Of a DNA stretch of 64,000 nt, positions 1 through 64,000 are shown one piece after another. The stretch lies in the NCBI GenBank assembly GCA_016711215.1, contig JADJTL010000003.1, positions 256,709-320,708 of the forward strand, read 5' to 3'. The notes beneath the pieces were generated by a model. That model did no database searches. It was given only the letters and a program-made list of their open reading frames with translations, and was not told the DNA's origin. Position 1 is the first letter of the stretch, and each line of letters starts with the position of its first letter. A program made the position numbers and the translations under genes. The stretch is from Pseudomonadota bacterium. GTDB taxonomy: Bacteria > Myxococcota_A > Polyangia > GCA-2747355.

Positions 1-235
1 CAAGCTGCTGCTCGCCGGCGCCGACGTCACGATGCTGGCCTCTGCGCTGCTGCGAAACGGCCCAGCCTACCCGCGGAAGCTGCTCGAGGCGCTGCAGAGC
101 TGGCTCGAGCAGCATGAGTACACCTCGGTCGAGCAACTCAAGGGTTCGATGAGTCAGCTGCACTGTCCGGACCCCACCCAGTTCGAGCGCGCGAACTACA
201 TGAAAGCGCTCCTGAGCTACAGCTCGACCTTCTGA
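1..235 (+). CDS. C-terminal fragment (gene starts upstream of the window) of a dihydroorotate dehydrogenase-like / dihydropyrimidine dehydrogenase PreA-like flavoprotein
   Basis: Frame 2 reads through the window start (KLLLAGADVTMLASALLRNGPAYPRKLLEALQSWLEQHEYTSVEQLKGSMSQ...) to the stop at 233-235. The tail motif resembles the C-termini of DHOD-like proteins. Family assignment is from memory only. Confidence 0.4.
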   Translation, partial: KLLLAGADVTMLASALLRNGPAYPRKLLEALQSWLEQHEYTSVEQLKGSMSQLHCPDPTQFERANYMKALLSYSSTF

Positions 236-428
236 GCGTCGCGCCCCGAACCAGGGAGCGCTTGCCCGGGCCGCGCGTTGGCCTTGGCACTGGCCAGGGC
301 TGTCGCCGGCAGCTTGACTTGCCGCCCAGCTCCGCTAGGATTCGGACGGACTTGCTCAGCATTTCTTCCTTCACCGCAAGCTGGCCGCGACGAGTTTCGC
401 TCGAGCCCTGGCCAAGAGAGCCGACACG

Positions 429-1868
<1,440 letters not shown>

Positions 1869-1877
1869 GGCGCGCTG

Positions 1878-2324
1878 CTAGCGGAGGGGGTCGCTGGCGG
1901 GCTGCGGCAGCACGACGCGCCACTGACCATCGACGCGCTGCAGATCGAGCAGCTCACTGCCATGATCCGCCCGGCTGATCAAGCGCACCTGGGCGCGATC
2001 ACGATCAGCGTAGCTCAGCTCGATTTCTGACGCTTCGAAGCGCGGCCGCGCGAAGCCCAGGACGAGCAGGTCCTCGGCCTTGAGCCGACGCTGACCGCCG
2101 GCTTGCAGCGTGGCACGTCGGGCCAGCCGCTGCAGCATGGTGCGCGACGCAGGCGCAAGCAGCGCGAAGAGCGCCTCGGTCTGCCCGTCGCCAGCGGCCT
2201 CCAGGAACGCGCGCGCGGCGTTCTCCGGCGTGCTCCCGGCCCTGGCTCCGCAGGCCCAGGCGCCGCAGAGCAGGCCGAGGGCGGCGACGAGCGCGCGGCG
2301 GCGAGCCGCGCGGCGGGCTACCAC
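1878..2324 (-). CDS. Hypothetical secreted protein or lipoprotein (signal peptide, Cys near the cleavage region)
   Basis: 148 aa ORF. N-terminus MVARRAARRRALVAALGLLCGAWACGARAG looks like a signal peptide. No recognisable catalytic motif. Confidence 0.4.
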   Translation of the reverse strand: MVARRAARRRALVAALGLLCGAWACGARAGSTPENAARAFLEAAGDGQTEALFALLAPASRTMLQRLARRATLQAGGQRRLKAEDLLVLGFARPRFEASEIELSYADRDRAQVRLISRADHGSELLDLQRVDGQWRVVLPQPASDPLR

Positions 2325-3295
2325 TTCAGGCCCATCTTGGCGCGCACCTCTTGCATCGTCGCCTCGGCGAGCTGCTGGCAGTGCCCCTGCCCTTGCGCGA
2401 GCACCTCGCGCACCTCGTCGGGTCGCTCGCGCAGCGCGCGCCAGCGCTCACGGATCGGCGCGAAATGCGCCACGAGCTGATCCCCCAGGCGCTTCTTGCA
2501 GTCGACGCAGCCGATGGCGGCCGCGCGACACGCCGCGCCGATCTCCTCACATTGCTCAGGCCCGCTGAAGAAGCCGTGCAGGCTGAAGATGTTGCAGATC
2601 TCGGGGTGGCCAGGATCGGATCGCCGCTGCCGCGCGGGATCGGTCACGGCGCCGGCGAGCTTGCGGCGCAACACGGCCTCATCCTCGTCGACGGCGATAT
2701 GGTTGCCGAGGCTCTTCGACATCTTCGCGGCGCCGTCCAGGCCACGCACCCGAGGCGTCGAGGTGAAGAGGGTGCGCGGCTCGGGGAAGGTCGCGCCAAA
2801 GCGGCCGTTGAAACGCCGCGCGATCTCCCGGCTGAGCTCGAGATGCTGCTCCTGATCCTCGCCCACCGGCACGCGCGAGGCCTTGTAGAGCAAGATATCC
2901 GCCGCCTGCAGCACAGGGTAAGCGAAGAGGCCGACGTTGATGTTATCCGCTTGTTGCTCGGACTTGCTCTTGAACTGCGTCTGCCGGCTGAGCTCGCCCA
3001 TCGAGGTCACGCAGGTGAAAATCCACGCCAGCTCGGTGTGCTGCGGCACGGCCGACTGCACGAACAATCGGACGTGCGCCGCGTCGAGGCCGCAGGCGAG
3101 GAGTCCGGTCGCAAGCTCGAGGATCCGCCCCGGCATCTCCTCGACCGCATAGGACTGCGTGACCGCGTGCAGGTCGACGACGCAGTAGATGCACTCGTAG
3201 TCGTGTTGGATCGCGACCCAGTTACGAACCGCCCCCAGGTAGTTCCCCAGGTGCAGCACGCCGGTCGGCTGGATACCGCTGAAGACTCGTTCCAT
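2318..3295 (-). CDS. trpS: Tryptophan--tRNA ligase
   Basis: N-terminal HIGH-type motif (GIQPTGVLHLGNYLGA) and KMSKS motif (KMSKSLGN). 325 aa, typical bacterial TrpRS length. Confidence 0.9.
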   Translation of the reverse strand: MERVFSGIQPTGVLHLGNYLGAVRNWVAIQHDYECIYCVVDLHAVTQSYAVEEMPGRILELATGLLACGLDAAHVRLFVQSAVPQHTELAWIFTCVTSMGELSRQTQFKSKSEQQADNINVGLFAYPVLQAADILLYKASRVPVGEDQEQHLELSREIARRFNGRFGATFPEPRTLFTSTPRVRGLDGAAKMSKSLGNHIAVDEDEAVLRRKLAGAVTDPARQRRSDPGHPEICNIFSLHGFFSGPEQCEEIGAACRAAAIGCVDCKKRLGDQLVAHFAPIRERWRALRERPDEVREVLAQGQGHCQQLAEATMQEVRAKMGLKW

Positions 3296-3328
3296 CGGGG
3301 CGGAAGCTGACAGTCCGAGGCCCGGCTG

Positions 3329-4192
<864 letters not shown>

Positions 4193-4367
4193 CCTCGCTC
4201 GCTCCCAAGGCTACCCCGGCGCCGCGGACGGCCGAGGCTAGGCCCCTCAACGCTCGCGCCGAAGCCGCGCTTGCTCGGTCGCATTATACGCATGAGGTCG
4301 CGGCCCAACCCAAGAAACGCCGCCGGCCAAGGGCGGCCGCGGCGAAGTCCTCCCCGCAGGTGCTAGG

Positions 4368-5027
4368 ATGGCGCCCGTGAGCGAACCCGGGCAAGAACCC
4401 ATTCGCCTGGTGATCGTCGAGGACCAGGCGGCCATCCTCTCGCAGCAGGTGCGGCTGCTCGAGGGCTTTGCCGAGCTGGCGATCGTGGGCACCGCTCGCG
4501 ACGGCGCGCATGCCCTCGAGGTGATCGCGCAGCAGCGACCGGACGTCGTCCTGCTGGATCTTGGGCTGCCCGACCTGAGCGGGATCGAGGTCACGCGGCG
4601 CATTCGGGCCACCCAGCCCACGACCGAGGTCCTGATCTACACGATCTTCGACGACGATGACGGGGTGCTGCAGGCGATCCGCGCGGGCGCCAGCGGCTAC
4701 CTGCTGAAGGGCACCCCGGCGAGCCGGATCGTCGAGGCGGTGCGCGACGTCCACCAGGGCGGCAGCGTGCTACAGCCGCAGCTCGCGCGCAACCTGCTGC
4801 GGCGCTTCCACTCGCCGGCGCCCTCGGGGCCCGGGCTGACGCCGCGCGAGGGCGAGATCCTGACCTTGATCGCCAAGGGGCTGACCAATCGCCACGCCGC
4901 CGAGACGCTGGGGCTCAGCCGCGCGACGGTGCGCACCCACCTCGAGCACATCTACGCCAAGCTGGAGGTCTCCAACCGCACCGAGGCCGTCAGCGAGGCG
5001 ATTCGTCGTGGATTGATCGACCCCTGA
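4368..5027 (+). CDS. NarL/FixJ (LuxR-type) two-component response regulator
   Basis: REC domain (VIVEDQ...DVVLLDLGLPDLSGIEV) plus C-terminal LuxR HTH (LTPREGEILTLIAKGLTNRHAAETLGLSRATVRTHLEHIYAKL). Confidence 0.85.
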   Translation: MAPVSEPGQEPIRLVIVEDQAAILSQQVRLLEGFAELAIVGTARDGAHALEVIAQQRPDVVLLDLGLPDLSGIEVTRRIRATQPTTEVLIYTIFDDDDGVLQAIRAGASGYLLKGTPASRIVEAVRDVHQGGSVLQPQLARNLLRRFHSPAPSGPGLTPREGEILTLIAKGLTNRHAAETLGLSRATVRTHLEHIYAKLEVSNRTEAVSEAIRRGLIDP

Positions 5028-5102
5028 GGGAGCAGCGAGCACCAGGACCCTCCGCTCCCGCCAGCCGCGCGTCGCGCCGCGACGCGAGCGCCGCTGCGCC
5101 CC

Positions 5103-5858
5103 TCAGCTCTCGAGCAGGCGATCGACCGTGTCCAGCAGGTCCGCCAGCCGAAAGGGCTTGGCGATGAAGGCGTCCGCGCCCGCGTCGATGACCCGCTGCG
5201 CCAGGTCGGCCTCGAGCGACGCGCTGAAGGCCACGATCGGCAGCCGCTGCCAGCGTGGGTCGGCGCGCACGCGGCCGACCAGCTCGACCCCGTCGATCAG
5301 CGGCAGCATCACGTCGACGAGCAGAAGATCGCAGTCCTGAGCCTCCAGCCAGCTCAGCGCGTCGACCCCGTTGGCGACACGCTGCGCCTGACAGGTCGGT
5401 CCTGGCGCGCTGCCGCGACGCAGCCGCGCCTGCAGCCCACGGCAGATCATTTCGGCGATGTGCTCGTTGTCGTCGGCCACGAGGATCTGCGGGGTGCGCG
5501 CCCCGAAGAGGCGCTCGTCGCGCGCGGCGAGACGCGGCACCAGCTCGGCCAGCATCATCCAGCCGCCCTCGGGCTGACGACTGAACTCGACGCCAAAGGC
5601 CTGCTCGCCGTCGACCGGGGGCTGAGCCCACTGCACGACGCCTTCGAGCGCGATCGGCTGCAGCAAGCGCGGAAACGACACGGCGAGGCGCAGCTCATCG
5701 CCGACGGCGACATCACGGCGCGTGCGAATCATCGTCCCGCCGTGGCGGATGTTGTCCTCGTAGTCCTGCAGGAAGCCGTCAAGCGTCGGGTACTCGACCT
5801 TGAGCGCGAGCGCCGTGCGTGGTCGATCTCGCTGCTCGCCCGCCTCGCTATCCACCAT
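5103..5858 (-). CDS. PilZ domain - response regulator receiver fusion protein
   Basis: N-terminal PilZ-like segment (RTALALKVEYPTLDGFLQDYEDNIRHGGTMIRT...). C-terminal REC (QILVADDNEHIAEM...DLLLVDVMLPLIDGVEL...IVAFSA...FIAKPF). Immediately downstream of the histidine kinase on the same strand. Confidence 0.7.
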   Translation of the reverse strand: MVDSEAGEQRDRPRTALALKVEYPTLDGFLQDYEDNIRHGGTMIRTRRDVAVGDELRLAVSFPRLLQPIALEGVVQWAQPPVDGEQAFGVEFSRQPEGGWMMLAELVPRLAARDERLFGARTPQILVADDNEHIAEMICRGLQARLRRGSAPGPTCQAQRVANGVDALSWLEAQDCDLLLVDVMLPLIDGVELVGRVRADPRWQRLPIVAFSASLEADLAQRVIDAGADAFIAKPFRLADLLDTVDRLLES

Positions 5859-5920
5859 CGCGCCGATTCACCACATCAGGTTCTAGTCAGTCAGGTTTTA
5901 GTTAGTCAGGCGTCCGTTAG

Positions 5921-7441
5921 TCAGATCACGATGCTATCGCCGGGTACAGCCGAAGGCAAGGTCAGCGTGAAGAGCGCGCCCTGTCGGCGCGCGCTGCTGA
6001 CCTCGATCGTTCCACCGTGGTCCTCGACGATCTGGCGCGTGAGCGCCAACCCAAGCCCCGTTCCCCCCTGCTTCGTGGTGAAGAAGGGCTCGAAGACGCG
6101 CGGCAGATCGCCGGGGCCGATGCCCGGTCCGTCATCGCCGATCGCCACCTCGACGCGACTGCCCAGCGACCGCGTGCTCACGCGGAGCTCGCCGCCGCGA
6201 CCCGCCAGCGCCTCGGCCCCGTTGCGCAGCAGATTGAGCAGCGCCTGACGGAGTTGGCTCTCGTCGACGGCCGCCGGCGGCAGGGTCTCGGCAAGCTCGA
6301 GCGTGCAAACGATGCCTTGCTGCCGCAGCTCCGCACCGACGAACTCGACCAGGGTGCGGACCAGTACGTTGAGGTCCTCGGCGCGCCGCGAGGGCTCGGG
6401 CCGACGCGCCAGACGCAGGTACTCCTCGGTGATCGCCGTCAGCCGGTCGACCTCGCGCTGAATCGCCGTGCAGAGCTGTCGCACCTCGTCGGTGACCGCG
6501 CCCGCGCCGCGCTGGGACAGGACCTCCTCGAGCAGCTCGGTGTTGAGCGAGATCGAGTTGAGCGGGTTGCGCACCTCATGCGTGATGTGCGCGGCGAGCA
6601 GACCCGCGGCCGCCATCCGCTCGCTGCGAATCAGCCGTTCCTCACGCTCCTGCAGGGCTGCCGCCATCGCGTTGAAGTCGCGGGCGAGGCGGCCCAGCTC
6701 ATCCTCTGCGCCGACGGGGATGCGACGCGCATAATCGCCAGCACCGATACGTCGCGTGCCGTCGGCCAGGGTACGCAGCGGGCGCAAGGTGCGCCGCGCC
6801 TGCGCCGTGACCGCCGCGCCGACAGCGAGCGCCACCAGCGCCAGGGCCAGTCCGATCCAGGTCCCCTCGCGCTGATCCTGCTCGAGATCGGCTGCCGCTT
6901 GCTGCACCTGGGCGCGCATCTCGCCGCGCAAGCGGCGAAACACCCCGGCGACCTGACGCTCGTGGCGCCCGAGCTCACGGCCGAGCCGCCCCAAGACCGC
7001 GGCCTCGCCCGCCACGCCAAAGAGCCGCTCGAAGTCGGGCTCGCGCCGCCAAATCGCCTGCTGCACCTGGCTCAACCGCTGATGCGCCCGGGCCAAGATC
7101 TGCTGCTCGGCCGCGGCCAGGCGCCCCGTATCGCCCGTGGCCAGGCGCAGGGCGCGCCGCAGCTCGCGTTGTCGCAGCTGCCGCGCGAGCCGGACCTGCT
7201 GGCGCACCAAGGCCGAGGCCTCGCTGCCGTTGGCCCGATCGGCGACGACGCCGAGCAGTCCCCGCTGCACCGTGTAGAGCTCGCTGAGGCCCAGGGTCAG
7301 CTCGAGGTAGCGCGCGCCGATCAGCTCCAGGCGCCGCCGCACCGCATGCGTGCTGTAGACGCTGTAGGCCAGCGCGGCGCCGAAGGTGCACATCACCAAC
7401 ACGAACCCGGTGAAGATCCGCGCTGAGACCGAGGGGCGCAT
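5921..7441 (-). CDS. Membrane sensor histidine kinase (TM, HAMP, HisKA, HATPase_c)
   Basis: N-terminal TM helix. H-box HITHEVRNPLNSISL. C-terminal ATPase motifs (DDGPGI...GTGLGLAL). Confidence 0.85.
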   Translation of the reverse strand: MRPSVSARIFTGFVLVMCTFGAALAYSVYSTHAVRRRLELIGARYLELTLGLSELYTVQRGLLGVVADRANGSEASALVRQQVRLARQLRQRELRRALRLATGDTGRLAAAEQQILARAHQRLSQVQQAIWRREPDFERLFGVAGEAAVLGRLGRELGRHERQVAGVFRRLRGEMRAQVQQAAADLEQDQREGTWIGLALALVALAVGAAVTAQARRTLRPLRTLADGTRRIGAGDYARRIPVGAEDELGRLARDFNAMAAALQEREERLIRSERMAAAGLLAAHITHEVRNPLNSISLNTELLEEVLSQRGAGAVTDEVRQLCTAIQREVDRLTAITEEYLRLARRPEPSRRAEDLNVLVRTLVEFVGAELRQQGIVCTLELAETLPPAAVDESQLRQALLNLLRNGAEALAGRGGELRVSTRSLGSRVEVAIGDDGPGIGPGDLPRVFEPFFTTKQGGTGLGLALTRQIVEDHGGTIEVSSARRQGALFTLTLPSAVPGDSIVI

Positions 7442-7557
7442 CGCCGGCGATGATAGCCCAAGTCAGCGAGCGACCAACGCGCCGCCTCGGATTTCGGAGA
7501 GGGTCTCCGATCGCCCAATCGCCCGAGTGGCGCCCGGCGTGACCGCCCACGGGCGGG

Positions 7558-8571
7558 CTAGGGCGGTGGCCGCGGATGCGCGTTGAGCCAGGCCCAGATC
7601 GCGTCGAGCAGCGGGGCGAAGGTGGCCGTAGTGTGGCCACCGCCGCGCACGGTCCAGAGGGCCACGTCTAGCCCGGGAGGGCAGTCGGCATAGTGCTCAC
7701 GCGAAACCGAGAGGGCAGCGCCTACGCGCAGCGGCGCCTCGGCCACCCGACGTGCCGCGCAGCCGAGGCGCAGGGCCCACCGCCGCGTGCTGGCCTCCGC
7801 ACCCGGATAGCAAAGGGAGTTACGCGGCCCCGGCCGCGGCACGCAGGCCGGTCGATAGGGCACGATCGGGTCGCGATCGCCCTGAACGTGGAGCACGCTC
7901 AGTCGCGGCGGCGAGGGGCAGGGCCCCTTGGAGAAGTCGGCACCGGCAAGGCTGACCACGGCGGCCAGGCGCCCGCCGCCGGCGCAGGCCAGTCGGTAGG
8001 CCAGATGCCCGCCGTTCGAGTGCCCCACCACGTAGAGGCGACGGGCATCGGCACGCTGAGCGCGCCAGGTCTGCTCCAGCAGGGCCTGGAGCCGCGGTGC
8101 ATCGTCGGCGTTGGCGGCGCCCGTGCTAAAGAAGTCACAGCAGGCCGGTCCGGCCCGCCAGAAGCGCTGGCCGTGGCGATCGAGGCGGCCCGCGGGGACG
8201 AGCGCGAGCAGCCTCTGCCGCGAGAGCAGCCGCGCGAGACCGAGGCCCTCGACCACGCTCTCTGGGCCGGCGCCATAGCCGTGGAGCAGCAGCAGCAGGG
8301 GCCGCTTGGCGCGCGGCACCGCTGGCGACGACTCGCCCCCCCCCAAGAGCAGCGGCGACGCGACGCCCTCCCCTGGCTGGTCTGCAGCGCCTTCGCCGCC
8401 GGGCGCGCGCGCAGGCGGATGCCGCTCGCCCTCGCTCGCCGCGCCAACGCAGCTCGCCGTCACCACGGCCAGGGTCAGCAGCAGACTGGGCCGCTGGCGC
8501 CGCGCGCGGCCTCGCCAGCGGCGAGGCGCGCGGACAGCGATCGTTGCGGTCGGCGGCGCCCGTTGCTCCAT
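7558..8571 (-). CDS. Alpha/beta-hydrolase, esterase of the PHB-depolymerase family; probable lipoprotein
   Basis: Nucleophile elbow VVGHSNGGHLAY. LLLLLHGYGAGPE oxyanion region. Signal peptide with Cys (LLLTLAVVTASC). Start chosen at the internal Met preceding the signal peptide. The ORF extends upstream to 8658. Confidence 0.6.
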   Translation of the reverse strand: MEQRAPPTATIAVRAPRRWRGRARRQRPSLLLTLAVVTASCVGAASEGERHPPARAPGGEGAADQPGEGVASPLLLGGGESSPAVPRAKRPLLLLLHGYGAGPESVVEGLGLARLLSRQRLLALVPAGRLDRHGQRFWRAGPACCDFFSTGAANADDAPRLQALLEQTWRAQRADARRLYVVGHSNGGHLAYRLACAGGGRLAAVVSLAGADFSKGPCPSPPRLSVLHVQGDRDPIVPYRPACVPRPGPRNSLCYPGAEASTRRWALRLGCAARRVAEAPLRVGAALSVSREHYADCPPGLDVALWTVRGGGHTTATFAPLLDAIWAWLNAHPRPPP

Positions 8572-8714
8572 CGAGGCCAGAGTGTAGCGCACGACCGCGG
8601 CAGCGCCGACCGCGGGCCACGACTGGCGCGCGGTCGGCGCTTGGGCTATCAAGGGCACGGCATGTTGGCGCGGCTCGCCGCGCGGAGCGCCGTCACAGCG
8701 GCCAGCCGAGGACC

Positions 8715-10076
8715 ATGAGCGCAGCGATCCCCAGCCCCAGCTCCACGGCGATTCATTTCGTCTCCCTCGGCTGCCCGAAGAACACCGTCGACACCGAACG
8801 GATGGCGGGGCTGGCGCGGCGCCAGGGACTGCGGCTCGGCGCGGCGCCAGCCGAGGCCGAGATCATCGTCGTCAACACCTGCGGCTTCATCGAGGCCGCC
8901 AAGCAAGAGTCGGTAGAGACCATCCTCGATCTGGCGCAGCAGAAGCACGACGGCCGCTGCCGCCTCTTGCTCGTCGCCGGCTGCCTGGCCCAGCGCTATC
9001 CCGAGGAGCTCGCGCGCGAGCTACCGGAGGTCGACGCCTTTATCGGCACGGCGGACCTCGGTCGTCTAGCGGGGATCCTCGAGCAGCGTGAGGTGGCGGC
9101 CGGCGCACGCATCACCGTGGGGCCAGCGGAGGGGCTGGAGGAGGCGGAGTACGCCCGCGAGCTCTGCGGCCCGGCACACACGGCCTACCTGAAGATCTCC
9201 GAGGGCTGTAACCGTCCGTGCGCGTTCTGCGCGATTCCGCTGATGCGCGGTCGCCAGCGCAGCCGCACGATCGGCTCGCTGGTGGCCGAGGCCGAGCAGC
9301 TCGTGGCGCGCGGCGCGCGCGAGCTGATTCTGGTGGCGCAGGACAGCACGGCCTACGGGCGCGACCTGCGCGACGAGGAGCACGCCGATCTGGCACAGCT
9401 CCTGGCGGCGCTCGACGGCGTGGCGGGCCTGCATTGGCTTCGCGTGCACTACGCCTACCCCTCGCTGGTGACGCCCGAGCTCGCCGAGCAAATGGCGCGG
9501 CTGCCACGGGTCGTCCCTTACCTCGATCTACCGATCCAGCACATCGACGACGAGGTGCTGCGCCGCATGCGACGCGGCTACGGCGCCGCGCAGGTGAGAC
9601 AGGCGCTAGCGAATCTGCGCGCCGCGATGCCCACCGTGGCGATCCGGTCGACGCTCCTCGTCGGCCATCCGGGGGAGAGCGAGGAGGCCCATCGCCGGCT
9701 CTGCGCGTTCGTGAGCGAGGCCGAGATCGATCACCTCGGCGCCTTCGTCTTCTCGCCCGAGGAGGACACCGCGGCGGCAAGCCAGAGCGAGACCGTGCCG
9801 ACCGCGTTGGCCACCGAGCGTCGAGACGAGCTGATGACCCTGCAGCGCACGCGCAGTCGCCGCCGCCTGCGGCGACTGCGCGGGAAGCTGCTCGAGGTGA
9901 TGATCGACGGGGTCAGCGAGGAGAGCGAGCTGCTGCTGACCGGCCGCCATGCGGGCCAGTCGCCCGGCATCGACGGCACGGTGATTCTCGCCGACGCGAG
10001 CGGCGCCCCAGGCACCTTGGTGCGCGCCCGCGTCGAGGACACGAGCGACTACGACCTGGTCGCCCGGGCGGAGTAG
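8715..10076 (+). CDS. rimO: Ribosomal protein S12 methylthiotransferase RimO (radical SAM MiaB-family)
   Basis: N-terminal MTTase domain (IHFVSLGCPKNTVDTE). Radical-SAM CxxxCxxC (CNRPCAFCAIP). C-terminal TRAM domain. Start chosen at ATG 8715. The ORF extends upstream to 8544. Confidence 0.85.
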   Translation: MSAAIPSPSSTAIHFVSLGCPKNTVDTERMAGLARRQGLRLGAAPAEAEIIVVNTCGFIEAAKQESVETILDLAQQKHDGRCRLLLVAGCLAQRYPEELARELPEVDAFIGTADLGRLAGILEQREVAAGARITVGPAEGLEEAEYARELCGPAHTAYLKISEGCNRPCAFCAIPLMRGRQRSRTIGSLVAEAEQLVARGARELILVAQDSTAYGRDLRDEEHADLAQLLAALDGVAGLHWLRVHYAYPSLVTPELAEQMARLPRVVPYLDLPIQHIDDEVLRRMRRGYGAAQVRQALANLRAAMPTVAIRSTLLVGHPGESEEAHRRLCAFVSEAEIDHLGAFVFSPEEDTAAASQSETVPTALATERRDELMTLQRTRSRRRLRRLRGKLLEVMIDGVSEESELLLTGRHAGQSPGIDGTVILADASGAPGTLVRARVEDTSDYDLVARAE

Positions 10077-10100
10077 GGCAGGCGACGCCGCGCGACCCGG

Positions 10101-11357
10101 ATGGCCCCAGACCTCGACGAACGCGCGATGACGAGCTCGACCCCCAAGCCGATGGTCGACCCCAAGAGCGTTAGGCCGGCCGCCCTGCCGACCGAGGGCG
10201 TCTGCGACCCGACCCCGGCGCCGCTAAGGCGCGCTGTCGGCGAAGGTCTCAGGCTCTTTCTGATCTGGCGCGGCGCGCTGCTCGTCCTCGCCTTCGTCGC
10301 CGCCAACGTGACCTATGAGCGCGAGGGCGCGCGCCCTCCCGTCGCCCCCGATCACTGGTTTCTCAGCGCCCACGTACGCTCCGACTCGCTGTGGTACGCC
10401 GGGATCGCCGAGCGGGGTTACTACGCGGCCGAGGGCGAATCGAACGCGCCCTTCTTTCCGCTCTATCCCTACCTCGCGCGCTGGCTTCGCCCGCTGACGG
10501 GCGACCTCTACCTGGCCGGGCTCTTGGTCTCGAACCTCAGCACCGCGCTGGCCCTGATCTTCCTCGCGGCGATCGGCCTGGAGCTGGTCGGTCGCGAGCG
10601 GACGCGGCGCGCTTTGATCTACCTGCTGGTCTACCCCTCCTCCTACTTCCTCTCGGCCTTCTACACCGAGGGGCTCTTCCTGCTCGCCAGCGCAGCCAGC
10701 TTCTACTTCTTCCTGCGGCGCCGCTATTTCGTCGCCGGGATCTGTGGCCTGCTGGCCGGGCTGACGCGCTCGGCCGGGCTCCCGCTCTTTCTCGGCTATG
10801 CGGCGACGCTGGCCTGGCAGCAGCTCCAGGGGCGGCTCCAACGCCGGCGAGCGCCCTTCGAGTGGCGTAGCCTCTGGCTGCTCCTGACCCTCGGCTCCTA
10901 CCCCATCTTCATGCTGATCTTGCAGCGGCAGCTCGGCGACCCGCTAGCCTTCGCTCGTTACCTCGGCAACTGGAACCGCCGCCCCACCGCGCCCTGGGTC
11001 GCGCTCCTGCGTGACGGGCGCCGCATCGACTTCAGCTTCGCCCAACGCCACGACGCCAATATGCATCGCCTGCTGGAGCTCGCGCCGACGCTCGGCTTCC
11101 TCGGCCTGGGCCTGATGATGGCGCTGCGCCAGATGCACCCGGCGCTCTGGACCTACACGCTGCTCAGCGTGCTCTTTCCGCTGAGCACGGGGACGATCCG
11201 CAGCATGTTGCGTTACACGGGGGTGGTCTTCCCCGGATTCTTCGGCCTCGCCGCGCTGAGCCGCGGGCGCACGGCCGAGCGGCTGATCATCTTCGCCTTC
11301 GCCTTCATCCTGGCGATCTACTACATGCGCTTCCTCAACGCCTGGTTCACCGGCTGA
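10101..11357 (+). CDS. Polytopic integral membrane protein, GT-C-type glycosyltransferase-like (mannosyltransferase/DUF2029-like)
   Basis: At least 9 hydrophobic helices. FFPLYPYLARW-type loop motif typical of GT-C enzymes. Family assignment is tentative. Confidence 0.45.
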   Translation: MAPDLDERAMTSSTPKPMVDPKSVRPAALPTEGVCDPTPAPLRRAVGEGLRLFLIWRGALLVLAFVAANVTYEREGARPPVAPDHWFLSAHVRSDSLWYAGIAERGYYAAEGESNAPFFPLYPYLARWLRPLTGDLYLAGLLVSNLSTALALIFLAAIGLELVGRERTRRALIYLLVYPSSYFLSAFYTEGLFLLASAASFYFFLRRRYFVAGICGLLAGLTRSAGLPLFLGYAATLAWQQLQGRLQRRRAPFEWRSLWLLLTLGSYPIFMLILQRQLGDPLAFARYLGNWNRRPTAPWVALLRDGRRIDFSFAQRHDANMHRLLELAPTLGFLGLGLMMALRQMHPALWTYTLLSVLFPLSTGTIRSMLRYTGVVFPGFFGLAALSRGRTAERLIIFAFAFILAIYYMRFLNAWFTG

Positions 11358-11388
11358 AGCGAGCGTGGTGGCGGCGCGGGCGCGCGGC

Positions 11389-13863
11389 CTAGCGCAAGTC
11401 GTTGGCCTGGAGCGGGTCGCCCTGGGCCAGCGCACGCAAGCGGTCGACGATCGTGGGCTGAGCGACGATGGCGCGCTGCTCGTCGTCGCTCAGCACGCCC
11501 ACCGTCTGCATCGCATGCAGAAAGCGTCCGAGCTGCTCCTCGAGCGCCTGCCGACTGGCCGTCGAGAGACGCTCGAGATCGGCGCTGTTCACCACCGCGA
11601 GCGACAATACGGTCTCGGCCCGCACGCGCAGCAGGCGGGCTGCCGCGTTGAGCACGAGGTCGCCCGGCACGGCGAAGCCGAGGGTCACCCCGCCGTGCTC
11701 GACGGCCATCACGCGGCCAACACCCGAGATCAGGATCGCCAGCGGCGCCTCGGGTTCGATGCTGAGCGGCTCGCCGGGACGGAAGATGCGCGAGCGCCCC
11801 TCGGTCAGCGCGAGCTGCGAGATCCACTGCTCATCCGTCGGCGTGGTTAGCGGGCAGAGGTGCAACGCCGTGTCCCAGTAGAGCTGACGGAGCGTCTCCA
11901 TCACGACCGTCGTCGCCGCGCGCTCGGTCGCCTGGCGCAGGCTACGCCGCTTGATCACGCCGATCTCGCAGCCCGTGGCGGCCGTCAAGGTCGCCGTATT
12001 CGGCATTCCATAGAGGGTGCCGATCTCGCCCAAGAACGAGCCGGCGCCAAAGGGGCCCAGCTCCTGTGCCAGCGTGCCGCGAAGGCGGCTGGCGTTGAGC
12101 TCACCCTGCCGCAGGAGGTAGAGGATCTCACCGCGGCCACCCTGGGCGTGCAGCGTCTCCCCGGCCTCCAGCGTGATGGTCTCCGCGACCTCGGCCACGG
12201 CCAGCGGCAGCTCGAGCAGCGGCCCGCAGAAGAGCAGGCTGTTCTTATCGACCACCGAGGGCCACGGTAGCGGCTTCCTGACGAAGGTCGCGAGATCGAT
12301 CGCCGGGGGGAGATCGACCGTCAGCCGCGCGGTCACGAACTGCTGCAGCTCGCGCCTGCAAGCGAGCTTCAGCTCCTCGCTTTGCGAGCGCCGCACGAGC
12401 TCCTCGAGCATTGAGCGCGCGTCGTGGCGAAAGCCCTCGCGCAGCAGGTCTCGAGCCATCACCAGCTGCAGCATCTCCAAGGAGCGGTTCTCGTCGGCGA
12501 ACGCGCGCACCAGCCCGAGCTGTTCCTCGGTCAGCAGGCGCTCGGCGATCCAGACGTACTCCTGCGCCACCTCGAAGGGAATGGCCCCGGAACTCACCGC
12601 CTGCAGGAACTCGCGCTCCTGTTGCAGGAGCGTCTCATCCAGCTCGGGAATCAGCTCGAGGTCTTCCTCCGCGCGCTCGAGCTGACCGGCCCCGATCGCG
12701 CGCCGAATCCAGAAGAGCTCCCCCTCCTGCTGGGTGTTCTCCGCCGCTGGAGCGCGTCCAGCCCCCAAGGCCCAGGCGGCCACACGCACCACATCCAGCA
12801 CGCCCTGATGCCAGCGACCACGCAGAGCCTCGACCGCCACCACGCTGCGCCGAGCGGCATTGCGTACGCTCTCATCGGTCGCGCCGCTGGACGCGGTGAT
12901 CGCGCCGAGCTGCTGAAGGGCCCGGTCGAAGAGACCCGCCTGGGCCAGATCCCAGGCCAGCAGCAGGCGCAAACGCGGGTAGCCGGACTTCTCTTCAACG
13001 AGCGACTCGGCCAGGCCGGCCACCTGCGGTGTCATCGCCTGCGAGGTCGTCCAGAGGTACTCGCCGACGACGCTCGCCCCGATGCGGCCGGCATGCACTT
13101 CGGCGACCAGATCGAGCAGACAGAGCACGTCATCACCCAGCGCGAGGCCGAGGGTCGCGAGCGGCGCGAGAATATCTTCGGCCTCACCGACGCGATTGGC
13201 CATCAGCGCCTGGCGCCCGAGCGGCACGCAGGCCCAGGGCTGGCGAACGGCCAGGGCCGCCTGCCCGAGCGCCCGCAAACCCTCTCGCTGGCAGCCCGTG
13301 GCGAGCATCACCTGGCCCCAAAACAACCAGAGCTGGGCCACCGCTATCGAATCACCAGCGAGCAGCGCTGCAGCCTCGACGACCCGAACCCGCGCATGGC
13401 CGAAGTCGCCTTGGAGCGAGGCAACCGCGGCTCGCAGCGCGAGCGTCACCGCCTGACTCGCCGGATCGACCTGGCGGGCAATCGTCAGCGCGAGATCCGC
13501 GGCGGTGCGCGCGACGTCGAGCTGACCGCTGCGCACGAGCCCCGTCGCCCGCCAGAGCCAAGACAACCAGCGCACGTCGGCGCTGCCGGCCTGCACGTTG
13601 CTGAGCCGCTGGAGCAGCTTCTCGGCGGCGGCCGCCCGCCCGCCGTGGCAGACGTGGTCGACCCCCTCGATGAGCTCGCCAAAGGCGCGCCCAAGGTCGG
13701 CATCGCCCGCGCCAAGCTCCGCGACAAGCGGGCGCGCAGCCTCCAGATCGCCGGCAACGAGGCTCTGTCGCAGCTTGGTGAGGTTCATGGCGGATCGCCT
13801 GGAAACATGGTGGAGCGCTCTAGCGCGTGGTGCCCAATCCACAAGCCGGCGCGGCTCGCGCAC
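11389..13863 (-). CDS. Large TPR-like protein with two C-terminal cyclic-nucleotide-binding (cNMP) domains
   Basis: C-terminal half contains two cNMP-like beta-roll segments (FLGEIGTLYGMPNTATLTAATGCEIGVI and LISGVGRVMAVEHGGVTLGF...). N-terminal half is helical-repeat rich (TPR-like). Last gene of a five-gene minus-strand operon. Confidence 0.6.
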   Translation of the reverse strand: MREPRRLVDWAPRARALHHVSRRSAMNLTKLRQSLVAGDLEAARPLVAELGAGDADLGRAFGELIEGVDHVCHGGRAAAAEKLLQRLSNVQAGSADVRWLSWLWRATGLVRSGQLDVARTAADLALTIARQVDPASQAVTLALRAAVASLQGDFGHARVRVVEAAALLAGDSIAVAQLWLFWGQVMLATGCQREGLRALGQAALAVRQPWACVPLGRQALMANRVGEAEDILAPLATLGLALGDDVLCLLDLVAEVHAGRIGASVVGEYLWTTSQAMTPQVAGLAESLVEEKSGYPRLRLLLAWDLAQAGLFDRALQQLGAITASSGATDESVRNAARRSVVAVEALRGRWHQGVLDVVRVAAWALGAGRAPAAENTQQEGELFWIRRAIGAGQLERAEEDLELIPELDETLLQQEREFLQAVSSGAIPFEVAQEYVWIAERLLTEEQLGLVRAFADENRSLEMLQLVMARDLLREGFRHDARSMLEELVRRSQSEELKLACRRELQQFVTARLTVDLPPAIDLATFVRKPLPWPSVVDKNSLLFCGPLLELPLAVAEVAETITLEAGETLHAQGGRGEILYLLRQGELNASRLRGTLAQELGPFGAGSFLGEIGTLYGMPNTATLTAATGCEIGVIKRRSLRQATERAATTVVMETLRQLYWDTALHLCPLTTPTDEQWISQLALTEGRSRIFRPGEPLSIEPEAPLAILISGVGRVMAVEHGGVTLGFAVPGDLVLNAAARLLRVRAETVLSLAVVNSADLERLSTASRQALEEQLGRFLHAMQTVGVLSDDEQRAIVAQPTIVDRLRALAQGDPLQANDLR

Positions 13864-13884
13864 GCGCCCGTGCCGGGTCCTGGG

Positions 13885-15156
13885 TCACCGCGCCTTCGTC
13901 GCCGCGAAGTCGTGATCGTGGAGGCGCAGCTCAACCACCTCATGGGACGGCACCTCGACGACCTTCTCGAACTCCCGGCCGGTCCCGGGGAAGCGAAAGA
14001 GGAAGCGATGCGGGCCCTTCGGCAACACGAGGTCGCAGGGCGCCCACTGGCCAGGCGTAACGCCGTCAACGACGACCTCAATCGGCAGCTCGGAACGCAC
14101 GACCACCCGACCCGGCTGCGGCGAGAGCATCACCACCAGTCGATAGACCACAAAGAGCGCGGAGAGGGTCGCGACGAGCGCGAAGATGATGCCGCGCACC
14201 GGAAGACGGGCCCCCGCCGGCCACGACCAAAGGCCGGTCCGCTGGGAGGAGAGGGCCGGGGGCGTCGTCGTCGACGCGGCCGTCGGAACCGCGTCGGCCG
14301 CCGTGGCCGCTGGCGTCAGCTCCGCCATGGCCACGCTGCGCGCGGTTGTATCCGCGACCGCCGCCGAGCGCGCCGCCTGGCGCAGATTGGCGCGCCAAAC
14401 ATCCTCCGTCTGCCGACCGCGTGGAAACACGCGCTTGACCAACTCGGCGACGCATTCGCGCGTCGTGCTCTGGCCCTTCGTCCGCTCCTCGATCGCCTCG
14501 CGCAAACGCGACACGCTGCGCTCGGCCAAGGCACCCTCGATCAGCCCGGCCGCGAGCGAGCCTGCGGGCGGCCCGGCCGCCTCTTGCTCAGCGGTGGACA
14601 GCGTCCCCGTGAGCATCTCGTGCAGGCAAAGCCCCAGCGCGCGAATATCCGCCACCGGGTCGACGCCCGAGCCCGGCGCCAGCGGTCCTACCAGGTGGAC
14701 CGCGCCATCGTCGCTGAGTACGACACTCCGCGTGCGAATCTGGCAGCGGACCGGATCCTTCGCCTTGACACGCTGATGGATGTGCTCGAGCGCCAAGCAC
14801 AGCTCGCGCGTCACCCAGAGCGCGGTGGCCTCGTCGACTGCCTGCTGCTGCAGCACGAGCCGCCGCACGATCCCGCGCAGGTCCTTGCCCAAGGCAAGCT
14901 CGCGCACGGAGAAGACCGCCTCGCCATCGCGACCCGTTTCCATTTGCCGGCAGAGCACGGGATGTTCGAAGCGTCGCTCGACCTCGACCGTGGCGAGGAA
15001 GGGCCGCACCTCCGCTGGTGGCGCGACCCGCTTGAGCAGGAGCAGCGCCGGATCGCCCGGTCGAACGCAAACGTAGCTCTCGCTGCCCTCGCCAACGTGC
15101 AGCCGTTCGCCAAGGTGAAAGCCGCCGAGCGTCGAGCCTCTGCTGTCCTGCGCCAC
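13885..15156 (-). CDS. Ser/Thr protein kinase-like protein (probable pseudokinase) with TM segment and C-terminal PEGA domain
   Basis: Kinase-fold N-terminus. The catalytic loop reads HQRVKAKDPVRCQ instead of HRDxKPxN, and no DFG is present. C-terminal TM segment (IIFALVATLSALFVVYRLVV) and PEGA-like beta segment (VVVRSELPIEVVVDG...). Confidence 0.55.
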   Translation of the reverse strand: MAQDSRGSTLGGFHLGERLHVGEGSESYVCVRPGDPALLLLKRVAPPAEVRPFLATVEVERRFEHPVLCRQMETGRDGEAVFSVRELALGKDLRGIVRRLVLQQQAVDEATALWVTRELCLALEHIHQRVKAKDPVRCQIRTRSVVLSDDGAVHLVGPLAPGSGVDPVADIRALGLCLHEMLTGTLSTAEQEAAGPPAGSLAAGLIEGALAERSVSRLREAIEERTKGQSTTRECVAELVKRVFPRGRQTEDVWRANLRQAARSAAVADTTARSVAMAELTPAATAADAVPTAASTTTPPALSSQRTGLWSWPAGARLPVRGIIFALVATLSALFVVYRLVVMLSPQPGRVVVRSELPIEVVVDGVTPGQWAPCDLVLPKGPHRFLFRFPGTGREFEKVVEVPSHEVVELRLHDHDFAATKAR

Positions 15157-16056
15157 CTAGAAGCCCCCCCGAAGCACGAGCTCCGCACCCGTCACCGGCG
15201 CACCGCCGGCCGCTGCGCCCAAGGGCGTAACGCCCAGCGTCAGTGGCCCCGCGACGCCCCCCTGTGGCCCCCTGGTCCCGCGCTCCGCGGGCCAGATCAG
15301 CAACGCCGTCGCGGCGGCCGCGAGCACCCCACCGGCGGCCAGCAACCCGACGCCGATCTGCTTCTTGAGGCGCCCATCGTCGCTGCGCCTGAGCGCCTCG
15401 GCGCGCGTCATCTCGAGCACCTTCGCCGGATCGCCGTAGCCGAGCAGATCCTCGATTCCAGCGTGGTCGCGAGCGCCCAGCACAAAGGCCACTCCCCCCG
15501 CGGCGACGGCGGCCAAGGCCACGGGCAGCACGACCCAGCCGGCGGTGCTCCGCCACGCCCCGGGCTCCGCGGGCTGCAGCGCCGGCGCGGCCGGTGGCGG
15601 CGCCGCCTCGATCGGGCGCGTGGCCTGGGCACCAGTGACCCGCGCCTGGACGAGCGTTTCATAGCGCTGGGCCGAGCGCAGCTTGGCCTCACCCGAGGAG
15701 TCCGGATGGTCCATGCAGCGCCGGTAGCTGGCAAGCGCTCGGTCGAGCTCGCCGAGCGCCTCGAAGCTGCGCCCGATGTTGTAGAGGAGGTTCGGCACCG
15801 GAAGCACGCCATAGGCTGTTTCGAAGCGCGCGAGGGCCTCGCGATAGGCGCCGGCGCGAAAGAGCGCCACACCCTCGGCGTAGAGGGCTTCGACGCGGCG
15901 CGCCGGATCCGTGGCCTGGGACGGCTCTTGGCCCGCGCCACTCGCCGCGCCCTCGGCGCGCGCGAGCGCCGGCGCGCCGAGGACCAAGACGAGCAGAAGG
16001 GTCAACCAAGGCATGCGCGGGTCCATGGGCGCTCCGTTTCCTAGGCGTCTCATCAT
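15157..16056 (-). CDS. TPR-repeat protein with signal peptide and a C-terminal TM helix
   Basis: Signal peptide MPWLTLLLVLVLGAPALA. TPR-like helices (ALYAEGVALFRAGAYREALARFETAY...NIGRSFEALGELDRALASYRRC). Confidence 0.5.
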   Translation of the reverse strand: MMRRLGNGAPMDPRMPWLTLLLVLVLGAPALARAEGAASGAGQEPSQATDPARRVEALYAEGVALFRAGAYREALARFETAYGVLPVPNLLYNIGRSFEALGELDRALASYRRCMDHPDSSGEAKLRSAQRYETLVQARVTGAQATRPIEAAPPPAAPALQPAEPGAWRSTAGWVVLPVALAAVAAGGVAFVLGARDHAGIEDLLGYGDPAKVLEMTRAEALRRSDDGRLKKQIGVGLLAAGGVLAAAATALLIWPAERGTRGPQGGVAGPLTLGVTPLGAAAGGAPVTGAELVLRGGF

Positions 16057-16628
16057 TCCGGCTCGCCGACGACACCGATGGCCGGTCGACGATCATCGGG
16101 GATCAGATCGATTCGCGGCGCGTCGGGCCTCGCGGCGGCGCGCGTCGGCGCGGGCGGAGCATCGAGTTCGTCTCCAGCGGGCGTCGCCGCTGAGCCTTCA
16201 GCGCGTGCGGCCGGCGCGAGCGTACCAGCGCCCGCGATCGCCGTGACCTTGGCCGCCGCCGCTCCGCTCAACGAACCCTTGAACGGGCGCGGGTCACGTG
16301 AGCGAGCGCTCGCGGACAGGCGCGGCTGCTGCGACCGCCGCGCCTCCGCAACCTGGTCCGTCGCGGCGGGGCTCGCGGCCGCGGCCGCAGCCGCAGCCGC
16401 CCCTACCGGCGCCACTCCTGCGCGCCCAGTCGGCGTGACTGCTGCCCCCGCGGGATCCTCCGCGTGGCCCGCGCGACCATCCGCCGCCCGCTCGCCGGCG
16501 ACAACCTCCAGCACGCGGCGGCCAGGACCGCCACGCGGCCCATGCGGAACGAGGGCCATGACCAGCGCCAGCGTGATCGCCAGCGCCCCCACCACCCACA
16601 TCCAAATTCTGTACTTGCGCTCGGCCAA
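16053..16628 (-). CDS. Hypothetical single-pass membrane protein with an Ala/Pro-rich tail
   Basis: N-terminal TM helix (IWMWVVGALAITLALVMALV). Its stop overlaps the start of the downstream TPR gene. Confidence 0.4.
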   Translation of the reverse strand: MAERKYRIWMWVVGALAITLALVMALVPHGPRGGPGRRVLEVVAGERAADGRAGHAEDPAGAAVTPTGRAGVAPVGAAAAAAAAASPAATDQVAEARRSQQPRLSASARSRDPRPFKGSLSGAAAAKVTAIAGAGTLAPAARAEGSAATPAGDELDAPPAPTRAAARPDAPRIDLIPDDRRPAIGVVGEPE

Positions 16629-16635
16629 GACCCGC

Positions 16636-18219
16636 CTACTCCCGCGTCAGAAGCCCCAGCGGCTTGAGGCTATGGTCGGCCTGGAGCTCGACCGCGTAGA
16701 GTCGCTTCGTCGCCTGATGGCTCACCGGCGAGTACGCGAGCGGCGCGCCTATGCCGACGTCCACGCTCAGGGTCTCAAGCGTGTCGATGAAGGACTCGGT
16801 CGTCAGATCGGGCCCGTGCTGGCGCAGCGCGGAAAGGAGCAGCTTGGCCGAGAGATAGCCCTCGAGGGCAATCGGACTGGTCACGGTCGCCAGCTTCAGC
16901 TCCTCGGAGGCGTCTGTTTCGTGGCGCGTGAAGTAGGCGGCCTGGTCCTCGCGGAACTCGAGCACCGCGCTGGCGCTCGACGACCCCGGAGTCGGGTCGG
17001 GCACGGTGGTGGCGATCACCGTCTTGGCGGCGGCCGAGTTCGTCGGATCGCAGTAGATACCGAAGAGGCTCTTGAGCGCGATACCCACCGGCGACAGCGC
17101 CAAATAGCGCCGGGTCTTGACCTTCTTCAGCTGCGCGATCTCCTGGGTCGATGGGGCCGGAGCGAACCAGCTCGACGGCGCGCTGCCGGTCGCCTGCACG
17201 GCCTTGATCTCAGCCTCGAGGCCGCAGATAAAGCTCGCGGCGGCGTTGGGCAGCGCCGCGATCACGACCGCCGTGGCGACATCGCCATCGACGGCCGGCA
17301 CCCGACCCGCCGCGCTGGCAGGTTGCGCCATCCAGCGCAGAATTTCACCGATCGCGCGACTCGTATTGACCGCCGCTGCCCCTGCGTTATACGAGGCCGC
17401 AAGCACCGCCTCCTCGGCGATCTGGTGGGCCGCCAGGCCGCGCACCACGCCCCGACGCCCGCTCGCACCGAATTCGTCGAGATCCTGCGGTCCATTCGTC
17501 CCTGCGAACTCACTGACGCCCTGGCCAAAGGCCGCCACGTTCTGCGGCGGAATCCGGAGCGTGCTCAGCGCGTAGGCCGTGAGCTGCTCCGCCTCCTCCG
17601 AGTAGCGCGCCCGGACATTGAAGACGTAGCGCGCCGGCGGATCCTCCTCCAACTCGTCGGCCCCGCTGCCCGGCGCGAAGAGCAGCACCCGCTTCTCCGT
17701 GGCCAGCCTCGCGGCCGCCAGCGCATTGGGACTGCCCAACACGCCAACCAGCGCGAAGGCCTTGCGCGGGGTGCCGCCGATCAGCTCCTCTGCCTTCTCC
17801 AGGGTGAGGGCTGCCTTGTACTCGTCCTCCTCGACCTCGACCACCACCTCGCGCCCGAAGACACCACCGGTGCTGTTGGCCTTGTCGAAATAGGCGCGAA
17901 AACCCAGCAGGGCCTGCCGACCCACCGGCGCGAGGGCGGAGAGTCCCTCGGTGATCGCCGCCGTCATGCCCAGCACCAATCGGCCGTCGGAGACCCCGTT
18001 GACGTCTTTATAGGCGGCGACGCACTCGCGCGGATTGCCCTGACAGACGAAGCCCCCGCCGCAGTCCGCGCTGGCCTGGCAGCTGAAGCGAAGGCCCTCG
18101 AGACTCGGTCCGTTGCAGCCACCGCCCACGGCGATTGCCAGGACGCAGGCGCTAGACGCTCGCAGAATCTGCCCCAAACCCATCGATGACCCCGTTAACA
18201 GCGGCCGAAGGAGCCGCAT
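16636..18219 (-). CDS. Periplasmic ligand-binding protein of the branched-chain amino acid ABC type (Peripla_BP_6/LivK-like) with an extra Cys-rich N-terminal module
   Basis: Signal peptide. Cys-rich segment CNGPSLEGLRFSCQASADCGGGFVCQGNPREC. The remainder resembles type-I periplasmic binding fold proteins (ALVGVLGSPNALAAARLATEKRVLLFAPGSGADEL). Confidence 0.6.
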   Translation of the reverse strand: MRLLRPLLTGSSMGLGQILRASSACVLAIAVGGGCNGPSLEGLRFSCQASADCGGGFVCQGNPRECVAAYKDVNGVSDGRLVLGMTAAITEGLSALAPVGRQALLGFRAYFDKANSTGGVFGREVVVEVEEDEYKAALTLEKAEELIGGTPRKAFALVGVLGSPNALAAARLATEKRVLLFAPGSGADELEEDPPARYVFNVRARYSEEAEQLTAYALSTLRIPPQNVAAFGQGVSEFAGTNGPQDLDEFGASGRRGVVRGLAAHQIAEEAVLAASYNAGAAAVNTSRAIGEILRWMAQPASAAGRVPAVDGDVATAVVIAALPNAAASFICGLEAEIKAVQATGSAPSSWFAPAPSTQEIAQLKKVKTRRYLALSPVGIALKSLFGIYCDPTNSAAAKTVIATTVPDPTPGSSSASAVLEFREDQAAYFTRHETDASEELKLATVTSPIALEGYLSAKLLLSALRQHGPDLTTESFIDTLETLSVDVGIGAPLAYSPVSHQATKRLYAVELQADHSLKPLGLLTRE

Positions 18220-18324
18220 TGAAGCGTGACACGCAGCTGATTGCAACCGAGCGTACTACGAACCATCCGCGGGAGCCAAGTGCGCCCAGCCCGCCTGTAG
18301 CAGCCCAAGGGGGGGCGGTCGAGC

Positions 18325-19434
18325 TTGGAGCGATCCACCTTGCCCGCTACGCTGGCCGCATGCTGGTCGGCGCTCCGGCGAAAGGGAGGTGCGGGCGTGA
18401 GGCAGGGCTCCTTTGGTCCCCATTTTCGGCTGCTTTGCGTGATGGTGATCGTCACGGGGATCGATCAGCCGCGCAGCCGCGCGCGCGCGGCTGGCGCGGG
18501 CTTGGGACCCTTCGCAGCGGCATGGTGGCGGCTCGGTGAAGCGGCGGGGCCGCGCCCGGAGGCGCGCGCCCGCTGCGCGGCTGCCGCGGCGCCCAGCGCC
18601 TTGGCGCGCTTGCTGGCAGAGCTCGGTGATGCGGGCCTGGCTGCACCGGACGACCGCGCCCGGCTCCGCAGCTGGCATCGGGTGATCTTCGGCAAGTGGC
18701 GCTTCAGCGCGCTGCCAGCGGGCGGCCCGCCGACCCTGGCGGCAACGCAGCTGCCTGCGCTGTTGGCCCGCCGGCAGGGAAGCTGCCTGGGCCTCGGCGC
18801 CCTCTACCTGGCCCTGGGGGAGGCGCTCGGGCTGCCGCTGCGGGGTGTGCTCGTCCCGGGTCACTTCTTCGTGCGCCTGCAGGCGCACGATGGGGGCCCC
18901 GCGCGCAACGTCGAGCTGCTTGCCGCGGGGCGCGCGTATAGCGATGACTGGTATCGGCGCAGGTACCGCGTTCCCGCCGACCATCCGCTCTACCTGCGCT
19001 CGCTCTCCTCCGCCGAGAGCCTCGCCGTCTTGCGCTACGAGCTCGCGAACGCGCTGCGCGGCGCCGGCGCCTTGCAGGCCGCCCGCGCCCACTACGCCTT
19101 GGTCGTCGACCAGCTCCCGGCTTTCGCCGAGGCGCAGAGCAACCTGGGCCTCAGCGAGCAGCTCCTTGGCGATCGCGCGGCGGCGGCGCGATCGTACCGT
19201 CGCGCGCTCCGCGCCGGCGCGCCGGCAGCCGGGATCAGGCGCAATCTTCGGCGGCTGGCGCGCGAGCGCCCCTCGCGCTGGCGCGCGCCGGGCCCGCCAG
19301 CGGCTCCTGCTGGGTCAAGCAATGGAGCGTACCCAGTCCCCATACCAGATCAACCGCGTGAATGCCGACCACCGGACGATCGCGAAACAGCTCGGCCAGC
19401 ACGCCCAGCGCCTGCCGATCACGCGGATCGTTGA
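18325..19434 (+). CDS. Transglutaminase-like (Cys-His-Asp fold) protein with C-terminal TPR repeats
   Basis: Motif RQGSCLGLGALYLALGEALGLPLRGVLVPGHFFV matches the transglutaminase-like core (G-x-C...GIPAR...H). TPR-like helices follow. The 3' ~200 bp overlap the convergent aguA. Confidence 0.5.
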   Translation: MERSTLPATLAACWSALRRKGGAGVRQGSFGPHFRLLCVMVIVTGIDQPRSRARAAGAGLGPFAAAWWRLGEAAGPRPEARARCAAAAAPSALARLLAELGDAGLAAPDDRARLRSWHRVIFGKWRFSALPAGGPPTLAATQLPALLARRQGSCLGLGALYLALGEALGLPLRGVLVPGHFFVRLQAHDGGPARNVELLAAGRAYSDDWYRRRYRVPADHPLYLRSLSSAESLAVLRYELANALRGAGALQAARAHYALVVDQLPAFAEAQSNLGLSEQLLGDRAAAARSYRRALRAGAPAAGIRRNLRRLARERPSRWRAPGPPAAPAGSSNGAYPVPIPDQPRECRPPDDRETARPARPAPADHADR

Positions 19435-20407
19435 AGGTCGGCACCAGCACCGCCGCATTGCCGACATAGAAGTTGGCGTAGCTGGCAGGCAGGCGCCGCC
19501 CGCCGAACCAGAGCGGAGCCGGCATCGGCAGCGCCACCACCTGCGGACGCGATCCGTCCTCGAGGCGCAGCGCCTGCAGGCGCTCGCGGTTCTCCGCCAG
19601 CGCCCCGTAGTTGGCGTCGCGCGGGTCGTCCTCGCTGCAGAGCACGACAGTGCGCCGGTCGACGAAGCGGCAGAGATCGTCGACGTGGCCGTGGGTATCG
19701 TCGCCGGCGATCCCGCGACCGAGCCAGAGCACCTGGCTGATCCCGAGGTAGTCGGCCAAGAGCCGCTCGTAGCCACGCCGGTCGAGGCCCGAATTGCGCA
19801 CCTGAACCTCAGGATCGAGCAGGCATTCCTCCGTCACCAGGGCGCTACCGTAGCCGTTGACGTCGATCGCCCCGCCCTCGAGCACGAAGTCGCGCGCGCC
19901 GCGGCGGGCCCGCAGCACCGGCAGGCCCAGGTGACGCGCCGCGCGCTCCGCCAGGCGCGCATCCAGCTGCCAATCCGAGTAACGCGCCCACGCGTTGAAG
20001 CCGAAGCTGCAGACCTTCAGCGCGCTGTCCTGCGCGCGCCGGTCGTCGACGAAAACGGGCCCGCTATCACGGAGCCAGCCGCGATTGGTCGGCCAGGGCA
20101 ACCAGTCGATCTGAGCGAGATCGACGCCGACGCGCGCGAGCACCGAGCGAGCCCGCCGCTCGACCGCCGTGGAGGCGACGACGAGGCGGAGTCGTTCGCC
20201 TGGCGCCAGGCGGCGCACGATCTCACCGAAGACCCAGTGGATCGCACCCAGCTTGCCGGGCCAGTCGCTCGCGTTATGGGGCCAGGCCAGCCACGTCGCG
20301 GCATGCCGCTCCCATTCGGCGGGCATCCGGTAGCGCAACCCAGCCGGCGGCGCTGCCTCCCCCGTGCCCACCGCGATCCTCCGCGTCGGCGGCGTCGCCC
20401 GGCTCAT
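19235..20407 (-). CDS. aguA: Agmatine deiminase
   Basis: PAD_porph family signature N-terminus (MPAEWERHAATWLAWPHNASDWPGKL). 390 aa. Directly downstream of aguB and speA. Confidence 0.85.
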   Translation of the reverse strand: MSRATPPTRRIAVGTGEAAPPAGLRYRMPAEWERHAATWLAWPHNASDWPGKLGAIHWVFGEIVRRLAPGERLRLVVASTAVERRARSVLARVGVDLAQIDWLPWPTNRGWLRDSGPVFVDDRRAQDSALKVCSFGFNAWARYSDWQLDARLAERAARHLGLPVLRARRGARDFVLEGGAIDVNGYGSALVTEECLLDPEVQVRNSGLDRRGYERLLADYLGISQVLWLGRGIAGDDTHGHVDDLCRFVDRRTVVLCSEDDPRDANYGALAENRERLQALRLEDGSRPQVVALPMPAPLWFGGRRLPASYANFYVGNAAVLVPTFNDPRDRQALGVLAELFRDRPVVGIHAVDLVWGLGTLHCLTQQEPLAGPARASARGARAPAAEDCA

Positions 20408-21321
20408 TTGTCGATGAAGCGGCGCTGAAGATCAGCGTAGGCGTCGATGCGCCGATCGCGCAAGAAGGGCCAATGGCGTCGCACCTGCTCGATGCGGGAC
20501 GACTCGATGGTCGCCAGCAGGATCTGCTCGTCCGCCGCGCCCGCCTCCGCCAGGACGACGCCCTGCGGATCGCAGACGAACGACGAGCCCCAGAACTCGA
20601 TCCCCGCGCCCCCGGCCTCGCCGGGCTCATGACCGACGCGATTGGCCGCGGCAACGTACACGCCGTTCGCCACCGCATGGCCGCGCTGGACCGTGCGCCA
20701 GGCGTCGCGCTGCACGGCGCCCTCCGCCTGCTTCTCCTGCGGATGCCAACCGATGGCGGTCGGGTAGAAGAGCACCGACGCGCCGCGCAAGGCAGCCAAG
20801 CGTGCGGCCTCCGGGTACCACTGGTCCCAACAAATCAGCACGGCGATCCGCACCTGTCCCAAGTCGAAGGCGAGGAACCCGAGATCGCCGGGCGCGAAGT
20901 AGTATTTCTCGTAGTAGCCCGGATCATCCGGGATGTGCATCTTGCGGTAGACGCCGCTCAAGGCGCCCTCAGCGTCGAGCAGCGCCGCGCTGTTGTGAAA
21001 GACGCCTGCCGCGCGCCGCTCGAAGAGTGGAACGATCAGCGCGACCCGCTCGCGCCGCGCGACCGCCGCCAGCGCCTGCGTCGTCGGGCCGGGAATCGGC
21101 TCCGCCGCGTCGAAGTGCTGCACGGCTTCGTGCTGACAGAAATAGCGTCGAAGGAAGAGCTCGGGTAGGCAGACCAACGCGGCACCCCGCCCAGCGGCCT
21201 CCCCAATCAGCTCGGTGGCGCGGCGCAGGTTGTCGGCCGGCTCGGGGCCCATCGCCATCTGCACGAGCGCGATCTTGGTACTAGTCATGATCGAAGGGCG
21301 CTCCAGTCGCCGTGGCGCCAC
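20404..21321 (-). CDS. aguB: N-carbamoylputrescine amidase (carbon-nitrogen hydrolase)
   Basis: CN-hydrolase motifs (KIALVQM...CLPELF; catalytic Cys in VLICWDQWYPE). 305 aa. Confidence 0.85.
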   Translation of the reverse strand: MAPRRLERPSIMTSTKIALVQMAMGPEPADNLRRATELIGEAAGRGAALVCLPELFLRRYFCQHEAVQHFDAAEPIPGPTTQALAAVARRERVALIVPLFERRAAGVFHNSAALLDAEGALSGVYRKMHIPDDPGYYEKYYFAPGDLGFLAFDLGQVRIAVLICWDQWYPEAARLAALRGASVLFYPTAIGWHPQEKQAEGAVQRDAWRTVQRGHAVANGVYVAAANRVGHEPGEAGGAGIEFWGSSFVCDPQGVVLAEAGAADEQILLATIESSRIEQVRRHWPFLRDRRIDAYADLQRRFIDK

Positions 21322-21343
21322 GAAGCCTCACTCCCACAACCCG

Positions 21344-23296
21344 TCACTCCAAGTAGGTGTAGCCGGCCATCCCGCTCTCGTAGAACTCGAGCAGGGAGCG
21401 TCCCTCCGCCACGCTGAGCGTGCTCGCCCGCAGCGCGCGCTCGACGTCCTGACGCATCGTCCGGACCATCTCCCCGCCGCTATAGCCGACGTAAGCGAGC
21501 ACCTCGCGCACCGAGTCACCTTCGATCACCTCGTCGATCGACCAGGAGCCTTCGGCGTCGAGACTGACCCGGACGACGTGGTTGTCGCCGAAGAGATTGT
21601 GCAGGTCGCCGAGCACCTCTTGGTAGGCGCCGACGAGACAGGCCGCCAGCGTGTAGCGCTCGTCGCCCTGAGTCTCGTGCAGCTCCAAGGTGCGCTTGAT
21701 GTCCCGCCGGTCGACGAAGTTGTCGACCTTGCCGTCCGAGTCGCAGGTAATGTCGGCCAAGGTCGCCGCCCGCGTCGGGCGCTCGTTCAAGCGGTGCAAG
21801 GGCAGAATCGGAAAGAGCTGATCGACCGCCCAGGCGTCCGGCAGCGACTGAAAGACGCTGAAGTTACAGTAGTAGGTGTCGCTCAGCCCCTCACGGAGAT
21901 CGCTGAGCTCCTCGGGCAACTCCCCGCGCTTCTCGGCGCGGGCCAGGATCTGGCGCCCGATCGCCCAAAAGAGCTTCTCCGCGTCGGCGCGCATCGGCAG
22001 CGTGAGGTAGCCGAGCGAGAAGAGGTTCATCGCCTCATCACGCGCCTGGACCGCGTCGTGGAAGGCCTCGGAGAGCCGGCGATCGGTGATGCTCTCGAAG
22101 GCATCGAGCAGGTCGAGCACGGGCTGCGGCGGGTCGTCCTCCGCGGCGACCCGCGCGCGAATGGCCTCGATGTCGGGCTCGCTGTCGAAATGTGAGCGCC
22201 CGACGACGTCGAAGACGAGCACAGTGGAATACGCCACCATCGCCCGGCCGGACTCGCTGAAGATCGTCGGGTGCGGGACGCCGGCGTCGTCGCAGACGGT
22301 CTTGATGCGGTAGATCAAATCGCTGGCGTACTCGCGGATCGAGTAGTTGACGCTCGACTCGAAGACCGAGCTACTGCCGTCGTAGTCGACGCCGAGCCCG
22401 CCGCCGACGTCGATGTACTCGATGCCGGCGCCGAGTCGACGCAGCTCGGTGTAGAAGTACGCCAGCTCCGTGACGGCGCTCTTCAGGCGCCGAATATCCG
22501 ACACCTGACTTCCCAGGTGGAAGTGGACCATCTTCAGGCAGTCGAGCATCCCGTGCCGCTCGAGCTCTTCGATCACCCGCAAGGCCTCGGCGGCCGTCAG
22601 CCCGAACTTGCTGCGCATGCCGGAGGACGAGGCCCACTTGCCGGTGCTGCGCGCGGCCGGCTTGATGCGCAGACCGACCAGGGGCCGCGTCTGATGCCGC
22701 TGCGCCTGCTCGATGATCAGCTCGAGTTCATTGAAGCGCTCGACGACCGGAATGATCCGCCGACCGAGCTTGGTCGCCAACACCACGGTCTCGATGTACT
22801 CGTGGTCCTTGAAGCCGTTGCAGACGATCGGCATGTCGTTGTGGCCGACCGTCATCGCCAAGACCGCCAGCAGCTCCGGCTTCGAACCAGCCTCCAGCCC
22901 ATAGCCGAGCTGCGCGCCGATGTTGCGGATCTCCTCGCAGACGTCGCGCTCCTGGTTGACCTTGATCGGATAGACGAAGCAGTAGCCGCCCTGGTACTGG
23001 TTCTCCTCGATCGCCGCGTCGAAGGCCTGCCGCAGCTCGTGGAGCCGGTCGCGCGCGAGGTCGGGGAAGCGCAGGAGTACGGGAGGATTGATGCCGCGCT
23101 CACGCAGGCCCTCGACCACCTCCCAGACGTCGATTCCGCGCTCGGGTTGACGCGTCGGGCAGATCGTCAGATGCCCAGTCGGACTGATGCGGAAATAGCC
23201 TTTCCCCCAGTCCTCGAGTCCATAGAGCGCACGAGCATCATCGGCAGTCCAGGCGCCGTCGAGCAGCGCATTATGACGGAGGGGGTCGGCAGACAT
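21344..23296 (-). CDS. speA: Biosynthetic arginine decarboxylase
   Basis: 650 aa. N-terminus WTADDARALYGLEDWGKGYFRISPTGHLTI and PLP-fold Orn/Arg decarboxylase body typical of SpeA. Confidence 0.9.
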   Translation of the reverse strand: MSADPLRHNALLDGAWTADDARALYGLEDWGKGYFRISPTGHLTICPTRQPERGIDVWEVVEGLRERGINPPVLLRFPDLARDRLHELRQAFDAAIEENQYQGGYCFVYPIKVNQERDVCEEIRNIGAQLGYGLEAGSKPELLAVLAMTVGHNDMPIVCNGFKDHEYIETVVLATKLGRRIIPVVERFNELELIIEQAQRHQTRPLVGLRIKPAARSTGKWASSSGMRSKFGLTAAEALRVIEELERHGMLDCLKMVHFHLGSQVSDIRRLKSAVTELAYFYTELRRLGAGIEYIDVGGGLGVDYDGSSSVFESSVNYSIREYASDLIYRIKTVCDDAGVPHPTIFSESGRAMVAYSTVLVFDVVGRSHFDSEPDIEAIRARVAAEDDPPQPVLDLLDAFESITDRRLSEAFHDAVQARDEAMNLFSLGYLTLPMRADAEKLFWAIGRQILARAEKRGELPEELSDLREGLSDTYYCNFSVFQSLPDAWAVDQLFPILPLHRLNERPTRAATLADITCDSDGKVDNFVDRRDIKRTLELHETQGDERYTLAACLVGAYQEVLGDLHNLFGDNHVVRVSLDAEGSWSIDEVIEGDSVREVLAYVGYSGGEMVRTMRQDVERALRASTLSVAEGRSLLEFYESGMAGYTYLE

Positions 23297-23359
23297 GCGC
23301 GCAAACTACTCGATCCCGTGCGCGCGCGCTACTGCGGTCGAGCCCGCGGGATCAGGCGG

Positions 23360-24520
23360 CTATTCGGCATGCTCGGACCCAGCACCGGCCGCCGGCAGCG
23401 GCGGCGGCGCGCCCAGGGCTGGCGCTGCACCCAGGGCCGCCAGCGCGGCCTCTTGCGTCAGCCGGGCGTTGCGCAGCAGCACCGTCAACCAGTAGTTCAT
23501 CCGCTCGGCGTTCGTCGTGTCGCGCCAGTGGCGAAAGTGCGGCGCAAAGGCTGCCAGCGGCTGGCGCCCTTCAACCGGATGGACCTCGACGGTGAAGCTG
23601 ACCTGCGCGGCCGCCAGCCAGCGCAGCGCGCTGGCGACGATCGCCTGCAGCCCCCGCGGGCCATACATCATCGGCAAGCAGTGCTGGCCCTGAAACTCGA
23701 AGGGCAAGACCACCCGCTCGAGGAAGCTGGCGTGGTCGGCCACGCCGTAGCGGTTCAGGGTCCAGAGGGGATGACCATCGTGCAGATGGAAGTGCAGGGG
23801 CTTACCGATCCGCGCGAGCGCCTCGATCTGCTCGAGCAGCCAGGGCAGAACGCTCCGCACTGCGCCCTCCACCACGGCGATCAGCGCTGGCAGCTCGTCG
23901 GCGTAGGGCGTCAAGGCGCAGACGTCGAGGCCGGGGCGGCGCGCCGCGAAGGCCACCCGCGCCTGCTGAATGCCGAGGTGACCGACGTCGATGCAGGCGC
24001 TGATCTGCGACAGCTCGGCGATGCTGGCGAACATCGCGACAAAGCGCGATGCCTCGACTCCGACCGCATACTCGACGAAGAGCAGCGGCTCGGGCCGACC
24101 CAAGGCGCGCAAGTCGGCGTCGAGCGCGCGTAACGCCGCCCGATACTCGTCCGGGCTCTCGACGAGATCCCATTGATCGTGCGCCACGAGCCCACGCACC
24201 CGCGCCGGGGATCGCCGGGCGAACTCGACGACCCAATGCCGGTCGTCCTCCCGCAGCAGGTTCAGCCCGCGCGGCAGATGCGCGTGGATCGTAAGCGCGT
24301 TGCCTGGGGTCTGCCCCACGACGTCGTTCAAGCGCTCCGGGGCGCCGGGATAGACCTCGGCGCCGATCCCCGCGCGCTCGAAGCGCAGCCGTGCCAACTG
24401 AAAGAGCGTGTCGTCGCCCTCGAGGCGCTTATCGAAGAGCCCCAGCAGGGCGGGCTGCTGCCGCGCAAGCATTGGTGCTCCGCGGCTCTCTGGCGCGCTC
24501 TCGCTGGTTGAAAGGCTCAT
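23360..24520 (-). CDS. Xylose-isomerase-like TIM-barrel protein (sugar phosphate isomerase/epimerase, AP-endonuclease-2 family), paralog 1
   Basis: Metal-site pattern EYA...CIDVGH...HFHLHDGHP...DH. Paralogous to 27249..28112. Directly downstream of GWD-like gene 1. Confidence 0.55.
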   Translation of the reverse strand: MSLSTSESAPESRGAPMLARQQPALLGLFDKRLEGDDTLFQLARLRFERAGIGAEVYPGAPERLNDVVGQTPGNALTIHAHLPRGLNLLREDDRHWVVEFARRSPARVRGLVAHDQWDLVESPDEYRAALRALDADLRALGRPEPLLFVEYAVGVEASRFVAMFASIAELSQISACIDVGHLGIQQARVAFAARRPGLDVCALTPYADELPALIAVVEGAVRSVLPWLLEQIEALARIGKPLHFHLHDGHPLWTLNRYGVADHASFLERVVLPFEFQGQHCLPMMYGPRGLQAIVASALRWLAAAQVSFTVEVHPVEGRQPLAAFAPHFRHWRDTTNAERMNYWLTVLLRNARLTQEAALAALGAAPALGAPPPLPAAGAGSEHAE

Positions 24521-24522
24521 CG

Positions 24523-27273
24523 TCAGTCCTCGTCGCCCAGTGGCGGCGACAATCCCAGTGGCGGCGACAATCCCAGTGGCGGCGACAATCCCAGTGGCCG
24601 CGACAATCCCAGTGGCCGCGACAGTCCCAGTTGCGCTCGCGTCTGCAGCGCCAGCAGCGCGTCGGCGACCAGCGCGCCCTCGATGTCCTGCGGCATTCCG
24701 GCCCGCGCTTCAATCAGTCGCGCCAACGACGCCAGCTTCTGGCCCAACCGCTCGCGCCAGGCTGGGTCGCAAAGGATCGGCATTCCAGCGTAGCGCACCG
24801 GCGCCGCGCACAAGCCGCCGTTCGCGGCAGGGCGCAGGGCCTCAGCGTAGCTGGCGCAGCCGAGCAACGTCGTCGCCCCGCCGTCCTTGCGGCAACGCAA
24901 GCGAAAGGGCGTCCCCGCGGCGCCGCTCGCCAGCGTCTCACCCAACCCCACTGCGCACTCGACCAGCGCAAAGGCACGGTCGCAGGTTAGCGGATCAACG
25001 GTGTGGATGACGAACGAAAGTTCAGCGTCGATCAGTTGCTGGACAATCACGGCCATCCGCGCAGGCGGCGCTCCAGCGAACTGCTGCGCACGCACGCGCA
25101 GCGCGCGCGCCGACCAGAGCGAGACCCAGACCTCCTTCAGCGCCCCGGCCACGGCCGCCGAGCTGACGTTCACCACGGAGCGAAACAGGCCGGCCGTCGT
25201 GTAGCCGACGCGATCCTCGGTGTCGGCGCTGGAGCGCACCACGAGCGGTGCGTCGGCGCCAAGCAGATCAACCAACCCCGCCAACAAGGCCGGTGGCACG
25301 GAAACCGCCGCCCAGAGCGCCGCGAGCGCAGCAGCCTGCGCCTCGGCCGCGCTGCCCCCCTCGGCGCGACCCTCGCCGGCGCTCGCCGCGCCTCCGCTCC
25401 AGCGCGCCCAGGCCGCGCGCCAGGGCGCAGGCTGCTCCGCGATCAGCCGCTCGAGCGCGCTGAAGGGCACGACCGCCGCGGGCGCGACGCGCAAGACGCT
25501 GGGCTCAGCGGCCGCAAGCTCGGCCAGCCAGCGGAGGCTCGCGGCCTTGGCGCCTGCGCGCTCGGCGCTCACCTCGTGCAGCGGCAGGAACCAGCGCGCC
25601 TCGCAATCAAGCGCCTCCTGCGTGGTGGCGCGGGTGATGGCCGCCGGGGCACTCGCTGGCTCCGGCGCCAGCGCGGGAGCCAAGGCCGCGGGTCTCAGCT
25701 CCACGCCATCGGCCCGCACCGTCAGCCGGAAGGGCCCCGCCGCGTCGGCGGCAGCGTCGCGCAGCAGCCCCTGCAAGGCCGCGGCGCTCCCCGCGGCGAA
25801 CGCCACGGCGTGCTGGCGCGCCCGCACGCCGAGGTGAGACAGCAGCGCCATCGGCTGACCGAGCAGCACGCCGACCACGCCCGGCGGCAAGACCTCATCG
25901 CCCGTCGCGCGGTCCACGCAGGCGATCACCGGCTCGGCGCCGGCGCCCTCGCGCGCGCCTCCAGCCTCGACGTCCTCGAGGCTGCTCGCGTGAAAGAGCC
26001 GCCCGACCACAGTCCCCGCGACCACCGCGCTCCACGGCGGCAGGCCCGCCTCGCGCCGCAACGCCGCCTCGAGCCACTCGGCGAGCTTGCTGAGCTGAAA
26101 GACGAGCGCGCCGCGCAGCTCGCCTTCGACGTAGCTGGCCAGCGCATGCGGCGCCACGCCAAGGGCGCGGCCCACGAGCTCGGCGCGCACGGCCAAGAGC
26201 GTCAGCGAGCGCGCGGCGCAGGCCGCGGCCAGACCCTGGGCCCGCTCTGTCGCGGCGAGGAGGGCCAGTAGGCGCCAGGCCTCCCCGGGCGGCGCCGCCA
26301 TCCAGCAGCGCAGATCGCTGCCCAGCGCGCGCGACTCCGCCTGCGCCACGCCGCTGAGCGCGAGCTGGTCGAGCAGCGCCCCCAGGGCCCCCAAGACGGT
26401 GCTCCACGGCGCCGGCTCCGGACTCGCCTCGAGCGCGCTGCAGAAGCGGCTCGCGACGAGAAACGCCTGGCGTTCGAGCGCCAGGTCGACGCGCTCGCAG
26501 CGCTGCGCCAGGGCGCTGGCGCTCCCGACGATCGATGGCTCGAGCCGCTCCCGCAGCGCGGTCAGCGCCCGCAGCTCCTGCAGCAGTTCCTCAGGCGTCG
26601 CGTCACGACCGAGCGCCTGCTGCTGCGCTCGTTGCAGCGCGGCTGCCGCGCTCTGGAGGTCCAGCTGCGCCTCACTCAGCAGTGGCGCGAGCTGCGCCGC
26701 GAGCTCACCCGCACCGAAGAACTGCTGCAGCTCCTCGTGGAACTTGCGGAACTCGCGCACAAAGGCCGGCGAATAGTCCGCCCCGGGCGCCGTGACGCGC
26801 TGCAGGAGCGCCGCGGAGGTCGCCAGATCCTCGGGACCCGCGCAGCGGTGGAGCTTGTTCTGCAGCGTATGCTTGATCTCGTGCTTGAGCGCCGACGGGA
26901 TGTCGTTGCGGTGCGCGATGTCGCGGATCCGGGTCAGCGGCTCGGCCGCGAGGAAGGCGCCATCGTAAGAGGGCAGCCAACGAACGATGCGGCGTAGCAG
27001 CCCTGCGTTGCCCGGGCGGCGCAGCGTGCGCAGACTCGCGTGGATACGCTGCGCCAGCCGCGCGTGATGCACCGGGCGAAAGTGCCGTCCATCCTCGACG
27101 CAGGGCAGCTCGCCCGTGCCGAGGAAGCGCAGGTAGATCCCGAGATCACGGAGCTGCTCATCGCTCACGCCGTCGGGCCCGGCCGCGCAGAGCTCCGCCA
27201 CCCACTCGAGCTTCTCGCGCCAGCTTCGCTGGCGGGCATTGGCCTCGACTAGTCGTTCGACCAGGCGGTCCAT
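24523..27273 (-). CDS. Alpha-glucan water dikinase (GWD)-like phosphotransferase, paralog 1, with a C-terminal (LGLSPP)n repeat tail
   Basis: Central GWD-like region IRDIAHRNDIPSALKHEIKHTLQNKLHRCAGPEDL. Swivel phospho-His motif LLSHLGVRARQHAV. C-terminal PPDK_N-type nucleotide-binding motif VVRSSADTEDRVGYTTAGLFRSVVNV. Domain order is His-domain then nucleotide-binding domain, as in GWD. Start uncertain; the ORF extends to 27591. Confidence 0.7.
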   Translation of the reverse strand: MDRLVERLVEANARQRSWREKLEWVAELCAAGPDGVSDEQLRDLGIYLRFLGTGELPCVEDGRHFRPVHHARLAQRIHASLRTLRRPGNAGLLRRIVRWLPSYDGAFLAAEPLTRIRDIAHRNDIPSALKHEIKHTLQNKLHRCAGPEDLATSAALLQRVTAPGADYSPAFVREFRKFHEELQQFFGAGELAAQLAPLLSEAQLDLQSAAAALQRAQQQALGRDATPEELLQELRALTALRERLEPSIVGSASALAQRCERVDLALERQAFLVASRFCSALEASPEPAPWSTVLGALGALLDQLALSGVAQAESRALGSDLRCWMAAPPGEAWRLLALLAATERAQGLAAACAARSLTLLAVRAELVGRALGVAPHALASYVEGELRGALVFQLSKLAEWLEAALRREAGLPPWSAVVAGTVVGRLFHASSLEDVEAGGAREGAGAEPVIACVDRATGDEVLPPGVVGVLLGQPMALLSHLGVRARQHAVAFAAGSAAALQGLLRDAAADAAGPFRLTVRADGVELRPAALAPALAPEPASAPAAITRATTQEALDCEARWFLPLHEVSAERAGAKAASLRWLAELAAAEPSVLRVAPAAVVPFSALERLIAEQPAPWRAAWARWSGGAASAGEGRAEGGSAAEAQAAALAALWAAVSVPPALLAGLVDLLGADAPLVVRSSADTEDRVGYTTAGLFRSVVNVSSAAVAGALKEVWVSLWSARALRVRAQQFAGAPPARMAVIVQQLIDAELSFVIHTVDPLTCDRAFALVECAVGLGETLASGAAGTPFRLRCRKDGGATTLLGCASYAEALRPAANGGLCAAPVRYAGMPILCDPAWRERLGQKLASLARLIEARAGMPQDIEGALVADALLALQTRAQLGLSRPLGLSRPLGLSPPLGLSPPLGLSPPLGDED
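24536..24631. repeat. 18-bp tandem repeat (CCCAGTGGCGGCGACAAT) x about 5.3. Encodes the C-terminal (LGLSPP) hexapeptide repeats of GWD-like 1
   Basis: Direct reading. Period 18. Two units carry G-to-C variants. Confidence 0.9.
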
Positions 27274-28112
27274 GCTCGCGCCCGTGGCTGCCCCAGCAGC
27301 TCGCATAGCCGATCCCTGGCCTCGTTGAGCAAGCGCGGCGGCCGTGGCCATTGCTCGAGGATTGCCGCGCCGGCGAAGCCGCGCGCCCGCAGCCGCGCGA
27401 TTAACCCCTGCAGCCCGGCCGGCGACTGCGCCGCCGGACCCGTAAAGAGCGTCAGGTGGCTGTCGCGATCGCCGTAGTTTTCGTGCAGGTGCAGATGAAT
27501 CAACGGCACGTGGTCGGCGAGCCGATCGACGTAGGCGAGGTAGTCGTTGCGCGTGCCGCCATAGAGGTTCGCGTGCCCGAGGTCGAGACACATGCCAGCG
27601 CGCTGCGTGCCGAACTGCGCGCGCAGCAGGGCGAAGAGCGCATTGAAGTGCTCGGGGCTGGTCTCGGGCGTGTTCTCGATCGCCAGCGCCAGCCGGTGGC
27701 GCGCGAGCTGCTGCGCAAGGTGCGCCGTCGCCTCCGCGAAGGCCTCGATGCCCTGACTGAGATCGAGGTGAAGGTTGATCAGCGTGGCGCCGAGGTCGAG
27801 CGCCAACTCGACCGACTGCTGGAGCCGCTCCGGGCCCCCGGGCTGCAGCGGGGTCGCGCGCCAGGGCGCGTGGACCGATTGCTGCACGCCGTGGCGATGC
27901 GCGGCGCTGCGCAGCTGCAGACGCTGGCCGGCGTCCAAATCGCCCTCCTCCCAGCCGAGCCCGATTTCGGGCCGATCAGGCCGATCGGGGAACCACTCAA
28001 ACGCGTCGAAGCCATGCTCGATCGCGTAGTCGAAGGGCTCGCCCACGCTGCTCGCGGCAAAGCTGGTCTGGTTTCCAATCCGGATCGGCACACGCCTCGG
28101 CGACTGTTGCAT
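27249..28112 (-). CDS. Xylose-isomerase-like TIM-barrel protein, paralog 2
   Basis: IENTPE...CLDLGHANLYG...IHLHLHENYGDRDSH metal-binding pattern. Start chosen at MQQSPRRVPIRIGNQT (ATG 28112). The ORF extends upstream to 28358. Confidence 0.6.
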   Translation of the reverse strand: MQQSPRRVPIRIGNQTSFAASSVGEPFDYAIEHGFDAFEWFPDRPDRPEIGLGWEEGDLDAGQRLQLRSAAHRHGVQQSVHAPWRATPLQPGGPERLQQSVELALDLGATLINLHLDLSQGIEAFAEATAHLAQQLARHRLALAIENTPETSPEHFNALFALLRAQFGTQRAGMCLDLGHANLYGGTRNDYLAYVDRLADHVPLIHLHLHENYGDRDSHLTLFTGPAAQSPAGLQGLIARLRARGFAGAAILEQWPRPPRLLNEARDRLCELLGQPRARAWTAWSND

Positions 28113-28204
28113 CCCTGCTCCCGTTGCCTTCACGTCGAACGCTAGCCGCGTCCGCACCCTCGCGCGACCGTCTGACGACCGACGCCGGCCCGTTCCCGCC
28201 GGGC

Positions 28205-31200
28205 CTAGAGACCCACCTGCGGCCGCGCCTGGACGACATAGAGCCGCCCCTCGCTGATCACACCCTCGATATCCTGGGGCGTGCCGAAGGCCCGCTCCAC
28301 GCTCAGGCCGATCTCTGCGATGCGACGCACCAGCGGCAGGCGTCGCGCGGCGTCCCACAAGAGCGGCTCCTCAGTATAGTCCAGCAGGCGCGCCGTCGGC
28401 GCCTCGGCCGTCACGCTGTCGTAGAGTCCAGCGCCAGCGTAGCCTGCCAGATCCTCGGCGTTGGCGTCCGAGCGGTAGATGAGCCCCCGAGCGCTCAAGG
28501 CCTCACTCTTGCTCGGATAGGCCACGATTCGCGCGCCCCCGTCGGCGTCGCCGAGGCGCGCCTTATCAACGACCACCGCCAGCGCGCGTCCCGGGTGGTT
28601 GCCGACGAGGGTCTCGCCGAGGCCCGGGACGAGCTCGAGGTAGAGTTCACGGGCGTTGCCATCGGCCGGATTGACGCTGTGCAGGACGAAGGCGTGATCG
28701 GCGGGCACCAGCGGCTGAATCAACACCGCGAGGTGGACGGCGCGGTGCGCGAGCTGCCAGTGCTGCCGCGCCTGGTAAGCGCGTTCGTTCCACTTCGAGG
28801 CCCAAACCCGCTTGATCTGCATCCAGCTCGTCGCGAGCGCGTCGCCGAGCGGCACGCCGACGGCCGCCAGCGCACTCTTCAGCGCCGGCGCCAGGGCCGC
28901 GGGCGCCTCCAGCTCCAGCACCAACGCGCGCAGGCGGCTCAGCAGCGCCACATCGATCGCCCCCTCGTCGGCGCGCCGCGTCCGCTCGGCATACTCCTCG
29001 GCCCGACCCGCGTTGGCGGGCAGCGCCAGGGCGCGCTCGAGGCCACCGAAGGGCACGGCGACGGCCGGGGGTACGATCGCCCACGAGGGCAACACCGCCG
29101 CGAGCCGCAGCAGCCCGCGCGCCTTGGCTCCCACCTGGTCCGGCCCGCAGCGCGCCAGGGGAAGGACCCAATCCTCGCCGCTCAGGTCGACGGCCGGCAG
29201 CACGAGCGGTGCGCGTGGCGTCGCTGCGGCCGCGGTGGCGCCCTCCAGCGCGGCCACCACCACATCGCCGCGCGCGTCGACCTCCAGCCGCACCTGCCGT
29301 CCCTGCAGCGCTTCGAGCTCGCTCAACTTCTGCGGCGCATAGCAGGTGGCGAAGAGCAGCCCCGCGTTGCGGGCGCGTACGGCGACGTGGGAGACGAGAT
29401 CCGTCGGCATCGGGGTGATCACCGCGGTCACCTGCTCGGGGATCTCCTCATCGCCACCGACCGAGCGCGAGAGCACGACCAGCGGCCCGCGCTGACCATC
29501 GAGTTGCAGCTCGCGCAGGGTGTCGACACAGCGCAGCTCCCCCTCCCCGCGCCCCGGACTGACCACCTGCCAGTCGCCCAGCGCAGCCACCGCCCGCAGC
29601 AAGGGGTCGAGGTGGCGCAGCAGCGCCGCGATCACGAAGCTCGGTCGCCCGCGCACCACCTCCTCGCTGAAGAGGCTGATGACCCAGGCCTCGACGCGCA
29701 GGGCGACCCCGAGCTGCTCGGCCTTGGGCTGCAGCAGCGCGTACCAGGCGTCGACCTCGCCACCGACGGCGCGGGCGACCCGCTCGACCACGGCCCGCGC
29801 ATGGCGCGCACGGTCAGCGTCGAAGGTTCCGTCGGCGCTGATGCGGCGCCAATGGCGCCGGCAGAGCTCGAGCTCCGGAAGCGCGCTGCTCAGGCCAAGG
29901 TTCTCGAGCACGTGCTCAACGAGCACCACCAGCTCTGCCAACGTCACGTCGGCGTCGAGCCAGCGCTCGACCGCGAGGCGAAGGTGGTCCTCGAGCGCGA
30001 GGTCGAGGTAGAGCAGCGCCCGCACGGTCTCGCCGCCAGCGAGGCGCCGGGCGAGGTTGCGGCGTAGGACGGTGATCGCCTCGACCACCTGCACGAGGAT
30101 GGCCGCCGGCGACGGGGACGCGGCGCCTGTGGCCCGGTCGATCCCGCGCGCGCCGCCATCCGCAGGGCTCGGGCGTGACAGGCTCAAGAGCCAGGCCAGC
30201 CGCTGACGGTCCTCGGGATCGCAGCTTTCTCGCGCCGCCGCCGCCGCCGCCGCCAGATCGTTCGCCTCATGCAACGCACGCAGCGTGCCGGCGAAGTGCT
30301 CGATGTCCTGGGCCAGGCCCGCCTTCAATCCCGGCACGAAGTCGGGCGCCGAGCGGATCGGCCGCTCGTAGCTTTCGAGGCGTTGGCGCGTCACGCCGTG
30401 TCGCTGCAGCTCGGCCCAGTACCGCAACAGATCGCCGTCGCTGCGCAAGAACGCGAGGTACGCCTCGGCGATCGCGACGTCGTCGGGCGTCGTGTTGTTA
30501 TGGAGCTTCTGATGCCACTCCTCGAGGAAGTGCCCCGCCACCTCCTTGATCCGATGGCGATGCATGATCTCGAGGATCTCGTCGCGGATGCGCTGGCCTT
30601 CGTTCGCCGCACCGACGGTGCCGAGCAACAGCCGCACGAGCGGCCGAGCGCGCGGCGCCCCCGCGAAGCGCTGCACCAGCAGCTCGCCCAAGCGCTGCTG
30701 CGCGTGGGCGAGCTCGCGCGGCTTGGTGTTGTAGCGCCGCTGCCAGTCGAGCTGGCGCAGCGCCGAGAACCGCAGCCAGACGAAGAGGTAGGCCAACGCG
30801 TCGGCGTCGGCGCCGCAGCCCTCGATCAGGGCGTGGCAGAGCTGATAGCGATGCATCAACGTCCACGACGAGCGCCCGAGCTCATGGGCCACGATCTCCT
30901 CGACGAGCCGCGCGCAGGCCACCGGCGCGCTGGGCCCATCGACCACCCCCGCTGACCGCAGCGGGACGACGAAATCACCGCCATGGTGATGCACCCAGCG
31001 TCCCCGGTCCGGCAGCAGCAAGACGAAGGTCAGCGCGGCCCAGGGACCCTGCGCCGGCAGGCGCAGGACCAGCGGCCCCTCCTCGGACCGAGGCGCGAGC
31101 GGCGTCTGCACCGCCGCCTCACCGACCGCGACCGACCCCGCCGGCCAGCACTCAGGCGGCGCCGCGTGCCAGCGCCCGTCGCCGGGCAGGCGCAGTCCCC

Positions 31201-31315
31201 AGTGCAGCACCAGCGGCCCGGGGCCTTGCGCGCTCAGGACGATCTCGGTCAGCTCAGCGTCGGCGCGCTGGTCGATCGTCATCCGGACGTCGCCCTGCTC
31301 GATTACCTGGCTCAT
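28205..31315 (-). CDS. Alpha-glucan water dikinase (GWD)-like phosphotransferase, paralog 2, with N-terminal CBM45-like domain
   Basis: N-terminal LVLHWGLRLPGDGRWHAAPPECWPAG resembles starch-binding CBM45. Central EEWHQKLHNNTTPDDVAIAEAYLAF is near-identical to the plant GWD motif as I recall it. Phospho-His motif DLVSHVAVRARNAGLLFATCY. C-terminal nucleotide-binding YRSDANAEDLAGYAGAGLYDSV. 1036 aa. Confidence 0.8.
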   Translation of the reverse strand: MSQVIEQGDVRMTIDQRADAELTEIVLSAQGPGPLVLHWGLRLPGDGRWHAAPPECWPAGSVAVGEAAVQTPLAPRSEEGPLVLRLPAQGPWAALTFVLLLPDRGRWVHHHGGDFVVPLRSAGVVDGPSAPVACARLVEEIVAHELGRSSWTLMHRYQLCHALIEGCGADADALAYLFVWLRFSALRQLDWQRRYNTKPRELAHAQQRLGELLVQRFAGAPRARPLVRLLLGTVGAANEGQRIRDEILEIMHRHRIKEVAGHFLEEWHQKLHNNTTPDDVAIAEAYLAFLRSDGDLLRYWAELQRHGVTRQRLESYERPIRSAPDFVPGLKAGLAQDIEHFAGTLRALHEANDLAAAAAAARESCDPEDRQRLAWLLSLSRPSPADGGARGIDRATGAASPSPAAILVQVVEAITVLRRNLARRLAGGETVRALLYLDLALEDHLRLAVERWLDADVTLAELVVLVEHVLENLGLSSALPELELCRRHWRRISADGTFDADRARHARAVVERVARAVGGEVDAWYALLQPKAEQLGVALRVEAWVISLFSEEVVRGRPSFVIAALLRHLDPLLRAVAALGDWQVVSPGRGEGELRCVDTLRELQLDGQRGPLVVLSRSVGGDEEIPEQVTAVITPMPTDLVSHVAVRARNAGLLFATCYAPQKLSELEALQGRQVRLEVDARGDVVVAALEGATAAAATPRAPLVLPAVDLSGEDWVLPLARCGPDQVGAKARGLLRLAAVLPSWAIVPPAVAVPFGGLERALALPANAGRAEEYAERTRRADEGAIDVALLSRLRALVLELEAPAALAPALKSALAAVGVPLGDALATSWMQIKRVWASKWNERAYQARQHWQLAHRAVHLAVLIQPLVPADHAFVLHSVNPADGNARELYLELVPGLGETLVGNHPGRALAVVVDKARLGDADGGARIVAYPSKSEALSARGLIYRSDANAEDLAGYAGAGLYDSVTAEAPTARLLDYTEEPLLWDAARRLPLVRRIAEIGLSVERAFGTPQDIEGVISEGRLYVVQARPQVGL

Positions 31316-31377
31316 CGGCTCAACACTTCATCCTGCTCGAGGCCGGCGATTCTGCCCCGGCCCTCGTCATCTTGCGC

Positions 31378-31511
31378 GACCCCATCCGCGACCCCATCCG
31401 CGACCCATCCGCGACCCATCCGCGACCCATCCGCGACCCAATCCCGACGCACGCCTGCTTGGGCCCTACGCACGCTTGCTTGGGCCCTACGCACGCCTGC
31501 TTGGGTGCGCG
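31378..31511. repeat. Two adjacent tandem-repeat arrays in the divergent promoter region between GWD-like 2 and the Ser/Thr kinase. First array is (GACCCCATCCGC)/(GACCCATCCGC) x5 at 31378-31446. Second is a 21-bp unit (GCACGCCTGCTTGGGCCCTAC) x3 at 31449-31511
   Basis: Direct reading. The first array shows period 12 collapsing to 11. The second shows period 21. Confidence 0.9.
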
Positions 31512-31609
31512 CCGCGACGGCCGCGCGCCGCTGGCGAGCGGCTCCGCCCTCCTGGGTGCTCGCATCGGACAACGCGACAATCCGGCCGGCCTTGTGGCAT
31601 CATGCCACG

Positions 31610-33202
31610 GTGCGGGCGCACGCTCACAGCCCCAACACCACGTCGTGGATGATCCTGCGCCGGCTCGGCAGCGGCTACTTCACCGAGGACGCGCTGGGCG
31701 CAGAGCCTGGGCCGACTGGCGTGACGCGCCTGGTGCTGATCAAGAGCCTCCTGCCGCGACTGCACGACGCCCGCCCCTTCGTCGGCGCCTGGCTCGCGCG
31801 CGCGACCGCGGCAATCGCGCTGCGCCACGACGGCATCGCGCGCGTCTTCGCCGCCGAGCCGCAGGGCGGCGGTGCGCGGGTCGTCACCGAGTACGTCGGC
31901 GGCGAGACGTTGCGCCTGCTGGTCAGCGCTCTGGCCGCACGCGAGCTCAGCCTACCGCTGGGCAGCGCCTGTCGGATTGTCGCGCAGGCGGCCGAGTCGT
32001 TGGCCTACGCCCACGCCCTACCCGACAGCGCCGACGATCGGAGGTCGCTGCTGCACGGCGATCTCTCGCCGGAGAACGTCGTCGTGACCTATGCCGGTCA
32101 GACCAAGCTGATCGACTTCGGGCTCGGGCGAGCCGACCCGCTGCGGAAGCACACCCCACCCAGCCGCCTGGCCAGCCGCATCGCGCACCAGGCCCCCGAG
32201 CAACTGCAGCAGCGCACGGTCGATCGACGCGCCGACGTCTGGGGCCTTGGCGTGCTGCTCTACGAGCTCCTTGCCGGCCGGCTGCTCTTTCACGGTGCCA
32301 CGCCACAGGAGGTGCTGGAAGCGGTCATGGGGGCTCCGGTGCCACCACCGAGCCGCTACAACCCGGCCATCCCACCAGAGCTTGACGCGGTCGTGCTGGA
32401 CGCGCTGGAGCGCGACGTGCCGCGGCGCATCTCGTCAGCCGCGGCGCTGCGCGAGCGGCTCGAGCAGGTCCTCGAACAGAGCGAAGGGGCGCACCCGGCT
32501 GCGCTCGGCGGCTGGCTGCGCGGCGCGCTGCGCGACTGCTACGCAGAGCGCCAGAGCATCGAACGCGAGGCGCGCACCGAGGCGATCGAGGCCCTGCGGG
32601 CCCAAGGGCCACCACCCTGGGCGACGGACGCGCCGGTCCTCATCGGCGCGCACCCTCGCTCGGCCTGGGCACGGGCCCGCAGCCGCGCCTGGGTCACCTT
32701 CCGACGCCGTCCGATCTTGGTCTCGGCGCTGCTGCTCGTGCCCGGCGCGAGCGGCCTTCTTTCGTATCGCCTGGGCCGCCACCTCGGCGCTGGCGAACAC
32801 GTGCCGTGGCGCCTCTGGCCGCTGGTCGCGCTCCTGGTCGCGGGGGGGACGCTGCTGGTCGCTTGGCGTCTGGGCGCAAAGCGCTGGCGGACCTCGCCGG
32901 CACCGGTCGCGAAGGAGCCGCTCAGCAGCGCCGAGCGCGAAGCCGCAGCGTGGCGCAACGAGGCTCAGCACCGCCGCAAGCGCCTGACGGAGGCCGAGCG
33001 CGCGCTGAGCCGCGTCGACGGCCACCTGGCCGACGCCATGGACCAGCTCGTCGAGGCGGAAGAACGGGCGAGCCAGGCGGAGCGCCTCGAGCGAGCCCTC
33101 GGCGAGGCGCACGCCGAGCTGCGGCAGCTGCGTGACTTGGCCGAGCGCACTGGGGCCTCGCGCGACGCCGCCGCTACCGCGAAGGATCGCGCCAGTCGAT
33201 GA
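31610..33202 (+). CDS. Ser/Thr protein kinase-like protein with C-terminal TM helices and a coiled-coil tail
   Basis: Kinase fold with atypical catalytic loop LLHGDLSPENVVV (HGD, Lys replaced by Ser), DFG present (LIDFG), APE present. Two hydrophobic helices. Ala/Arg-rich coiled coil at the C-terminus. Start uncertain (GTG 31610 or ATG 31649). The long upstream ORF extension runs across the repeat region and was rejected. Confidence 0.7.
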   Translation: MRAHAHSPNTTSWMILRRLGSGYFTEDALGAEPGPTGVTRLVLIKSLLPRLHDARPFVGAWLARATAAIALRHDGIARVFAAEPQGGGARVVTEYVGGETLRLLVSALAARELSLPLGSACRIVAQAAESLAYAHALPDSADDRRSLLHGDLSPENVVVTYAGQTKLIDFGLGRADPLRKHTPPSRLASRIAHQAPEQLQQRTVDRRADVWGLGVLLYELLAGRLLFHGATPQEVLEAVMGAPVPPPSRYNPAIPPELDAVVLDALERDVPRRISSAAALRERLEQVLEQSEGAHPAALGGWLRGALRDCYAERQSIEREARTEAIEALRAQGPPPWATDAPVLIGAHPRSAWARARSRAWVTFRRRPILVSALLLVPGASGLLSYRLGRHLGAGEHVPWRLWPLVALLVAGGTLLVAWRLGAKRWRTSPAPVAKEPLSSAEREAAAWRNEAQHRRKRLTEAERALSRVDGHLADAMDQLVEAEERASQAERLERALGEAHAELRQLRDLAERTGASRDAAATAKDRASR

Positions 33203-35004
33203 GAAGGCACGCCTTCGGCGCGACCGTCAGCGCCGAAGGCACCCGCTTTCGCGTCTGGGCGCCGAGGGCGCGCAGGGTCGAGTTGATCCTCGAGGGTGGC
33301 GCGGCCGCCGGCACAGCCACCACGGTCCAGCATCGCCTCCAGCGCGCCGGCGACGGTCTCCACGAGGTCTTCGTGCCGCAGCTTGGCGCGGGGGCCCGCT
33401 ATCGCTACCGCCTCGACGACGACCGCGTCGCCCCCGACCCCGCGAGCCGCTACCAGCCCGAGGGCGTCCATGGACCGTCGGCGGTGGTCGACCCGCTGGC
33501 CTTCCGCTGGCACGACGCGGCGTGGTCGGGCCGGGCCTTGTCCGAGCTCGTCATCTACGAGCTGCATGTCGGCGCCTTCACGCCAGAGGGGACCTTCGCC
33601 GCCGCCAGCGCACGACTCGACGACTTGCAGGCGCTCGGCATCACCGCGGTCGAGCTGATGCCCGTGGCGGATTTTCCTGGGCGCTGGAGCTGGGGCTACG
33701 ATCAGGCGGCGCTCTGGGCTCCGGCGCAGGTCTACGGCCCGCCCGACGCGCTGCGGGCCTTCGTCGACCGAGCCCATGCGCTCGGCCTCTCCGTGATCCT
33801 CGACGTGATCCACAACCACGTCGGGCCCGATGGCGCCTATGTGGCCGCCTTCGGCCCCTTCCTCACCCGCCGACATCACACGCCGTGGGGAGCCGCGGTC
33901 AACCTCGATCAGCGCGGCAGCGCGACCGTTCGCGCCTTTCTGATCGAGAACGCGGAGCACTGGCTCGCCGAGTACCATATCGACGCCCTGCGCCTCGACG
34001 CCATCGACGCGCTCTACGACGGCAGCGCCACCCACTTCCTGACGGCGCTGAGCACGCGGGTGGGGAGCCTTTCCGGACAGCGGCGCTATCTCTTCGCCGA
34101 GGACGACCGCAATCTCAACCTCGTGCTGCAAGCGCCATCCGCCGGGGGCTACGGCCTCGACGGCGTCTGGACTGACGACTTCCACCACCTCTTGCGGCGT
34201 CTCCTGACCGGCGAGCAGCTCGGCGCGCCTTCTGACTTCCCGGCAACCACCGCAGCGCTGGCGAAGACGATCAACGACGGCTGGTGGTACCAAGGTCAGG
34301 TGCTGCCGAGCAGCGGCCTGCCGCGCGGCAGCGATCCGCGCGCCCTTTCGCCCCAGAGCCTGATCTACTTCCTGCAGAATCACGACCAGGTCGGCAATCG
34401 ACCCTTCGGCGAGCGCCTGCACCAGACGATCAGCCCCGCGCTGTTCCGTGCCGCCTCCGCCCTGCTGCTCTTTCTCCCGCAGACGCCGCTGCTCTTCATG
34501 GGTCAGGAGTGGGCGGCGAGCGCGCCCTTCCATTTCTTCACCGATCACAAGCCCGCGCTCGGGCGCCGGGTGCGTGAGGGACGCTGGCGCGAGGCCCGCG
34601 CGCGCTTCGCGATCGACGCCGGCACGACGCTTCCCGACCCGCAGGATCCCAGCAGCTTCGAGCGCAGCAAGCTCGCTTGGGCCGAGCGCGGACGAGCGCC
34701 GCACGACGGCACGCTCCAGCTCTACCGCAAGCTCCTTCGACTGCGCCGCGAGCTCAGCGGACGGGCGCAGGCCGAGAGCCCCTCCGAGGGCGCTCTGTTG
34801 GTGCGACGCGGCGCCTATACGCTCGCCGTAGCGCTGCGCTCGGACCTCGACCTGCCGCTGCCAAGCGCGGGTGTGGAGCGCCTCTCGACCGCTGGCCCTC
34901 CCGGGACTGGCGCGCCGGAGGCGCCGCTGACTCAAAGTGGGCACCTCCACTTCGCGGCGCCCGCCGCCGTGATCTTCGGACCGGCAGCGGGTCTTGGCGC
35001 CTGA
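33199..35004 (+). CDS. treZ: GH13 malto-oligosyltrehalose trehalohydrolase-like alpha-amylase-family enzyme
   Basis: N-terminal CBM48-like FRVWAPRARRVELIL. GH13 catalytic regions (GLSVILDVIHNHVGPDG; ALRLDAIDAL; YLFAEDDRNL; FLQNHDQVGNR). 601 aa. Symbol assigned on family resemblance only. Confidence 0.75.
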   Translation: MRRHAFGATVSAEGTRFRVWAPRARRVELILEGGAAAGTATTVQHRLQRAGDGLHEVFVPQLGAGARYRYRLDDDRVAPDPASRYQPEGVHGPSAVVDPLAFRWHDAAWSGRALSELVIYELHVGAFTPEGTFAAASARLDDLQALGITAVELMPVADFPGRWSWGYDQAALWAPAQVYGPPDALRAFVDRAHALGLSVILDVIHNHVGPDGAYVAAFGPFLTRRHHTPWGAAVNLDQRGSATVRAFLIENAEHWLAEYHIDALRLDAIDALYDGSATHFLTALSTRVGSLSGQRRYLFAEDDRNLNLVLQAPSAGGYGLDGVWTDDFHHLLRRLLTGEQLGAPSDFPATTAALAKTINDGWWYQGQVLPSSGLPRGSDPRALSPQSLIYFLQNHDQVGNRPFGERLHQTISPALFRAASALLLFLPQTPLLFMGQEWAASAPFHFFTDHKPALGRRVREGRWREARARFAIDAGTTLPDPQDPSSFERSKLAWAERGRAPHDGTLQLYRKLLRLRRELSGRAQAESPSEGALLVRRGAYTLAVALRSDLDLPLPSAGVERLSTAGPPGTGAPEAPLTQSGHLHFAAPAAVIFGPAAGLGA

Positions 35005-36667
35005 GGGGGCTGCGCGTATAGTAGCTGCTTATTTGCTTGCTTTCGTCGCTCTCGCTCGCCGTGCAGTCGGTGGGCCGGGTGCGGCAGCCCAACAGGTCGC
35101 TGCGCGTAACAGCGGCCCCGAGAGCGATGGAAGCGATGGAAGCGATGGCCAAGTGACGCGCCCCACCGCAACGCAGCAGAGCGCGTCACCCGCGTGGCCC
35201 GTCACGGAAGCCGAGGCCGGCGACGACCGAGCCTCGCAGCCCCTTCGCGCGGCGGGGCATTCGCGCGCCGTGCTCGTGATCGACGATGACGTCGCGCTCG
35301 GGGCCCTGATCGATCTGCAGCTCCGCCGCCTGCACTTCGAGCCCACCATCGTCACCGCGGCCGAGCAGGCGCTGGCCGCGCTCGAGCGCCAGCGCTTCTC
35401 CGCGGTGCTGGCTGATGTCCGCCTCGATGGCATGAATGGCCTCGACTTCTGTGCCCGCGTGGTCCGCGCCTTTCCTGGCACGACGGTGGTGCTGATGACC
35501 GGCTGGGGCACCATGCAAACCGCCATCGACGCGCTGCGCGCGGGCGCCTTCGACTTCCTCACCAAGCCGCTCGATTTCGCCGAGCTCAACGTCGTGCTCG
35601 AGCGCGCGCTGCGGCATAGCGCAGCCGAGGGGATCACGCGCCTGGCGCGTCAGGCGGAACCTTCGACTGCCATCGGTGAGCTGATCGGCGAGAGCGAGCC
35701 GATGCGTCGACTGGTCGAGCTGCTGACGCGCGTGGCGAATACCGAGGCCACCGTGCTGATCACCGGCGAGAGCGGAACGGGCAAGGAGCTGGCTGCGCGC
35801 GCCTTGCATAATCGTAGCGCTCGGTCGGCTGGCCGCTTCGTCGCGATCAACTGCGCGGCGATGCCGGAGGCGCTGTTGGAGAGCCAGCTCTTTGGCCACA
35901 CCCGGGGAGCCTTCACCGATGCCCATGCAGCACGCGTCGGGCTGCTGGTGCAGGCCAATGGTGGCACGCTCTTTCTCGACGAGATCGGCGACATGCCGCT
36001 CGCGCTGCAGCCGAAGCTGCTGCGCGCGCTGCAGGAGCGCACCGTAAGACCGCTCGGCAGTGACCTCGAGGTGCCCTTCGACGCGCGCATTCTCGCGGCC
36101 ACCCATCGGCAGCTCGACGCCGAGGTGCAAGCGGGTCGCTTCCGCGCCGACCTCTACTTCCGCATCAACGTGATCCAGGTGCAGATGCCGGCCCTGCGCA
36201 CGCGCGGCAGCGACGTCCTGCTGCTCGCCAACGACGCCGTGCATCAGATCGCCGCGCGCTCGGGGAAGGCGGTGGTTGGCGTCTCGGGGCCCGCGGCCGA
36301 ACACCTGCTCGCCTACCCCTGGCCGGGCAACGTCCGCGAGCTGATCAACTGCGTCGAGAGCGCCGTCGCCCTGACGCGGCACACGAAGATCGCGGTGGAG
36401 GACCTCCCTCCGCCCATCCGCCGCAACCCGACGCGCTCTGGCGCCGACGCACCCGCGGCGGGCGAGCCCCTGGTGCCGATGGACGAGATCGAGCGCCGTC
36501 ACATCCTCGCCGTGCTCTCAGTCGTCGGCGGGAACCGCACGGAAGCGGCGCGGGTGCTCGGCCTCGACCGTAAGACGCTCTATCGCAAGCTGAAGCAGTA
36601 CGCGCGCAGCGGTCGCGCCCCAGCGGAGGAGACCCCGCCAGCGCGCAACGAAGCCCTCGATAGCTAG
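34994..36667 (+). CDS. NtrC-family sigma-54-dependent two-component response regulator (REC-AAA+-HTH)
   Basis: REC (AVLVIDDDVALGALI...VLADVRLDGMNGLDF). Walker A GESGTGKELAARALH. GAFTDA motif. C-terminal Fis HTH. The true start is probably downstream of 34994, as the first ~90 aa are low-complexity. Confidence 0.8.
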   Translation: MAPEGAARIVAAYLLAFVALARRAVGGPGAAAQQVAARNSGPESDGSDGSDGQVTRPTATQQSASPAWPVTEAEAGDDRASQPLRAAGHSRAVLVIDDDVALGALIDLQLRRLHFEPTIVTAAEQALAALERQRFSAVLADVRLDGMNGLDFCARVVRAFPGTTVVLMTGWGTMQTAIDALRAGAFDFLTKPLDFAELNVVLERALRHSAAEGITRLARQAEPSTAIGELIGESEPMRRLVELLTRVANTEATVLITGESGTGKELAARALHNRSARSAGRFVAINCAAMPEALLESQLFGHTRGAFTDAHAARVGLLVQANGGTLFLDEIGDMPLALQPKLLRALQERTVRPLGSDLEVPFDARILAATHRQLDAEVQAGRFRADLYFRINVIQVQMPALRTRGSDVLLLANDAVHQIAARSGKAVVGVSGPAAEHLLAYPWPGNVRELINCVESAVALTRHTKIAVEDLPPPIRRNPTRSGADAPAAGEPLVPMDEIERRHILAVLSVVGGNRTEAARVLGLDRKTLYRKLKQYARSGRAPAEETPPARNEALDS

Positions 36668-36725
36668 CCGGCAACCGCTCGGTGCTGACCGCCGACGCCG
36701 GCGCCAGCTCGAGCAACGTCGTTTC

Positions 36726-36777
36726 GCGTGTTGCGAAGGCGTGTTGCGAAGGCGTGTTGCGAAGGCGTGTTGCGAAG
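36726..36777. repeat. 13-bp direct repeat (GCGTGTTGCGAAG) x4, intergenic between the NtrC-family regulator and the CheY-like receiver genes
   Basis: Direct reading. Confidence 0.9.
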
Positions 36778-36847
36778 CCGGTAGACGAGCAGGCCTCGTC
36801 GTGTATGATAGGCGCCTCCTCGGTGTTGCCCGCGCAGGAGGTCTCCG

Positions 36848-37330
36848 ATGCTCTGGCAGTCCCCGCAGCGCCCCGACGTTCATCGCGTGATTGTGGCCGA
36901 CGACGACCGCGATGTGCTGCGGTTGATCAGCGCCGCGCTCGAGCACAGCGGCTACGAGGTCCATACAGTGACCAGCGGCAGCGAGCTGCAGGACGTGCTG
37001 GTCAAGCATGCGATCTACGGCGGCCCTGAGCATCGGCCGGCGGATGTCGTGATCTCAGACATCCGCATGCCCGGCTGTTCGGGCCTCGAGGTCCTCGCCG
37101 ACCTGCGGGGGCGCGCCTGGGCCCCGCCGGTGATCGTCATCTCCGGGGCGATGGATGACGCGCTGCGCGGGCAGGCCCAGCGCATGGGTGCATCGGCCGT
37201 CTTGTCGAAGCCGCTCAACCTCGAGACGCTGCGCAGCGAGGTCGATGCCGCCGTTGGGCTGAAGCGCGGGGGGGAGGGCTCCAGGGCGAGAGCGGCGGCG
37301 GAGCATCGATGTCACCTCCCGCAGGCCTAG
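36848..37330 (+). CDS. Single-domain response regulator receiver (CheY-like)
   Basis: VIVADDDRDVLRL...VVISDIRMPGCSGLEVL...VIVISGA...SKPL. Complete REC, no output domain. Confidence 0.75.
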   Translation: MLWQSPQRPDVHRVIVADDDRDVLRLISAALEHSGYEVHTVTSGSELQDVLVKHAIYGGPEHRPADVVISDIRMPGCSGLEVLADLRGRAWAPPVIVISGAMDDALRGQAQRMGASAVLSKPLNLETLRSEVDAAVGLKRGGEGSRARAAAEHRCHLPQA

Positions 37331-37758
37331 CGCTAACCGCGCTCCAGCTCGAGTTGATCAGCCGCCGCGTGCTGCTCGCGGAGGATGACGAGGACCTGCG
37401 GCTCTTGCTCGCCGCGGCGCTCAAGAGCCACGGCTACCGGGTCGACGAGGTGGCCGACGGGGCAGCGCTGCTGGAGCGGCTCGCGAGCAGCCAGAGCAGC
37501 CCGTACTGCGACGACCCGATCGAGCTGCTGATTTCGGATCTGCACATCCCCTGTCTCTCGGGTCTCGACGTCCTCGCCAGCCTGCGTGGCACCGAGAACC
37601 GCCTGCCGGTGATCTTGATCACCGCAGACGACAGCCCGCGGCTCGAGGGCGTGGCCCGCCGGCTCGGCGCCGCCGCCTACTTCCGCAAGCCCTTCGATGT
37701 CTGCGATCTGCTGACCGCGGTGGTCAACGTGTCGGTGCCCGCCCTGCCCGCGACCTAG
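37309..37758 (+). CDS. Single-domain response regulator receiver (CheY-like), second copy
   Basis: VLLAEDDEDLRLLL...LLISDLHIPCLSGLDVL...VILITAD...RKPF. Overlaps the preceding receiver gene by about 20 nt. Confidence 0.75.
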   Translation: MSPPAGLALTALQLELISRRVLLAEDDEDLRLLLAAALKSHGYRVDEVADGAALLERLASSQSSPYCDDPIELLISDLHIPCLSGLDVLASLRGTENRLPVILITADDSPRLEGVARRLGAAAYFRKPFDVCDLLTAVVNVSVPALPAT

Positions 37759-37779
37759 GTTGTCGCCCGGCGAGGTGCC

Positions 37780-40083
37780 CTACTCCGCCTCAGACGCCTC
37801 AGACCTGGGCTCGGCCTCGGACGGGGCGCCGTCCTGCGCCGGAGCGAGCAGGCTGTCCGCCGGCGTCGCTTCGCGCGCGAAGAAGAGCGCACCCAGCGGC
37901 GGCAAGGTCAGCGAGAGCGACTGCTCCATGCCGTGGCAGGGCATCGGCTCACTGACCACACGCCCGCAGTTGCCGACATTCGTCCCGCCGAAGCTCTCAG
38001 CGTCGCTGTTGACCAGCTCGAGGTACTCGCCCGCGGCTGGCACCCCGATGCGGTAGTCCCTCCGCGGCACCGGCGTCAGGTTGAAGACGCAGATTATCTC
38101 GCCCCGCGGACCGCGGCGCAGGAAGGAGATCACCGATTGCTCGGAGTCGGTGCAGTCAATCCACTGAAAGCCGCGAGGCTCATGATCCCAAGCCCAGAGC
38201 GCATCGTGGCCGAGGTAGAGGTGACCGAGCTGCTGGACCAGCCGCTGAATACCACTATGGCGCGGCTCGGCGAGCAGCTGCCAGTCCAAGCTGGCATCGT
38301 GGCGCCATTCCGACCACTGCCCGAACTCGGCGCCCATGAAGAGCAGCTTCTTGCCCGGATGCGCATAGAGGTAGCTCAAGAGCACGCGCAGCCCGGCGGC
38401 CTTGCGCCAGTCGTCGCCCGGCATCTTCGAGAGCAGCGCGCGCTTTCCGTGCACGACCTCATCGTGCGAGAGCGGCAGGATGAAGTTCTCCGTCCAGGCG
38501 TAGAGCATGCTGAAGGTCAGGTTGTTGTGATGGTACTTGCGATGGATCGGATCCTTCGTGAAGTAGTGCAGCGTGTCGTGCATCCACCCCATGTTCCACT
38601 TGAAACCGAAGCCCAGGCCGCCCAGGTAGGTCGGCGCCGTGACGCCACCCCAGGCCGTAGACTCCTCGGCGATGGTCAGCACGCCAGGGAAGCTGCTGTA
38701 GACTTGCCGGTTGAGCTCCTGCAGTAGTGAGATGGCCTCGAGGTTCTCGCGCCCACCGTACTGGTTCGGGATCCACTCGCCATGCGGGCGGCTGTAGTCG
38801 CGGTAGATCATCGACGCGACGGCGTCGACGCGCAGGCCGTCGAAGTGGAACTGATCGAGCCAGTAGAGCGCGTTGGCCAGCAGGAAGGCGCGCACCTCGT
38901 GGCGCCCGTAGTTGAAGATCAGCGTGCCCCAATCGCGGTGCTCGCCCTCGCGGGGGTCGGCATGCTCGTAGAGCGCCGTGCCGTCGAACCAGCGCAGCGC
39001 GTAGTCGTCCTTGGGGAAGTGCGCGGGCACCCAATCGAGCAACACGCCAATACCGTGCTGGTGGCAGAGATCGATGAAGTAGCGCAGATCGTCGGGCCCA
39101 CCGTAGCGCGCCGTCGGCGCGAAGTAGCCCGTGGTCTGGTAGCCCCACGAGAGGTCGAAGGCATGCTCGGCGATCGGTAGCAGCTCGAGATGCGTGAAGC
39201 CATGGATCCGGCAGTGCTCGATCAGGCGCGGCGCGAGCTCACGGTAGGTCAGCCAGCCGTCCTCGCGCTCGGGCACGCGCATCCACGAGCCGAGATGCAC
39301 CTCATAGATCGCCATCGGCTTCTGCCGCGGGTCACCGACCGCACGAGCCTGAATCCACGCGTCATCCTGCCAGGCGAAGCTGCCGAGCCCCTGAACCACG
39401 GACGCGCTCTTGGGCCGCAGCTCCATCGCGAAGGCCATCGGGTCGGTCTTGAGCCGTAGGTTGCCGTCGCGCAGCTTGAGCTCGTACTTGTAGATCGCGC
39501 CGGCACCCACGCCCGGCAAGAAGAGCTCCCAGACCCCCGAGGCCCCCAACCGGCGCATCGGGTGGCGGCGCCCATCCCAGCCGTTGAAGGTCCCGACCAC
39601 GCTGACGCGCACGGCGTTGGGCGCCCAGACGGCGAAGGAGGTTCCAGCCACCCCATCGACCGCGCGCGGATGCGCGCCGAGCCGCTCATAGAGGCGGTAA
39701 TGGGTACCCTCACCGAAGAGGTGCAGGTCGAGCTCGCCGAGCGTCGGCGCGAAGCCATAGGGGTCTGCCAGGGGCGGCGCGCTGCCGTCGGCCAGCGACC
39801 ACTCGACCTCGTAGCTCAGCGGCAAGCTCGCGTCGGGCAGGAAGCGGGCAAAGAGCCCTCCGCTATGCACCTGCTGCATGGGCTGGGGATCGCTGCCGGC
39901 AACGTGCAGCTGCGCGCCAAGCGCCTCGGGAGCGAAGGCGCGCACGACCAGTCCCTGCCGCCCCTGCCAATGCAGCCGATGGACGCCAAGCAGCCCGTGC
40001 GGGTCGCTGATTTCGGCGCGGACGAGACGCTGCACCGCCTGTGGATCACCTTCCAATGAGTGCTGGACGCCTGTCATCTGCAT
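37780..40083 (-). CDS. glgB: 1,4-alpha-glucan branching enzyme
   Basis: 767 aa. N-terminal CBM48 segment plus GH13 catalytic core ([17 protein letters not shown]; [15 protein letters not shown]; [12 protein letters not shown]; FMGAEFGQ). Typical GlgB architecture. Confidence 0.9.
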
Positions 40084-40169
40084 GAACCCGCCTTGTCGTC
40101 GCTAGAGGCGAGGAGGTCATCGCCCCCCACCCGAGGTCAGCGCGCCCAACGAGTGCGCCGCTCCGCCAC

Positions 40170-42515
40170 TTATACCGTGAGTAGCCCGGTCTCGAGGAGC
40201 AAGAACACCACCCGCTCGAAGGCTTCCTGCTCGGCTGGATCGTCGAAGCGGCCCAGCAGCTGGCGCAGCGTGACCTCGCCGTTCAGCTTCTCGCCCGCGC
40301 GCCGCGGCTGCTCGCCGAGCCGAAAGACCTCCGGCGGCACCGGCGCCGGCGTGCGTAGCTGCAGGTAGCGATCGAGGTCGAGCTCGAGGCGATTCTGCAC
40401 CAGCTGGCGGTCGATGCGCTGGGCCCCGGCGCCGAGCATCTCGTAGGCATCGAGGCCGAGCGGCGCCGATTCGTGGAGGCACTTCGCGTCGCGGTAGTAG
40501 GCAAAGCTTCCGGTGGTCAGGCTGAAGGCGTTGAGCAGCTTCTCGCGCACCTGGAAGGTCAAATGGCGAATGACCTGCATCGGCCGCATGAGCTTGAGCG
40601 CCACCAGCGTGTCACCCAAGCGACCATCGAAGTGCGGCAGCATCGCCAAAGCCATCGCCAGCTCACCGGCCGAGAGGACCCCGCGCTTGACCAGATACTG
40701 CCCAAAGAGCTCGTCGGCCTGATTGGAGCTGACATAGTGCGGATGCCCGTCCGCGAGGTAGATCTCCTTCGTCGAGCCCCCCTGCGTGAGCACCAACAAG
40801 CCGCTATCCTCGGCGCAGGCCAGTCGGAAGAGCAGGCGGAAGATGCTCTGGGATGGCTGAAGCTTGCCCTCGAGGTCGGGCACCGCTTCGGCGGGGGGCC
40901 GAACACCAATCGGCGCCGTGACCCGGCCGGCGGCGACCTCCTCGGCGCGCGGGGCGGGCGCAGGCTTGGACGGCAATGGTTCTGCGTCGCCGCGCGCTTG
41001 GCGCTCACCGGTGGAGCTGGTGCGGAAATCCAGGTTCGTCGAGCCATCGATCGCGAGCTCCGGCGCCGCCGCCAGGGCGTGCTCGGTGCCAAGCCGCGGC
41101 TCCTCGCCGGTATGCGGCAGCCCCTGCGGCACCGGCATCGGCGTCGGCGGGGGCGCGAGCGCGATCCGTCGCTTGCGCCCGACGACGGCCCCCGTCGGAC
41201 CGCGGGCAGCCTCTGCATGCAGCGCCTCGAGCGGCGGTGGCACGCTCGGGCGGGGGGCGGCAGCCGCGCCTGGCGCGGCGCGTTCATCGCCTCCGTGCAT
41301 CGCATCCATCAGTTGGGCTTGGATCGCCGCCGGGGCCTCAGCGGTCGCCATCGCCGGGATTGGCGGCGTGGTGTCCTCGCGGTCGAGCTCGTCCTGCGCC
41401 CGCGGGTCGCTGACCATCGACATCAGGGGCGGCTCATCGACCTCATTGGCCAGCGGCGGCAGGCCCGGCCCACCGACCGCGGCCAGTCGGTCCCAGGTAT
41501 CCGGCCGCTCGATCAGCGGCCGCTCGTCGAGCAGCCGCTGCATGAAGCGCCGTACGTCCGCCGAGCGCACCATGCGGCGATTTTCGAAGAGGTAGCGGTG
41601 CAGGGCATCGCGAAACACCCCGGCCGACTGGTAGCGCAGCGCCGGCTGGCGAGCCAAGGCGGACTCGATGATCGTCATCAGGTCGCCGGGAATCCGGCTG
41701 CCGAACTGATAGAGCCGATCGAGGCGCGCATCGCGCACCTGCAGCAGCACCTCGAGGTCGTGCTTGGCGATGAACAAGCGCCGAATCATCAGCAGCTCGC
41801 AGAGCACGATGCCCGCCGCGAAGACGTCGGCTCGCCCGTCGATCGGTTGCCCAGATACCTGTTCCGGCGACATGTAGCCGTACTTGCCGCGCAACGCACC
41901 CGTCTCCGAGCGTCTGCCGCTGCCGTGCGCGCGCGCGATGCCGAAGTCGCCGAGCTTCACCTCGCCCAGCTCGGAGATGAAGATATTGGAGGGCGAGACG
42001 TCGCTGTGTACGAGACCCAAGCGCTGCGCCGCCTCGTCGCAGAGTCCGTGGGCGAAATCGAGCGCGTCCAGCACCTCGGCCATGATGTGCACTGCGATCG
42101 CCGTGGTCGGCCGCACGCGCCGCCGAGCGCAAGCGCGTAGCAGCTCGAGCAGGTCCATCCCCGAGACGTACTCCATCGCGATGTAGTAGTGCCCGTTGAC
42201 CTCGCCGAAGTCGTGGACCTGGACGATCTTCGGGTGATTGAGGCGCGTCATCATCCGCGCCTCCTCGATGAACATGGCGACGAACTCACGATCCCGGCCC
42301 AGGTCGGGCAGGATGCGTTTGATCACCAGCGTCTTCTCGAAGCCATGGGCGCCGAAGCTACGCGCGCGGAAGATCTCGGCCATGCCGCCGACGGCCAACC
42401 GCTGCTCTAAGCGATAGCGACCGAACTGGATCGGCTCGAACGTCTCGGGCTGCACCACGCAGGCGATGCTATCACGGCTGGGCGATCGGTGAGAACCTGC
42501 AGCGGACGAATCCAA
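40170..42515 (-). CDS. Ser/Thr protein kinase with long Pro/Ala-rich linker and a C-terminal DUF4388-like domain
   Basis: Kinase domain with VAIK-like LVIKRI and atypical catalytic loop LVHSDVSPSNIFI (HSD, Lys replaced by Ser). DFG (LGDFG) and SPE present. The C-terminal approximately 200 aa domain is common in myxobacterial kinases. Confidence 0.8.
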   Translation of the reverse strand: MDSSAAGSHRSPSRDSIACVVQPETFEPIQFGRYRLEQRLAVGGMAEIFRARSFGAHGFEKTLVIKRILPDLGRDREFVAMFIEEARMMTRLNHPKIVQVHDFGEVNGHYYIAMEYVSGMDLLELLRACARRRVRPTTAIAVHIMAEVLDALDFAHGLCDEAAQRLGLVHSDVSPSNIFISELGEVKLGDFGIARAHGSGRRSETGALRGKYGYMSPEQVSGQPIDGRADVFAAGIVLCELLMIRRLFIAKHDLEVLLQVRDARLDRLYQFGSRIPGDLMTIIESALARQPALRYQSAGVFRDALHRYLFENRRMVRSADVRRFMQRLLDERPLIERPDTWDRLAAVGGPGLPPLANEVDEPPLMSMVSDPRAQDELDREDTTPPIPAMATAEAPAAIQAQLMDAMHGGDERAAPGAAAAPRPSVPPPLEALHAEAARGPTGAVVGRKRRIALAPPPTPMPVPQGLPHTGEEPRLGTEHALAAAPELAIDGSTNLDFRTSSTGERQARGDAEPLPSKPAPAPRAEEVAAGRVTAPIGVRPPAEAVPDLEGKLQPSQSIFRLLFRLACAEDSGLLVLTQGGSTKEIYLADGHPHYVSSNQADELFGQYLVKRGVLSAGELAMALAMLPHFDGRLGDTLVALKLMRPMQVIRHLTFQVREKLLNAFSLTTGSFAYYRDAKCLHESAPLGLDAYEMLGAGAQRIDRQLVQNRLELDLDRYLQLRTPAPVPPEVFRLGEQPRRAGEKLNGEVTLRQLLGRFDDPAEQEAFERVVFLLLETGLLTV

Positions 42516-42592
42516 GCGCCGGCAGGCCGCTCAGCGGGGTGGCCTGCACCAGGGCCCGGCGCGCAGCGGCAGCGGGCGCCGAGATGCGCGCG

Positions 42593-43414
42593 TCACGCCC
42601 CCGCGGCGGGCGTGGCCAGCGCCTCGGCCACGCTCTCGACCGCGCGCACCGGCAAGCCCGTCGCCGCAGCGCAGCTGGCCAACGCCTGATCGCCTTCCGG
42701 CATCACGACCCAGATCTGGCGCCCCGCGAGCGACTCCCCCTGCTCGACCAGCTCAACCAAGCGTCGCAGCGCAAGCTCGAGCAAGGGGGCCGGCGCCTCT
42801 CCCAGCGCCACGTCGACCAGCAGGTAGCGGGCGTCGTGAATCACCGCCAGCATCAGCCAGCGGCCGAGCGCGTCGTCCAGCGCCGCAGCGTCGGGATCGC
42901 CCACCAGCCAGAGCGCCGCCAGCGAGGGCCGCAGCAGACAAACCAGCTGACTCCTCGTCAGGAGCGCGCGGCGCCGCGCCAGGGCCTGGTCACGCAGGCC
43001 GCTGGCGTGGGCCTCCGCCAACACCAGCGCAAAATCGTCGGCGAGGGGCGCGGGGAGCGCGAGCACGTCACGCAGGGCGTGCGCCAACGCGAGGACCGCA
43101 CCGAGCGGCCACTGCTGGCCCGCGATCCAGCCCGCGAGGAAGGCCAGGCGCTGAATCGACTCGCGCCACGAAGGCGTCCCGGTGGCCAGCGTCGACGACT
43201 GCGCCAGGCCCTCGGCGAGCGCCTCGAGGACGGTCACACAGCGCGCCTGGAGCTGACTACGCTGCGCTGGGGCCAGGCGCAGCGCCCAGCAGCACCTGGC
43301 CGCCTGATCGATCCAGCGCTCGGCCAGCGCGCTGCGGTCGCCGCCGAGGATCAGCCGCAACGCCTCGATCAAGGGCTGGTCTGCCAGCTGTTGCACCCGC
43401 TCCACCTCCTCCAT
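42593..43414 (-). CDS. Hypothetical protein (Ala/Leu-rich, no recognisable domain)
   Basis: ORF between the kinase and the PP2C gene. Start chosen at MEEVERVQQL. The longer ORF runs into the 11-bp repeat array. Confidence 0.3.
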   Translation of the reverse strand: MEEVERVQQLADQPLIEALRLILGGDRSALAERWIDQAARCCWALRLAPAQRSQLQARCVTVLEALAEGLAQSSTLATGTPSWRESIQRLAFLAGWIAGQQWPLGAVLALAHALRDVLALPAPLADDFALVLAEAHASGLRDQALARRRALLTRSQLVCLLRPSLAALWLVGDPDAAALDDALGRWLMLAVIHDARYLLVDVALGEAPAPLLELALRRLVELVEQGESLAGRQIWVVMPEGDQALASCAAATGLPVRAVESVAEALATPAAGA

Positions 43415-43467
43415 CTGGGTTCCATCTGGGTTCCGTCGGGGTTCCGTCTGGGTTCCGTCTGGGCCCG
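43414..43467. repeat. 11-bp tandem repeat (TCTGGGTTCCG) x about 5
   Basis: Direct reading. The period is not a multiple of 3, so it is unlikely to be coding. Confidence 0.85.
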
Positions 43468-43580
43468 CGACCACGCCGCGTGGCGCGGCGGCAAGGCGCG
43501 CGCTGGCCTGGCAACCCACGAGTCTGTAGAATGTCGCGCTATGCGGTCAAGCGGCGATCTACGGGGAAAGCGCTGAGCTG

Positions 43581-44384
43581 ATGGTGCTGCGTTCCTACGG
43601 CGTCTCGGATATCGGCAAGCGGCGGCCCGTCAATGAGGATAGCTTCCTCAGCGACGACGAGATCGGGCTCTACCTGGTCGCCGATGGCGTCGGCGGCCAC
43701 GCCAAGGGCGAGGTGGCCAGCGCGCAATCGGTAGAGGAGGTCCACGGCTACGTCCGCGACGCCTTCGACTGCATCGAGGCGCTGCGCCGCCACCCGGGGC
43801 GCGACGAGCTCGCCGCCGTCCGGCGGATGTTCGAGAGCGCCGTGCAATCAGCCGGCTACATGGTCTTCGGCATGGCCGAGCTCGACCCAGCGCACCACGG
43901 CATGAGCACGACGATGAGCGCGCTGCTGCTGATCGACGGCCTGGCGTTGATCGCGCAGGTGGGCGACAGCCGCGTCTATCGGCGGCGCGGCGAGGAGACT
44001 GCCCAGCTCACCGAGGATCACACGCTGCTGAACTATCGGCTCAAACACGGGTTGCTCTCGCCGCAAGAGGCCCGTCAAGCGCCAGGGAAGAACGTGATCA
44101 CCCGTGCGGTTGGCCACCGCGACTACGTCCAAGTCGACACCTTGATCTGCGACGCCCGGGTCGGCGACCGCTTCCTGCTCTGCTCGGACGGCCTGCACGG
44201 GCACCTCAGCGACGACGAGGTCGGTGCACTCCTCGCCTTGGCGGCCGCGAAAGACGTGGCCCACTCGCTGGTCGAACTGGCCAACGACCGCGGCGGCCGC
44301 GACAACATCACGGTCTTGGTCGTCGACGCGCTGGACCCTGCTGCGGCGGCGGGAGACCCCAGGGACCCAGCTCCCGCTGAATGA
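43581..44384 (+). CDS. PP2C-family Ser/Thr protein phosphatase
   Basis: GVSDIGKRRPVNEDSF...LYLVADGVGGHAKGEVAS...DGLHGHLSDDEV...GGRDNITVLVVD. Canonical PPM motifs. Confidence 0.85.
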   Translation: MVLRSYGVSDIGKRRPVNEDSFLSDDEIGLYLVADGVGGHAKGEVASAQSVEEVHGYVRDAFDCIEALRRHPGRDELAAVRRMFESAVQSAGYMVFGMAELDPAHHGMSTTMSALLLIDGLALIAQVGDSRVYRRRGEETAQLTEDHTLLNYRLKHGLLSPQEARQAPGKNVITRAVGHRDYVQVDTLICDARVGDRFLLCSDGLHGHLSDDEVGALLALAAAKDVAHSLVELANDRGGRDNITVLVVDALDPAAAAGDPRDPAPAE

Positions 44385-45520
44385 GCGGCGCCAGGCCCAG
44401 CGGCGCTCGCGGCGGCGACGCCTGGGAGGGCGGCCCGCTACCGGCGCTCTCGCGCCTGCGCCTCGGGGTCTGGCCGACCCGAGTGCACCCTCTCCCTGCC
44501 CTGAGCCAGCGGCTCGGCTTCGAGCTGTGGGTCAAGCGCGAGGACGAGAGCGGCACGGCCCTCGGCGGCAACAAGGTGCGCAAGCTGGAGTTCCTGCTCG
44601 CCGCGGCCCGTGACGCTGGTGCGACCACCGTCGTCACCGCCGGCGCGCTCGGATCGCACCACGTTGCCGCGACCGCCTGGTACGCGCGACAGCTCGGTCT
44701 CCGCTGCGATGCCCTCGTCTTCCCGCAGCCACTCTCGGCGACGGCGAGGCGCTGCCTCGAGCTGACCTGGCGGCTCGGCGCCAGGTTGGAGCCCTGTAAC
44801 GATCGCCTCGGTCTCGCGCTGGCCTTGGCCGATCCGCGCCTACGGCTGGGCCATCGCGGCTACCTGATCGGCCCGGGCGGATCGTCGCCCCTCGGGACCC
44901 TGGGCTACGTCGCCGCGGGTCTCGAGCTCGGAGCACAGGTGGCGGCGGGCCTGCTGCCGGAACCGGCCTGGATCGTCATGGCCCTGGGTACTGGCGGAAC
45001 CCTGGCTGGCCTCGCGCTTGGCACGGCGCTGGCGGGCCTTCGCAGCAAGCTGGTGGGCGTGCGGGTCGTCGAGCGGTTGCTCTGCAACGAGGCCCTGACC
45101 CACGTCCTGATCGAGCGCACCCGCCTCCTGCTCGCGCGCCACGGGAGCGCGCCGCCGAGCGCAGCCCCCTGGCTGATCGACCACGCGCACGCCGGTCCCG
45201 GCTACGGCGTGCCGACACCCGCGGGAGAGCGTGCCTGTCGCCTGGCGCGCGAAGCGGAGGGGCTGTCGTTCGAGGCGACCTATACCGGCAAGGCCTTGGC
45301 CGCCCTCTGGGATGGCGACTCGTTCCGCGGCAAGGCGCCGCGAGCGCAGGCGTCGCCACGGGGCCCGGTGCTCTTCATCAAGACCAATCACGTGCGACCG
45401 ATCGGCGCCCTGATCCGGGCGCTGCCGCCGCGACCGGGGCTCGAGGCTTGCTCGTGGTGGAGCCGGGACGCTGGGCCGGCGGGCCGGGCGACGACGCTCC
45501 GGACAATCATCGGCCCTTGA
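44381..45520 (+). CDS. PLP-dependent enzyme of the ACC deaminase / D-cysteine desulfhydrase family
   Basis: Family signature GGNKVRKLEFLL and tryptophan-synthase-beta-like fold. Start may be internal. Confidence 0.7.
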   Translation: MSGARPSGARGGDAWEGGPLPALSRLRLGVWPTRVHPLPALSQRLGFELWVKREDESGTALGGNKVRKLEFLLAAARDAGATTVVTAGALGSHHVAATAWYARQLGLRCDALVFPQPLSATARRCLELTWRLGARLEPCNDRLGLALALADPRLRLGHRGYLIGPGGSSPLGTLGYVAAGLELGAQVAAGLLPEPAWIVMALGTGGTLAGLALGTALAGLRSKLVGVRVVERLLCNEALTHVLIERTRLLLARHGSAPPSAAPWLIDHAHAGPGYGVPTPAGERACRLAREAEGLSFEATYTGKALAALWDGDSFRGKAPRAQASPRGPVLFIKTNHVRPIGALIRALPPRPGLEACSWWSRDAGPAGRATTLRTIIGP

Positions 45521-45561
45521 CAAGTCGGGGCTCTGGCCTAAGTTGAAGCCCCTCTGAGGAG

Positions 45562-45987
45562 TTGCGCATGCCAATTTACGAGTATCGCTGCGGTGGCTGC
45601 GGCCATGAGTTCGAGGAGTGGCAGAAGATCAACGACGAGCCGGTGAAGAAATGCCCGAGCTGCCGCGGGCGGCGGGTCGAGCGCTTGGTTTCGGCGACCT
45701 CGTTCCAGCTCAAGGGCGGCGGCTGGTACATCAGCGACTACGGGCGCGGCAGCGGCGGACCAGCGAAGCGGGGCGACGCGCGGGGCGATAGCGCGGAGAG
45801 CGCCGAGCAGAGGACCAAGGAAGAGCCGACCACCGGCACGGAGACCGCGAACGCTGGGTCGACCGAGGCGCCGATGAAAGCGGCGGCAAAGCGGAGCAGC
45901 GCCAAGGAAGGCGCCGGCAGCAAAGCGTCGAGCAGCAAAGCGTCGAGCAACAAAGCGTCGAGCAGCGCGGGAACGGCAGCGAGCTGA
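45562..45987 (+). CDS. FmdB-family putative regulatory zinc-ribbon protein with a Ser/Lys/Ala-rich repetitive tail
   Basis: MPIYEYRCGGCGHEFEEWQKINDEPVKKCPSCRG. CxxC...CxxC zinc ribbon typical of the FmdB family. Tail (SKASS)n encoded by a 15-bp x3 repeat at 45918-45965. Confidence 0.7.
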   Translation: MRMPIYEYRCGGCGHEFEEWQKINDEPVKKCPSCRGRRVERLVSATSFQLKGGGWYISDYGRGSGGPAKRGDARGDSAESAEQRTKEEPTTGTETANAGSTEAPMKAAAKRSSAKEGAGSKASSSKASSNKASSSAGTAAS

Positions 45988-46076
45988 GCTCCCTGGCGGC
46001 AGCGCCCGCGCTGAAGGCTGAAGCTGAAGGCCGGCCTACCGCGTCCTCGCTCCGCGGGCGCGTGGTCGGTTTCGCG

Positions 46077-46118
46077 CACTGCATTGAATGCACTGCATTG
46101 AATGCACTTCATTGAAAT
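46077..46118. repeat. 14-bp tandem repeat x3. Each unit contains the palindrome TGCATT-G-AATGCA. Sits at the 5' end of the rhomboid gene
   Basis: Direct reading: CACTGCATTGAATG CACTGCATTGAATG CACTTCATTGAAAT. Arms TGCATT/AATGCA are perfect inverted repeats. Confidence 0.85.
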
Positions 46119-47040
46119 AGAGCCCTTGCTCACCGAGGCCGAGGCCCGCGCGCTCGGCCTCGTGCTGGCCAGCGCGGGAATCCTCTACTCCCTGCGCCCT
46201 TCCCTCAGCGACGACGAAGCCGCAGCTGGCGCCGGTGCGCCCTCGCACTGGTCGCTCGCCGTCTTGCACCGCCAGGTCGATGAGGCGCGTGCGCTGATCG
46301 CCGAGGAACGCGCCACTGCCGCGCCTGAGCTCGCGGACGCCGCGGAGCCCGCGCCGCTGCTTGGCCGCAAGAACTCAAGCGCCTGGGTCATCGGCCTGAT
46401 CCTCGTCAACGTGCTGATCTGGCAAGCCCTCGAGCGTGCCGGTGGCTCGACCCGCCACGACGTGCTGCTGCGCTTTGGCGCGATCACTGCGGAGCGGCTG
46501 AAGGCCGGTCAGTGGTGGCGCTCGATCACCGCCGTCTTTCTCCACATCGGCAGCACCCACCTGGTTGCCAACTGCGTCGTGCTCTTGGTGCTCGGACTGC
46601 TCGCGCTACGCAGCTGGGGACCGGGACGAATGCTCTTCCTCTTCGTGGCCGCCGGCTGCGGGGGCAACTGGGTCGGCTACGTCTTCGGCGATCCACTCGC
46701 GCTCAAGGCTGGCGCCTCGGGCGCGATCCTTGGCCTGCTGGGTGGCCTCGCCGGGGCACGCCTGCGCGAGCTGCTGCGGCGGGGTCAGCGCTCGCGCTAT
46801 CGCCTTTGGCACATTCCCGCGATGGTGCTCGCCTTTTACGGGCTGGTGATCGGCGTCAGCCCCGAATCCGATCACGTCGCCCATATCGGCGGGCTCTTGA
46901 CGGGTACCCTGGTGGCGCTGGGCTGGCCCCTTCCGGGAAGCCTCAGCCTGCGAGGCGAGCGGACGCTGCAGTGGCTGCTCGCCGCCGCAGCGCTGGTCGC
47001 CAGCGCGCTCGCTGCCTACCTTGCGCTGAGTGCTCGCTGA
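46102..47040 (+). CDS. Rhomboid-family intramembrane serine protease with an N-terminal cytoplasmic extension
   Basis: Catalytic Ser motif GASGAILGL and His motif AHIGGLLTG. About 6 TM helices in the C-terminal half. The annotated ATG lies inside the palindromic repeat, so the real start may be downstream. Confidence 0.8.
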   Translation: MHFIEIEPLLTEAEARALGLVLASAGILYSLRPSLSDDEAAAGAGAPSHWSLAVLHRQVDEARALIAEERATAAPELADAAEPAPLLGRKNSSAWVIGLILVNVLIWQALERAGGSTRHDVLLRFGAITAERLKAGQWWRSITAVFLHIGSTHLVANCVVLLVLGLLALRSWGPGRMLFLFVAAGCGGNWVGYVFGDPLALKAGASGAILGLLGGLAGARLRELLRRGQRSRYRLWHIPAMVLAFYGLVIGVSPESDHVAHIGGLLTGTLVALGWPLPGSLSLRGERTLQWLLAAAALVASALAAYLALSAR

Positions 47041-47059
47041 AGCCGCGAGCCAGGTGTGA

Positions 47060-48202
47060 TCAGTAGCCGGACTGGGCGCAGATCCCGCCCGCGGCGGTTG
47101 GCATTACGCCCATCGGAACACCAGTATCCACCGCGCTGATGGTTGCGGAATCGGTGGAGTTGACGCGGATCTCTGCGATCTCGAAGGTCTCCCCCCACGA
47201 CAACGAATCGCCGTCCTCGACCATCCGCAGGACGATCGCGCGCGCCGTCGGCAGCTTGGCCCCGGCGAGATCGATCAGCTCCTCGCCTCCGGACCCCATG
47301 AGCTTGGAGGCTACGAACTGCCAGCCCTGCGGATCGCTGCTCGAGACGGGCGAGGTCGGCAGGTCGCCCGGGGTGGCCCCCGAAGCCACCGCCACCTGGT
47401 ACTCGCTGGCGTAGGTCCTCCCCGAGGCGCTGCGCGCGTCCTTCCAGACGACCGCGATCGATGAGAGCGGGTAGGCCTTGTCCAGCGCGAGGTGGATCTG
47501 CACCGGTATGTCGCTGAGCGCATTTGCGCCCCACCCACTCCAGTCCGTCTCCGATTCATAACGCGCATAGGTCGCCGGATTGCCGTCGACCATCGCCTCG
47601 GCGCTGCCGCTCGTCGACGCCAGCGCCTGGGCAGGGGCGTGCTCGGAGACCACCTTCACCACGCGCACCGGAACGCTGGAACCGCTGGCCGCGCCAAGTT
47701 CACCAGCCGTGCGTAGGACGGTGGCCTCGGCAAGCGCAAGGCCACGCTGGGCTGCACAGCCGACCTGGCGGGTGATGGTCTGTCGGGCGGGCGGACTCTG
47801 GCGGTGCTCCCCGTTTACATAGACCGAAATGGCGTTCGGCCCCTGGGCCAGACCGACCGCGACACAGAAGCGACCCGTCTGCGCGTTCGAGACGGTGACC
47901 CAGGACCCGAGCGGCGTGGTGCCGACGATCGTCTGCCCGGCGAGCGCCCGACCGGTGATGGCGACGTCCTCGGCGCAGGTCACGGCCTGCGCCACCGGAT
48001 CGAGCAAGGGTGCGCTGAGGACAGCGCTCGTATCGGGGGTGTTCGGGGAGCCAAGGACGCCGGCATCGACCTCGAAGATGCTGGGCGCGTGGCCCTCGCC
48101 GAGCCCGCAACCACCCCAAGAGCCGACGACGACGAGCGCGACCAGTGGCAAACCCACCAATCGTGCCCAAGCCTGCCCTCCGCGCGTTGCCACCTGCCAC
48201 AT
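47060..48202 (-). CDS. Secreted lipoprotein with a C-terminal discoidin (F5/8 type C)-like domain
   Basis: Start chosen at MWQVATRGGQAWARLVGLPLVALVVVGSWGGCG (signal peptide plus Cys). C-terminal beta-sandwich-like segment (...AVVWKDARSASGRTYASEYQVAV...ETFEIAEIRV). The ORF continues upstream through in-frame (MAGAAAR)n repeats to 48793. Confidence 0.55.
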   Translation of the reverse strand: MWQVATRGGQAWARLVGLPLVALVVVGSWGGCGLGEGHAPSIFEVDAGVLGSPNTPDTSAVLSAPLLDPVAQAVTCAEDVAITGRALAGQTIVGTTPLGSWVTVSNAQTGRFCVAVGLAQGPNAISVYVNGEHRQSPPARQTITRQVGCAAQRGLALAEATVLRTAGELGAASGSSVPVRVVKVVSEHAPAQALASTSGSAEAMVDGNPATYARYESETDWSGWGANALSDIPVQIHLALDKAYPLSSIAVVWKDARSASGRTYASEYQVAVASGATPGDLPTSPVSSSDPQGWQFVASKLMGSGGEELIDLAGAKLPTARAIVLRMVEDGDSLSWGETFEIAEIRVNSTDSATISAVDTGVPMGVMPTAAGGICAQSGY

Positions 48203-48206
48203 CGCT

Positions 48207-48300
48207 GTTGCTCCGCCCATTCGCGCTGCTGCTCCGGCCATTCGCGCTGCTGCTCCGGCCATTCGCGCTGCTGCTCCGGCCATTCGCGCTTGCGCCTGCC
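48207..48300. repeat. 21-bp tandem repeat (CATTCGCGCTGCTGCTCCGGC) x about 4. Lies immediately upstream of, and in frame with, the discoidin lipoprotein start. On the minus strand it encodes (MAGAAAR)n
   Basis: Direct reading. Each unit contains an in-frame ATG on the minus strand. Confidence 0.9.
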
Positions 48301-48616
48301 ACGCTCTGATCCAGGCGGCTCCAAGGGCCGTCGGCCGGCTTGAATGCAAAGGGCGGACCGCTGGCGCGCCAAGCCCTTCAATCGAGTTATTCAAGTAGCT
48401 TGAAGCCTTCGGCGGGACTGGAATGCAGGGCAAGGCGAGGGCCCAGCCACGGTCGCCTGGCCCCGACGCGCTCGCGACCTGGCCACTGCGCTTGCCGTCG
48501 AGCGCTGCGCGACGGCAGGGGCGCGGGCCCGCCGACCACTGCGCCAAGGCCCCGCGCGGACGCTGGCCGACCCTGAGTCGGCACGCTATAGTCGCCCCGC
48601 ATTGGAGGAGCGCCTG

Positions 48617-48949
48617 ATGAGCACGATCGAGCAAGAGCAGGGCGGCGGCGCGCCGCAGGTAGCAACGGGCGGAGCGGTCGAGCTTCGACAGCGGATCCAG
48701 CGCGTGATCGACGACCAGATTAACCCCGCGGTGGCGATGCACGGCGGCGTGATCTCGCTGGTCGAGGTCAAGGACCGCAAGGCCTACGTTCACATGGGTG
48801 GCGGCTGCCAGGGCTGCGGTATGGCGGCGATGACGCTATCCGCCGGTGTCCAGTCCCTGTTACTGGAGGAGATACCTGAGCTGGAGGCGGTGGTCGACAT
48901 GACCAATCACGCCGATGGCGACACGCCCTATTTCCCCGGCAGCGAGTAG
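48617..48949 (+). CDS. NifU-like (Nfu-type) Fe-S cluster assembly protein
   Basis: Conserved CxxC motif GGGCQGCGMA within a NifU C-terminal-like fold. About 110 aa. Confidence 0.75.
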   Translation: MSTIEQEQGGGAPQVATGGAVELRQRIQRVIDDQINPAVAMHGGVISLVEVKDRKAYVHMGGGCQGCGMAAMTLSAGVQSLLLEEIPELEAVVDMTNHADGDTPYFPGSE

Positions 48950-49143
48950 CGCTCCGTCGGCAGCGCGCGCGGCTCGCCGACCAACTCCTTCAGTCCATAG
49001 CGTCGCCAGCCCTGCAGCAGCAGGAGGCGCTCGGCCTCGATCCAATCCTCGAGGCTGGCGCCGTCGCGCGCGCCGCGATCGATCCAGAGCTGATAGGCGC
49101 GCTCACGGATGGCTTGTTCGTCGAGGACTCTGAGCGTGGCCAT
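48928..49143 (-). CDS. DUF2934-family small protein
   Basis: IRERAYQLWIDRGARDGASLEDWIEAERLLL matches the DUF2934 core. Start chosen at MATLRVL. Confidence 0.5.
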   Translation of the reverse strand: MATLRVLDEQAIRERAYQLWIDRGARDGASLEDWIEAERLLLLQGWRRYGLKELVGEPRALPTERYSLPGK

Positions 49144-49199
49144 GCGCGACTCCCGCCTGCCGTCCCCGGGGCCGGCTCCGGCACGGGTCATTCCTCGGA

Positions 49200-49703
49200 T
49201 TAATCGACCAACGTCGCCGTCTCGATCACGACGTCTTTCTGCGGGCAATCCTGGCTGAAGGGGCCGCGGCTGCCCGTGGGCACCGCCTTGATCTTATCGA
49301 CGACCTCCATCCCCGCGCTGACGCGCCCGACCACGGCGTAGCCGTACTTCTCCGGCGTCTTGCCCTTGTGGTCGAGGAAGGCGTTGTCTGCCACGTTGAT
49401 GAAGAACTGCGACGTGGCGCTATCGACCTCGGAGGTGCGCGCCATCGCCACCGTGCCATTCAGGTTCTTCAGACCATTCGCGGCCTCGTTGGCGATCGGG
49501 GCGCGCGTCGGCCGCTTGCGCAGCTGCGCATCGTAGCCGCCGCCCTGAATCATGAAGCCGTCGATCACCCGATGAAAGATCGTGCCGTCGTAGTGCTTGG
49601 CCTGCACGTAGTCGACCATGTTCTTGGCCGAAACGGGCGCCTTCTCGTCATCGAGCTCGAGCATGATCTCGCCGAGGCTCGTGACCAACTTGACCTTGCG
49701 CAT
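49200..49703 (-). CDS. ppiB: Cyclophilin-type peptidyl-prolyl cis-trans isomerase
   Basis: HYDGTIFHRVIDGFMIQGGG...SQFFINV...FLDHK. Canonical cyclophilin motifs. Start at MRKVKLV. Confidence 0.85.
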   Translation of the reverse strand: MRKVKLVTSLGEIMLELDDEKAPVSAKNMVDYVQAKHYDGTIFHRVIDGFMIQGGGYDAQLRKRPTRAPIANEAANGLKNLNGTVAMARTSEVDSATSQFFINVADNAFLDHKGKTPEKYGYAVVGRVSAGMEVVDKIKAVPTGSRGPFSQDCPQKDVVIETATLVD

Positions 49704-49857
49704 GCGTCCTCCCGGAAAAAGCGTGTGCGGCAGCATTCCAGAGCTGAGGGTCGGACGCAAGCGGGAGCCGCTGCGCGACTGGCGGGCTGCGGCGACTGGC
49801 GGGCTGCCGCCGCCCCTCCAGCGGCCGGGAGCACGCGCATTGCTTCACGCGGGGGCC

Positions 49858-50796
49858 TCAGATCACGGCGGCGACGGAGCGCCCCTCATGAACGCTGCGA
49901 ATCACCCCGGCGAGCAGGCCCGCTACCGAAACCACGGTGATCTTGTCGATCTGCTTCTCCTGGGGCAGCGGGATCGTATCGCTGGTGATCAGCTCCATGA
50001 CCTTGGAGCGATTCAAGCGCTCGACGCCGGAGCCCGAGAGCACTGGGTGCGTCACCGCCGCGCGCACCGTGCGGGCACCGCTGGTAACGAGCAAATCGGC
50101 CGCCTCGGTGATCGTCGCGCCCGTATCGATGATGTCGTCGACGAGGACGCAGTCGCGTCCCTTGACCTCGCCGACCAGCCGCATCGACTTCATCTTCGAG
50201 GGCGCGCCGCGGCGGCGGTCGATCATCGCGATCGAGCCGGCCATGCCCTTGGCGATCTCGCCGGCGCGTTCGACGCCACCCGCGTCCGGCGCCACGACCA
50301 CCGGCTCCTCGAGCTTCAGCGCGCAGAGGTGGTCGATCAAGATGCGCGCGCTGCGCTGCAGGTGGTCGACGGGCACATCGAAGAAGCCCGGAATCTGCCG
50401 CGCATGCAGGTCGATGGTGATCACGCGATCGACGCCGACGGCGGCCAGCAGCGTGGCGACGACCTTGGCCGAGATCGGCCCGCGCTTGCCATCGAGGTGA
50501 TCCTGTCGGCTATAGCCGAAATACGGGATCACGGCGTGAACCCGCGCGGCCGAAGCGCGTCTACACGCGTCGATCAGCAGGAGCAGCTCCATGATGTGAT
50601 CGTTGCCCGGATAGCAGGTCGACTGCACCACGAAGACATCGTGCGCCCGCACGCTCTCGTTGAGCGCGATGCTGACCTCGCCGTCGGAGAAGCGCTTGAC
50701 ATGGGCGTCACCGAGGGGAACGCCCAGCTCCCGGGCGATCCGATGCGCCAAGGCGGGATTGGAGCTGCCGGAGAAGACCTTGGGTGCTAACGACAT
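49858..50796 (-). CDS. prs: Ribose-phosphate pyrophosphokinase
   Basis: KVFSGSSNPALAHRIARELGVPLGDAHVKRFSDGEV...PYFGYSRQD...VLVDDIIDTGATI. Start at ATG 50796. The upstream ORF extension to 51621 was rejected. Confidence 0.9.
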   Translation of the reverse strand: MSLAPKVFSGSSNPALAHRIARELGVPLGDAHVKRFSDGEVSIALNESVRAHDVFVVQSTCYPGNDHIMELLLLIDACRRASAARVHAVIPYFGYSRQDHLDGKRGPISAKVVATLLAAVGVDRVITIDLHARQIPGFFDVPVDHLQRSARILIDHLCALKLEEPVVVAPDAGGVERAGEIAKGMAGSIAMIDRRRGAPSKMKSMRLVGEVKGRDCVLVDDIIDTGATITEAADLLVTSGARTVRAAVTHPVLSGSGVERLNRSKVMELITSDTIPLPQEKQIDKITVVSVAGLLAGVIRSVHEGRSVAAVI

Positions 50797-51078
50797 CGAA
50801 GCTCCTTGCGGATCGCGGGCGATGATCAAACCGCACACCGGACGCTGACCGCTCCCCGGCGGCGCGGCATTGTTGCCGGGCCACGGGTCGCGACGCAAGG
50901 ACCTCGCGCGCGGGGTGTCGCGCGCGGGGCGCTCGCGAGCGCCCCGCGCGGGCCGGCAGCCGCAGGGGCGCGTTGACGCGCTCGCGGCGCTGGCAGCAAC
51001 ATCGGCCGGTAATCCCGATCGGGCCGTCCCGGCGCGCTCGCCCCCTCCGCGAGCTCGCCGATCGGGGGAGGGGAAGTC

Positions 51079-51780
51079 GTGCCAACTCGACGCGTGCGCC
51101 AGCTCAAGCTGCCCGTCACCGGACCCCAAAGCCTGGAGGCGCTGCTGACCCGGGCCGGGGCCCTGCAGGGGGCGACGATCGGCGCGGTAGCCGCTCGTTG
51201 CGGGGTCTCGCTCGAGCGCGGTAGGGCCGGCCATAAGGGCCGCGTCGGCGAGCTGATCGAGCGCGCCCTCGGCGCCAGCGCGCAAAGCCTCGACCTGCCC
51301 GACTTCCCGCAGCTCGGCGTCGAGCTCAAGACGGTACCGCTCGATGCGCTGGGGCGGGTGCGCGAGTCGACCTTCGTCTGCACGATCGACCTGCTGCGGG
51401 CTGCCGACGAAGTATGGGAGGGCTCGCGCTTGTGGAGCAAGCTGCGCTGCGTCCTCTGGGTACCGGTCGAGCCGGCGGGCAGCGCGCCGCTGGCGCTGCG
51501 GCGCCTTGGACGCGCGCTGCTGTGGCGGCCGAGCGCCGCGGAGGAGGCCCTGCTGAGGGCCGATTGGACGGCGCTGATCGGGCTGATCGCGGTCGGCGGC
51601 GTCGAGGAGCTGAGCGCCCACCTCGGCGAGGCCCTACAGGTGCGGCCCAAGGCGGCCGACGGACGGGCGCGGACGAGCGCCCGCGGTCCTGATGGCGAGG
51701 CGCTCGCGGCGATGCCGCGCGCCTTCTACCTGCGTGCGCGCTTCACGGAAGCGCTGCTCTGGTCGCTGACGGCCCGCTGA
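51079..51780 (+). CDS. mutH: MutH-family GATC-specific endonuclease (DNA mismatch repair protein MutH homolog)
   Basis: Near full-length collinear similarity to E. coli MutH as I recall it. Active-site region DLPDFPQLGVELKTVPLDALGRVRESTFVCT. Then LRCVLWVPVE...LALRRLGRALLWRPSAAEEALLRADW...GEALQVRPKAADGRA...MPRAFYLRARFTEALL. 233 aa. Confidence 0.75.
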   Translation: MPTRRVRQLKLPVTGPQSLEALLTRAGALQGATIGAVAARCGVSLERGRAGHKGRVGELIERALGASAQSLDLPDFPQLGVELKTVPLDALGRVRESTFVCTIDLLRAADEVWEGSRLWSKLRCVLWVPVEPAGSAPLALRRLGRALLWRPSAAEEALLRADWTALIGLIAVGGVEELSAHLGEALQVRPKAADGRARTSARGPDGEALAAMPRAFYLRARFTEALLWSLTAR

Positions 51781-51898
51781 CCGCTGGCTGACGCTGCGCG
51801 ATCCGCGGCGGGGCAGTTTTCACGCTGCGAGCCCCACGAAAGCTGTGCTAGGTCAAACCTCCCCCACGAACGGTTCAAACCGCAGCGAGCAGCGAGAG

Positions 51899-52858
51899 AT
51901 GGAGGCAGGGATGGGCAACGACTGGAACGCACTGCTGGTCGAAGATCACGAGCGCACAGAGCGCGTATTGGCGGCGATGGAGAAGGCGTTCGCCGCGCCG
52001 CAAGCGCCCGCGCCGGCGCTGGTCGAGCAGCTGCGCAGGTATCTATGCCAATACGTCGAGCAATGCCACAACCGCAAGGAGGAGGAGCACCTCTTCCCCC
52101 GGCTCGAGGCGCGGGGGCTACCGCGCGCCGGCGGCCCGCTGGCGGTGATGCTGGCCGAGCACGAGCAGGTACGCGAGCACCTGGCGCGGCTCGACCCCCT
52201 GGCCCGCGCCTACAGCGCCGGCGACAGCGGTCAGCTCGCGCCGCTGCGCGTCGTCTTCACCGACTACGCCGCGCTGTGCAAGAGCCACTTCTGGAAGGAG
52301 AACGACATCCTCTATCCGATGGCGCGGCGGCTGCTCGATCCAAGCGACGCCGAGGCTGTCGTCACCGGGATTGAGCAGCTCGAGCGGGCGCTCGCGCCGG
52401 CGAGCCGAGCGTCCTACTACGCGCTGGCTGACGAGATCATCGCCGCGAGCGCGCTGCGCGACCTCTCCTTCAACCTCGATCCAGAGGTGATGGCGGCGCT
52501 GCTCAACACGCTGCCGCTGGAGCTCTCGTTCGTCGACCACGAGGATACTGTGCGCTACTTTAGCCACGAGCTGGCACCCAAGATCTTCCCGCGGACCCGC
52601 GGTGCGATCGGCACCAAGGTCCAAGACTGCCACCCCGCCCACAGTGTGGATCTGGTCGAACGCATTCTCGCCGATTTCAAGGCCGGGCGCCGCGAGGTCG
52701 CAGCGTTCTGGATCGACCTCAACGGACGCAAGATCCACATTCGCTACTGGCCGGTCCGCGACCCGCAGGGGCGCTATCTCGGCTGCCTCGAAACGGTGCA
52801 GGACGTCACCGGCATCCAGCAGCTCGTCGGCCAGCACCGCCTCCTGGACGAGCAGTAG
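51899..52858 (+). CDS. Hemerythrin-like metal-binding domain protein fused to a DUF438 domain
   Basis: N-terminal HHE-type helical bundle (LLVEDHERTERVL...CHNRKEEEHLFPRLEA...MLAEHEQVREHL...DILYPMARR). C-terminal LSFVDHEDTVRYFSHE...CHPAHSVD typical of DUF438. Start at ATG 51899 behind a GAGAGA Shine-Dalgarno-like sequence. Confidence 0.65.
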   Translation: MEAGMGNDWNALLVEDHERTERVLAAMEKAFAAPQAPAPALVEQLRRYLCQYVEQCHNRKEEEHLFPRLEARGLPRAGGPLAVMLAEHEQVREHLARLDPLARAYSAGDSGQLAPLRVVFTDYAALCKSHFWKENDILYPMARRLLDPSDAEAVVTGIEQLERALAPASRASYYALADEIIAASALRDLSFNLDPEVMAALLNTLPLELSFVDHEDTVRYFSHELAPKIFPRTRGAIGTKVQDCHPAHSVDLVERILADFKAGRREVAAFWIDLNGRKIHIRYWPVRDPQGRYLGCLETVQDVTGIQQLVGQHRLLDEQ

Positions 52859-53085
52859 GCCGCGCGGGCCCGTCCCTCCGCCCCGGGCGAAGCGTGGTCA
52901 GGGCGTCTCGATGCCTTCGGCCATGACCTCGGCGCCGTCGCCGCGGCTCGCCTCGAACTTTCGCGAATAAACTTGTCGGCTTGCGCTGATCTCTCGCCCC
53001 GCGGCGATCGCGCCGATCTTTCTCTTTTACCACTAATGTAAGCGTCCGTACTGTTGCTTTACCGATTATAACCATGGAGGCCACG

Positions 53086-56000
53086 ATGTCCCACCCTCTA
53101 CGCTTCGGCGCTTCGCTCTCGGGTCGTGTGGCGGGCATCGCTCGGATCGTCGCGCTCCTGGGGCTCGGCTCGCTCTTCGGCTGCGAGGCGCTCGAGAACG
53201 ACGCCGCCCTGCAGCCGCCGGTGGTGAGCGTGACGGCCCAGACGGCGATGAACAGCGACAACGCGATGAACGCGATGAACGCGATGAACGCGATGAACGC
53301 GATGAACGCGATGAACGCGATGAACGCGATGAACAGCATCAACCTCGGCACGACCGGCGTGATGAGCAGCGCGGTGGCCGACCTCGGCAAGCTGAGCTTC
53401 GGGCAGGTCAACCTGCTCTGCCCGCCGACGCGCTTTCCCTACACCCTCCCCAGCGCGCTGCCCGACGGCTCCCGCGACGTGAACGTGGTGCTGCCGCGCT
53501 GGATCGTGATGAAGCAGCAGTTCGAGCGCGTCTACGAGGCCTGTTGTGCGACGCCACCCTGCAGCAACAGCTGTCCGGCGCTCAAGGTCGCGATCGGCGA
53601 GGACTTCGACGGCAACGGCTCCGCCGAGACGACGGTCAACTACGAGGTCTTCAGCGGCATCGGGCTGGCCTGCGCCGACAAGGCCTACCGGCCCTTCCTG
53701 CTGCACCCGATCAATGGCCCCGAGGTGCAGGCGTTGAACGCCAACGGGACCATCCCCACCTTCAAGACCTACTTCCGCTACCTCTGCATGAAGACCTACG
53801 ACGTCGCCCAGGGCAAAGAGGTCTACGTCTGCGGCAAAGGACGCCTCGCGGACGGCATCAGCGGCTACGCGGTCAAGAAGGACACGCTCTCGCCCCGACC
53901 GATCTACGCCAAGGCGCTGACCTGGGGTGAGAACACCTGGGGCGCGCACTTCCAGTTCGTCAAGGGCCACATCGGGTCGATCGTCGAGCGCCAGCAGCAC
54001 AACATCAGCCCGGCGGGCTACGCCCTGGATGACGCCTGGGGGCTCAATCCGCTCGACAAGCACAGCGACAACGTGACGAGCAAGGAGCCCGACTACTTGG
54101 CGGCGGTGGCGCTGAAGACGGCGACGAGCCGCTCCGGCGTGGCCGTCAGCCCCTACAACTGGGCCAACGCGACGGGCGCCAAGGCCTTCAACACGGGCGA
54201 GCTCAACCAATGCGAGGCGGGCTACGCCGCCACGCCCGATCTAGCGTCGAAGGGCACAGTGGAGAACGGCCTGCTGCTCAACCTCTCGGTGGCGCAGTGG
54301 TATCAGGACAACTGCCGCTGGAGTCAGGACTGGGGCCTCCCCGTGCTGGCCGCCCAGAACGTCGGCAACGGCTGCAGCGTCTTCCCGACCGGCACCGCCG
54401 CCAACCAGGCGCTGATGGGGATCAACCTCGGCGACAGCACGCCGCGCCGCTGCCCGAGCTTCATCACCTGCGAGCCCGGCCAGGCCTGCTGCATCGGAAA
54501 GTTCGGCACCGGTAGCAGCGCCACCTGCACCGTCAAGACGGACGGCCGGGTCTGGTGCTGGGGCCAAGACTACGGCGCAACGCCGAGCGAGCCGATCCGC
54601 ACCGCTTCGGGGACGCTCGAGGGCGCTCTGGAGGTGAGCATGGGCTCACTGCACGCCTGTGCGCGGCGGTCGGACGGCACCGTCTGGTGCTGGGGGCGCA
54701 ACACCTACGGTCAGCTCGGCGACGGCACCACCTCCTCCTCCGTGACGGCGGTGCAGGTCAGCGGGCTGACCGCCGTGGAGGAACTCACGGTTGGCGGTAG
54801 CCACGGCTGCGCACGCCAGCGCGACGGCGCCGTGCGCTGCTGGGGCTTCAACGCCCGCGGACAGCTCGGCGACGGCACCACCACCAACCGCAGCGCGCCC
54901 GTCCCGGTCGGCGGGGCTCTGACCGAGGTCGCCCAGCTTGCGGCCGCCGCATACCATACCTGCGCGCGGCTCGCGACCGGCGCTGTGCGCTGCTGGGGCT
55001 ACAATTCCTATGGCCAACTCGGTGACGGCACCACCACCGACCGCGGTGTACCGGTTGCGGTGGCAGGGCTGAGCGGCGTCGCCGATATCGCCGGCGGAGA
55101 GCACCATAGCTGCGCGCGGCTGGCGACGGGCACGCTGCGCTGCTGGGGCTACAACTACTACGGCCAGCTCGGCGACGGCTCGACAACCAACCGAAAAACA
55201 CCGGTGACGGTAAGCGGTCTGAGCGGCGTCACGGAGGTCTCGCTCGGTGGGTCCTTTGGCTGTGCACGCCTGACCGACGGCATGCTGCGCTGCTGGGGCC
55301 AGAACACCTACGGCCAGCTCGGCGACGGCTCGGCGTTTACCAGCAAGACGCCCCTACTCGCCAGCGTCGTCCGCTGCGACGCACAGGACGGCCTCTGCGG
55401 CAAGAATGAAGACCAGGCCACCAGCCCAGCAGACTGCAGGGCGACGAGCTGCGGTGACGGGAAGTGCGGCGGTGAGGAAGCACCGCTCACCTGTCCGGCC
55501 GATTGCGCCGCGGGCCTTGAGCTGCCACGCAGGCTCGGCTGGTACCACAGCTGCGCGCGGGTCAACGACGGCACGCTGCGCTGCTGGGGAAATAACGCCC
55601 GCGGTCAGCTCGGCGACGGCTCTGTGCTCGCCCGCCACATCGCGGGTCAGGTCAGCAGCCTCGCCAACGTGAGCCAGTTCGCCGTGGGCGACGACCACGG
55701 CTGCGCAGTCCTAGCCGGCGGTACCGTGCACTGTTGGGGCTACAATTACGATGGCCAGCTCGGCGACGGCTCGACCACCAACCGCACGACGCCCGTGGCC
55801 ATCAGCGGCCTGAGCGGGGTCGCCGACGTCGCGCTCGGCGCGTCCCATAGCTGCGCGCGCCTGACCGACGGCACCGTGCGCTGCTGGGGCAGAAACATCC
55901 AGGGGCAGCTCGGCGACGGATCCACCACGGACCGTCGGACACCCGTGGCCGTTTCCGGTCTGAGCGGGGTCGCCGAGCTCGTGCTCGGAGGGTCGCATGG

Positions 56001-56810
56001 CTGCGCACGGCTGACCGACGGCACCGTGCGCTGCTGGGGAAGCAATTACATGGGCCAGCTCGGCGACGGCACGACCGTCAATGGACTGACCCCGTCGCCG
56101 TCAGTGGCCTCAGCGGCGTGGCGACCCTCGCGCTCGGGCAAACCCACACGTGCGCGCGGCTGACCAACGGCACCGTGCGCTGCTGGGGCTACAATGCCTC
56201 CGGCCGACTCGGCGACGGATCGACCACCAACAGCTCGACGCCGGTCACCGTCCTCGGTCTGAGCAACGCCAGCACGCTCGCTCTCGGCAATGCCCACAGC
56301 TGCGCGCGACTGACCAACGGCACCCTGCGCTGTTGGGGCTACAATGCCTCCGGCCAGCTTGGTGATGGCACGACAACCTCGCGCGAAACGCCGGTCGCGG
56401 TCGCCCAACTGAGTCGCGTAACAGCCGTCGCCGCCGGCGTCTACCACACCTGCGCGCAGCTGAGCACGGGCCTGCTCCGCTGCTGGGGGCAGGGCGCGAA
56501 TGGCCAGCTCGGGACCGCCGCCTTCGGAACGATGGCGCTCACCCCCGCGGCACCCTCGATGTGTGGCGATGGCGTCTGCGAGTTCGCGGAGAAGCTCTTT
56601 GGCAGCTGCGCCGCCGACTGCACGCCGCTGCTCGGTGACTGCGTCTGCGACCCCCTCCTGGAGGATCTCAGCAACAGCCCGGCCGACTGCGACCCCAACC
56701 GTAGCTGTCAGCCGCGGCTGCAATGCAACGACGGCCACTGCGACACCGCCGCCGGAGAGACCTGCAAGAGCTGCTCGGGCGCCAACACCGACTGCGGTCC
56801 CTGCGCCTGA
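53086..56810 (+). CDS. Large secreted RCC1-repeat protein with N-terminal (Asn-Ala-Met)8 repeat, an uncharacterised 400-aa domain, more than 14 RCC1 beta-propeller blades and myxo-type Cys-rich repeats. The reading frame is interrupted by a 1-nt frameshift near 56090
   Basis: Signal peptide with Cys. (GCGATGAAC)n encodes NAMNAM... Repeated blades such as GTVWCWGRNTYGQLGDGTT...PV.VSGLSGV. Cys-rich repeats (CGDGKCGGEEAPLTCPADC; CGDGVCEFAEKLFGSCAADC). Frame A ends at 56163. The RCC1 blades continue without a break in the +2 frame from about 56090 to 56810. Confidence 0.7.
53261..53336. repeat. 9-bp tandem repeat (AACGCGATG) x about 8, encoding (NAM)n
   Basis: Direct reading. Confidence 0.9.
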
Positions 56811-56824
56811 GGAAGCGCGGGCCG

Positions 56825-57744
56825 CTAGGTCGGCCAGGCCGGCGAACGGAGCTGCTTGCGGAGGATGGCGCGGTTGCCCTCCGCGTTGAAGCTCAGGCGG
56901 TCGACCGAGAGCTGGGCGAGCAGGATCCCGCGCCCATGCGCGGCCAGCAGGTTGTCGGGATCGGTCGGGTCCGGCAGCCCCTGCCAGTTGAAACCCGAGC
57001 CCTCGTCCGCGACCTCGATCTCGAGGCTATCGACGAGGCGCCGAATCGTCAGCCGGGCGTGCCGGGCCGCGTAAGGTAGCTCCGCCGCGCGGGCAGCCAG
57101 GACCTGAGGCAAGGTGCCCAGCTCCAGGGCTCGCGCCTTCTCGGCGAAGGTCAGGCCAAGATTGCCGTGCTCGACGGCGTTGAGCACCACCTCGCGCAGC
57201 GCCAGGTTCAGCTCGACGAGCTGCGGCTGCGGCAAGTCGGCGGCGCAGGTGCTGAGCACCACATCGACGAAGGCCGGGATCGCCTCGAGGTCATTGCCGA
57301 GCTCGAAGATCCAGCTGTGCTCGAGCAGGCGCGCCGCCCGCGGGAGACGCACGCGCTCGCGCCGCGCCAGCTCGCGCGCGGCCTCCATCCGCAGCAGGGC
57401 CGCGCTCAGGTCCTCAAGCCGCACCGGCTTCTTGATGAAGTCGATCACCCCAGCGCGCAGCGCCACGATCACGAGCTGCTCGCTGCCGTGGCCGGTAATC
57501 ACGGTGATCGGCGTGGCCGGCGAGAGCTCGCGAATCGCCACCGCCAACGAAAGGCCATCCCCTCGCGGCATCCGCACGTCAGTGATCACCATGTCGGGCT
57601 GCGCGCTGCGAAAAAGCGCCAACCCTCCTCAGCGTCGCCGCCGGTGACGACCTCGTAGCCCTCGTCGCTGAGCAGCGCGCCGAGCTCCTGCCGCACGAGC
57701 GGCTCGTCATCGACCAGGAGGATCTTCGCTCGGGCCATCGTCAT
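56825..57744 (-). CDS. Response regulator (REC) fused to a GHKL/anti-sigma-regulatory-factor-like ATPase domain. The REC domain is split by a 1-nt frameshift near 57612
   Basis: The ORF at 57586..57792 encodes the REC N-terminus (MARAKILLVDDEPLVRQELGALLSDEGYEVVTGGDAEEG). The ORF at 56825..57622 continues the REC (ALFRSAQPDMVITDVRMPRGDGL...ITVITGHG...FIKKPV) and the C-terminal ATPase-like domain (LNAVEHGN...DEGSGF...GRGILLA). The frames join if one T or G is added in the GGTTGGCGC run. Confidence 0.6.
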
Positions 57745-59635
57745 CGCCACCCGGCGCCCGCGGCAGTGTGATGTTGAAGCAGGCGCCAGCACCCGGCGCT
57801 GAATCGACCGTCAGTGTGCCACCGAAGCCGCTGACGAGGCTATAGCTGATGGACAAGCCCAAGCCCGTGCCCTTGCCCGGCTCCTTGGTGGTGAAGAAGG
57901 GCTGGAACACGCGCTCGCTGACGGCGGCCGCCATCCCGGGGCCGTTGTCGCGCACCTGGAGGCAGACCGCCGCGCGGCCGTCCTCGCCCTGGCACTCATG
58001 CGCGGCGACGCGCACGCGGCCGCCGCCCGGCCGCGGCGACACGCTGTTGCCACAGGCGTCGACGGCGTTGATCAGCAGGTTCAGCAGCACCTGTTCGAGC
58101 TGGCTCGCATCGGCGAGCACGGGCGGCAGCGCGGGCGGCAGGGTCACCTCCAGCGCGATACCGGCGCCCTCGAAGAGCGCGCGGAGCATCTCGCTGACGT
58201 GCTGCACGGGCAACGCGAGCGACACCTGCTGGAGGCTGCGCTCGCGGCGGCGGCCGAAGCTGCGCAGTTGGTCGATGATGCGCCCGGCGCGCTCGACCTG
58301 ACCGACGACATGCTCCAGGCGTTCGCGCCAGAACGCGCGCTGATCGTCGGGCAGCGTGTCGAGGCGGCGCCGCATCCGCGCCGCCAGCAGGCCGATGTTG
58401 TTCAGCGGCTGGTTGAGCTCGTGGGCCACCCCCGTCGCCATCTCGCCCAGGCTGGCCATCTTCGCGCTTTGAATCAGCTGCAGCTCGTTGAGCTGCAGCT
58501 CGGCCGCCAGGCGCTTGGCCTCCGTCACGTCGACGAAGGTCCAGAGCTCCCCCGCGGCCACCGCCCCATCGAGAATGGCGCTGCGGCTGATCACCGCCAC
58601 GTGCTGGCGGCCGTGCTTGTCGACGAGGAGCTCCTCGTTGCCGCTGGTTTCGATCAGCGGGCCGAGCTGGACCTCCTGCTGCGGCGGCCGCCCGAGCTGC
58701 GCGCGCAGCTCGCCGAGGGTCATGCAGCCCACCAGCTCCTCGGCGGCCCAGCCGAGCAGGCGCTCGGCGGCGCGATTGCAAATGCGGATCACCCCCTCGG
58801 CATCCGTGGCGACGATCGCCAGCGCATCCGAAGCCTCGATCAGGTTGTTGCGGAAGGCGAGCAAGCGCTCCGCAGCGAGCCGCGCCCGCACCGCCTGATC
58901 CTCGGCCCGCCGGCGACGCTCGACGTCACGCGCGAGGGCGCCCGTCAGTTGGCCGACCAAGCGGCGTAGCGGCCGATGAAGCAGGCCGTCGGCGCCCCAG
59001 AGCATCAGCCAGAAGGTGATCGCCAGCCCGAGGCCGAGCACGCCAGCGCTGACCGTCATGTACTCGAGCACGCCCTCGTCCTCGGGGCGATGCCCAACGA
59101 TGACCAGCACCCACCGGTCGGCGGCGAGCGGCGCGATCAGCCACACGCCGCTCAGCGCGCCCAGCTCGCGCGCGATCGCCGTCCGCGTGCCACGGCGGGG
59201 CGCGGCGCCCCAGAGGCGCGTCAGCGCAGCGGCGATGCCAGGATCGGTCGCATAGACCACACGCCCGTCGGCGTTGAGCAGCGCCATCGCCTCGCCGCTC
59301 AGCCGGGCTGCCTCGGCGACGGTGGCAGCGGGCGCGCGGTCCGGCGTGGCAGCTTGCATTCGCTGACAGATCGCCACCAGCAGCTCGCCGCGCTGCGCCA
59401 GGAACCTGCGGGTCGCGATCACCGAGTCGGCGACGTCAAAGGCCATCAGGCCGAGGCCGAGCAGCGCATTGAGGCCGAGCGCCAGCGCCGCGAAGCGGCG
59501 AAAGATGCGGCGCGTGCCATGCTGCGTCGAGCGCTCGACCCGCCCCCGTGGGGCCGAGGCGCCAGCGGACGGCGACTCGGCCGCAGCAGGCTTCTCGGGA
59601 CGCGATGCGTCAGCGGGGAGTTGAGGTTGCGTCAT
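57707..59635 (-). CDS. Membrane sensor histidine kinase with periplasmic sensor region, PAS-like domain, HisKA and HATPase_c
   Basis: Two TM segments. H-box VAHELNQPLNNIGLL. N/G1/G2 boxes (LLNLLINAVDA; DNGPGM; GTGLGLSISY). Located upstream of the frameshifted response regulator on the same strand. Confidence 0.8.
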   Translation of the reverse strand: MTQPQLPADASRPEKPAAAESPSAGASAPRGRVERSTQHGTRRIFRRFAALALGLNALLGLGLMAFDVADSVIATRRFLAQRGELLVAICQRMQAATPDRAPAATVAEAARLSGEAMALLNADGRVVYATDPGIAAALTRLWGAAPRRGTRTAIARELGALSGVWLIAPLAADRWVLVIVGHRPEDEGVLEYMTVSAGVLGLGLAITFWLMLWGADGLLHRPLRRLVGQLTGALARDVERRRRAEDQAVRARLAAERLLAFRNNLIEASDALAIVATDAEGVIRICNRAAERLLGWAAEELVGCMTLGELRAQLGRPPQQEVQLGPLIETSGNEELLVDKHGRQHVAVISRSAILDGAVAAGELWTFVDVTEAKRLAAELQLNELQLIQSAKMASLGEMATGVAHELNQPLNNIGLLAARMRRRLDTLPDDQRAFWRERLEHVVGQVERAGRIIDQLRSFGRRRERSLQQVSLALPVQHVSEMLRALFEGAGIALEVTLPPALPPVLADASQLEQVLLNLLINAVDACGNSVSPRPGGGRVRVAAHECQGEDGRAAVCLQVRDNGPGMAAAVSERVFQPFFTTKEPGKGTGLGLSISYSLVSGFGGTLTVDSAPGAGACFNITLPRAPGGDDDGPSEDPPGR

Positions 59636-59791
59636 CGCGGAGGCATCGAGCGGCCATCCTAGCAGCGCGAGAATACGGCCATGCTCGGCAGCATGCCTGA
59701 CGGGAATGCGCTATACCAGCGCACCGGGCTGGCATCACGCTTGCCACCGCGGTAGGTTCCGCGGCCTGGCCCCTCGTCGCCGGGAGGACCT

Positions 59792-61168
59792 ATGCACCAG
59801 GCCATGTTAGCGCTCAGCGTCGCCGCCCTCTGCGCGACCAACCCGACGATCGCGCTCGCGGCGTCCAAGCCCGCGCCGCCGCCGGCGCAGGAGGGCGCCG
59901 CAGGGCTCGTCATCCAGGAGCTGAAGCTGCCCAATGGGCTGCGCTTGGTCTATGCGCGGGTGCCGCGCCTGCCCGCCGTCACCGTGCAGGTCTGGTACCA
60001 CGTCGGCTCGAGGAATGAGCAGCCCGGGCTGCGCGGCGTGGCCCACATGTTCGAGCACATGATGTTCAAGGGATCGACGCGCGTGCCGCCCGAGCGGCAC
60101 GCCCAGCTCCTCGCCGGCATCGGCGGCGAGGTCAACGCCTTTACGGCCGAGGATGTGACCGCCTACCACAACACGCTGCCGCGCCAGTACTTCGACTTCG
60201 CCGTCGCACTCGAGGCCGAGCGCATGCGCCACCTGGTCCTGACCGAGCGCACGATCGCCAGCGAGCGCGAGGTCGTGAAGGAAGAGAAGCGGCTCCGCCT
60301 CGAGAACAGCCCGATCGGCCGCGCCCTCGAGGCCTTGCGGGCGCTGGCCTACCGCCAACACCCCTACGCCTGGTCACCGGCCGGAGACCTCCCCGACCTC
60401 GACCGCGTCACCGTGCCGCTCTGCCAGCGCTTCTACGACACCTATTACCGGCCCAACAATGCCACCCTGGTGGTCGTCGGCGACGTCAGCGAGGAAGCGG
60501 CGCGCCGCGCTGCCCTGACCCACTTCGGGCCGATCGCCGCCGGGCCGCCCGCGCCCGCCGTCACCGCCGTCGAGCCACCGCAGCAAAAGCTGCGCGAGCG
60601 CCGTGCCGACTGGCCCTCGCAACTCAACGTCGTGCTCGGCGCCTACCACATTCCCAACGCGCGCCACGCGGACCTGCCCGCACTGACGGTGCTGGCGACG
60701 ATCCTCGGCAGCGGACGCAGCTCACGCCTGCATCAGGCGCTGGTGCGGCGCGGCCAGCTGGCGCTCGGTGTCGGCGCCTTCGCCGAGGAGAATGAGGACC
60801 CGGGCCTCTTCATCATCTACGGCTACGGCCTACCGAGCCAGGACCTGGCTCGGATGCGACGCCTGCTGCTCGAGCAGGTCGAATTCCTCGGAAAGGACAG
60901 CGTAACCGAAGCGGAGCTGCGGAAGGCCCGCAATCAGCTCGCCACGGCGCACCTGCGAAGCCGGCAGACCGTCGATGGTCTCGCCTATCAAATCGGCATC
61001 TCGACCTATCTTCAGGGCGACCCACGCGCGTTTCTCGGCGACGTCGCGCGCATCGACCGCGTGACCTCCGCAGACGTCCAGCGCGTCGCCCGCGCCTACT
61101 TGCGCAGCCACAACCTCAGCCTGGTCGCGCTGCCGGCGCAGGCCCCTGGCGCGGAGGGGGCGAAATGA
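59792..61168 (+). CDS. M16-family zinc metallopeptidase (pitrilysin-like), catalytic subunit
   Basis: Inverted zincin motif HMFEHMMFKGS (HxxEH) plus downstream Glu region. Signal peptide present. 458 aa. Confidence 0.85.
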   Translation: MHQAMLALSVAALCATNPTIALAASKPAPPPAQEGAAGLVIQELKLPNGLRLVYARVPRLPAVTVQVWYHVGSRNEQPGLRGVAHMFEHMMFKGSTRVPPERHAQLLAGIGGEVNAFTAEDVTAYHNTLPRQYFDFAVALEAERMRHLVLTERTIASEREVVKEEKRLRLENSPIGRALEALRALAYRQHPYAWSPAGDLPDLDRVTVPLCQRFYDTYYRPNNATLVVVGDVSEEAARRAALTHFGPIAAGPPAPAVTAVEPPQQKLRERRADWPSQLNVVLGAYHIPNARHADLPALTVLATILGSGRSSRLHQALVRRGQLALGVGAFAEENEDPGLFIIYGYGLPSQDLARMRRLLLEQVEFLGKDSVTEAELRKARNQLATAHLRSRQTVDGLAYQIGISTYLQGDPRAFLGDVARIDRVTSADVQRVARAYLRSHNLSLVALPAQAPGAEGAK

Positions 61169-62841
61169 AGCAGGCCAAACGACCCGTCGAGCTCACCTCT
61201 CCTTGCCGCGCCCTAGTGTGCGGAGCGCTCGCGTGCGGGTCGGCGCGACCGCGGCTCGGCGGCGAACGCAGCCGGCCGGCTGCCGACCCGCGAGGACCAG
61301 CAGCCCTCGCGATCGTTACCCTCGCGCTGACGCTTGGCGCGTGCGCCACGGCACCACGCGGCGGGCGCCCTCCCACGGCCAATGCGCCGAAGAGCGCGGC
61401 ACAGTCCAAGGCTGCGGCGCCGCCTGATCCGTGGCGCGATCGCCAGGACCTGATGCAGCCCCCGGCCCCACGGGCCGGCGTGCGCTTGCCGCTCGAGGGC
61501 TTGAGCCGCGTGGCCCTGCCGAACGGCGCGACCCTGCTGCTGCTGCGCGACAACACCCTGCCGCTGATCTCCGTGCAGCTCCACCTGCCTTGCGGGGCCA
61601 TCGACGACCCAGCTGCGCAGGGAGGGCTGGCCGCCTTCACGCTGGAGATGCTGCCCCAGGGCACGCGCCGGCGCGGCGCCGACGCGATCGCCGAGGCAGT
61701 CGAGGCCGCCGGAGCCGCCCTCGACACGCGCGCCGGCTACGAGGCCTCACAGCTCGTCTGCAGCGGGCGACGCGAACAACTGCCCCTCTGTCTCGGCCTC
61801 GTGGCCGAGTTGGTCCGCGCGCCGGCCTTTGCCCCGGCGGAGATCGAGGAGGTGCGTCGGCGCCTCCTCGGCGAGGTCAAGGATGCGCGAGACTCGCCCG
61901 CGACGCTCGCGGCGCTCCACTTCGCCAACCAGCTCTACGGCGACGCCCACCCGGCGGGCCGAGCGATCTCGGCCGAGTCGCTGGCGCGCATCGGCCGCGC
62001 CGAGCTGATCGCCTTCCACCAGCGCCATATCGTGCCACAGGGCACGGTGCTCGCCGTCACGGGCGATGTCGACCCGGCCGCCGTGACACGCCAGGTGCGT
62101 CAGCTCTTCGGCGGTTGGCGCGGTCACGCGCCACGACGAGCGCCGCCGCCGGCCCTGCCGCCTCTGGCTCAGGGGCTACGCGTGCTGCTCGTCGACAAGC
62201 CCGACCTGAGCCAGAGCTTCTTTGCGTTGGGCCATGCGGGCCCACGCCGCAGCGACCCGGCGCACGACGCCCTCCGCCTCGCCAACTACGTGCTCGGAGC
62301 CGGCGGTTTCTCCTCGCGCTTGATGCAGCAGGTGCGCTCCGCTGGGGGAAAGACCTACGGCATCTCCAGCGTCTTCGACGACCACCGGGATGATGGCGCC
62401 TTCCGCATTGCGAGCTTCACGCGCCATGAAGAGCTGGTCGCGACGCTGCGCCTGGTGCTCCACGAGTTGCGGGAGCTGCGCCGGCGACCGCCCAGCAGCG
62501 CGGAGTTGCGCGGGGCCAAAGGTCAGCTCGCCGGCGGCTATGTGCTGGAGTACCAGACCGCCGCCCACCTTGCGTCGGCGCTGGCGCGCGCACAGCTCCA
62601 CGGCCTACCTGACAGCTACGTCAGCGAGCTACCACTGCGACTCGACGCGCTGACCACCGACGCCGTGGCGGCGGCCGTCGACAGCCACCTGCGCTCGGAC
62701 GCGCTGGTCGGCGCGGTGGTCGGCCGCGCCGCGACCGTGGGCCCGCTGCTACAACGCGCCGGCATCGCCTTCACGACGATTTCGTATCTGGCGCCGATCA
62801 GCGCGGCCGAGCGCAGCGCAGCCGCCAGGCCCCTCCCCTGA
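61165..62841 (+). CDS. M16-family peptidase paralog lacking the HxxEH motif (non-catalytic partner subunit)
   Basis: M16 fold similarity (LPNGATLLLLRDNTLPLISVQLHLPCGAIDDP...) without the zinc-binding HxxEH motif. Start overlaps the upstream stop (ATGA). Confidence 0.75.
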   Translation: MKQAKRPVELTSPCRALVCGALACGSARPRLGGERSRPAADPRGPAALAIVTLALTLGACATAPRGGRPPTANAPKSAAQSKAAAPPDPWRDRQDLMQPPAPRAGVRLPLEGLSRVALPNGATLLLLRDNTLPLISVQLHLPCGAIDDPAAQGGLAAFTLEMLPQGTRRRGADAIAEAVEAAGAALDTRAGYEASQLVCSGRREQLPLCLGLVAELVRAPAFAPAEIEEVRRRLLGEVKDARDSPATLAALHFANQLYGDAHPAGRAISAESLARIGRAELIAFHQRHIVPQGTVLAVTGDVDPAAVTRQVRQLFGGWRGHAPRRAPPPALPPLAQGLRVLLVDKPDLSQSFFALGHAGPRRSDPAHDALRLANYVLGAGGFSSRLMQQVRSAGGKTYGISSVFDDHRDDGAFRIASFTRHEELVATLRLVLHELRELRRRPPSSAELRGAKGQLAGGYVLEYQTAAHLASALARAQLHGLPDSYVSELPLRLDALTTDAVAAAVDSHLRSDALVGAVVGRAATVGPLLQRAGIAFTTISYLAPISAAERSAAARPLP

Positions 62842-62999
62842 GGGCCTGCGCCCAGGAGGCGCCGGCCGCAGCGGGGGGAGCTGCCCTTGCGCTCGCAGCC
62901 GCTGGGAAATAATCTGCGCCCCGCTCGGCGGCAGGGCGCCGCACGCGACGCGAGCCGACGGCATCGAGATCGAGCTGACGTGGAGCTGAGGTGGAGCTG

Positions 63000-63425
63000 A
63001 TGAGCGCGATCAAAGATCCTGAGCAGGCCGCCCGTTCGCTCGACAGCGAGCACTGCCGCATGAAGGCGCTGCTGGTGCTTCTCGAAGGGGCGACGACGAC
63101 CGAGGGGCTGGCAGCTCCGCTGCACGAGCTGCTGGCCTTGCTGCGCGGGCATTTCTCTCGCGAGGAGGGCGAGGAGGGGCTGCATGGCATCGTCCAGACG
63201 CGCGCGCCGCGCCTGCTGCAGGCCGTCGCGCCGCTGCTGCGCGAGCACGTGCCCTTGGCCGATCAGGCCCAGCGCCTGGTGGCCTTTCGCGCGCAGGCGA
63301 ACGAGCTGAATGCGGCGCTGCGCCATGACGTTGCGCGGCTGATCGAACAGCTACGCCAGCACGAGATCCGAGAGACCGCACTGCTGCAAGATACGCTGCT
63401 GATCGAGCTCGGCAGCTGTGATTGA
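63000..63425 (+). CDS. Hypothetical small helical protein, possibly hemerythrin-like
   Basis: HFSREEGEEGLHG and helical repeats only. The assignment is weak. Confidence 0.3.
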   Translation: MSAIKDPEQAARSLDSEHCRMKALLVLLEGATTTEGLAAPLHELLALLRGHFSREEGEEGLHGIVQTRAPRLLQAVAPLLREHVPLADQAQRLVAFRAQANELNAALRHDVARLIEQLRQHEIRETALLQDTLLIELGSCD

Positions 63426-63447
63426 CCGCCCGACCAGGGCGGCGTGA

Positions 63448-64000
63448 ATGCCCCCTTTGACCGCGCGCGGCTGCCCGTCCCGACTCGAGCACCGGAGAGC
63501 TCGGGCCCCCGCGCGCAGGCCAGCGTCGCTCTGGCTGCTGCCGCTCGCCATCCTAGCCTGTCGCAGCCGGTCGCCCGCCGTCGCAACGCCAGCCCCAAAG
63601 GCACGCGCGCAGGCCAGCGCGGCGCGGCCCGCGGACGATCCGCGCGGCCACCTGCCGCTGATCGACTCGCACGTCCATCTCACCCCGCTGCCCGAGTCGA
63701 TGGCCCTCGCCTTTCGCATCTTCGACGCCGTCGGCGTCGTGAAGTTCGCGGTCAAGAGCGCGGGCAGCTGGGGAAGCCCACGCTACCGCGCCACGCGGGC
63801 GTTCGCCGAGCGACTCGGCGCGCGGATGGCCTTCTTCATCAATCTCGACTGGAGCGGCGTCGACGAGCCCGGCTGGGGTGCGCGCGAGGCCGAGCACCTG
63901 GCCCGCGCCATGCGCGAGGGCGCCAGCGGCTTGAAGATCTTCAAGGACCTCGGCCTCGGGGTGCGCCTGCGCAACGGCCGCCTGCTCGCCGCCGACGATG
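63448..64000 (+). CDS. Amidohydrolase-fold (metal-dependent TIM-barrel hydrolase) lipoprotein, 5' partial (continues past the window end)
   Basis: ATG 63448 follows an in-frame stop. Signal peptide with lipobox-like LWLLPLAILAC. Then IDSHVHLTP (metal-binding HxH of amidohydrolases) and GLKIFKDLG. No stop before the window end. Confidence 0.5.
   Translation, partial: MPPLTARGCPSRLEHRRARAPARRPASLWLLPLAILACRSRSPAVATPAPKARAQASAARPADDPRGHLPLIDSHVHLTPLPESMALAFRIFDAVGVVKFAVKSAGSWGSPRYRATRAFAERLGARMAFFINLDWSGVDEPGWGAREAEHLARAMREGASGLKIFKDLGLGVRLRNGRLLAADD

Follow-up and report, generated by a model that had tools for sequence, protein, structure and literature searches.

Glucan, water dikinase-like enzymes and TIM-barrel metalloproteins in a conserved bacterial gene cluster: a candidate system for reversible phosphorylation of storage α-glucans

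Background

Phosphorylation of glucans by the glucan, water dikinase (GWD, EC 2.7.9.4) and the phosphoglucan, water dikinase (PWD, EC 2.7.9.5) is regarded as a hallmark of starch-storing eukaryotes. The starch cycle of plants and algae combines these two dikinases with the phosphatases SEX4 and LSF2, and animals possess the phosphatase laforin. Swivelling-domain dikinases such as PPDK and PEP synthase use a TIM barrel as their second active site. Bacterial GWD genes have been noted only as possible lateral transfers (PMC6260743), and a paper from 2025 still poses the question of whether any phosphorylation of bacterial glycogen occurs (PMC13011383).

TIM barrels of a different kind are found in Pfam family PF01261, which includes endonuclease IV (Endo IV; Nfo/Apn1). 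PfuAPE, an AP endonuclease of Pyrococcus furiosus and archaeal homolog of Endo IV, has 3'-phosphatase activity on the sugar 3'-phosphate of a polymer (PMC2770678). The cobamide-remodelling enzyme CbiR (NF041277) has been proven to be a metal-dependent phosphodiesterase within the superfamily (PMC7733943), and illustrates its recruitment to the hydrolysis of non-DNA phosphoesters. Here we describe a bacterial locus in which dikinases of the GWD type are combined with TIM-barrel proteins related to these enzymes. A search of the literature on bacterial GWD, glucan phosphatases and TIM-barrel partners found no description of such a module, and one on glycan-phosphorylating CotH kinases found nothing relevant.

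Results and Discussion

Organization of the gene cluster

The window, a stretch of 64,000 nucleotides of bacterial DNA, contains four tightly packed genes on the minus strand, in the order GWD2, TIM2, PWD-like and TIM1. This is the arrangement described in the first-pass annotation, where the third gene was termed "GWD1". The features of the locus are:

28205..31315, minus strand: GWD-type α-glucan, water dikinase (GWD2), 1036 aa
27249..28112, minus strand: TIM2, xylose-isomerase-like / Endo IV-like TIM barrel, 287 aa
24523..27273, minus strand: PWD-like dikinase ("GWD1"), 916 aa, counted from the ATG at 27273
27249..27273, minus strand: overlap of the TIM2 stop and the PWD-like start (ATG at 27273), 25 nt
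24536..24635, minus strand: 18-bp tandem repeat, 5.6 copies (TRF score 172, 95% matches)
23360..24520, minus strand: TIM1, divergent TIM barrel of a family without annotation, 386 aa
31316..31600, no strand: divergent intergenic region 5' of GWD2, with 11-bp (6.5 copies) and 21-bp (2.8 copies) tandem repeats
33199..35004, plus strand: context gene TreZ, malto-oligosyltrehalose trehalohydrolase, GH13 with CBM48 (TIGR02402)
37780..40101, minus strand: context gene GlgB, glycogen branching enzyme (NF003811, 1010.7 bits, exceeding the cut-off; also Pfam)

The GWD2 stop and the TIM2 start are 92 nt apart, with a GGGAG Shine-Dalgarno sequence preceding TIM2, and the sequence at the last junction places the ATG of TIM1 2 nt past the PWD-like stop. 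On translation, the 18-bp repeat encodes a (LGLS[R/P]P)n tail at the C-terminus of the PWD-like protein. The intergenic region 5' of GWD2 is a candidate regulatory region; a scan of positions 23000-31700, including the part from 31316, gave no sigma-70-like promoter, and terminator-like sites in the same interval lie only inside genes and are at chance level. Nearby lie TreZ (TIGR02402, 631.5 bits against a cut-off of 538.8; Pfam CBM_48 and Alpha-amylase) and GlgB, and no cobamide, inositol, ascorbate or ketose genes were found among the window neighbours of the cluster. The polyamine genes speA, aguB and aguA downstream were considered as further members of the module and set aside, because they are not kept beside the cluster in other loci.

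The two dikinases

GWD2 is composed of an Ig-like N-terminal domain, a central helical domain, a phospho-histidine domain (S-H643-VAVRARN) and an ATP-binding domain, with Pfam matches all above cut-off (Ig_N_CWD1 1.2e-17, GWD1_pHisD 5.2e-29, PPDK_N 1.5e-22). Its residues 135-577 match the solved central domain of potato GWD1 (StGWD1; 9ha9/9qvi) with an E-value of 3.7e-77, and the motif SH643VAVRARN, with H643, is invariant in 20 homologs. GWD2 thereby has the domains that define GWD (EC 2.7.9.4), and its catalysis and C6 specificity are predicted from them.

The second dikinase likewise exceeds the Pfam cut-offs (GWD1_pHisD 1.4e-12, PPDK_N 3.3e-23) and combines a central domain, in which the motif RIRDIAHRNDIP..LKHEIKHTLQNKLHRCAGPEDL is found, with phospho-histidine and ATP-binding domains. 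Its identity to GWD2 is 26% (E 3e-29) and, unlike GWD2, it does not match the central domain of StGWD1; its homologs carry the JGI name 'phosphoglucan,water dikinase'. On the strength of these homolog names and the absent StGWD1 match, "GWD1" is best labelled PWD-like, and the earlier view of two GWD genes does not stand. Unlike plant PWD, the enzyme encoded in the window has no CBM20 detectable with Pfam. The matches of both dikinases to PEP synthase reflect a family relationship only.

Conserved pairing, fusions and splits

As had been proposed, each dikinase gene has its own TIM-barrel gene directly 3' of it: TIM2 directly follows the GWD-type gene in 51 of 63 informative GWD-centred metagenome loci, at a gap of 2-212 nt, and the PWD-like gene lies directly 5' of TIM1 in 48 of 64 informative TIM1-centred genome loci. 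When co-occurrence was checked in other genomes, the pairs proved to be conserved well beyond chance, across at least seven phyla, and each pair also occurs alone. TIM2 is not directly downstream of about 19% of the bacterial GWD-type genes. GWD-TIM2 pairs without PWD or TIM1 are frequent and adjoin GlgA, GH57 or GlgB genes, and locus L086 has the PWD-TIM1 pair alone. Genes for α-glucan enzymes occur at a distance of up to 6 kb in 18 of the 28 long GWD-centred loci. In the Actinomycetota and Dormibacterota, TIM1 is preceded by a CotH kinase, not by a PWD-like enzyme, in all nine loci tested, and in L046 a GH13 gene stands beside the CotH-TIM1 pair. Carriers of the cluster include Desulfobacterota, Nitrospirota, anammox Planctomycetota, Verrucomicrobiota and Myxococcota.

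Gene fusions were recovered in several combinations. TIM2::PWD fusions make up 89 of the 120 best PWD-like homologs, whose N-terminal extensions contain PF01261 and no CBM in the precomputed Pfam column. P0016, P0059, P0078, P0086 and P0115 are fused homologs, and TIM2 and PWD are fused in 43 loci and split in 5. There are also PWD::TIM1 fusions (P0363, P0366, P0377, P0350), a triple TIM2::PWD::TIM1 fusion (P0369) and a fusion of TIM1 to GH13/hDGE (P0361). The 25-nt overlap in the window is the split point of the single TIM2::PWD polypeptide of most relatives. A frameshift artefact was considered as the source of the split and rejected, since L006, which is the closest relative, L087 and three further loci show the same split. 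With TIM2 encoded separately in the window, the PWD-like enzyme there has no N-terminal TIM domain.

Because most relatives carry TIM2 as an N-terminal part of the PWD-like enzyme, a description as one cluster, GWD / TIM2::PWD / TIM1, fits the unit better. An exclusive assignment of TIM2 to the PWD-like enzyme, to which the fusions might point, was dropped because PWD-free GWD-TIM2 pairs are common. The first-pass annotation regarded the cluster as a duplicated two-gene module; this is possible, but any such duplication must be ancient, given that the dikinases are only 26% identical and the TIM proteins are relatives at the profile level. Its further claim, that the proteins work together, gains from the existence of the fusions, which argue for joint action of dikinases and TIM proteins, and we consider a functional link between them very likely.

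Affinities of the TIM-barrel proteins

TIM2 matches PF01261 (AP_endonuc_2) over profile positions 1-243 of 249, with 93.6 bits against a cut-off of 31.1 (E 2e-26), and its AF2 model is a confident β/α barrel (pLDDT 91). The metal-site pattern previously noted in both TIM proteins is indeed present, with residues invariant in the respective families; in TIM2 it comprises E146, D177-x-G-H180, H206-L-H208-L-H210-E211, D217-x-H219 and E253. Nine residues of TIM2 form the metal site (H81, H115, E146, D177, H180, H210, D217, H219 and E253), all of them invariant and retained in about 89 fused TIM2 domains. When the TIM2 family was aligned with E. coli Nfo by hhalign (91% probability, E 1e-6), all nine trinuclear-metal ligands of Nfo aligned with these (in order, H69, H109, E145, D179, H182, H216, D229, H231 and E261). 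TIM2 shares with Endo IV both the TIM-barrel fold and every ligand position. Sugar epimerases of this fold use four metal ligands, and H81, H115, H180, D217 and H219 of TIM2 are five further ligands beyond their E-D-H-E set.

The best NCBIfam match of TIM2 is the CbiR phosphodiesterase (7.7e-12), at 45.2 bits against a cut-off of 105, and with the DNase IV (deoxyribonuclease IV) equivalog TIM2 reaches 15.7 bits where 244 are required. Neither TIM2 nor TIM1 matches the NCBIfam models of isomerases, epimerases and dehydratases (IolE, hydroxypyruvate isomerase, UlaE, D-psicose 3-epimerase and others) at E ≤ 0.01. Membership in a well-characterised, unrelated PF01261 subfamily, which would have told against the first-pass annotation, is not borne out: CbiR and DNase IV, both below cut-off, are all that NCBIfam offers. 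The best PDB sequence matches are MJ1311 and Endo IV, and the top Foldseek match is the African swine fever virus (ASFV) AP endonuclease. MJ1311, which has been listed as a Methanocaldococcus homolog of Nfo (PMC2770678), is the closest solved relative of TIM2 and is itself without proven function. The named relatives closest to TIM2 are phosphoesterases (Endo IV, CbiR) and not sugar isomerases.

TIM1 is far more divergent. No Pfam family matches it at E ≤ 0.01, and six of 40 members of its family have a sub-threshold match to PF01261 (best 8.4e-4). Its best NCBIfam match is again CbiR (E 0.002, 17.6 bits against a cut-off of 105), and it has no match to the DNase IV equivalog. The TIM1 version of the motif reads E150, D178-x-G-H181, H243-F-H245-L-H247-D248, D262-H263 and E312, within an invariant set of H81, H114, D115, E150, D178, H181, H243, H245, H247, D248, H250, D262, H263, E312 and H314. 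The two TIM proteins had been called paralogs: this fails at the sequence level, where BLASTP gives no significant alignment, and holds at the profile level only, where hhalign of the two families gives 92% probability (E 5.6e-7) over the N-terminal half alone. Via TIM2, the first five Nfo-ligand positions can be aligned in TIM1, and the C-terminal half of the site is matched by motif only. A direct hhalign comparison of the TIM1 family with E. coli Nfo was not significant (5.9% probability), and the family profile recovered only His-tag artefacts from PDB sequences. The AF2 model is confident (pLDDT 90) and shows β/α alternation; its top Foldseek match is the ASFV AP endonuclease 6ki3 (E 3e-5), with a TM-score of only 0.39-0.48. 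Clusters of the TIM1 type are few, 331 among 1.84 billion representatives. The tie of TIM1 to the Endo IV / xylose-isomerase superfamily is accordingly weak, its only supports being the hhalign match to the TIM2 family, the barrel model and the top Foldseek match.

Comparison with known systems

Like the plant system, the bacterial cluster has two dikinase types with the same phospho-histidine and ATP-binding domains and a homologous GWD central domain (StGWD1, 4e-77); it lies in an α-glucan metabolic context, and phosphate-removing partners would be required. Unlike the plant phosphatases, which are Cys-dependent dual-specificity enzymes with CBM20/48, the bacterial partners are TIM-barrel metalloproteins encoded in the same operon as the dikinases and in many cases joined to them by fusion, and the hosts are non-photosynthetic bacteria making glycogen-type glucans. 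Neither TIM2 nor TIM1 has a Pfam match to a DSP or CBM domain, and their likeness to SEX4, LSF2 and laforin is one of proposed function only.

Hydrolysis of a phosphate ester at a sugar 3'-OH within a polymer is an activity of PfuAPE, but TIM2 differs from Endo IV in falling far under the equivalog cut-off, in its glucan-metabolism context and in its fusion to dikinases. With CbiR, the best NCBIfam match of both TIM proteins, the cluster shares the same conserved His/Asp/Glu set; it differs in score (45 against 105 bits for TIM2), in having dikinases and glucan enzymes as neighbours and in the proposed substrate. Finally, an ATP-grasp nucleotide domain and a swivelling phospho-histidine mechanism combined with a TIM barrel are also seen in PPDK and PEP synthase; the barrel of PPDK is the unrelated PEP-utilizers_C domain, an acceptor site, whereas TIM2 and TIM1 are placed in the Endo IV / xylose-isomerase superfamily, probably with a hydrolytic role.

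A proposed phosphorylation cycle and its alternatives

We propose that the four genes constitute a conserved bacterial module for the reversible phosphorylation of a storage α-glucan. GWD2 would phosphorylate glucosyl residues at C6, as plant GWD does, and the PWD-like enzyme would act on the pre-phosphorylated glucan, possibly at C3 as in plants, both using ATP through the swivelling phospho-histidine domain. After each dikinase comes a TIM-barrel metalloenzyme of its own, TIM2 behind GWD and TIM1 behind PWD, with a trinuclear metal site of the endonuclease IV type in TIM2 and a divergent version in TIM1. The two would hydrolyse the glucan-bound phosphate esters, the allotment of each to a particular phosphate being provisional, and after phosphate removal amylolytic enzymes could completely break down the chains that phosphorylation had loosened.

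An α-glucan substrate is supported by the similarity of the GWD2 central domain to potato GWD1, by the proximity of TreZ and GlgB and by the 18 of 28 loci with α-glucan enzyme genes. A phosphorylated substrate for TIM1 is supported by its occurrence after a different kinase type, CotH. Phosphoesterase chemistry is supported by the nine Endo IV ligands and the matches to CbiR/DNase IV, MJ1311/Endo IV and the ASFV AP endonuclease; among the activities first suggested for the TIM barrels, a metal-dependent phosphatase is the one that the PDB matches, the nine-ligand site and Foldseek favour. Against it count that characterised Endo IV-like enzymes are mainly phosphodiesterases on DNA, and that the superfamily also holds lyases, dehydratases and epimerases acting on gluco-configured substrates. 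The weak tie of TIM1 to the superfamily, the lack of a proven function for MJ1311 and the GWD-type genes with no TIM2 directly downstream count against it too. Moreover, a kinase with phosphatases fused to both ends looks like a futile cycle, although the plant cycle at the granule surface shares this property. Weighing these points, we give even chances to TIM2 and TIM1 being metal-dependent phosphoglucan phosphatases in the role of SEX4 and LSF2.

The TIM barrels might instead be isomerases, epimerases, dehydratases or β-eliminating lyases, with phosphorylated glucosyl residues, or phospho-oligosaccharides once released, as their substrates. TIM2 is a genuine member of PF01261, publicly annotated as 'sugar phosphate isomerase/epimerase', and its good Foldseek matches include D-psicose / D-tagatose 3-epimerases, 3-keto-glucoside lyases and C-glycoside deglycosidases. 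Yet no equivalog of these classes was recovered, no conserved oxidoreductase is present in the cluster to make a 3-keto intermediate, and the ligands beyond E-D-H-E, which fit the Endo IV trinuclear site exactly, run against the isomerase or epimerase activity suggested earlier; we consider sugar modification of this sort unlikely. Still less probable is that the barrels are phosphodiesterases, and not monoesterases, that resolve a diester or cyclic phosphate of the glucan (e.g. inter-chain or 2,3-cyclic), or that the whole module has some polymer besides glycogen as its target. The characterised relatives Endo IV and CbiR do cleave phosphodiesters, and the CotH-TIM1 pairs of Actinomycetota mostly have no obvious glycogen genes close by; but the chemistry of GWD and PWD gives phosphate monoesters, GWD2 very closely resembles the plant enzyme in its central domain, glycogen or α-glucan genes flank many clusters and a TIM1::GH13 fusion exists.

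Non-hydrolytic roles can also be envisaged, in which the barrels bind C6-phosphorylated glucan in place of the CBM20 of plant PWD, or offer the phospho-histidine domain a phosphoryl-acceptor site like the PEP/pyruvate domain of PPDK and PEP synthase. TIM2 does sit N-terminally, where plant PWD has its starch-binding module, TIM fusions occur on both sides of the PWD-like enzyme, and a barrel as second active site has precedent among such dikinases. However, both bacterial dikinases retain the central helical domain, which, according to a structural study of StGWD1, partners the His domain when glucan is phosphorylated (PMC13553574). The plant enzymes need no TIM barrel to function, TIM2 and TIM1 often occur as separate polypeptides, TIM1 also pairs with the unrelated CotH kinase, and the catalytic-looking nine-ligand site is invariant in full, all of which makes such roles quite improbable. 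That the adjacency is incidental, with TIM2 a housekeeping or DNA repair enzyme of the usual Endo IV-like kind and TIM1 a hypothetical protein that is unrelated, draws on the resemblance of TIM2 to AP endonucleases in sequence and fold. The fusions, which are repeated, effectively refute it; the pairing is kept in at least seven phyla, TIM2 scores far below the DNase IV cut-off, and its genomic context, in the window and in the neighbourhoods of relatives, reveals no link to DNA repair. We give this explanation almost no weight.

Conclusions

Plant-type dikinases that adjoin, and in relatives are fused to, TIM-barrel proteins resembling phosphate-removing enzymes suggest that bacteria reversibly phosphorylate a storage glucan with a phosphatase of a kind not described before. 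Regarded as a phosphorylation system, the cluster is concrete, widespread and testable, with candidate phosphatases of a fold wholly different from those of SEX4, LSF2 and laforin. Proteins of two large sets also gain a proposed function, those wrongly annotated as 'sugar phosphate isomerase/epimerase' or 'TIM barrel protein' and those that bear the label 'hypothetical protein', and the compact TIM2::PWD::TIM1 fusions may be of use in starch engineering and in structural work on the dikinase mechanism. More tentatively, and with the odds somewhat against so broad a picture, TIM2 and TIM1 may represent a new, non-DSP class of glucan phosphatases with an Endo IV-type trinuclear site, each removing the product of its own dikinase (e.g. 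C6-phosphate by TIM2 and C3-phosphate by TIM1). Many non-photosynthetic bacteria would then possess a full plant-like cycle, and the CotH-TIM1 pairs would be a second glycan kinase/phosphatase system. The cluster bears on the origin of starch phosphorylation in plants; on this broad reading, GWD and PWD would be of bacterial origin, and not a eukaryotic invention.

Organization of the gene cluster and its surroundings

Open reading frames of the window, which has a G+C content of about 70%, were called with GC3 guidance and translated, and this confirmed the four consecutive minus-strand genes of the first-pass annotation in the order in which it had placed them, GWD2, TIM2, GWD1 and TIM1.

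Predicted genes of the cluster and its surroundings
28205-31315, minus: GWD2, GWD-type dikinase, 1036 aa
27249-28112, minus: TIM2, TIM-barrel protein, 287 aa
24523-27273, minus: GWD1, PWD-like dikinase, 916 aa
23360-24520, minus: TIM1, TIM-barrel protein, 386 aa
30983-36667, plus: Ser/Thr protein kinase, TreZ and sigma-54 enhancer-binding response regulator
33199-35004, plus: TreZ
34994-36667, plus: sigma-54 enhancer-binding response regulator
19235-23296, minus: speA (arginine decarboxylase), then N-carbamoylputrescine-amidase-like (aguB-like) and agmatine-deiminase-like (aguA-like) genes

The TIM2 stop and the GWD1 ATG overlap by 25 nt, the GWD1 stop is followed after 2 nt by the TIM1 ATG, itself preceded by GAGGA, and 92 nt separate GWD2 from the start of TIM2, which is preceded by GGGAG. 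A promoter and terminator scan of the cluster found no terminator-like site between the four genes. An 18-bp tandem repeat (24536-24635, minus; 5.6 copies, 95% identity) encodes a (LGLS[R/P]P)n C-terminal tail of the PWD-like protein.

Divergently oriented 5' of the cluster are the genes for a Ser/Thr kinase, TreZ and a sigma-54 activator, with GlgB beyond them. As their stops and starts overlap, TreZ appears to be co-transcribed with the signalling proteins; no TreY was seen adjoining TreZ. Ser/Thr kinases and sigma-54 regulators are numerous in the window, which hints at a genome of myxobacterium-like type. The divergent intergenic region just 5' of the GWD2 start holds, at 31375-31500, tandem arrays of 11 bp x 6.5 (CGCGACCCATC) and 21 bp x 2.8, which could be iterated regulator-binding sites. 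On the other side, speA lies directly 3' of TIM1 on the same strand and, with the aguB-like and aguA-like genes, whose products score below the equivalog cut-offs, makes up a predicted putrescine pathway. These putrescine genes are not conserved beside the module in other genomes.

Two types of dikinase

Both dikinases are assigned by their domains to the GWD/PWD family. GWD2 contains the Pfam domains Ig_N_CWD1, GWD1_pHisD and PPDK_N, its residues 135-577 are matched by the central domain of potato GWD1 (9ha9, 9qvi; E 3.7e-77), and it is thus predicted to be a genuine GWD-type enzyme. The protein named GWD1 had been taken for a second GWD. We describe it as PWD-like instead, because it has the pHisD and PPDK_N domains without the Ig domain, is 26% identical to GWD2 over the full length, gives no match to the StGWD1 central domain, and belongs to a family named 'phosphoglucan,water dikinase' by JGI.

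Conservation of the dikinase-TIM barrel pairing

The pairing was followed across genomes from both ends of the module. A scan centred on TIM1, with one genome per species, found relatives in 266 species, and tblastn was used to analyse the 80 best loci. Among these, 64 had at least 3.4 kb of upstream sequence, and in 48 of the 64 TIM2 and a PWD-like gene immediately precede TIM1 in the same orientation, usually with a GWD-type gene further 5'. TIM2 and the PWD-like enzyme form a single ORF in 43 of these 48 loci and are split in five, one of them L006, the window's closest relative. The carriers are Desulfobacterota, Nitrospirota, Planctomycetota including Scalindua, Verrucomicrobiota, Acidobacteriota, Gammaproteobacteria and the window's own lineage. 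A second scan was centred on GWD in metagenome contigs. In 63 loci the sequence extends 900 nt or more past the GWD stop, and TIM2 follows at a distance of 2-212 nt in 51 of them (81%); of the GWD-TIM2 loci with 4 kb or more on that side, about half contain neither PWD nor TIM1. Individual contexts, read with precomputed Pfam assignments, include 1) the full cluster (L001, L004, L087), 2) GWD-TIM2 alone, adjoining GlgA with GH57 or GlgB (L088, L089), and 3) PWD-TIM1 alone (L086).

Several loci depart from these arrangements. L061 lacks a PWD-like gene and reads GWD-TIM2-TIM1, and in L142 TIM1 directly follows the GWD gene. In L095 the GWD gene is followed by an ORF of 1162 aa, with matches to TIM2 and the PWD-like enzyme at 3.7-4.6 kb beyond the GWD stop. 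On the 2.4-kb contig L037, which was placed in a Promethearchaeota (Asgard) bin, TIM1 comes after the last part of a PWD-like gene; misbinning is a likelier explanation than an archaeal copy. Two records that do not bear a MAG label, Luteolibacter marinus NBU1238 (L062) and Desulfobacterota bacterium M19 (L055), have the PWD-TIM1 portion of the module as well.

Of the 120 best PWD-like homologs, 89 have an N-terminal PF01261 domain. Adjacency makes the TIM2::PWD fusion a natural outcome, and the window and its close relatives have the split version. A profile of the TIM1 family, searched against 1.84 billion cluster representatives, recovered only 331 clusters, among them several fusions borne out by Pfam: PWD::TIM1 (P0363, P0366, P0377, P0350), a TIM2::PWD::TIM1 triple fusion (P0369) and TIM1 joined to a domain of glycogen-debranching or GH13 type (P0361). 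Another homolog, P0375, combines TIM2, a phospho-His domain and TIM1 without a recognisable ATP-binding domain. In view of the fusions, there is little room for doubt that both TIM barrels are functionally linked with the dikinases and with alpha-glucan metabolism, and we regard this link as highly probable. The first-pass proposal that the TIM proteins are dedicated, co-functioning partners of the dikinases and perhaps phosphatases, for which co-occurrence elsewhere had been suggested as a check, is upheld at its core and much strengthened by these fusions and by a pairing conserved across several phyla.

Some TIM1 loci, mainly from Actinomycetota and Dormibacterota, lack a dikinase. In all nine of these that were tested (L046, L058, L066, L073, L076, L077, L083, L084, L085), the gene immediately 5' of TIM1, in the same orientation, encodes a CotH-family kinase (PF08757, E about 1e-45); L046 reads GH13 alpha-amylase, CotH, TIM1. 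With either a dikinase or CotH directly upstream, TIM1 follows some kind of kinase in nearly all informative loci. The CotH-TIM1 pairs are an independent pointer to phospho-substrates for TIM1, and may represent a second system of kinase and TIM1, possibly acting on a glycan.

Relationship of TIM1 and TIM2

TIM2 is a clear member of PF01261. TIM1 falls in no Pfam family, and a PDB search by sequence detected no solved relative of it; AlphaFold predicts a beta/alpha barrel for it with confidence (pLDDT 90), and the TIM1 family alignment has His, Asp and Glu positions that never vary. The two had been described as paralogs, which they are not recognisably, BLASTP being not significant and kinship emerging at the profile level. 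The family profiles match with 92% probability over the N-terminal half, pairing TIM1 H81, H114, E150, D178 and H181 with TIM2 H81, H115, E146, D177 and H180, six of 40 TIM1-family members graze PF01261, and the ASFV AP endonuclease tops the Foldseek lists of both; the two are therefore very distant relatives. The TIM1 motif series HFHLHD, DH and E-x-H matches that of TIM2, with the statistical alignment covering the first half only. The order GWD-TIM2-PWD-TIM1 is the one expected if a dikinase-TIM pair was duplicated in tandem long ago, which is possible, at a divergence too deep for proof.

Metal site and predicted activity

The best solved relatives of TIM2 by sequence are MJ1311, listed as the Nfo homolog of M. 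jannaschii (PMC2770678), and endonuclease IV (Endo IV). The Pyrococcus AP endonuclease PfuAPE, listed as an Endo IV homolog, has demonstrated 3'-phosphatase activity (PMC2770678), and CbiR exemplifies recruitment of the superfamily for phosphoester hydrolysis outside DNA (PMC7733943). In hhalign, the TIM2 family aligns H81, H115, E146, D177, H180, H210, D217, H219 and E253 with H69, H109, E145, D179, H182, H216, D229, H231 and E261 of E. coli Nfo. The latter are the nine ligands of its three-metal site, and their TIM2 counterparts are invariant in the family and retained in the fused domains.

Several activities could be accommodated by such barrels. Public annotation calls these proteins 'sugar phosphate isomerase/epimerase', 'TIM barrel protein' or 'hypothetical protein', and sugar-modifying enzymes, among them the isomerases or epimerases proposed in the first pass, are one alternative; against this first-pass option, no isomerase, epimerase or dehydratase model of NCBIfam matches the TIM proteins, and epimerases and isomerases of this fold have a smaller E-D-H-E set as against the nine-ligand site. 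The barrels might also be non-hydrolytic binding or acceptor domains. A further alternative is that they are phosphodiesterases, or that the module acts on a different polymer; the best NCBIfam matches, to CbiR phosphodiesterase and to DNase IV, fall short of the cut-offs. Phosphoester hydrolysis is the best-supported prediction for TIM2 and TIM1, given the nine Endo IV ligands, the kinship with CbiR, DNase IV, MJ1311 and Endo IV, the PfuAPE and CbiR precedents and the lack of isomerase-type matches. The same ligands and phosphoesterase relatives favour the metal-dependent phosphatase that had been listed among the possible activities, and we give a phosphatase mechanism roughly even chances.

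Implications for bacterial glucan metabolism

The module unites two dikinase types, conserved partners and metal sites in an alpha-glucan context. GWD2 and the PWD-like enzyme would phosphorylate a storage glucan, TIM2 and TIM1 would then remove the phosphate esters, and this removal would let glucan degradation run to completion. A literature search found no paper on bacterial GWD function or the TIM-barrel partners. One paper mentions GWD genes of bacteria solely as possible lateral acquisitions (PMC6260743), and a 2025 paper still poses the question of whether bacteria phosphorylate their glycogen (PMC13011383). Bacterial phosphorylation and dephosphorylation of this kind would be a counterpart to what GWD and PWD do together with SEX4 and LSF2 in plants, with TIM partners that are unrelated to the DSP glucan phosphatases and, as far as their sequences tell, outside every characterised subfamily. 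The module would be a known kind of system in a new variant, and the enzyme class inside it is possibly new.

Follow-up and report, generated by a model that had tools for sequence, protein, structure and literature searches.

Do the two large proteins encoded on the minus strand of a Pseudomonadota genome belong with the glucan, water dikinases of plants, and what would a bacterium do with such a pair? Glucan phosphorylation is understood in plants and is linked to Lafora disease in humans; we know of no enzyme that phosphorylates glycogen in animals. [quoted passage not shown]

The original prediction, made on the window (the whole 64-kb stretch of DNA that was analysed), placed two GWD paralogs in direct tandem. 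Both open reading frames are real and their products are glucan, water dikinases by family, but the GC3 frame plot and Pfam place a separate gene, TIM-A, between them. The frame first assigned to paralog 1 (24523..27591, 1022 aa) is too long, its first 106 codons being an out-of-frame read of TIM-A. The PWD-type gene (named after phosphoglucan, water dikinase) starts at 27273 (MDRLVERL; 916 aa), with 27306 possible instead, and from 27273 its first 25 nt are shared with the end of TIM-A. The earlier gene inventory was right about the two dikinases and overlooked TIM-A and the downstream TIM-B, which are part of the same conserved module. The region 23360..31315 on the minus strand is a four-gene module encoding a GWD-type dikinase, TIM-A, a PWD-type dikinase and TIM-B, and the predicted glgB and treZ-like neighbours were both identified close by:

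28205..31315, minus strand: GWD-type alpha-glucan, water dikinase homologue (1036 aa; identical to MAG protein IPL40_10185; P0001 match 100%)
30959..31306, minus strand: single CBM45-like Ig domain of the GWD-type enzyme (aa 4-119; Pfam Ig_N_CWD1, 64.6 bits)
29585..30913, minus strand: helical central (acceptor) domain of the GWD-type enzyme (aa 135-577; phmmer to StGWD1 9HA9/9QVI, 263 bits)
29249..29572, minus strand: phosphohistidine domain of the GWD-type enzyme (aa 582-689; Pfam GWD1_pHisD, 100.6 bits)
28217..28819, minus strand: nucleotide-binding domain (matched part) of the GWD-type enzyme (aa 833-1033; Pfam PPDK_N, 80.8 bits)
27249..28112, minus strand: TIM-A, xylose-isomerase/Endo IV-type TIM barrel (287 aa; GC3 frame switch and Pfam AP_endonuc_2)
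24523..27273, minus strand: PWD-type dikinase (916 aa; Pfam, hhalign, BLASTP)
25786..26034, minus strand: phosphohistidine domain of the PWD-type enzyme (Pfam GWD1_pHisD, 47.7 bits; 520-602 in the numbering of the 1022-aa frame)
24631..25263, minus strand: nucleotide-binding domain (matched part) of the PWD-type enzyme (Pfam PPDK_N, 82.9 bits; 777-987 in the numbering of the 1022-aa frame)
24536..24635, minus strand: tandem repeat, 18 bp x 5.6, encoding the C-terminal (PLGLS[R/P])n tail of the PWD-type enzyme (TRF, translation)
23360..24472, minus strand: TIM-B, divergent TIM barrel (370 aa; no Pfam match; alternative start of the frame at 24520)
33199..35004, plus strand: TreZ, malto-oligosyltrehalose trehalohydrolase, context (TIGR02402, 631 bits against a 539-bit cut-off)
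37780..40083, minus strand: GlgB, glycogen branching enzyme, context (Pfam GlgB_N, CBM_48, Alpha-amylase, Alpha-amylase_C)

Both dikinases share the ATP-grasp nucleotide domain, the swivelling histidine domain and the dikinase chemistry of PEP synthase, PPDK and rifampicin phosphotransferase. As predicted, Pfam finds in both proteins a phosphohistidine domain followed by a C-terminal nucleotide-binding domain, the reverse of the order in PEP synthase and rifampicin phosphotransferase, and no PEP/pyruvate barrel (PEP-utilizers_C); a rifampicin-binding domain is likewise lacking. Membership in the PEP synthase or rifampicin phosphotransferase families was rejected on this reversed order and on NCBIfam scores of 57-101 bits against cut-offs of 598-1700. 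The PWD-type enzyme gave an AF2 model with a pLDDT of 82 and a pTM of 0.81, and the top Foldseek matches of its nucleotide-binding domain are to the ATP domain of rifampin phosphotransferase.

The protein encoded by paralog 2 has the domain order of plant GWD1 (EC 2.7.9.4; potato StGWD1, 9HA9/9QVI): CBM45-type, helical central, phosphohistidine and C-terminal nucleotide-binding. Its match to the potato central domain (9HA9) has an E-value of 3.7e-77 (phmmer), at about 36% identity, and the two proteins have the WHQKLHNNT.PDDV motif and the SHVAVRARN loop in common. Two plant motifs named in the original prediction stood up: EEWHQKLHNNTTPDDV aligns with QEWHQKLHNNTSPDDV of potato GWD1, and the LVSHVAVRARN histidine loop lies in the phosphohistidine domain (LVSHVAVR at 29375-29398). 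The predicted catalytic residue, His643 (codon 29387-29389), is part of a S642-H643-V644-A645 stretch that is invariant in 22 homologues. The CBM45-like N terminus was also recovered (Ig_N_CWD1), as one module against the two of plant GWD1; Pfam did not find the second CBM45 of the tandem pair in this protein, whereas most bacterial homologues have two (Ig_N_CWD1; homologue consensus, P0005). Unlike plant GWD1, the protein has no transit peptide and is encoded in a bacterial operon beside a TIM-barrel gene, and its alpha-glucan substrate and C6 specificity are presumed.

Paralog 1 encodes central, phosphohistidine and nucleotide-binding domains, and Pfam found no CBM, in line with the prediction. 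Its catalytic core is homologous over its full length to that of plant PWD/GWD3 (EC 2.7.9.5; Cucurbita pepo XP_023526016), to which it is closer than to GWD (409 bits, 32% identity, aa 7-881, BLASTP). The LSHLGVRARQ histidine loop is the same sequence in both, and the RSSA..ED and GLGE.LASG motifs occur in the same order. The StGWD1 central domain was not matched by this protein; at the family level, PWD-type and GWD-like sequences align across the central, histidine and ATP domains (hhalign, E 8e-87, aa 18-888). The predicted catalytic His480 (codon 25834-25836; LLSHLGVR at 25822-25845) and the preceding S479 are invariant in 24 homologues and all catalytic residues are intact; nucleotide-site residues and the catalytic histidine are invariant in homologues of both dikinases. 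The N-terminal CBM20 typical of plant PWD, and present in the squash protein as CBM_20, was not detected here by Pfam; the bacterial counterpart is an Endo IV-like TIM barrel, mostly fused and in the window a separate, overlapping gene. The (PLGLS[R/P])n tail is a strain-specific appendage of low confidence (pLDDT about 30) and is missing from an independent MAG (L002).

The GWD-type protein scores 263 bits against the StGWD1 central domain alone and 154 bits (24% identity) against the whole squash PWD, a comparison that uses one plant GWD sequence and its central domain only. A central-domain tree separates the GWD and PWD types at 100% bootstrap and groups the GWD-type protein of the window with StGWD1 at 100%. 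Judged by their sequences, paralog 2 is GWD-type and paralog 1 is PWD-type, and the suggestion that this divergent pair corresponds to plant GWD and PWD holds against the potato and squash proteins and in the tree.

The most distinctive feature of the module is its two TIM-barrel partners. TIM-A scores 93.6 bits against Pfam AP_endonuc_2 (PF01261; gathering score 31.1), the superfamily of endonuclease IV, CbiR, MJ1311, ketose 3-epimerases and xylose isomerase. TIM-B has the fold of this superfamily with a detectable profile relationship, and is too divergent for Pfam. Nine residues of TIM-A are invariant in 27 sequences (H81, H115, E146, D177, H180, H208, D217, H219 and E253). Alignment with E. 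coli Endo IV is moderately significant (hhalign, E 1.5e-5, probability 79%); of the Endo IV ligands H69, H109, E145, D179, H182, H216, D229, H231 and E261, six align exactly with TIM-A and the last three (HxH...DxH) are off by one residue. Among PDB entries TIM-A matches MJ1311 best, a structure with the deposited name 'D-tagatose 3-epimerase-like protein', and there is a weak NCBIfam match to the phosphodiesterase CbiR (45 bits against a cut-off of 105). Neither TIM-A nor TIM-B matches a characterised AP_endonuc_2 subfamily. Their context is glucan metabolism, in contrast to the DNA repair, cobamide or free-sugar metabolism of their relatives. To our knowledge, nobody has studied metal-binding barrel enzymes paired with bacterial GWD or PWD.

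Relatives were found in 314 species-level genomes, and the cluster is common to hundreds of bacterial species, most of them uncultured. Verrucomicrobiota, Nitrospirota, Desulfobacterota, Scalindua and Acidobacteria all have examples of the order GWD, TIM-A, PWD, TIM-B, in which TIM-A is usually fused to PWD. Where 1 kb or more of downstream sequence was available (70 loci), TIM-A directly follows GWD in 57. A TIM~PWD fusion follows GWD in 31 loci, and TIM-B comes next in 24 of these; GWD-TIM only occurs in 23, GWD-TIM-TIM-B in one, and the split seen in the window in two. GWD has no adjoining TIM gene in 12 loci, a point we counted against our main reading, given below. TIM-A is a separate gene in the window, whereas most other bacteria encode it as a fusion with the PWD-type enzyme; the proteins P0121 and P0122 are likewise unfused, and in L002 the whole 20-kb neighbourhood is syntenic with the same TIM-A/PWD split. 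The closed Nitrospiraceae chromosome CP070632 carries GWD and TIM-A near 35 kb, and an unfused PWD type with TIM-B at 2.11 Mb.

The predicted tie to alpha-glucan genes extends over many genomes. The module often lies beside glgA, glgB, GH57 or GH13 genes, and of the 45 loci that span 15 kb or more, 27 have a glucan gene within 10 kb. One locus (L082) reads GH13, DUF4912, GH57 branching enzyme, GlgA, GWD, TIM~PWD, TIM-B; GlgB and GlgA are also present in another (L083), and in two (L047, L072) TIM-B and a GH13 domain form one fused protein. With so many relatives, the description of the system as previously undescribed was too strong: JGI annotation already names bacterial homologues alpha-glucan,water dikinase and phosphoglucan,water dikinase, and Cenci et al. 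2018 (PMC6260743) include bacterial GWDs in a tree, mention them in one figure legend and suggest lateral transfer. Our literature search turned up no description or test of the bacterial GWD/TIM/PWD/TIM cluster.

These results establish to which family the two dikinases belong, how they correspond to plant GWD and PWD, that the order and fusions of the genes are conserved, and that the module is associated with glucan genes; its function can now be considered. We think it fairly probable that the module phosphorylates the cell's own cytoplasmic storage alpha-glucan and that the TIM barrels serve as the corresponding phosphoglucan phosphatases. Homology and gene context point to glucan phosphorylation by the two dikinases; that TIM-A and TIM-B may be the phosphatases we infer only from the way they are paired with the dikinases and from their conserved residues. 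By homology with the plant enzymes, the conserved histidine of each dikinase (His643, His480) would accept the beta-phosphate from ATP, and the histidine domain would then swing to the helical central domain, where the phosphate would pass to a glucosyl hydroxyl. By plant analogy, the GWD type would act at C6 and the PWD type at C3 of already phosphorylated glucan. The phosphate esters may loosen packed glucan chains and so give access to degrading enzymes. TIM-A and TIM-B would be histidine-rich, metal-dependent phosphoesterases that remove the phosphates, TIM-A for the GWD step and TIM-B for the PWD step, in place of the unrelated plant dual-specificity phosphatases SEX4 and LSF2. This idea is suggested by three observations: TIM-A has probable counterparts of the nine Endo IV metal ligands, its weak match is to the phosphodiesterase CbiR, and the CX5R dual-specificity phosphatase motif ([HV]CxxGxxR) was not found in any of the window's reading frames of 100 aa or more. 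The proposed role, removal of C6 and C3 phosphates enabling glucan breakdown, would be that of SEX4, LSF2 and animal laforin, which are CX5R cysteine phosphatases unrelated to these TIM-barrel metalloenzymes in fold and chemistry; plants have one phosphatase per dikinase, and the same arrangement is proposed for the bacterial module. A role in development or sporulation, also predicted, is not supported, nothing that bears on either having been found.

Several other points were counted against this reading: the single CBM45-like module on the GWD type and the lack of a CBM on the PWD type, MJ1311 as the nearest structure of TIM-A, the moderate and partly off-register Endo IV alignment, and the fusion of a phosphatase to a kinase, which at first sight is futile. 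In a rather unlikely alternative, the dikinases do phosphorylate an alpha-glucan and the TIM barrels either convert a product of glucan breakdown, as isomerases, epimerases, dehydratases or lyases, or are non-catalytic phosphoglucan-binding partners that target the dikinases and replace the missing CBM20. The nearest solved relative of TIM-A is indeed tagatose-epimerase-like, and in the fusions TIM-A occupies the exact place of the CBM20 of plant PWD. However, isomerases and epimerases of the AP_endonuc_2 superfamily depend on a free carbonyl group, and glucan chains have none; the loci inspected contain no conserved partner oxidoreductase. Nine invariant, presumed metal-ligand positions would be superfluous in a mere binding module, and TIM-A is also found free-standing beside GWD.

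It is decidedly improbable that the dikinases were recruited to another acceptor (another polysaccharide, a sugar or a TIM-bound small molecule), with the TIM barrel as acceptor domain like the PEP/pyruvate barrel of PPDK. Dikinases of the superfamily do use rifampicin, polyphenols and pyruvate (PMC13553574), and the PWD-type enzyme is without a CBM and mostly TIM-barrel-fused. Both enzymes nevertheless keep a full-length GWD-family central domain, which disfavours this explanation because acceptor binding is ascribed to that domain (JBC 2026 paper), and the CBM45-like modules on the GWD type, the GH13 fusions and the GlgA, GlgB and GH57 neighbours indicate an alpha-glucan. An artefact, either mis-binned algal or plant DNA or two decaying pseudogenes with a frameshift separating TIM-A from the PWD type, is scarcely credible. 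The 25-nt overlap of two frames that are fused in most relatives would fit a frameshift, and the protein search did not return the PWD-type protein at 100% identity; but the G+C content of about 70-72% and the high GC3 throughout are those of the flanking bacterial genes, the source contig is 774 kb long, the synteny and the split recur in L002, P0121 and P0122 are unfused too, and the catalytic residues are all intact.

If the module does phosphorylate storage glucan and remove the phosphate again, a wider scenario is possible, which we put forward tentatively. Many bacteria would have a complete and self-contained phosphorylation and dephosphorylation cycle with Endo IV-like TIM barrels as phosphatases, and the GWD/PWD duplication would be bacterial, so that the starch dikinases of algae and plants would have been inherited from such a cluster and would not have originated with the plastid; the bacteria concerned may even store a denser, starch-like glucan that is mobilised only after phosphorylation. 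Compact bacterial GWD and PWD enzymes could find use in the production of phosphorylated starch. The cluster with both dikinase types offers a direct handle on whether bacterial glycogen is phosphorylated, TIM-A and TIM-B may represent a new class of glucan phosphatase, and the plastid-origin view of GWD (PMC6260743) is now open to re-examination.

The window (~70% G+C) encodes a GWD-like protein identical to the hypothetical protein IPL40_10185 of a metagenome-assembled 'Proteobacteria bacterium'. Among the recorded contigs carrying this protein, the largest is 774 kb. The original prediction named two long minus-strand ORFs as tandem paralogs of alpha-glucan, water dikinase (GWD). Both ORFs are present and real, but their boundaries were wrong and two genes had been overlooked. 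The coding frame switches at ~27250 in a GC3 frame plot and a separate gene lies beyond this point, so the downstream paralog really starts at 27273. The unit comprises four genes, in the order GWD-like, TIM-A, PWD-like (phosphoglucan, water dikinase-like) and TIM-B, where TIM-A and TIM-B encode TIM barrels:

28205..31315, minus strand: GWD-type dikinase, 1036 aa
27249..28112, minus strand: TIM-A, a separate gene of 287 aa; clear match to Pfam AP_endonuc_2, the xylose-isomerase-like TIM barrel, 93.6 bits
24523..27273, minus strand: PWD-type dikinase, 916 aa, starting with the ATG at 27273 (MDRLVERL...)
23360..24472, minus strand: TIM-B, 370 aa, no Pfam match; 2 or 50 bases past the PWD-type stop, depending on the start chosen

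The PWD-type start overlaps the TIM-A stop codon by 25 nt (27249-27273), with the two genes in different frames. Most relatives have a single fused ORF at this place, and shifting the linker frame by one base would recreate the fusion. The ORF at 27249..28358 was considered as a frameshifted N-terminus of the downstream dikinase, a reading that holds in part from an evolutionary viewpoint, given that fusions predominate among relatives. The gene split is taken as real because the independent sister MAG (L002) and two other unfused proteins share it.

Tandem repeats occur at two places. Between the start of the GWD-type gene (31315) and a divergent Ser/Thr kinase ORF, an 11-bp unit, CGCGACCCATC, is repeated ~6.5 times and is directly followed by three copies of a 21-bp unit (31375-31505); no tandem repeat was found in the matching region of the sister MAG. 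At 24536-24635, an 18-bp repeat (5.6 copies, 95% matches) encodes the C-terminal (PLGLS[R/P])n tail of the PWD-type protein, which is disordered in the structural model (pLDDT ~30) and is also absent from the sister MAG. Neither repeat was counted as part of the system, given this absence. Directly downstream on the same strand (19235-23296) are a SpeA-type arginine decarboxylase, a carbon-nitrogen hydrolase and an agmatine deiminase, which constitute a putrescine pathway. These genes are syntenic in the sister MAG but not in other phyla, and are thus probably unrelated neighbours. The flanking regions (30983-36667 and 40170-44384) encode signalling proteins: a Ser/Thr kinase, a sigma-54 enhancer-binding response regulator, a second Ser/Thr kinase (786 aa, with a c-di-GMP-binding motif) and a PP2C phosphatase. 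Further away, at 52990-56163, RCC1 repeats make up most of a 1057-aa protein (RCC1-like domain, 327 bits); such a protein is unusual for bacteria.

Based on their sequences, both dikinases are assigned to the GWD family. In Pfam searches both have the GWD1_pHisD domain followed by PPDK_N and lack the PEP-utilizers_C barrel, which upholds the predicted order of a phosphohistidine domain and then a nucleotide-binding domain without a PEP/pyruvate barrel. The NCBIfam models for PEP synthase and rifampicin phosphotransferase match the nucleotide domain only, at 57-101 bits versus cut-offs of 598-1700; domain order and scores far under the family cut-offs exclude both identities. The upstream protein also carries the GWD1 N-terminal Ig-like domain, the region classed as CBM45 (Pfam). 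Its residues 135-577 align with the crystallised central domain of potato GWD1 (9HA9 and 9QVI, E 3.7e-77), and in this alignment QEWHQKLHNNTSPDDV stands opposite EEWHQKLHNNTTPDDV of the potato enzyme. The potato central domain has no phmmer match to the downstream protein. The downstream-family profile aligns to the upstream-family profile over residues 18-888 (E 8e-87), so the two proteins share a three-domain core.

A search with the downstream protein against 1.84 billion representative proteins returned a squash (Cucurbita pepo) protein named phosphoglucan, water dikinase (PWD). The two align end to end (409 bits, 32% identity) with an identical LSHLGVRARQ loop, and the upstream protein scores 154 bits against the same enzyme (24% identity). 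In a neighbour-joining tree of 378 central-domain columns, 100% of 300 bootstraps separate a GWD type, containing bacterial proteins and potato GWD1, from a PWD type, containing bacterial proteins and squash PWD. The tree includes one plant sequence per type (squash PWD and the 9HA9 central domain of potato GWD1, rebuilt from the alignment), so it does not reveal whether transfer ran from bacteria to eukaryotes or the reverse. The squash PWD scores and the tree split bear out the original guess that these GWD-family proteins correspond to the plant GWD/PWD pair. The AlphaFold model of the PWD-type protein is confident (pLDDT 82, pTM 0.81) and begins with ~20 helices, followed by a beta-rich His domain and an ATP-grasp domain. 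Its closest solved folds are the rifampin phosphotransferase ATP domain and PEP synthase (Foldseek against the PDB); these matches are relatives of the ATP domain only and do not include the GWD1 central domain.

The accessory modules differ from those of plants. Plant GWD has two CBM45 modules whereas the window protein has one CBM45-like module, and the CBM20 of plant PWD is missing from the PWD-type protein of the window. Among the representative proteins, one PWD-type core has a CBM45-like Ig domain at the N-terminus (P0341) and three have an N-terminal CBM20 (P0295, P0307 and P0311). The tree places these four in a loose group (48% support) with squash PWD and some of the bacterial TIM fusions.

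Metagenomes contain abundant GWD-type homologues, which already bear the JGI label 'alpha-glucan,water dikinase'. For PWD-type homologues the label is 'phosphoglucan,water dikinase', and most of these proteins are fusions of ~1150 aa with an N-terminal AP_endonuc_2 barrel. The description of the system as previously undescribed was thus overstated. When one genome per species was scanned, 314 of 185,579 species proved to have relatives. Every one of the best 80 is a MAG or an uncultured organism; they belong to Verrucomicrobiota, Nitrospirota/Thermodesulfovibrionales, Desulfobacterota, Scalindua and Acidobacteria.

Gene arrangements at the 70 of 80 kept loci that extend 1 kb or more downstream of GWD
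GWD, then a TIM-A/PWD-type fusion: 31 loci, with TIM-B next in 24 of the 31
GWD, then free-standing TIM-A only: 23 loci
GWD without an adjoining TIM gene: 12 loci
Split genes as in the window: 2 loci, including the syntenic sister MAG
GWD, TIM-A, TIM-B: 1 locus
GWD without an adjoining TIM gene, PWD type and TIM-B ~8 kb away on the opposite strand: 1 locus (L013)

At one locus (L040:3250-7785), TIM-A, the PWD-type dikinase and TIM-B form a single ORF of 1511 aa. The closed Nitrospiraceae chromosome CP070632 encodes GWD and TIM-A near 35 kb, and an unfused PWD type with TIM-B at 2.11 Mb. This division into two pairs suggests a separate TIM-barrel partner for each dikinase.

Several neighbouring genes point to alpha-glucan. 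TreZ and GlgB are 2-9 kb from the module in the window, and at least one such alpha-glucan gene is found within 10 kb in 27 of the 45 loci of at least 15 kb. At two loci (L047:16448-18844 and L072:6792-9188) a GH13 (hDGE_amylase/alpha-amylase) domain is joined to the C-terminal end of TIM-B. Another (L082) has the order GH13, DUF4912, GH57 branching enzyme, GlgA, GWD, TIM-A/PWD-type fusion and TIM-B, and a further one (L083) has GH13, GWD and the fusion, with TIM-B, GlgB and GlgA further along. The DUF4912 gene between GH13 and the branching enzyme (L082:1839-2777) has no homologue detected by tblastn in the other 80 loci. The N-termini of the four module proteins, judged by eye, show no obvious signal peptide, which makes the storage glucan of the cell itself the most likely target. 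The originally proposed function of the pair in glucan phosphorylation is plausible.

Twelve residues of TIM-A are invariant in 27 sequences (H81, H115, E146, D177, H180, H206, H208, H210, E211, D217, H219 and E253). H81, H115, E146, D177, H180 and E253 stand opposite the metal ligands H69, H109, E145, D179, H182 and E261 of E. coli endonuclease IV (reference sequence identical to 1QTW; profile alignment at 79% probability, E 1.5e-5), and HLHLHEN..D.DSH is opposite HLND...DRH, one residue out of register. TIM-A has just two NCBIfam matches, both weak: one to the cobamide phosphodiesterase CbiR (45 bits), a metal-dependent member of the same superfamily (PMC7733943), and one to deoxyribonuclease IV (endonuclease IV, 15.7 bits). 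The best solved relative, MJ1311, was deposited as a tagatose-epimerase-like protein. TIM-B gave only noise in a profile search against PDB sequences.

These fold data are compatible with an isomerase, an epimerase or a lyase, or with a targeting role. A glucan chain has no free carbonyl available to an isomerase, and endonuclease IV-type sites hydrolyse sugar phosphate esters. No dual-specificity phosphatase motif was found in ORFs of at least 100 aa in the 64-kb window. On these grounds we tentatively propose that the TIM barrels may take off the phosphates added by the dikinases. The barrels have no relationship to the known glucan phosphatases of plants and animals.

According to Cenci et al. 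2018 (PMC6260743), GWD had until then been found in starch accumulators only, and an origin together with the primary plastid had been proposed for it; the same paper includes bacterial GWDs in a tree and suggests lateral transfer. Bacteria are not mentioned in the structural study of potato GWD1 (JBC 2026, PMC13553574), and whether bacterial glycogen carries phosphate is unknown according to a 2025 paper (PMC13011383). The literature searched, with incomplete coverage, contained no study of bacterial GWD/PWD function and no paper describing the bacterial cluster, a bacterial PWD-type enzyme or the TIM-barrel partners. Because many phyla carry the cluster and both dikinase types are present, a simple and recent algal transfer is unlikely. 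The cluster is a plant-type two-dikinase machinery in a bacterial operon, together with partner enzymes not seen in plants.

Follow-up and report, generated by a model that had tools for sequence, protein, structure and literature searches.

The window analysed here, a stretch of 64 kb with a GC content of 70%, carries on its forward strand, from 51079 to 51780, an open reading frame with a GTG start and a TGA stop that codes for a MutH-like protein of 233 aa. The exact protein and its relatives are already labelled MutH by automatic NCBI annotation, with the NCBI entry (P0001) being shorter, at 223 aa, and starting 10 codons 3' of the GTG at 51079, thereby leaving out positions 51079-51108. 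We prefer the longer version because a Shine-Dalgarno-like GGAGG can be read on the same strand at 51067-51071, 7 nt before the GTG, and because this GTG is also used by the syntenic relative L001; the deposited start is probably wrong. A minus-strand ORF that overlaps mutH (49858-51621) was discarded as a high-GC artefact, being an extension upstream of prs.

The gene is divergent from prs itself, coding for ribose-phosphate pyrophosphokinase (49858-50808, minus strand), and the 270 bp between the two (50809-51078) contain four GATC sites and no sigma-70 consensus promoter. Scans for promoters and terminators, tRNAs and Rfam families, both near mutH and over the whole window, gave no matches. 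A cyclophilin-type peptidyl-prolyl isomerase gene lies at 49200-49760 (minus strand), and a domain search identified a gene combining hemerythrin and PAS_10 domains at 51845-52858. Farther along, on the minus strand, come a gene coding for a response regulator fused to a HATPase_c_2 domain of anti-sigma/switch-kinase-like type (56825-57628) and a PAS-HisKA histidine kinase gene (57707-59710), both of which flank mutH in all six syntenic lineages. The original prediction had described most of this neighbourhood correctly, with a divergent prs, a hemerythrin gene and neither mutS nor mutL nearby, but the DUF438 domain that it assigned to the hemerythrin gene was not detected, PAS_10 being found instead.

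Between the hemerythrin and response regulator genes, the window also contains an RCC1-repeat gene (53074-56163, plus strand, 1029 aa), in which ten copies of a 9-bp tandem repeat, GCGATGAAC (53245-53334), encode an (AMN)n tract near the N-terminus of the protein. As the whole gene is missing at the matching position in L001, it is an insertion specific to this lineage, with a tract prone to slippage. Conversely, L001 is the longer of the two just upstream of the cyclophilin gene, where about 6 kb are added between collinear blocks (1298-7449 in L001 against 48022-48581 in the window).

That the gene encodes a clear MutH homologue, as originally proposed, is borne out by sequence, profiles, predicted fold, and catalytic and recognition residues. 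The Pfam MutH profile PF02976 is matched over its full length (1-103) with 93.3 bits for a cutoff of 23 (E=1e-26), and the best NCBIfam matches are the two MutH models NF003458 (1.2e-71) and TIGR02248 (5.7e-59), well ahead of the Sau3AI model (2e-14). Both MutH equivalog cutoffs are narrowly missed, by 2.6 bits for NF003458 (240.4 against 243) and by 31 bits for TIGR02248 (198.9 against 229.9), as expected of a clade outside the seed taxa; homology to MutH stands, while functional equivalence is left uncertified by these models. A phmmer search of the PDB recovered E. coli MutH (1azo, E=1.4e-54) and H. influenzae MutH (2aoq, 1.3e-49). The end-to-end alignment with E. coli MutH of the original prediction is in fact gapless, pairing residues 13-227 with E. 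coli 8-222 at 48% pairwise identity over 212 columns. An AF2 model built from a 35-sequence alignment (pLDDT 90.8, pTM 0.87) gave, in a Foldseek search of the PDB, top matches that are all MutH (five chains, TM 0.82-0.96, rmsd 1.5-2.5 Å; TM 0.88-0.96 for 2azo, 2aoq and 2aor), with Sau3AI far behind at a TM of only 0.67. The window protein therefore has in common with the MutH of E. coli and H. influenzae (1azo, 2azo, 2aoq, 2aor) its length, its single domain, its gapless collinearity and its fold, and is a genuine and intact MutH homologue with a single PD-(D/E)XK domain.

The residues on which MutH activity depends are equally well preserved. Residue numbers in the window protein are those of E. 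coli plus five, and conservation was counted over 68 sequences of the window's own MutH clade and 13 gammaproteobacterial sequences. The D...E.K block quoted in the original prediction, DLPDFPQLGVELKTVP (residues 72-87; 51292-51339, plus strand), indeed holds D75, E82 and K84, equivalent to E. coli D70, E77 and K79, all three present by alignment and invariant in 68/68 clade members; the same is true of E61 and K121 (E. coli E56 and K116). More broadly, E. coli K48, E56, D70, E77, K79, E91, F94, K116, R184, P185, K186 and Y212 are all conserved, including the DNA contacts K48 and F94 (K53 and F99 here), and only the position of F94 varies within the clade (F, Y, H or W), the other residues of this list being invariant in its 68 members. 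The GATC loop R184-P185-K186 corresponds to R189-P190-K191 (51643-51651, plus strand), which is invariant in the whole clade (68/68) and in all 13 gammaproteobacterial sequences. Y217 (51727-51729, plus strand) aligns with E. coli Tyr212, the sensor of adenine N6-methylation. The roles of the GATC-contacting residues and of the Tyr212 sensor are those assigned in published MutH work (refs 6 and 23 in PMC3424549), and the conservation of these residues leads us to predict both GATC specificity and sensitivity to methylation.

Homology to Sau3AI (4pxg; NF040973) raises the question of whether the protein might rather be a solitary restriction or defence endonuclease cutting at GATC, similar to Sau3AI or DpnII, or the remnant of a restriction-modification system, one of the options left open by the original prediction. 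Sau3AI does share with it a homologous N-terminal PD-(D/E)XK domain, GATC specificity and allosteric activation, and the window protein gives weak matches to the Sau3AI model (53 bits, over positions 30-215 of 475 only) and to the PADLOC REase_II model (20.7 bits). However, Sau3AI is built from two MutH-like domains (about 490 aa), cuts both strands and is accompanied by a methyltransferase, whereas the window protein is a single domain of 233 aa and no methyltransferase lies beside mutH in any of about 95 MutH-bearing loci. Sau3AI also ignores adenine methylation and has a Ser at the methyl-sensor position ('RAFSLK' against 'RAFYLR'), where the window protein, like MutH, has a Tyr. The surroundings tell against such a system as well: the gene lies in a housekeeping syntenic neighbourhood with which it co-diverges, and no PADLOC matches were obtained in the four adjacent genes scanned. 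Nor is GATC depleted in the window, which contains 508 sites (observed/expected 1.04) at a median spacing of 85 bp, with a largest gap of 1325 bp that is the sole one exceeding 1 kb, a density that is ample for GATC-directed repair. On the strength of the single domain, the missing linked methyltransferase, the lack of defence neighbours and a PADLOC echo of 20.7 bits only, we rejected a restriction or defence role, which we consider highly improbable.

Concerning the host, the original prediction of a myxobacterium-like genome proved correct. Genes for Ser/Thr kinases, for sigma-54 activators (enhancer-binding proteins) and for PilZ and DUF4388 proteins abound in the window, which also encodes the RCC1-repeat protein, and the closest species-representative genome, JADJDT01, a MAG from Danish activated sludge whose MutH is 83% identical, is collinear with the window from 46.7 to 64 kb at about 80% nucleotide identity. 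In the supplement of its source paper, this genome is assigned to p__Myxococcota; c__Polyangia; o__GCA-2747355 by GTDB and to UASB-TL25 by SILVA. Remoter MutH relatives are entered at NCBI under 'Myxococcales bacterium' and 'Deltaproteobacteria bacterium'.

Moreover, the gene arrangement is shared well beyond this pair. A block consisting of the cyclophilin gene, a Ser/Thr kinase gene, mutH, the response regulator/HATPase_c_2 gene and the PAS histidine kinase gene is kept on five other contigs (L023, L025, L027, L028 and L031, drawn from NCBI, JGI and Logan), whose MutH proteins are 52-61% identical to that of the window. The window and L001 have prs where other members of the clade carry the Ser/Thr kinase, and both show an insertion of the hemerythrin-PAS_10 gene after mutH, that of the RCC1 gene being found in the window only. 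Over the six syntenic loci, identity to the window in MutH and in the response regulator/HATPase protein amounts to 83/89, 61/64, 57/58, 57/58, 57/59 and 52/52%, respectively; MutH identity thus falls in step with that of its neighbour, as co-inheritance predicts. With a dN/dS of 0.21 relative to L001, mutH is under purifying selection, and it has been inherited vertically in an uncultured branch of the Myxococcota that is related to Polyangia and comprises the order GCA-2747355 and its relatives.

These data bear directly on whether the gene might have been recently transferred from a gammaproteobacterium, or might even be a contaminant introduced by binning or assembly. The textbook distribution of MutH would favour such an origin, since a 2012 survey describes the protein as gammaproteobacterial (PMC3424549) and a 2021 review, citing Putnam 2016, restricts methyl-directed repair to a few gammaproteobacteria (PMC8744996). 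In the library that we searched in full text, no paper ties MutH to Myxococcota or Deltaproteobacteria beyond the statements made in these two. However, the composition of mutH (74% GC, with a GC3 of 0.88 against 0.87-0.90 in adjacent genes) bears no signal of import, the same locus is found in a MAG obtained independently, with a nucleotide identity of about 80%, the same block recurs on the five other contigs, and identity to the best match from gammaproteobacteria reaches only about 52%. In neighbour-joining (NJ) trees, finally, the clade of the syntenic anchors is monophyletic to the exclusion of all gammaproteobacterial anchors in 85/100 bootstraps. We therefore rejected a recent transfer or a contaminant, a reading to which we give hardly any credence.

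An older event is a different matter. When the NJ tree is rooted with Sau3AI, the gammaproteobacteria are paraphyletic: the enteric/Alteromonas group branches first, the window's clade is nested within gammaproteobacterial diversity, and the MutH proteins of Chromatiales and Piscirickettsiaceae fall nearer the high-GC clades. Indeed, the closest labelled gammaproteobacterial relatives of the window protein are such non-enteric sequences (Chromatiales L015, Piscirickettsiaceae L014 and the groundwater gammaproteobacterium L020), which are nearer the high-GC environmental clades than the enteric/Alteromonas group is. At no more than 52% identity they nevertheless remain apart from the window's clade, which the same 85/100 bootstraps separate from them and whose gene block is specific to Myxococcota. 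Putnam reportedly extended methyl-directed repair in 2016 to other gammaproteobacteria only (Nitrosococcus, Methylophaga and Legionella), explaining its presence there by horizontal transfer. The topology fits an old transfer between phyla, although the tree is an NJ one with a long outgroup branch and does not fix the direction. Of the original suggestion that the gene had been acquired horizontally, what can be retained is therefore an ancient transfer; a recent one is contradicted by composition, by synteny and by co-divergence across a deep clade.

A scan of metagenomes added 80 more MutH loci (L040-L119), about 55 of which have a GC content of at least 60%, and revealed two further large high-GC clades (60-73%; 55 and 38 tips) whose gene contexts are unlike the syntenic block of Myxococcota. 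The diversity of MutH beyond the classic enteric/Vibrio/Alteromonas group is therefore large. On a marine TARA contig (L030, 64% GC; 6281-10708), a MutH homologue (P0119) follows dnaE on the same strand at a distance of 49 bp, a placement that would be replication-linked.

In E. coli, MutH remains latent as long as ATP-bound MutL has not docked on its helix 147-167; docking frees a loop (62-69, including Lys66 and Glu68) otherwise held by His112 and His115 (bioRxiv 10.64898/2026.04.21.719898). By this assignment (bioRxiv 10.64898/2026.04.21.719898), the MutL-binding helix corresponds to residues 152-172 of the window protein (51532-51594, plus strand). Its buried core is kept (L159, D162, W163, L166 and I170, equivalent to E. 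coli L154, D157, W158, L161 and I165), so that the window protein has in common with E. coli and H. influenzae MutH not only the catalytic residues, the GATC loop, K48, F94 and Y212, but also the core of this helix. It differs from them, apart from its origin in Myxococcota, by changed latch residues and by the loss of the acidic surface of the helix. Where gammaproteobacterial sequences have the near-invariant acidic residues E159, E160 and D/E163 (E. coli numbering), the window protein has Thr, Ala and Gly, the last of these being found in 67/68 clade members. In the latch, His112 is replaced by Arg throughout the clade (68/68) and His115 by Arg in 63 of its 68 members, the window protein having a Ser; Pro67 is Asp in 65/68 and Gln69 is Pro in 68/68, while Lys66 and Glu68 are both Leu in the window protein. 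The clade is also set apart from E. coli MutH by a signature Trp at the position of A223. The activation latch thus probably differs in detail from that of E. coli, and an Arg-Asp pair may stand in place of the E. coli contact between His and Glu68, a suggestion read from the alignment.

Such differences could mean that the protein is a MutH-derived GATC nickase repurposed to act independently of MutL, under the control of another partner and beside an endonuclease-active MutL. Its role would then be sought in the control of recombination, in the processing of foreign or unmethylated DNA, or in a back-up for strand discrimination. This would account for the clade-wide replacement of the E. coli latch (His112/His115-Glu68, Lys66) and of the acidic helix face, and would agree with scores just below the equivalog cutoffs. 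However, positions 112 and 115 also vary in the gammaproteobacterial MutH sequences that we compared (N, H, W or L), so the latch changes alone are no argument against control by MutL, and the DW motif at the core of the helix is invariant. Genomic context can be read in the same direction, given the persistent tight adjacency of mutH to the response regulator/HATPase_c_2 gene and the PAS histidine kinase gene, which in L025 goes as far as mutH beginning 7 bp after the response regulator gene on the same strand. In most lineages, though, mutH is convergent with the response regulator gene, and not co-oriented with it. Finally, no linkage to Dam, MutL or MutS genes was seen at any locus examined, but this says little, as the mutH gene of E. 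coli is likewise unlinked to dam, mutL and mutS. On balance, we regard a repurposed nickase as unlikely, though deserving of attention, and favour a MutH whose activity would depend on MutL as in E. coli.

The search for the partners of MutH covered several scales. No mutS, mutL or DNA methyltransferase gene was found anywhere in the 64-kb window, and tblastn with E. coli Dam gave no match either in the window or at any MutH locus. Across 1.36 Mb of collected loci, no Dam was found apart from loci chosen for Dam itself, and tblastn with MutL and MutS over 119 loci was equally without matches. A Dam search of 1.84 billion representatives yielded high-GC-like candidates that we examined, none of them in an assembly with a MutH contig, a result that is not to be taken as evidence of absence. 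The contexts of these candidates are a prophage-like island (L032), a mobile island of actinobacterial type (L033-L038) and a flagellated organism (L039). The KEGG tables in the supplement of Singleton et al. contain no entries for K06223, K03573 and K03572. Of tangential relevance, m6A at GATC has been described in a wastewater MAG of Myxococcota that belongs to another class (PMC12772301).

Taken together, a functional MutH-family GATC nickase that is native to this lineage of Myxococcota is what we predict with high confidence. Somewhat less firmly, with a probability of about 65%, we propose that it acts as in E. coli, in a Dam-directed repair pathway in which it is activated by MutL. By homology, the protein would bind GATC and sense N6-methyladenine through Y217, and would use D75, E82, K84, E61 and K121 to nick the unmethylated strand. 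It would be a latent nickase, switched on by ATP-bound MutL once MutS has found a mismatch, and at a hemimethylated GATC the cut would fall on the transiently unmethylated daughter strand. Such an E. coli-like role would in turn imply a GATC N6-adenine methyltransferase encoded elsewhere in the genome. Accordingly, among the explanations considered in the original prediction, Dam-type methylation in the lineage is the most likely implication of the presence of MutH.

Cultured Myxococcota are generally assumed to rely on the endonuclease of MutL. A more far-reaching proposal, which we put forward tentatively and rate somewhat below an even chance, is that this branch of the Myxococcota, possibly along with the two further high-GC clades, runs complete methyl-directed repair, with its own GATC methyltransferase, a MutL endonuclease that has been lost or subordinated, and a MutH with an Arg/Asp latch. 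If this were true, strand discrimination by Dam and MutH would be no late speciality of gammaproteobacteria, but either an older system or one transplanted across phyla long ago.

What is new here is the phyletic pattern, along with activation residues that take a form particular to this clade; taken by itself, the protein is an unremarkable MutH, and the kind of system is a known one. In this clade, nature provides an independent test of how methyl-directed repair is put together, in terms of both the choice of methyltransferase and the fate of the MutL endonuclease, and its MutH represents a naturally occurring variation on the recently described allosteric latch from MutL to MutH. It also predicts GATC m6A epigenomes in abundant myxobacteria of wastewater and soil.

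Two further gene groups in the window are worth recording. Two tandem minus-strand genes (24523-27975 and 28205-31327) resemble plant-type alpha-glucan water dikinase, with a GWD1 phosphohistidine domain and PPDK_N, and adjoin glgB- and isoamylase-like genes (33136-35004 and 37780-40101), an association that suggests glucan phosphorylation in a myxobacterium. At 19235-23305, also on the minus strand, an operon-like arrangement of genes for arginine decarboxylase, agmatine deiminase (PAD_porph) and N-carbamoylputrescine amidase (CN_hydrolase) corresponds to the agmatine route to putrescine.
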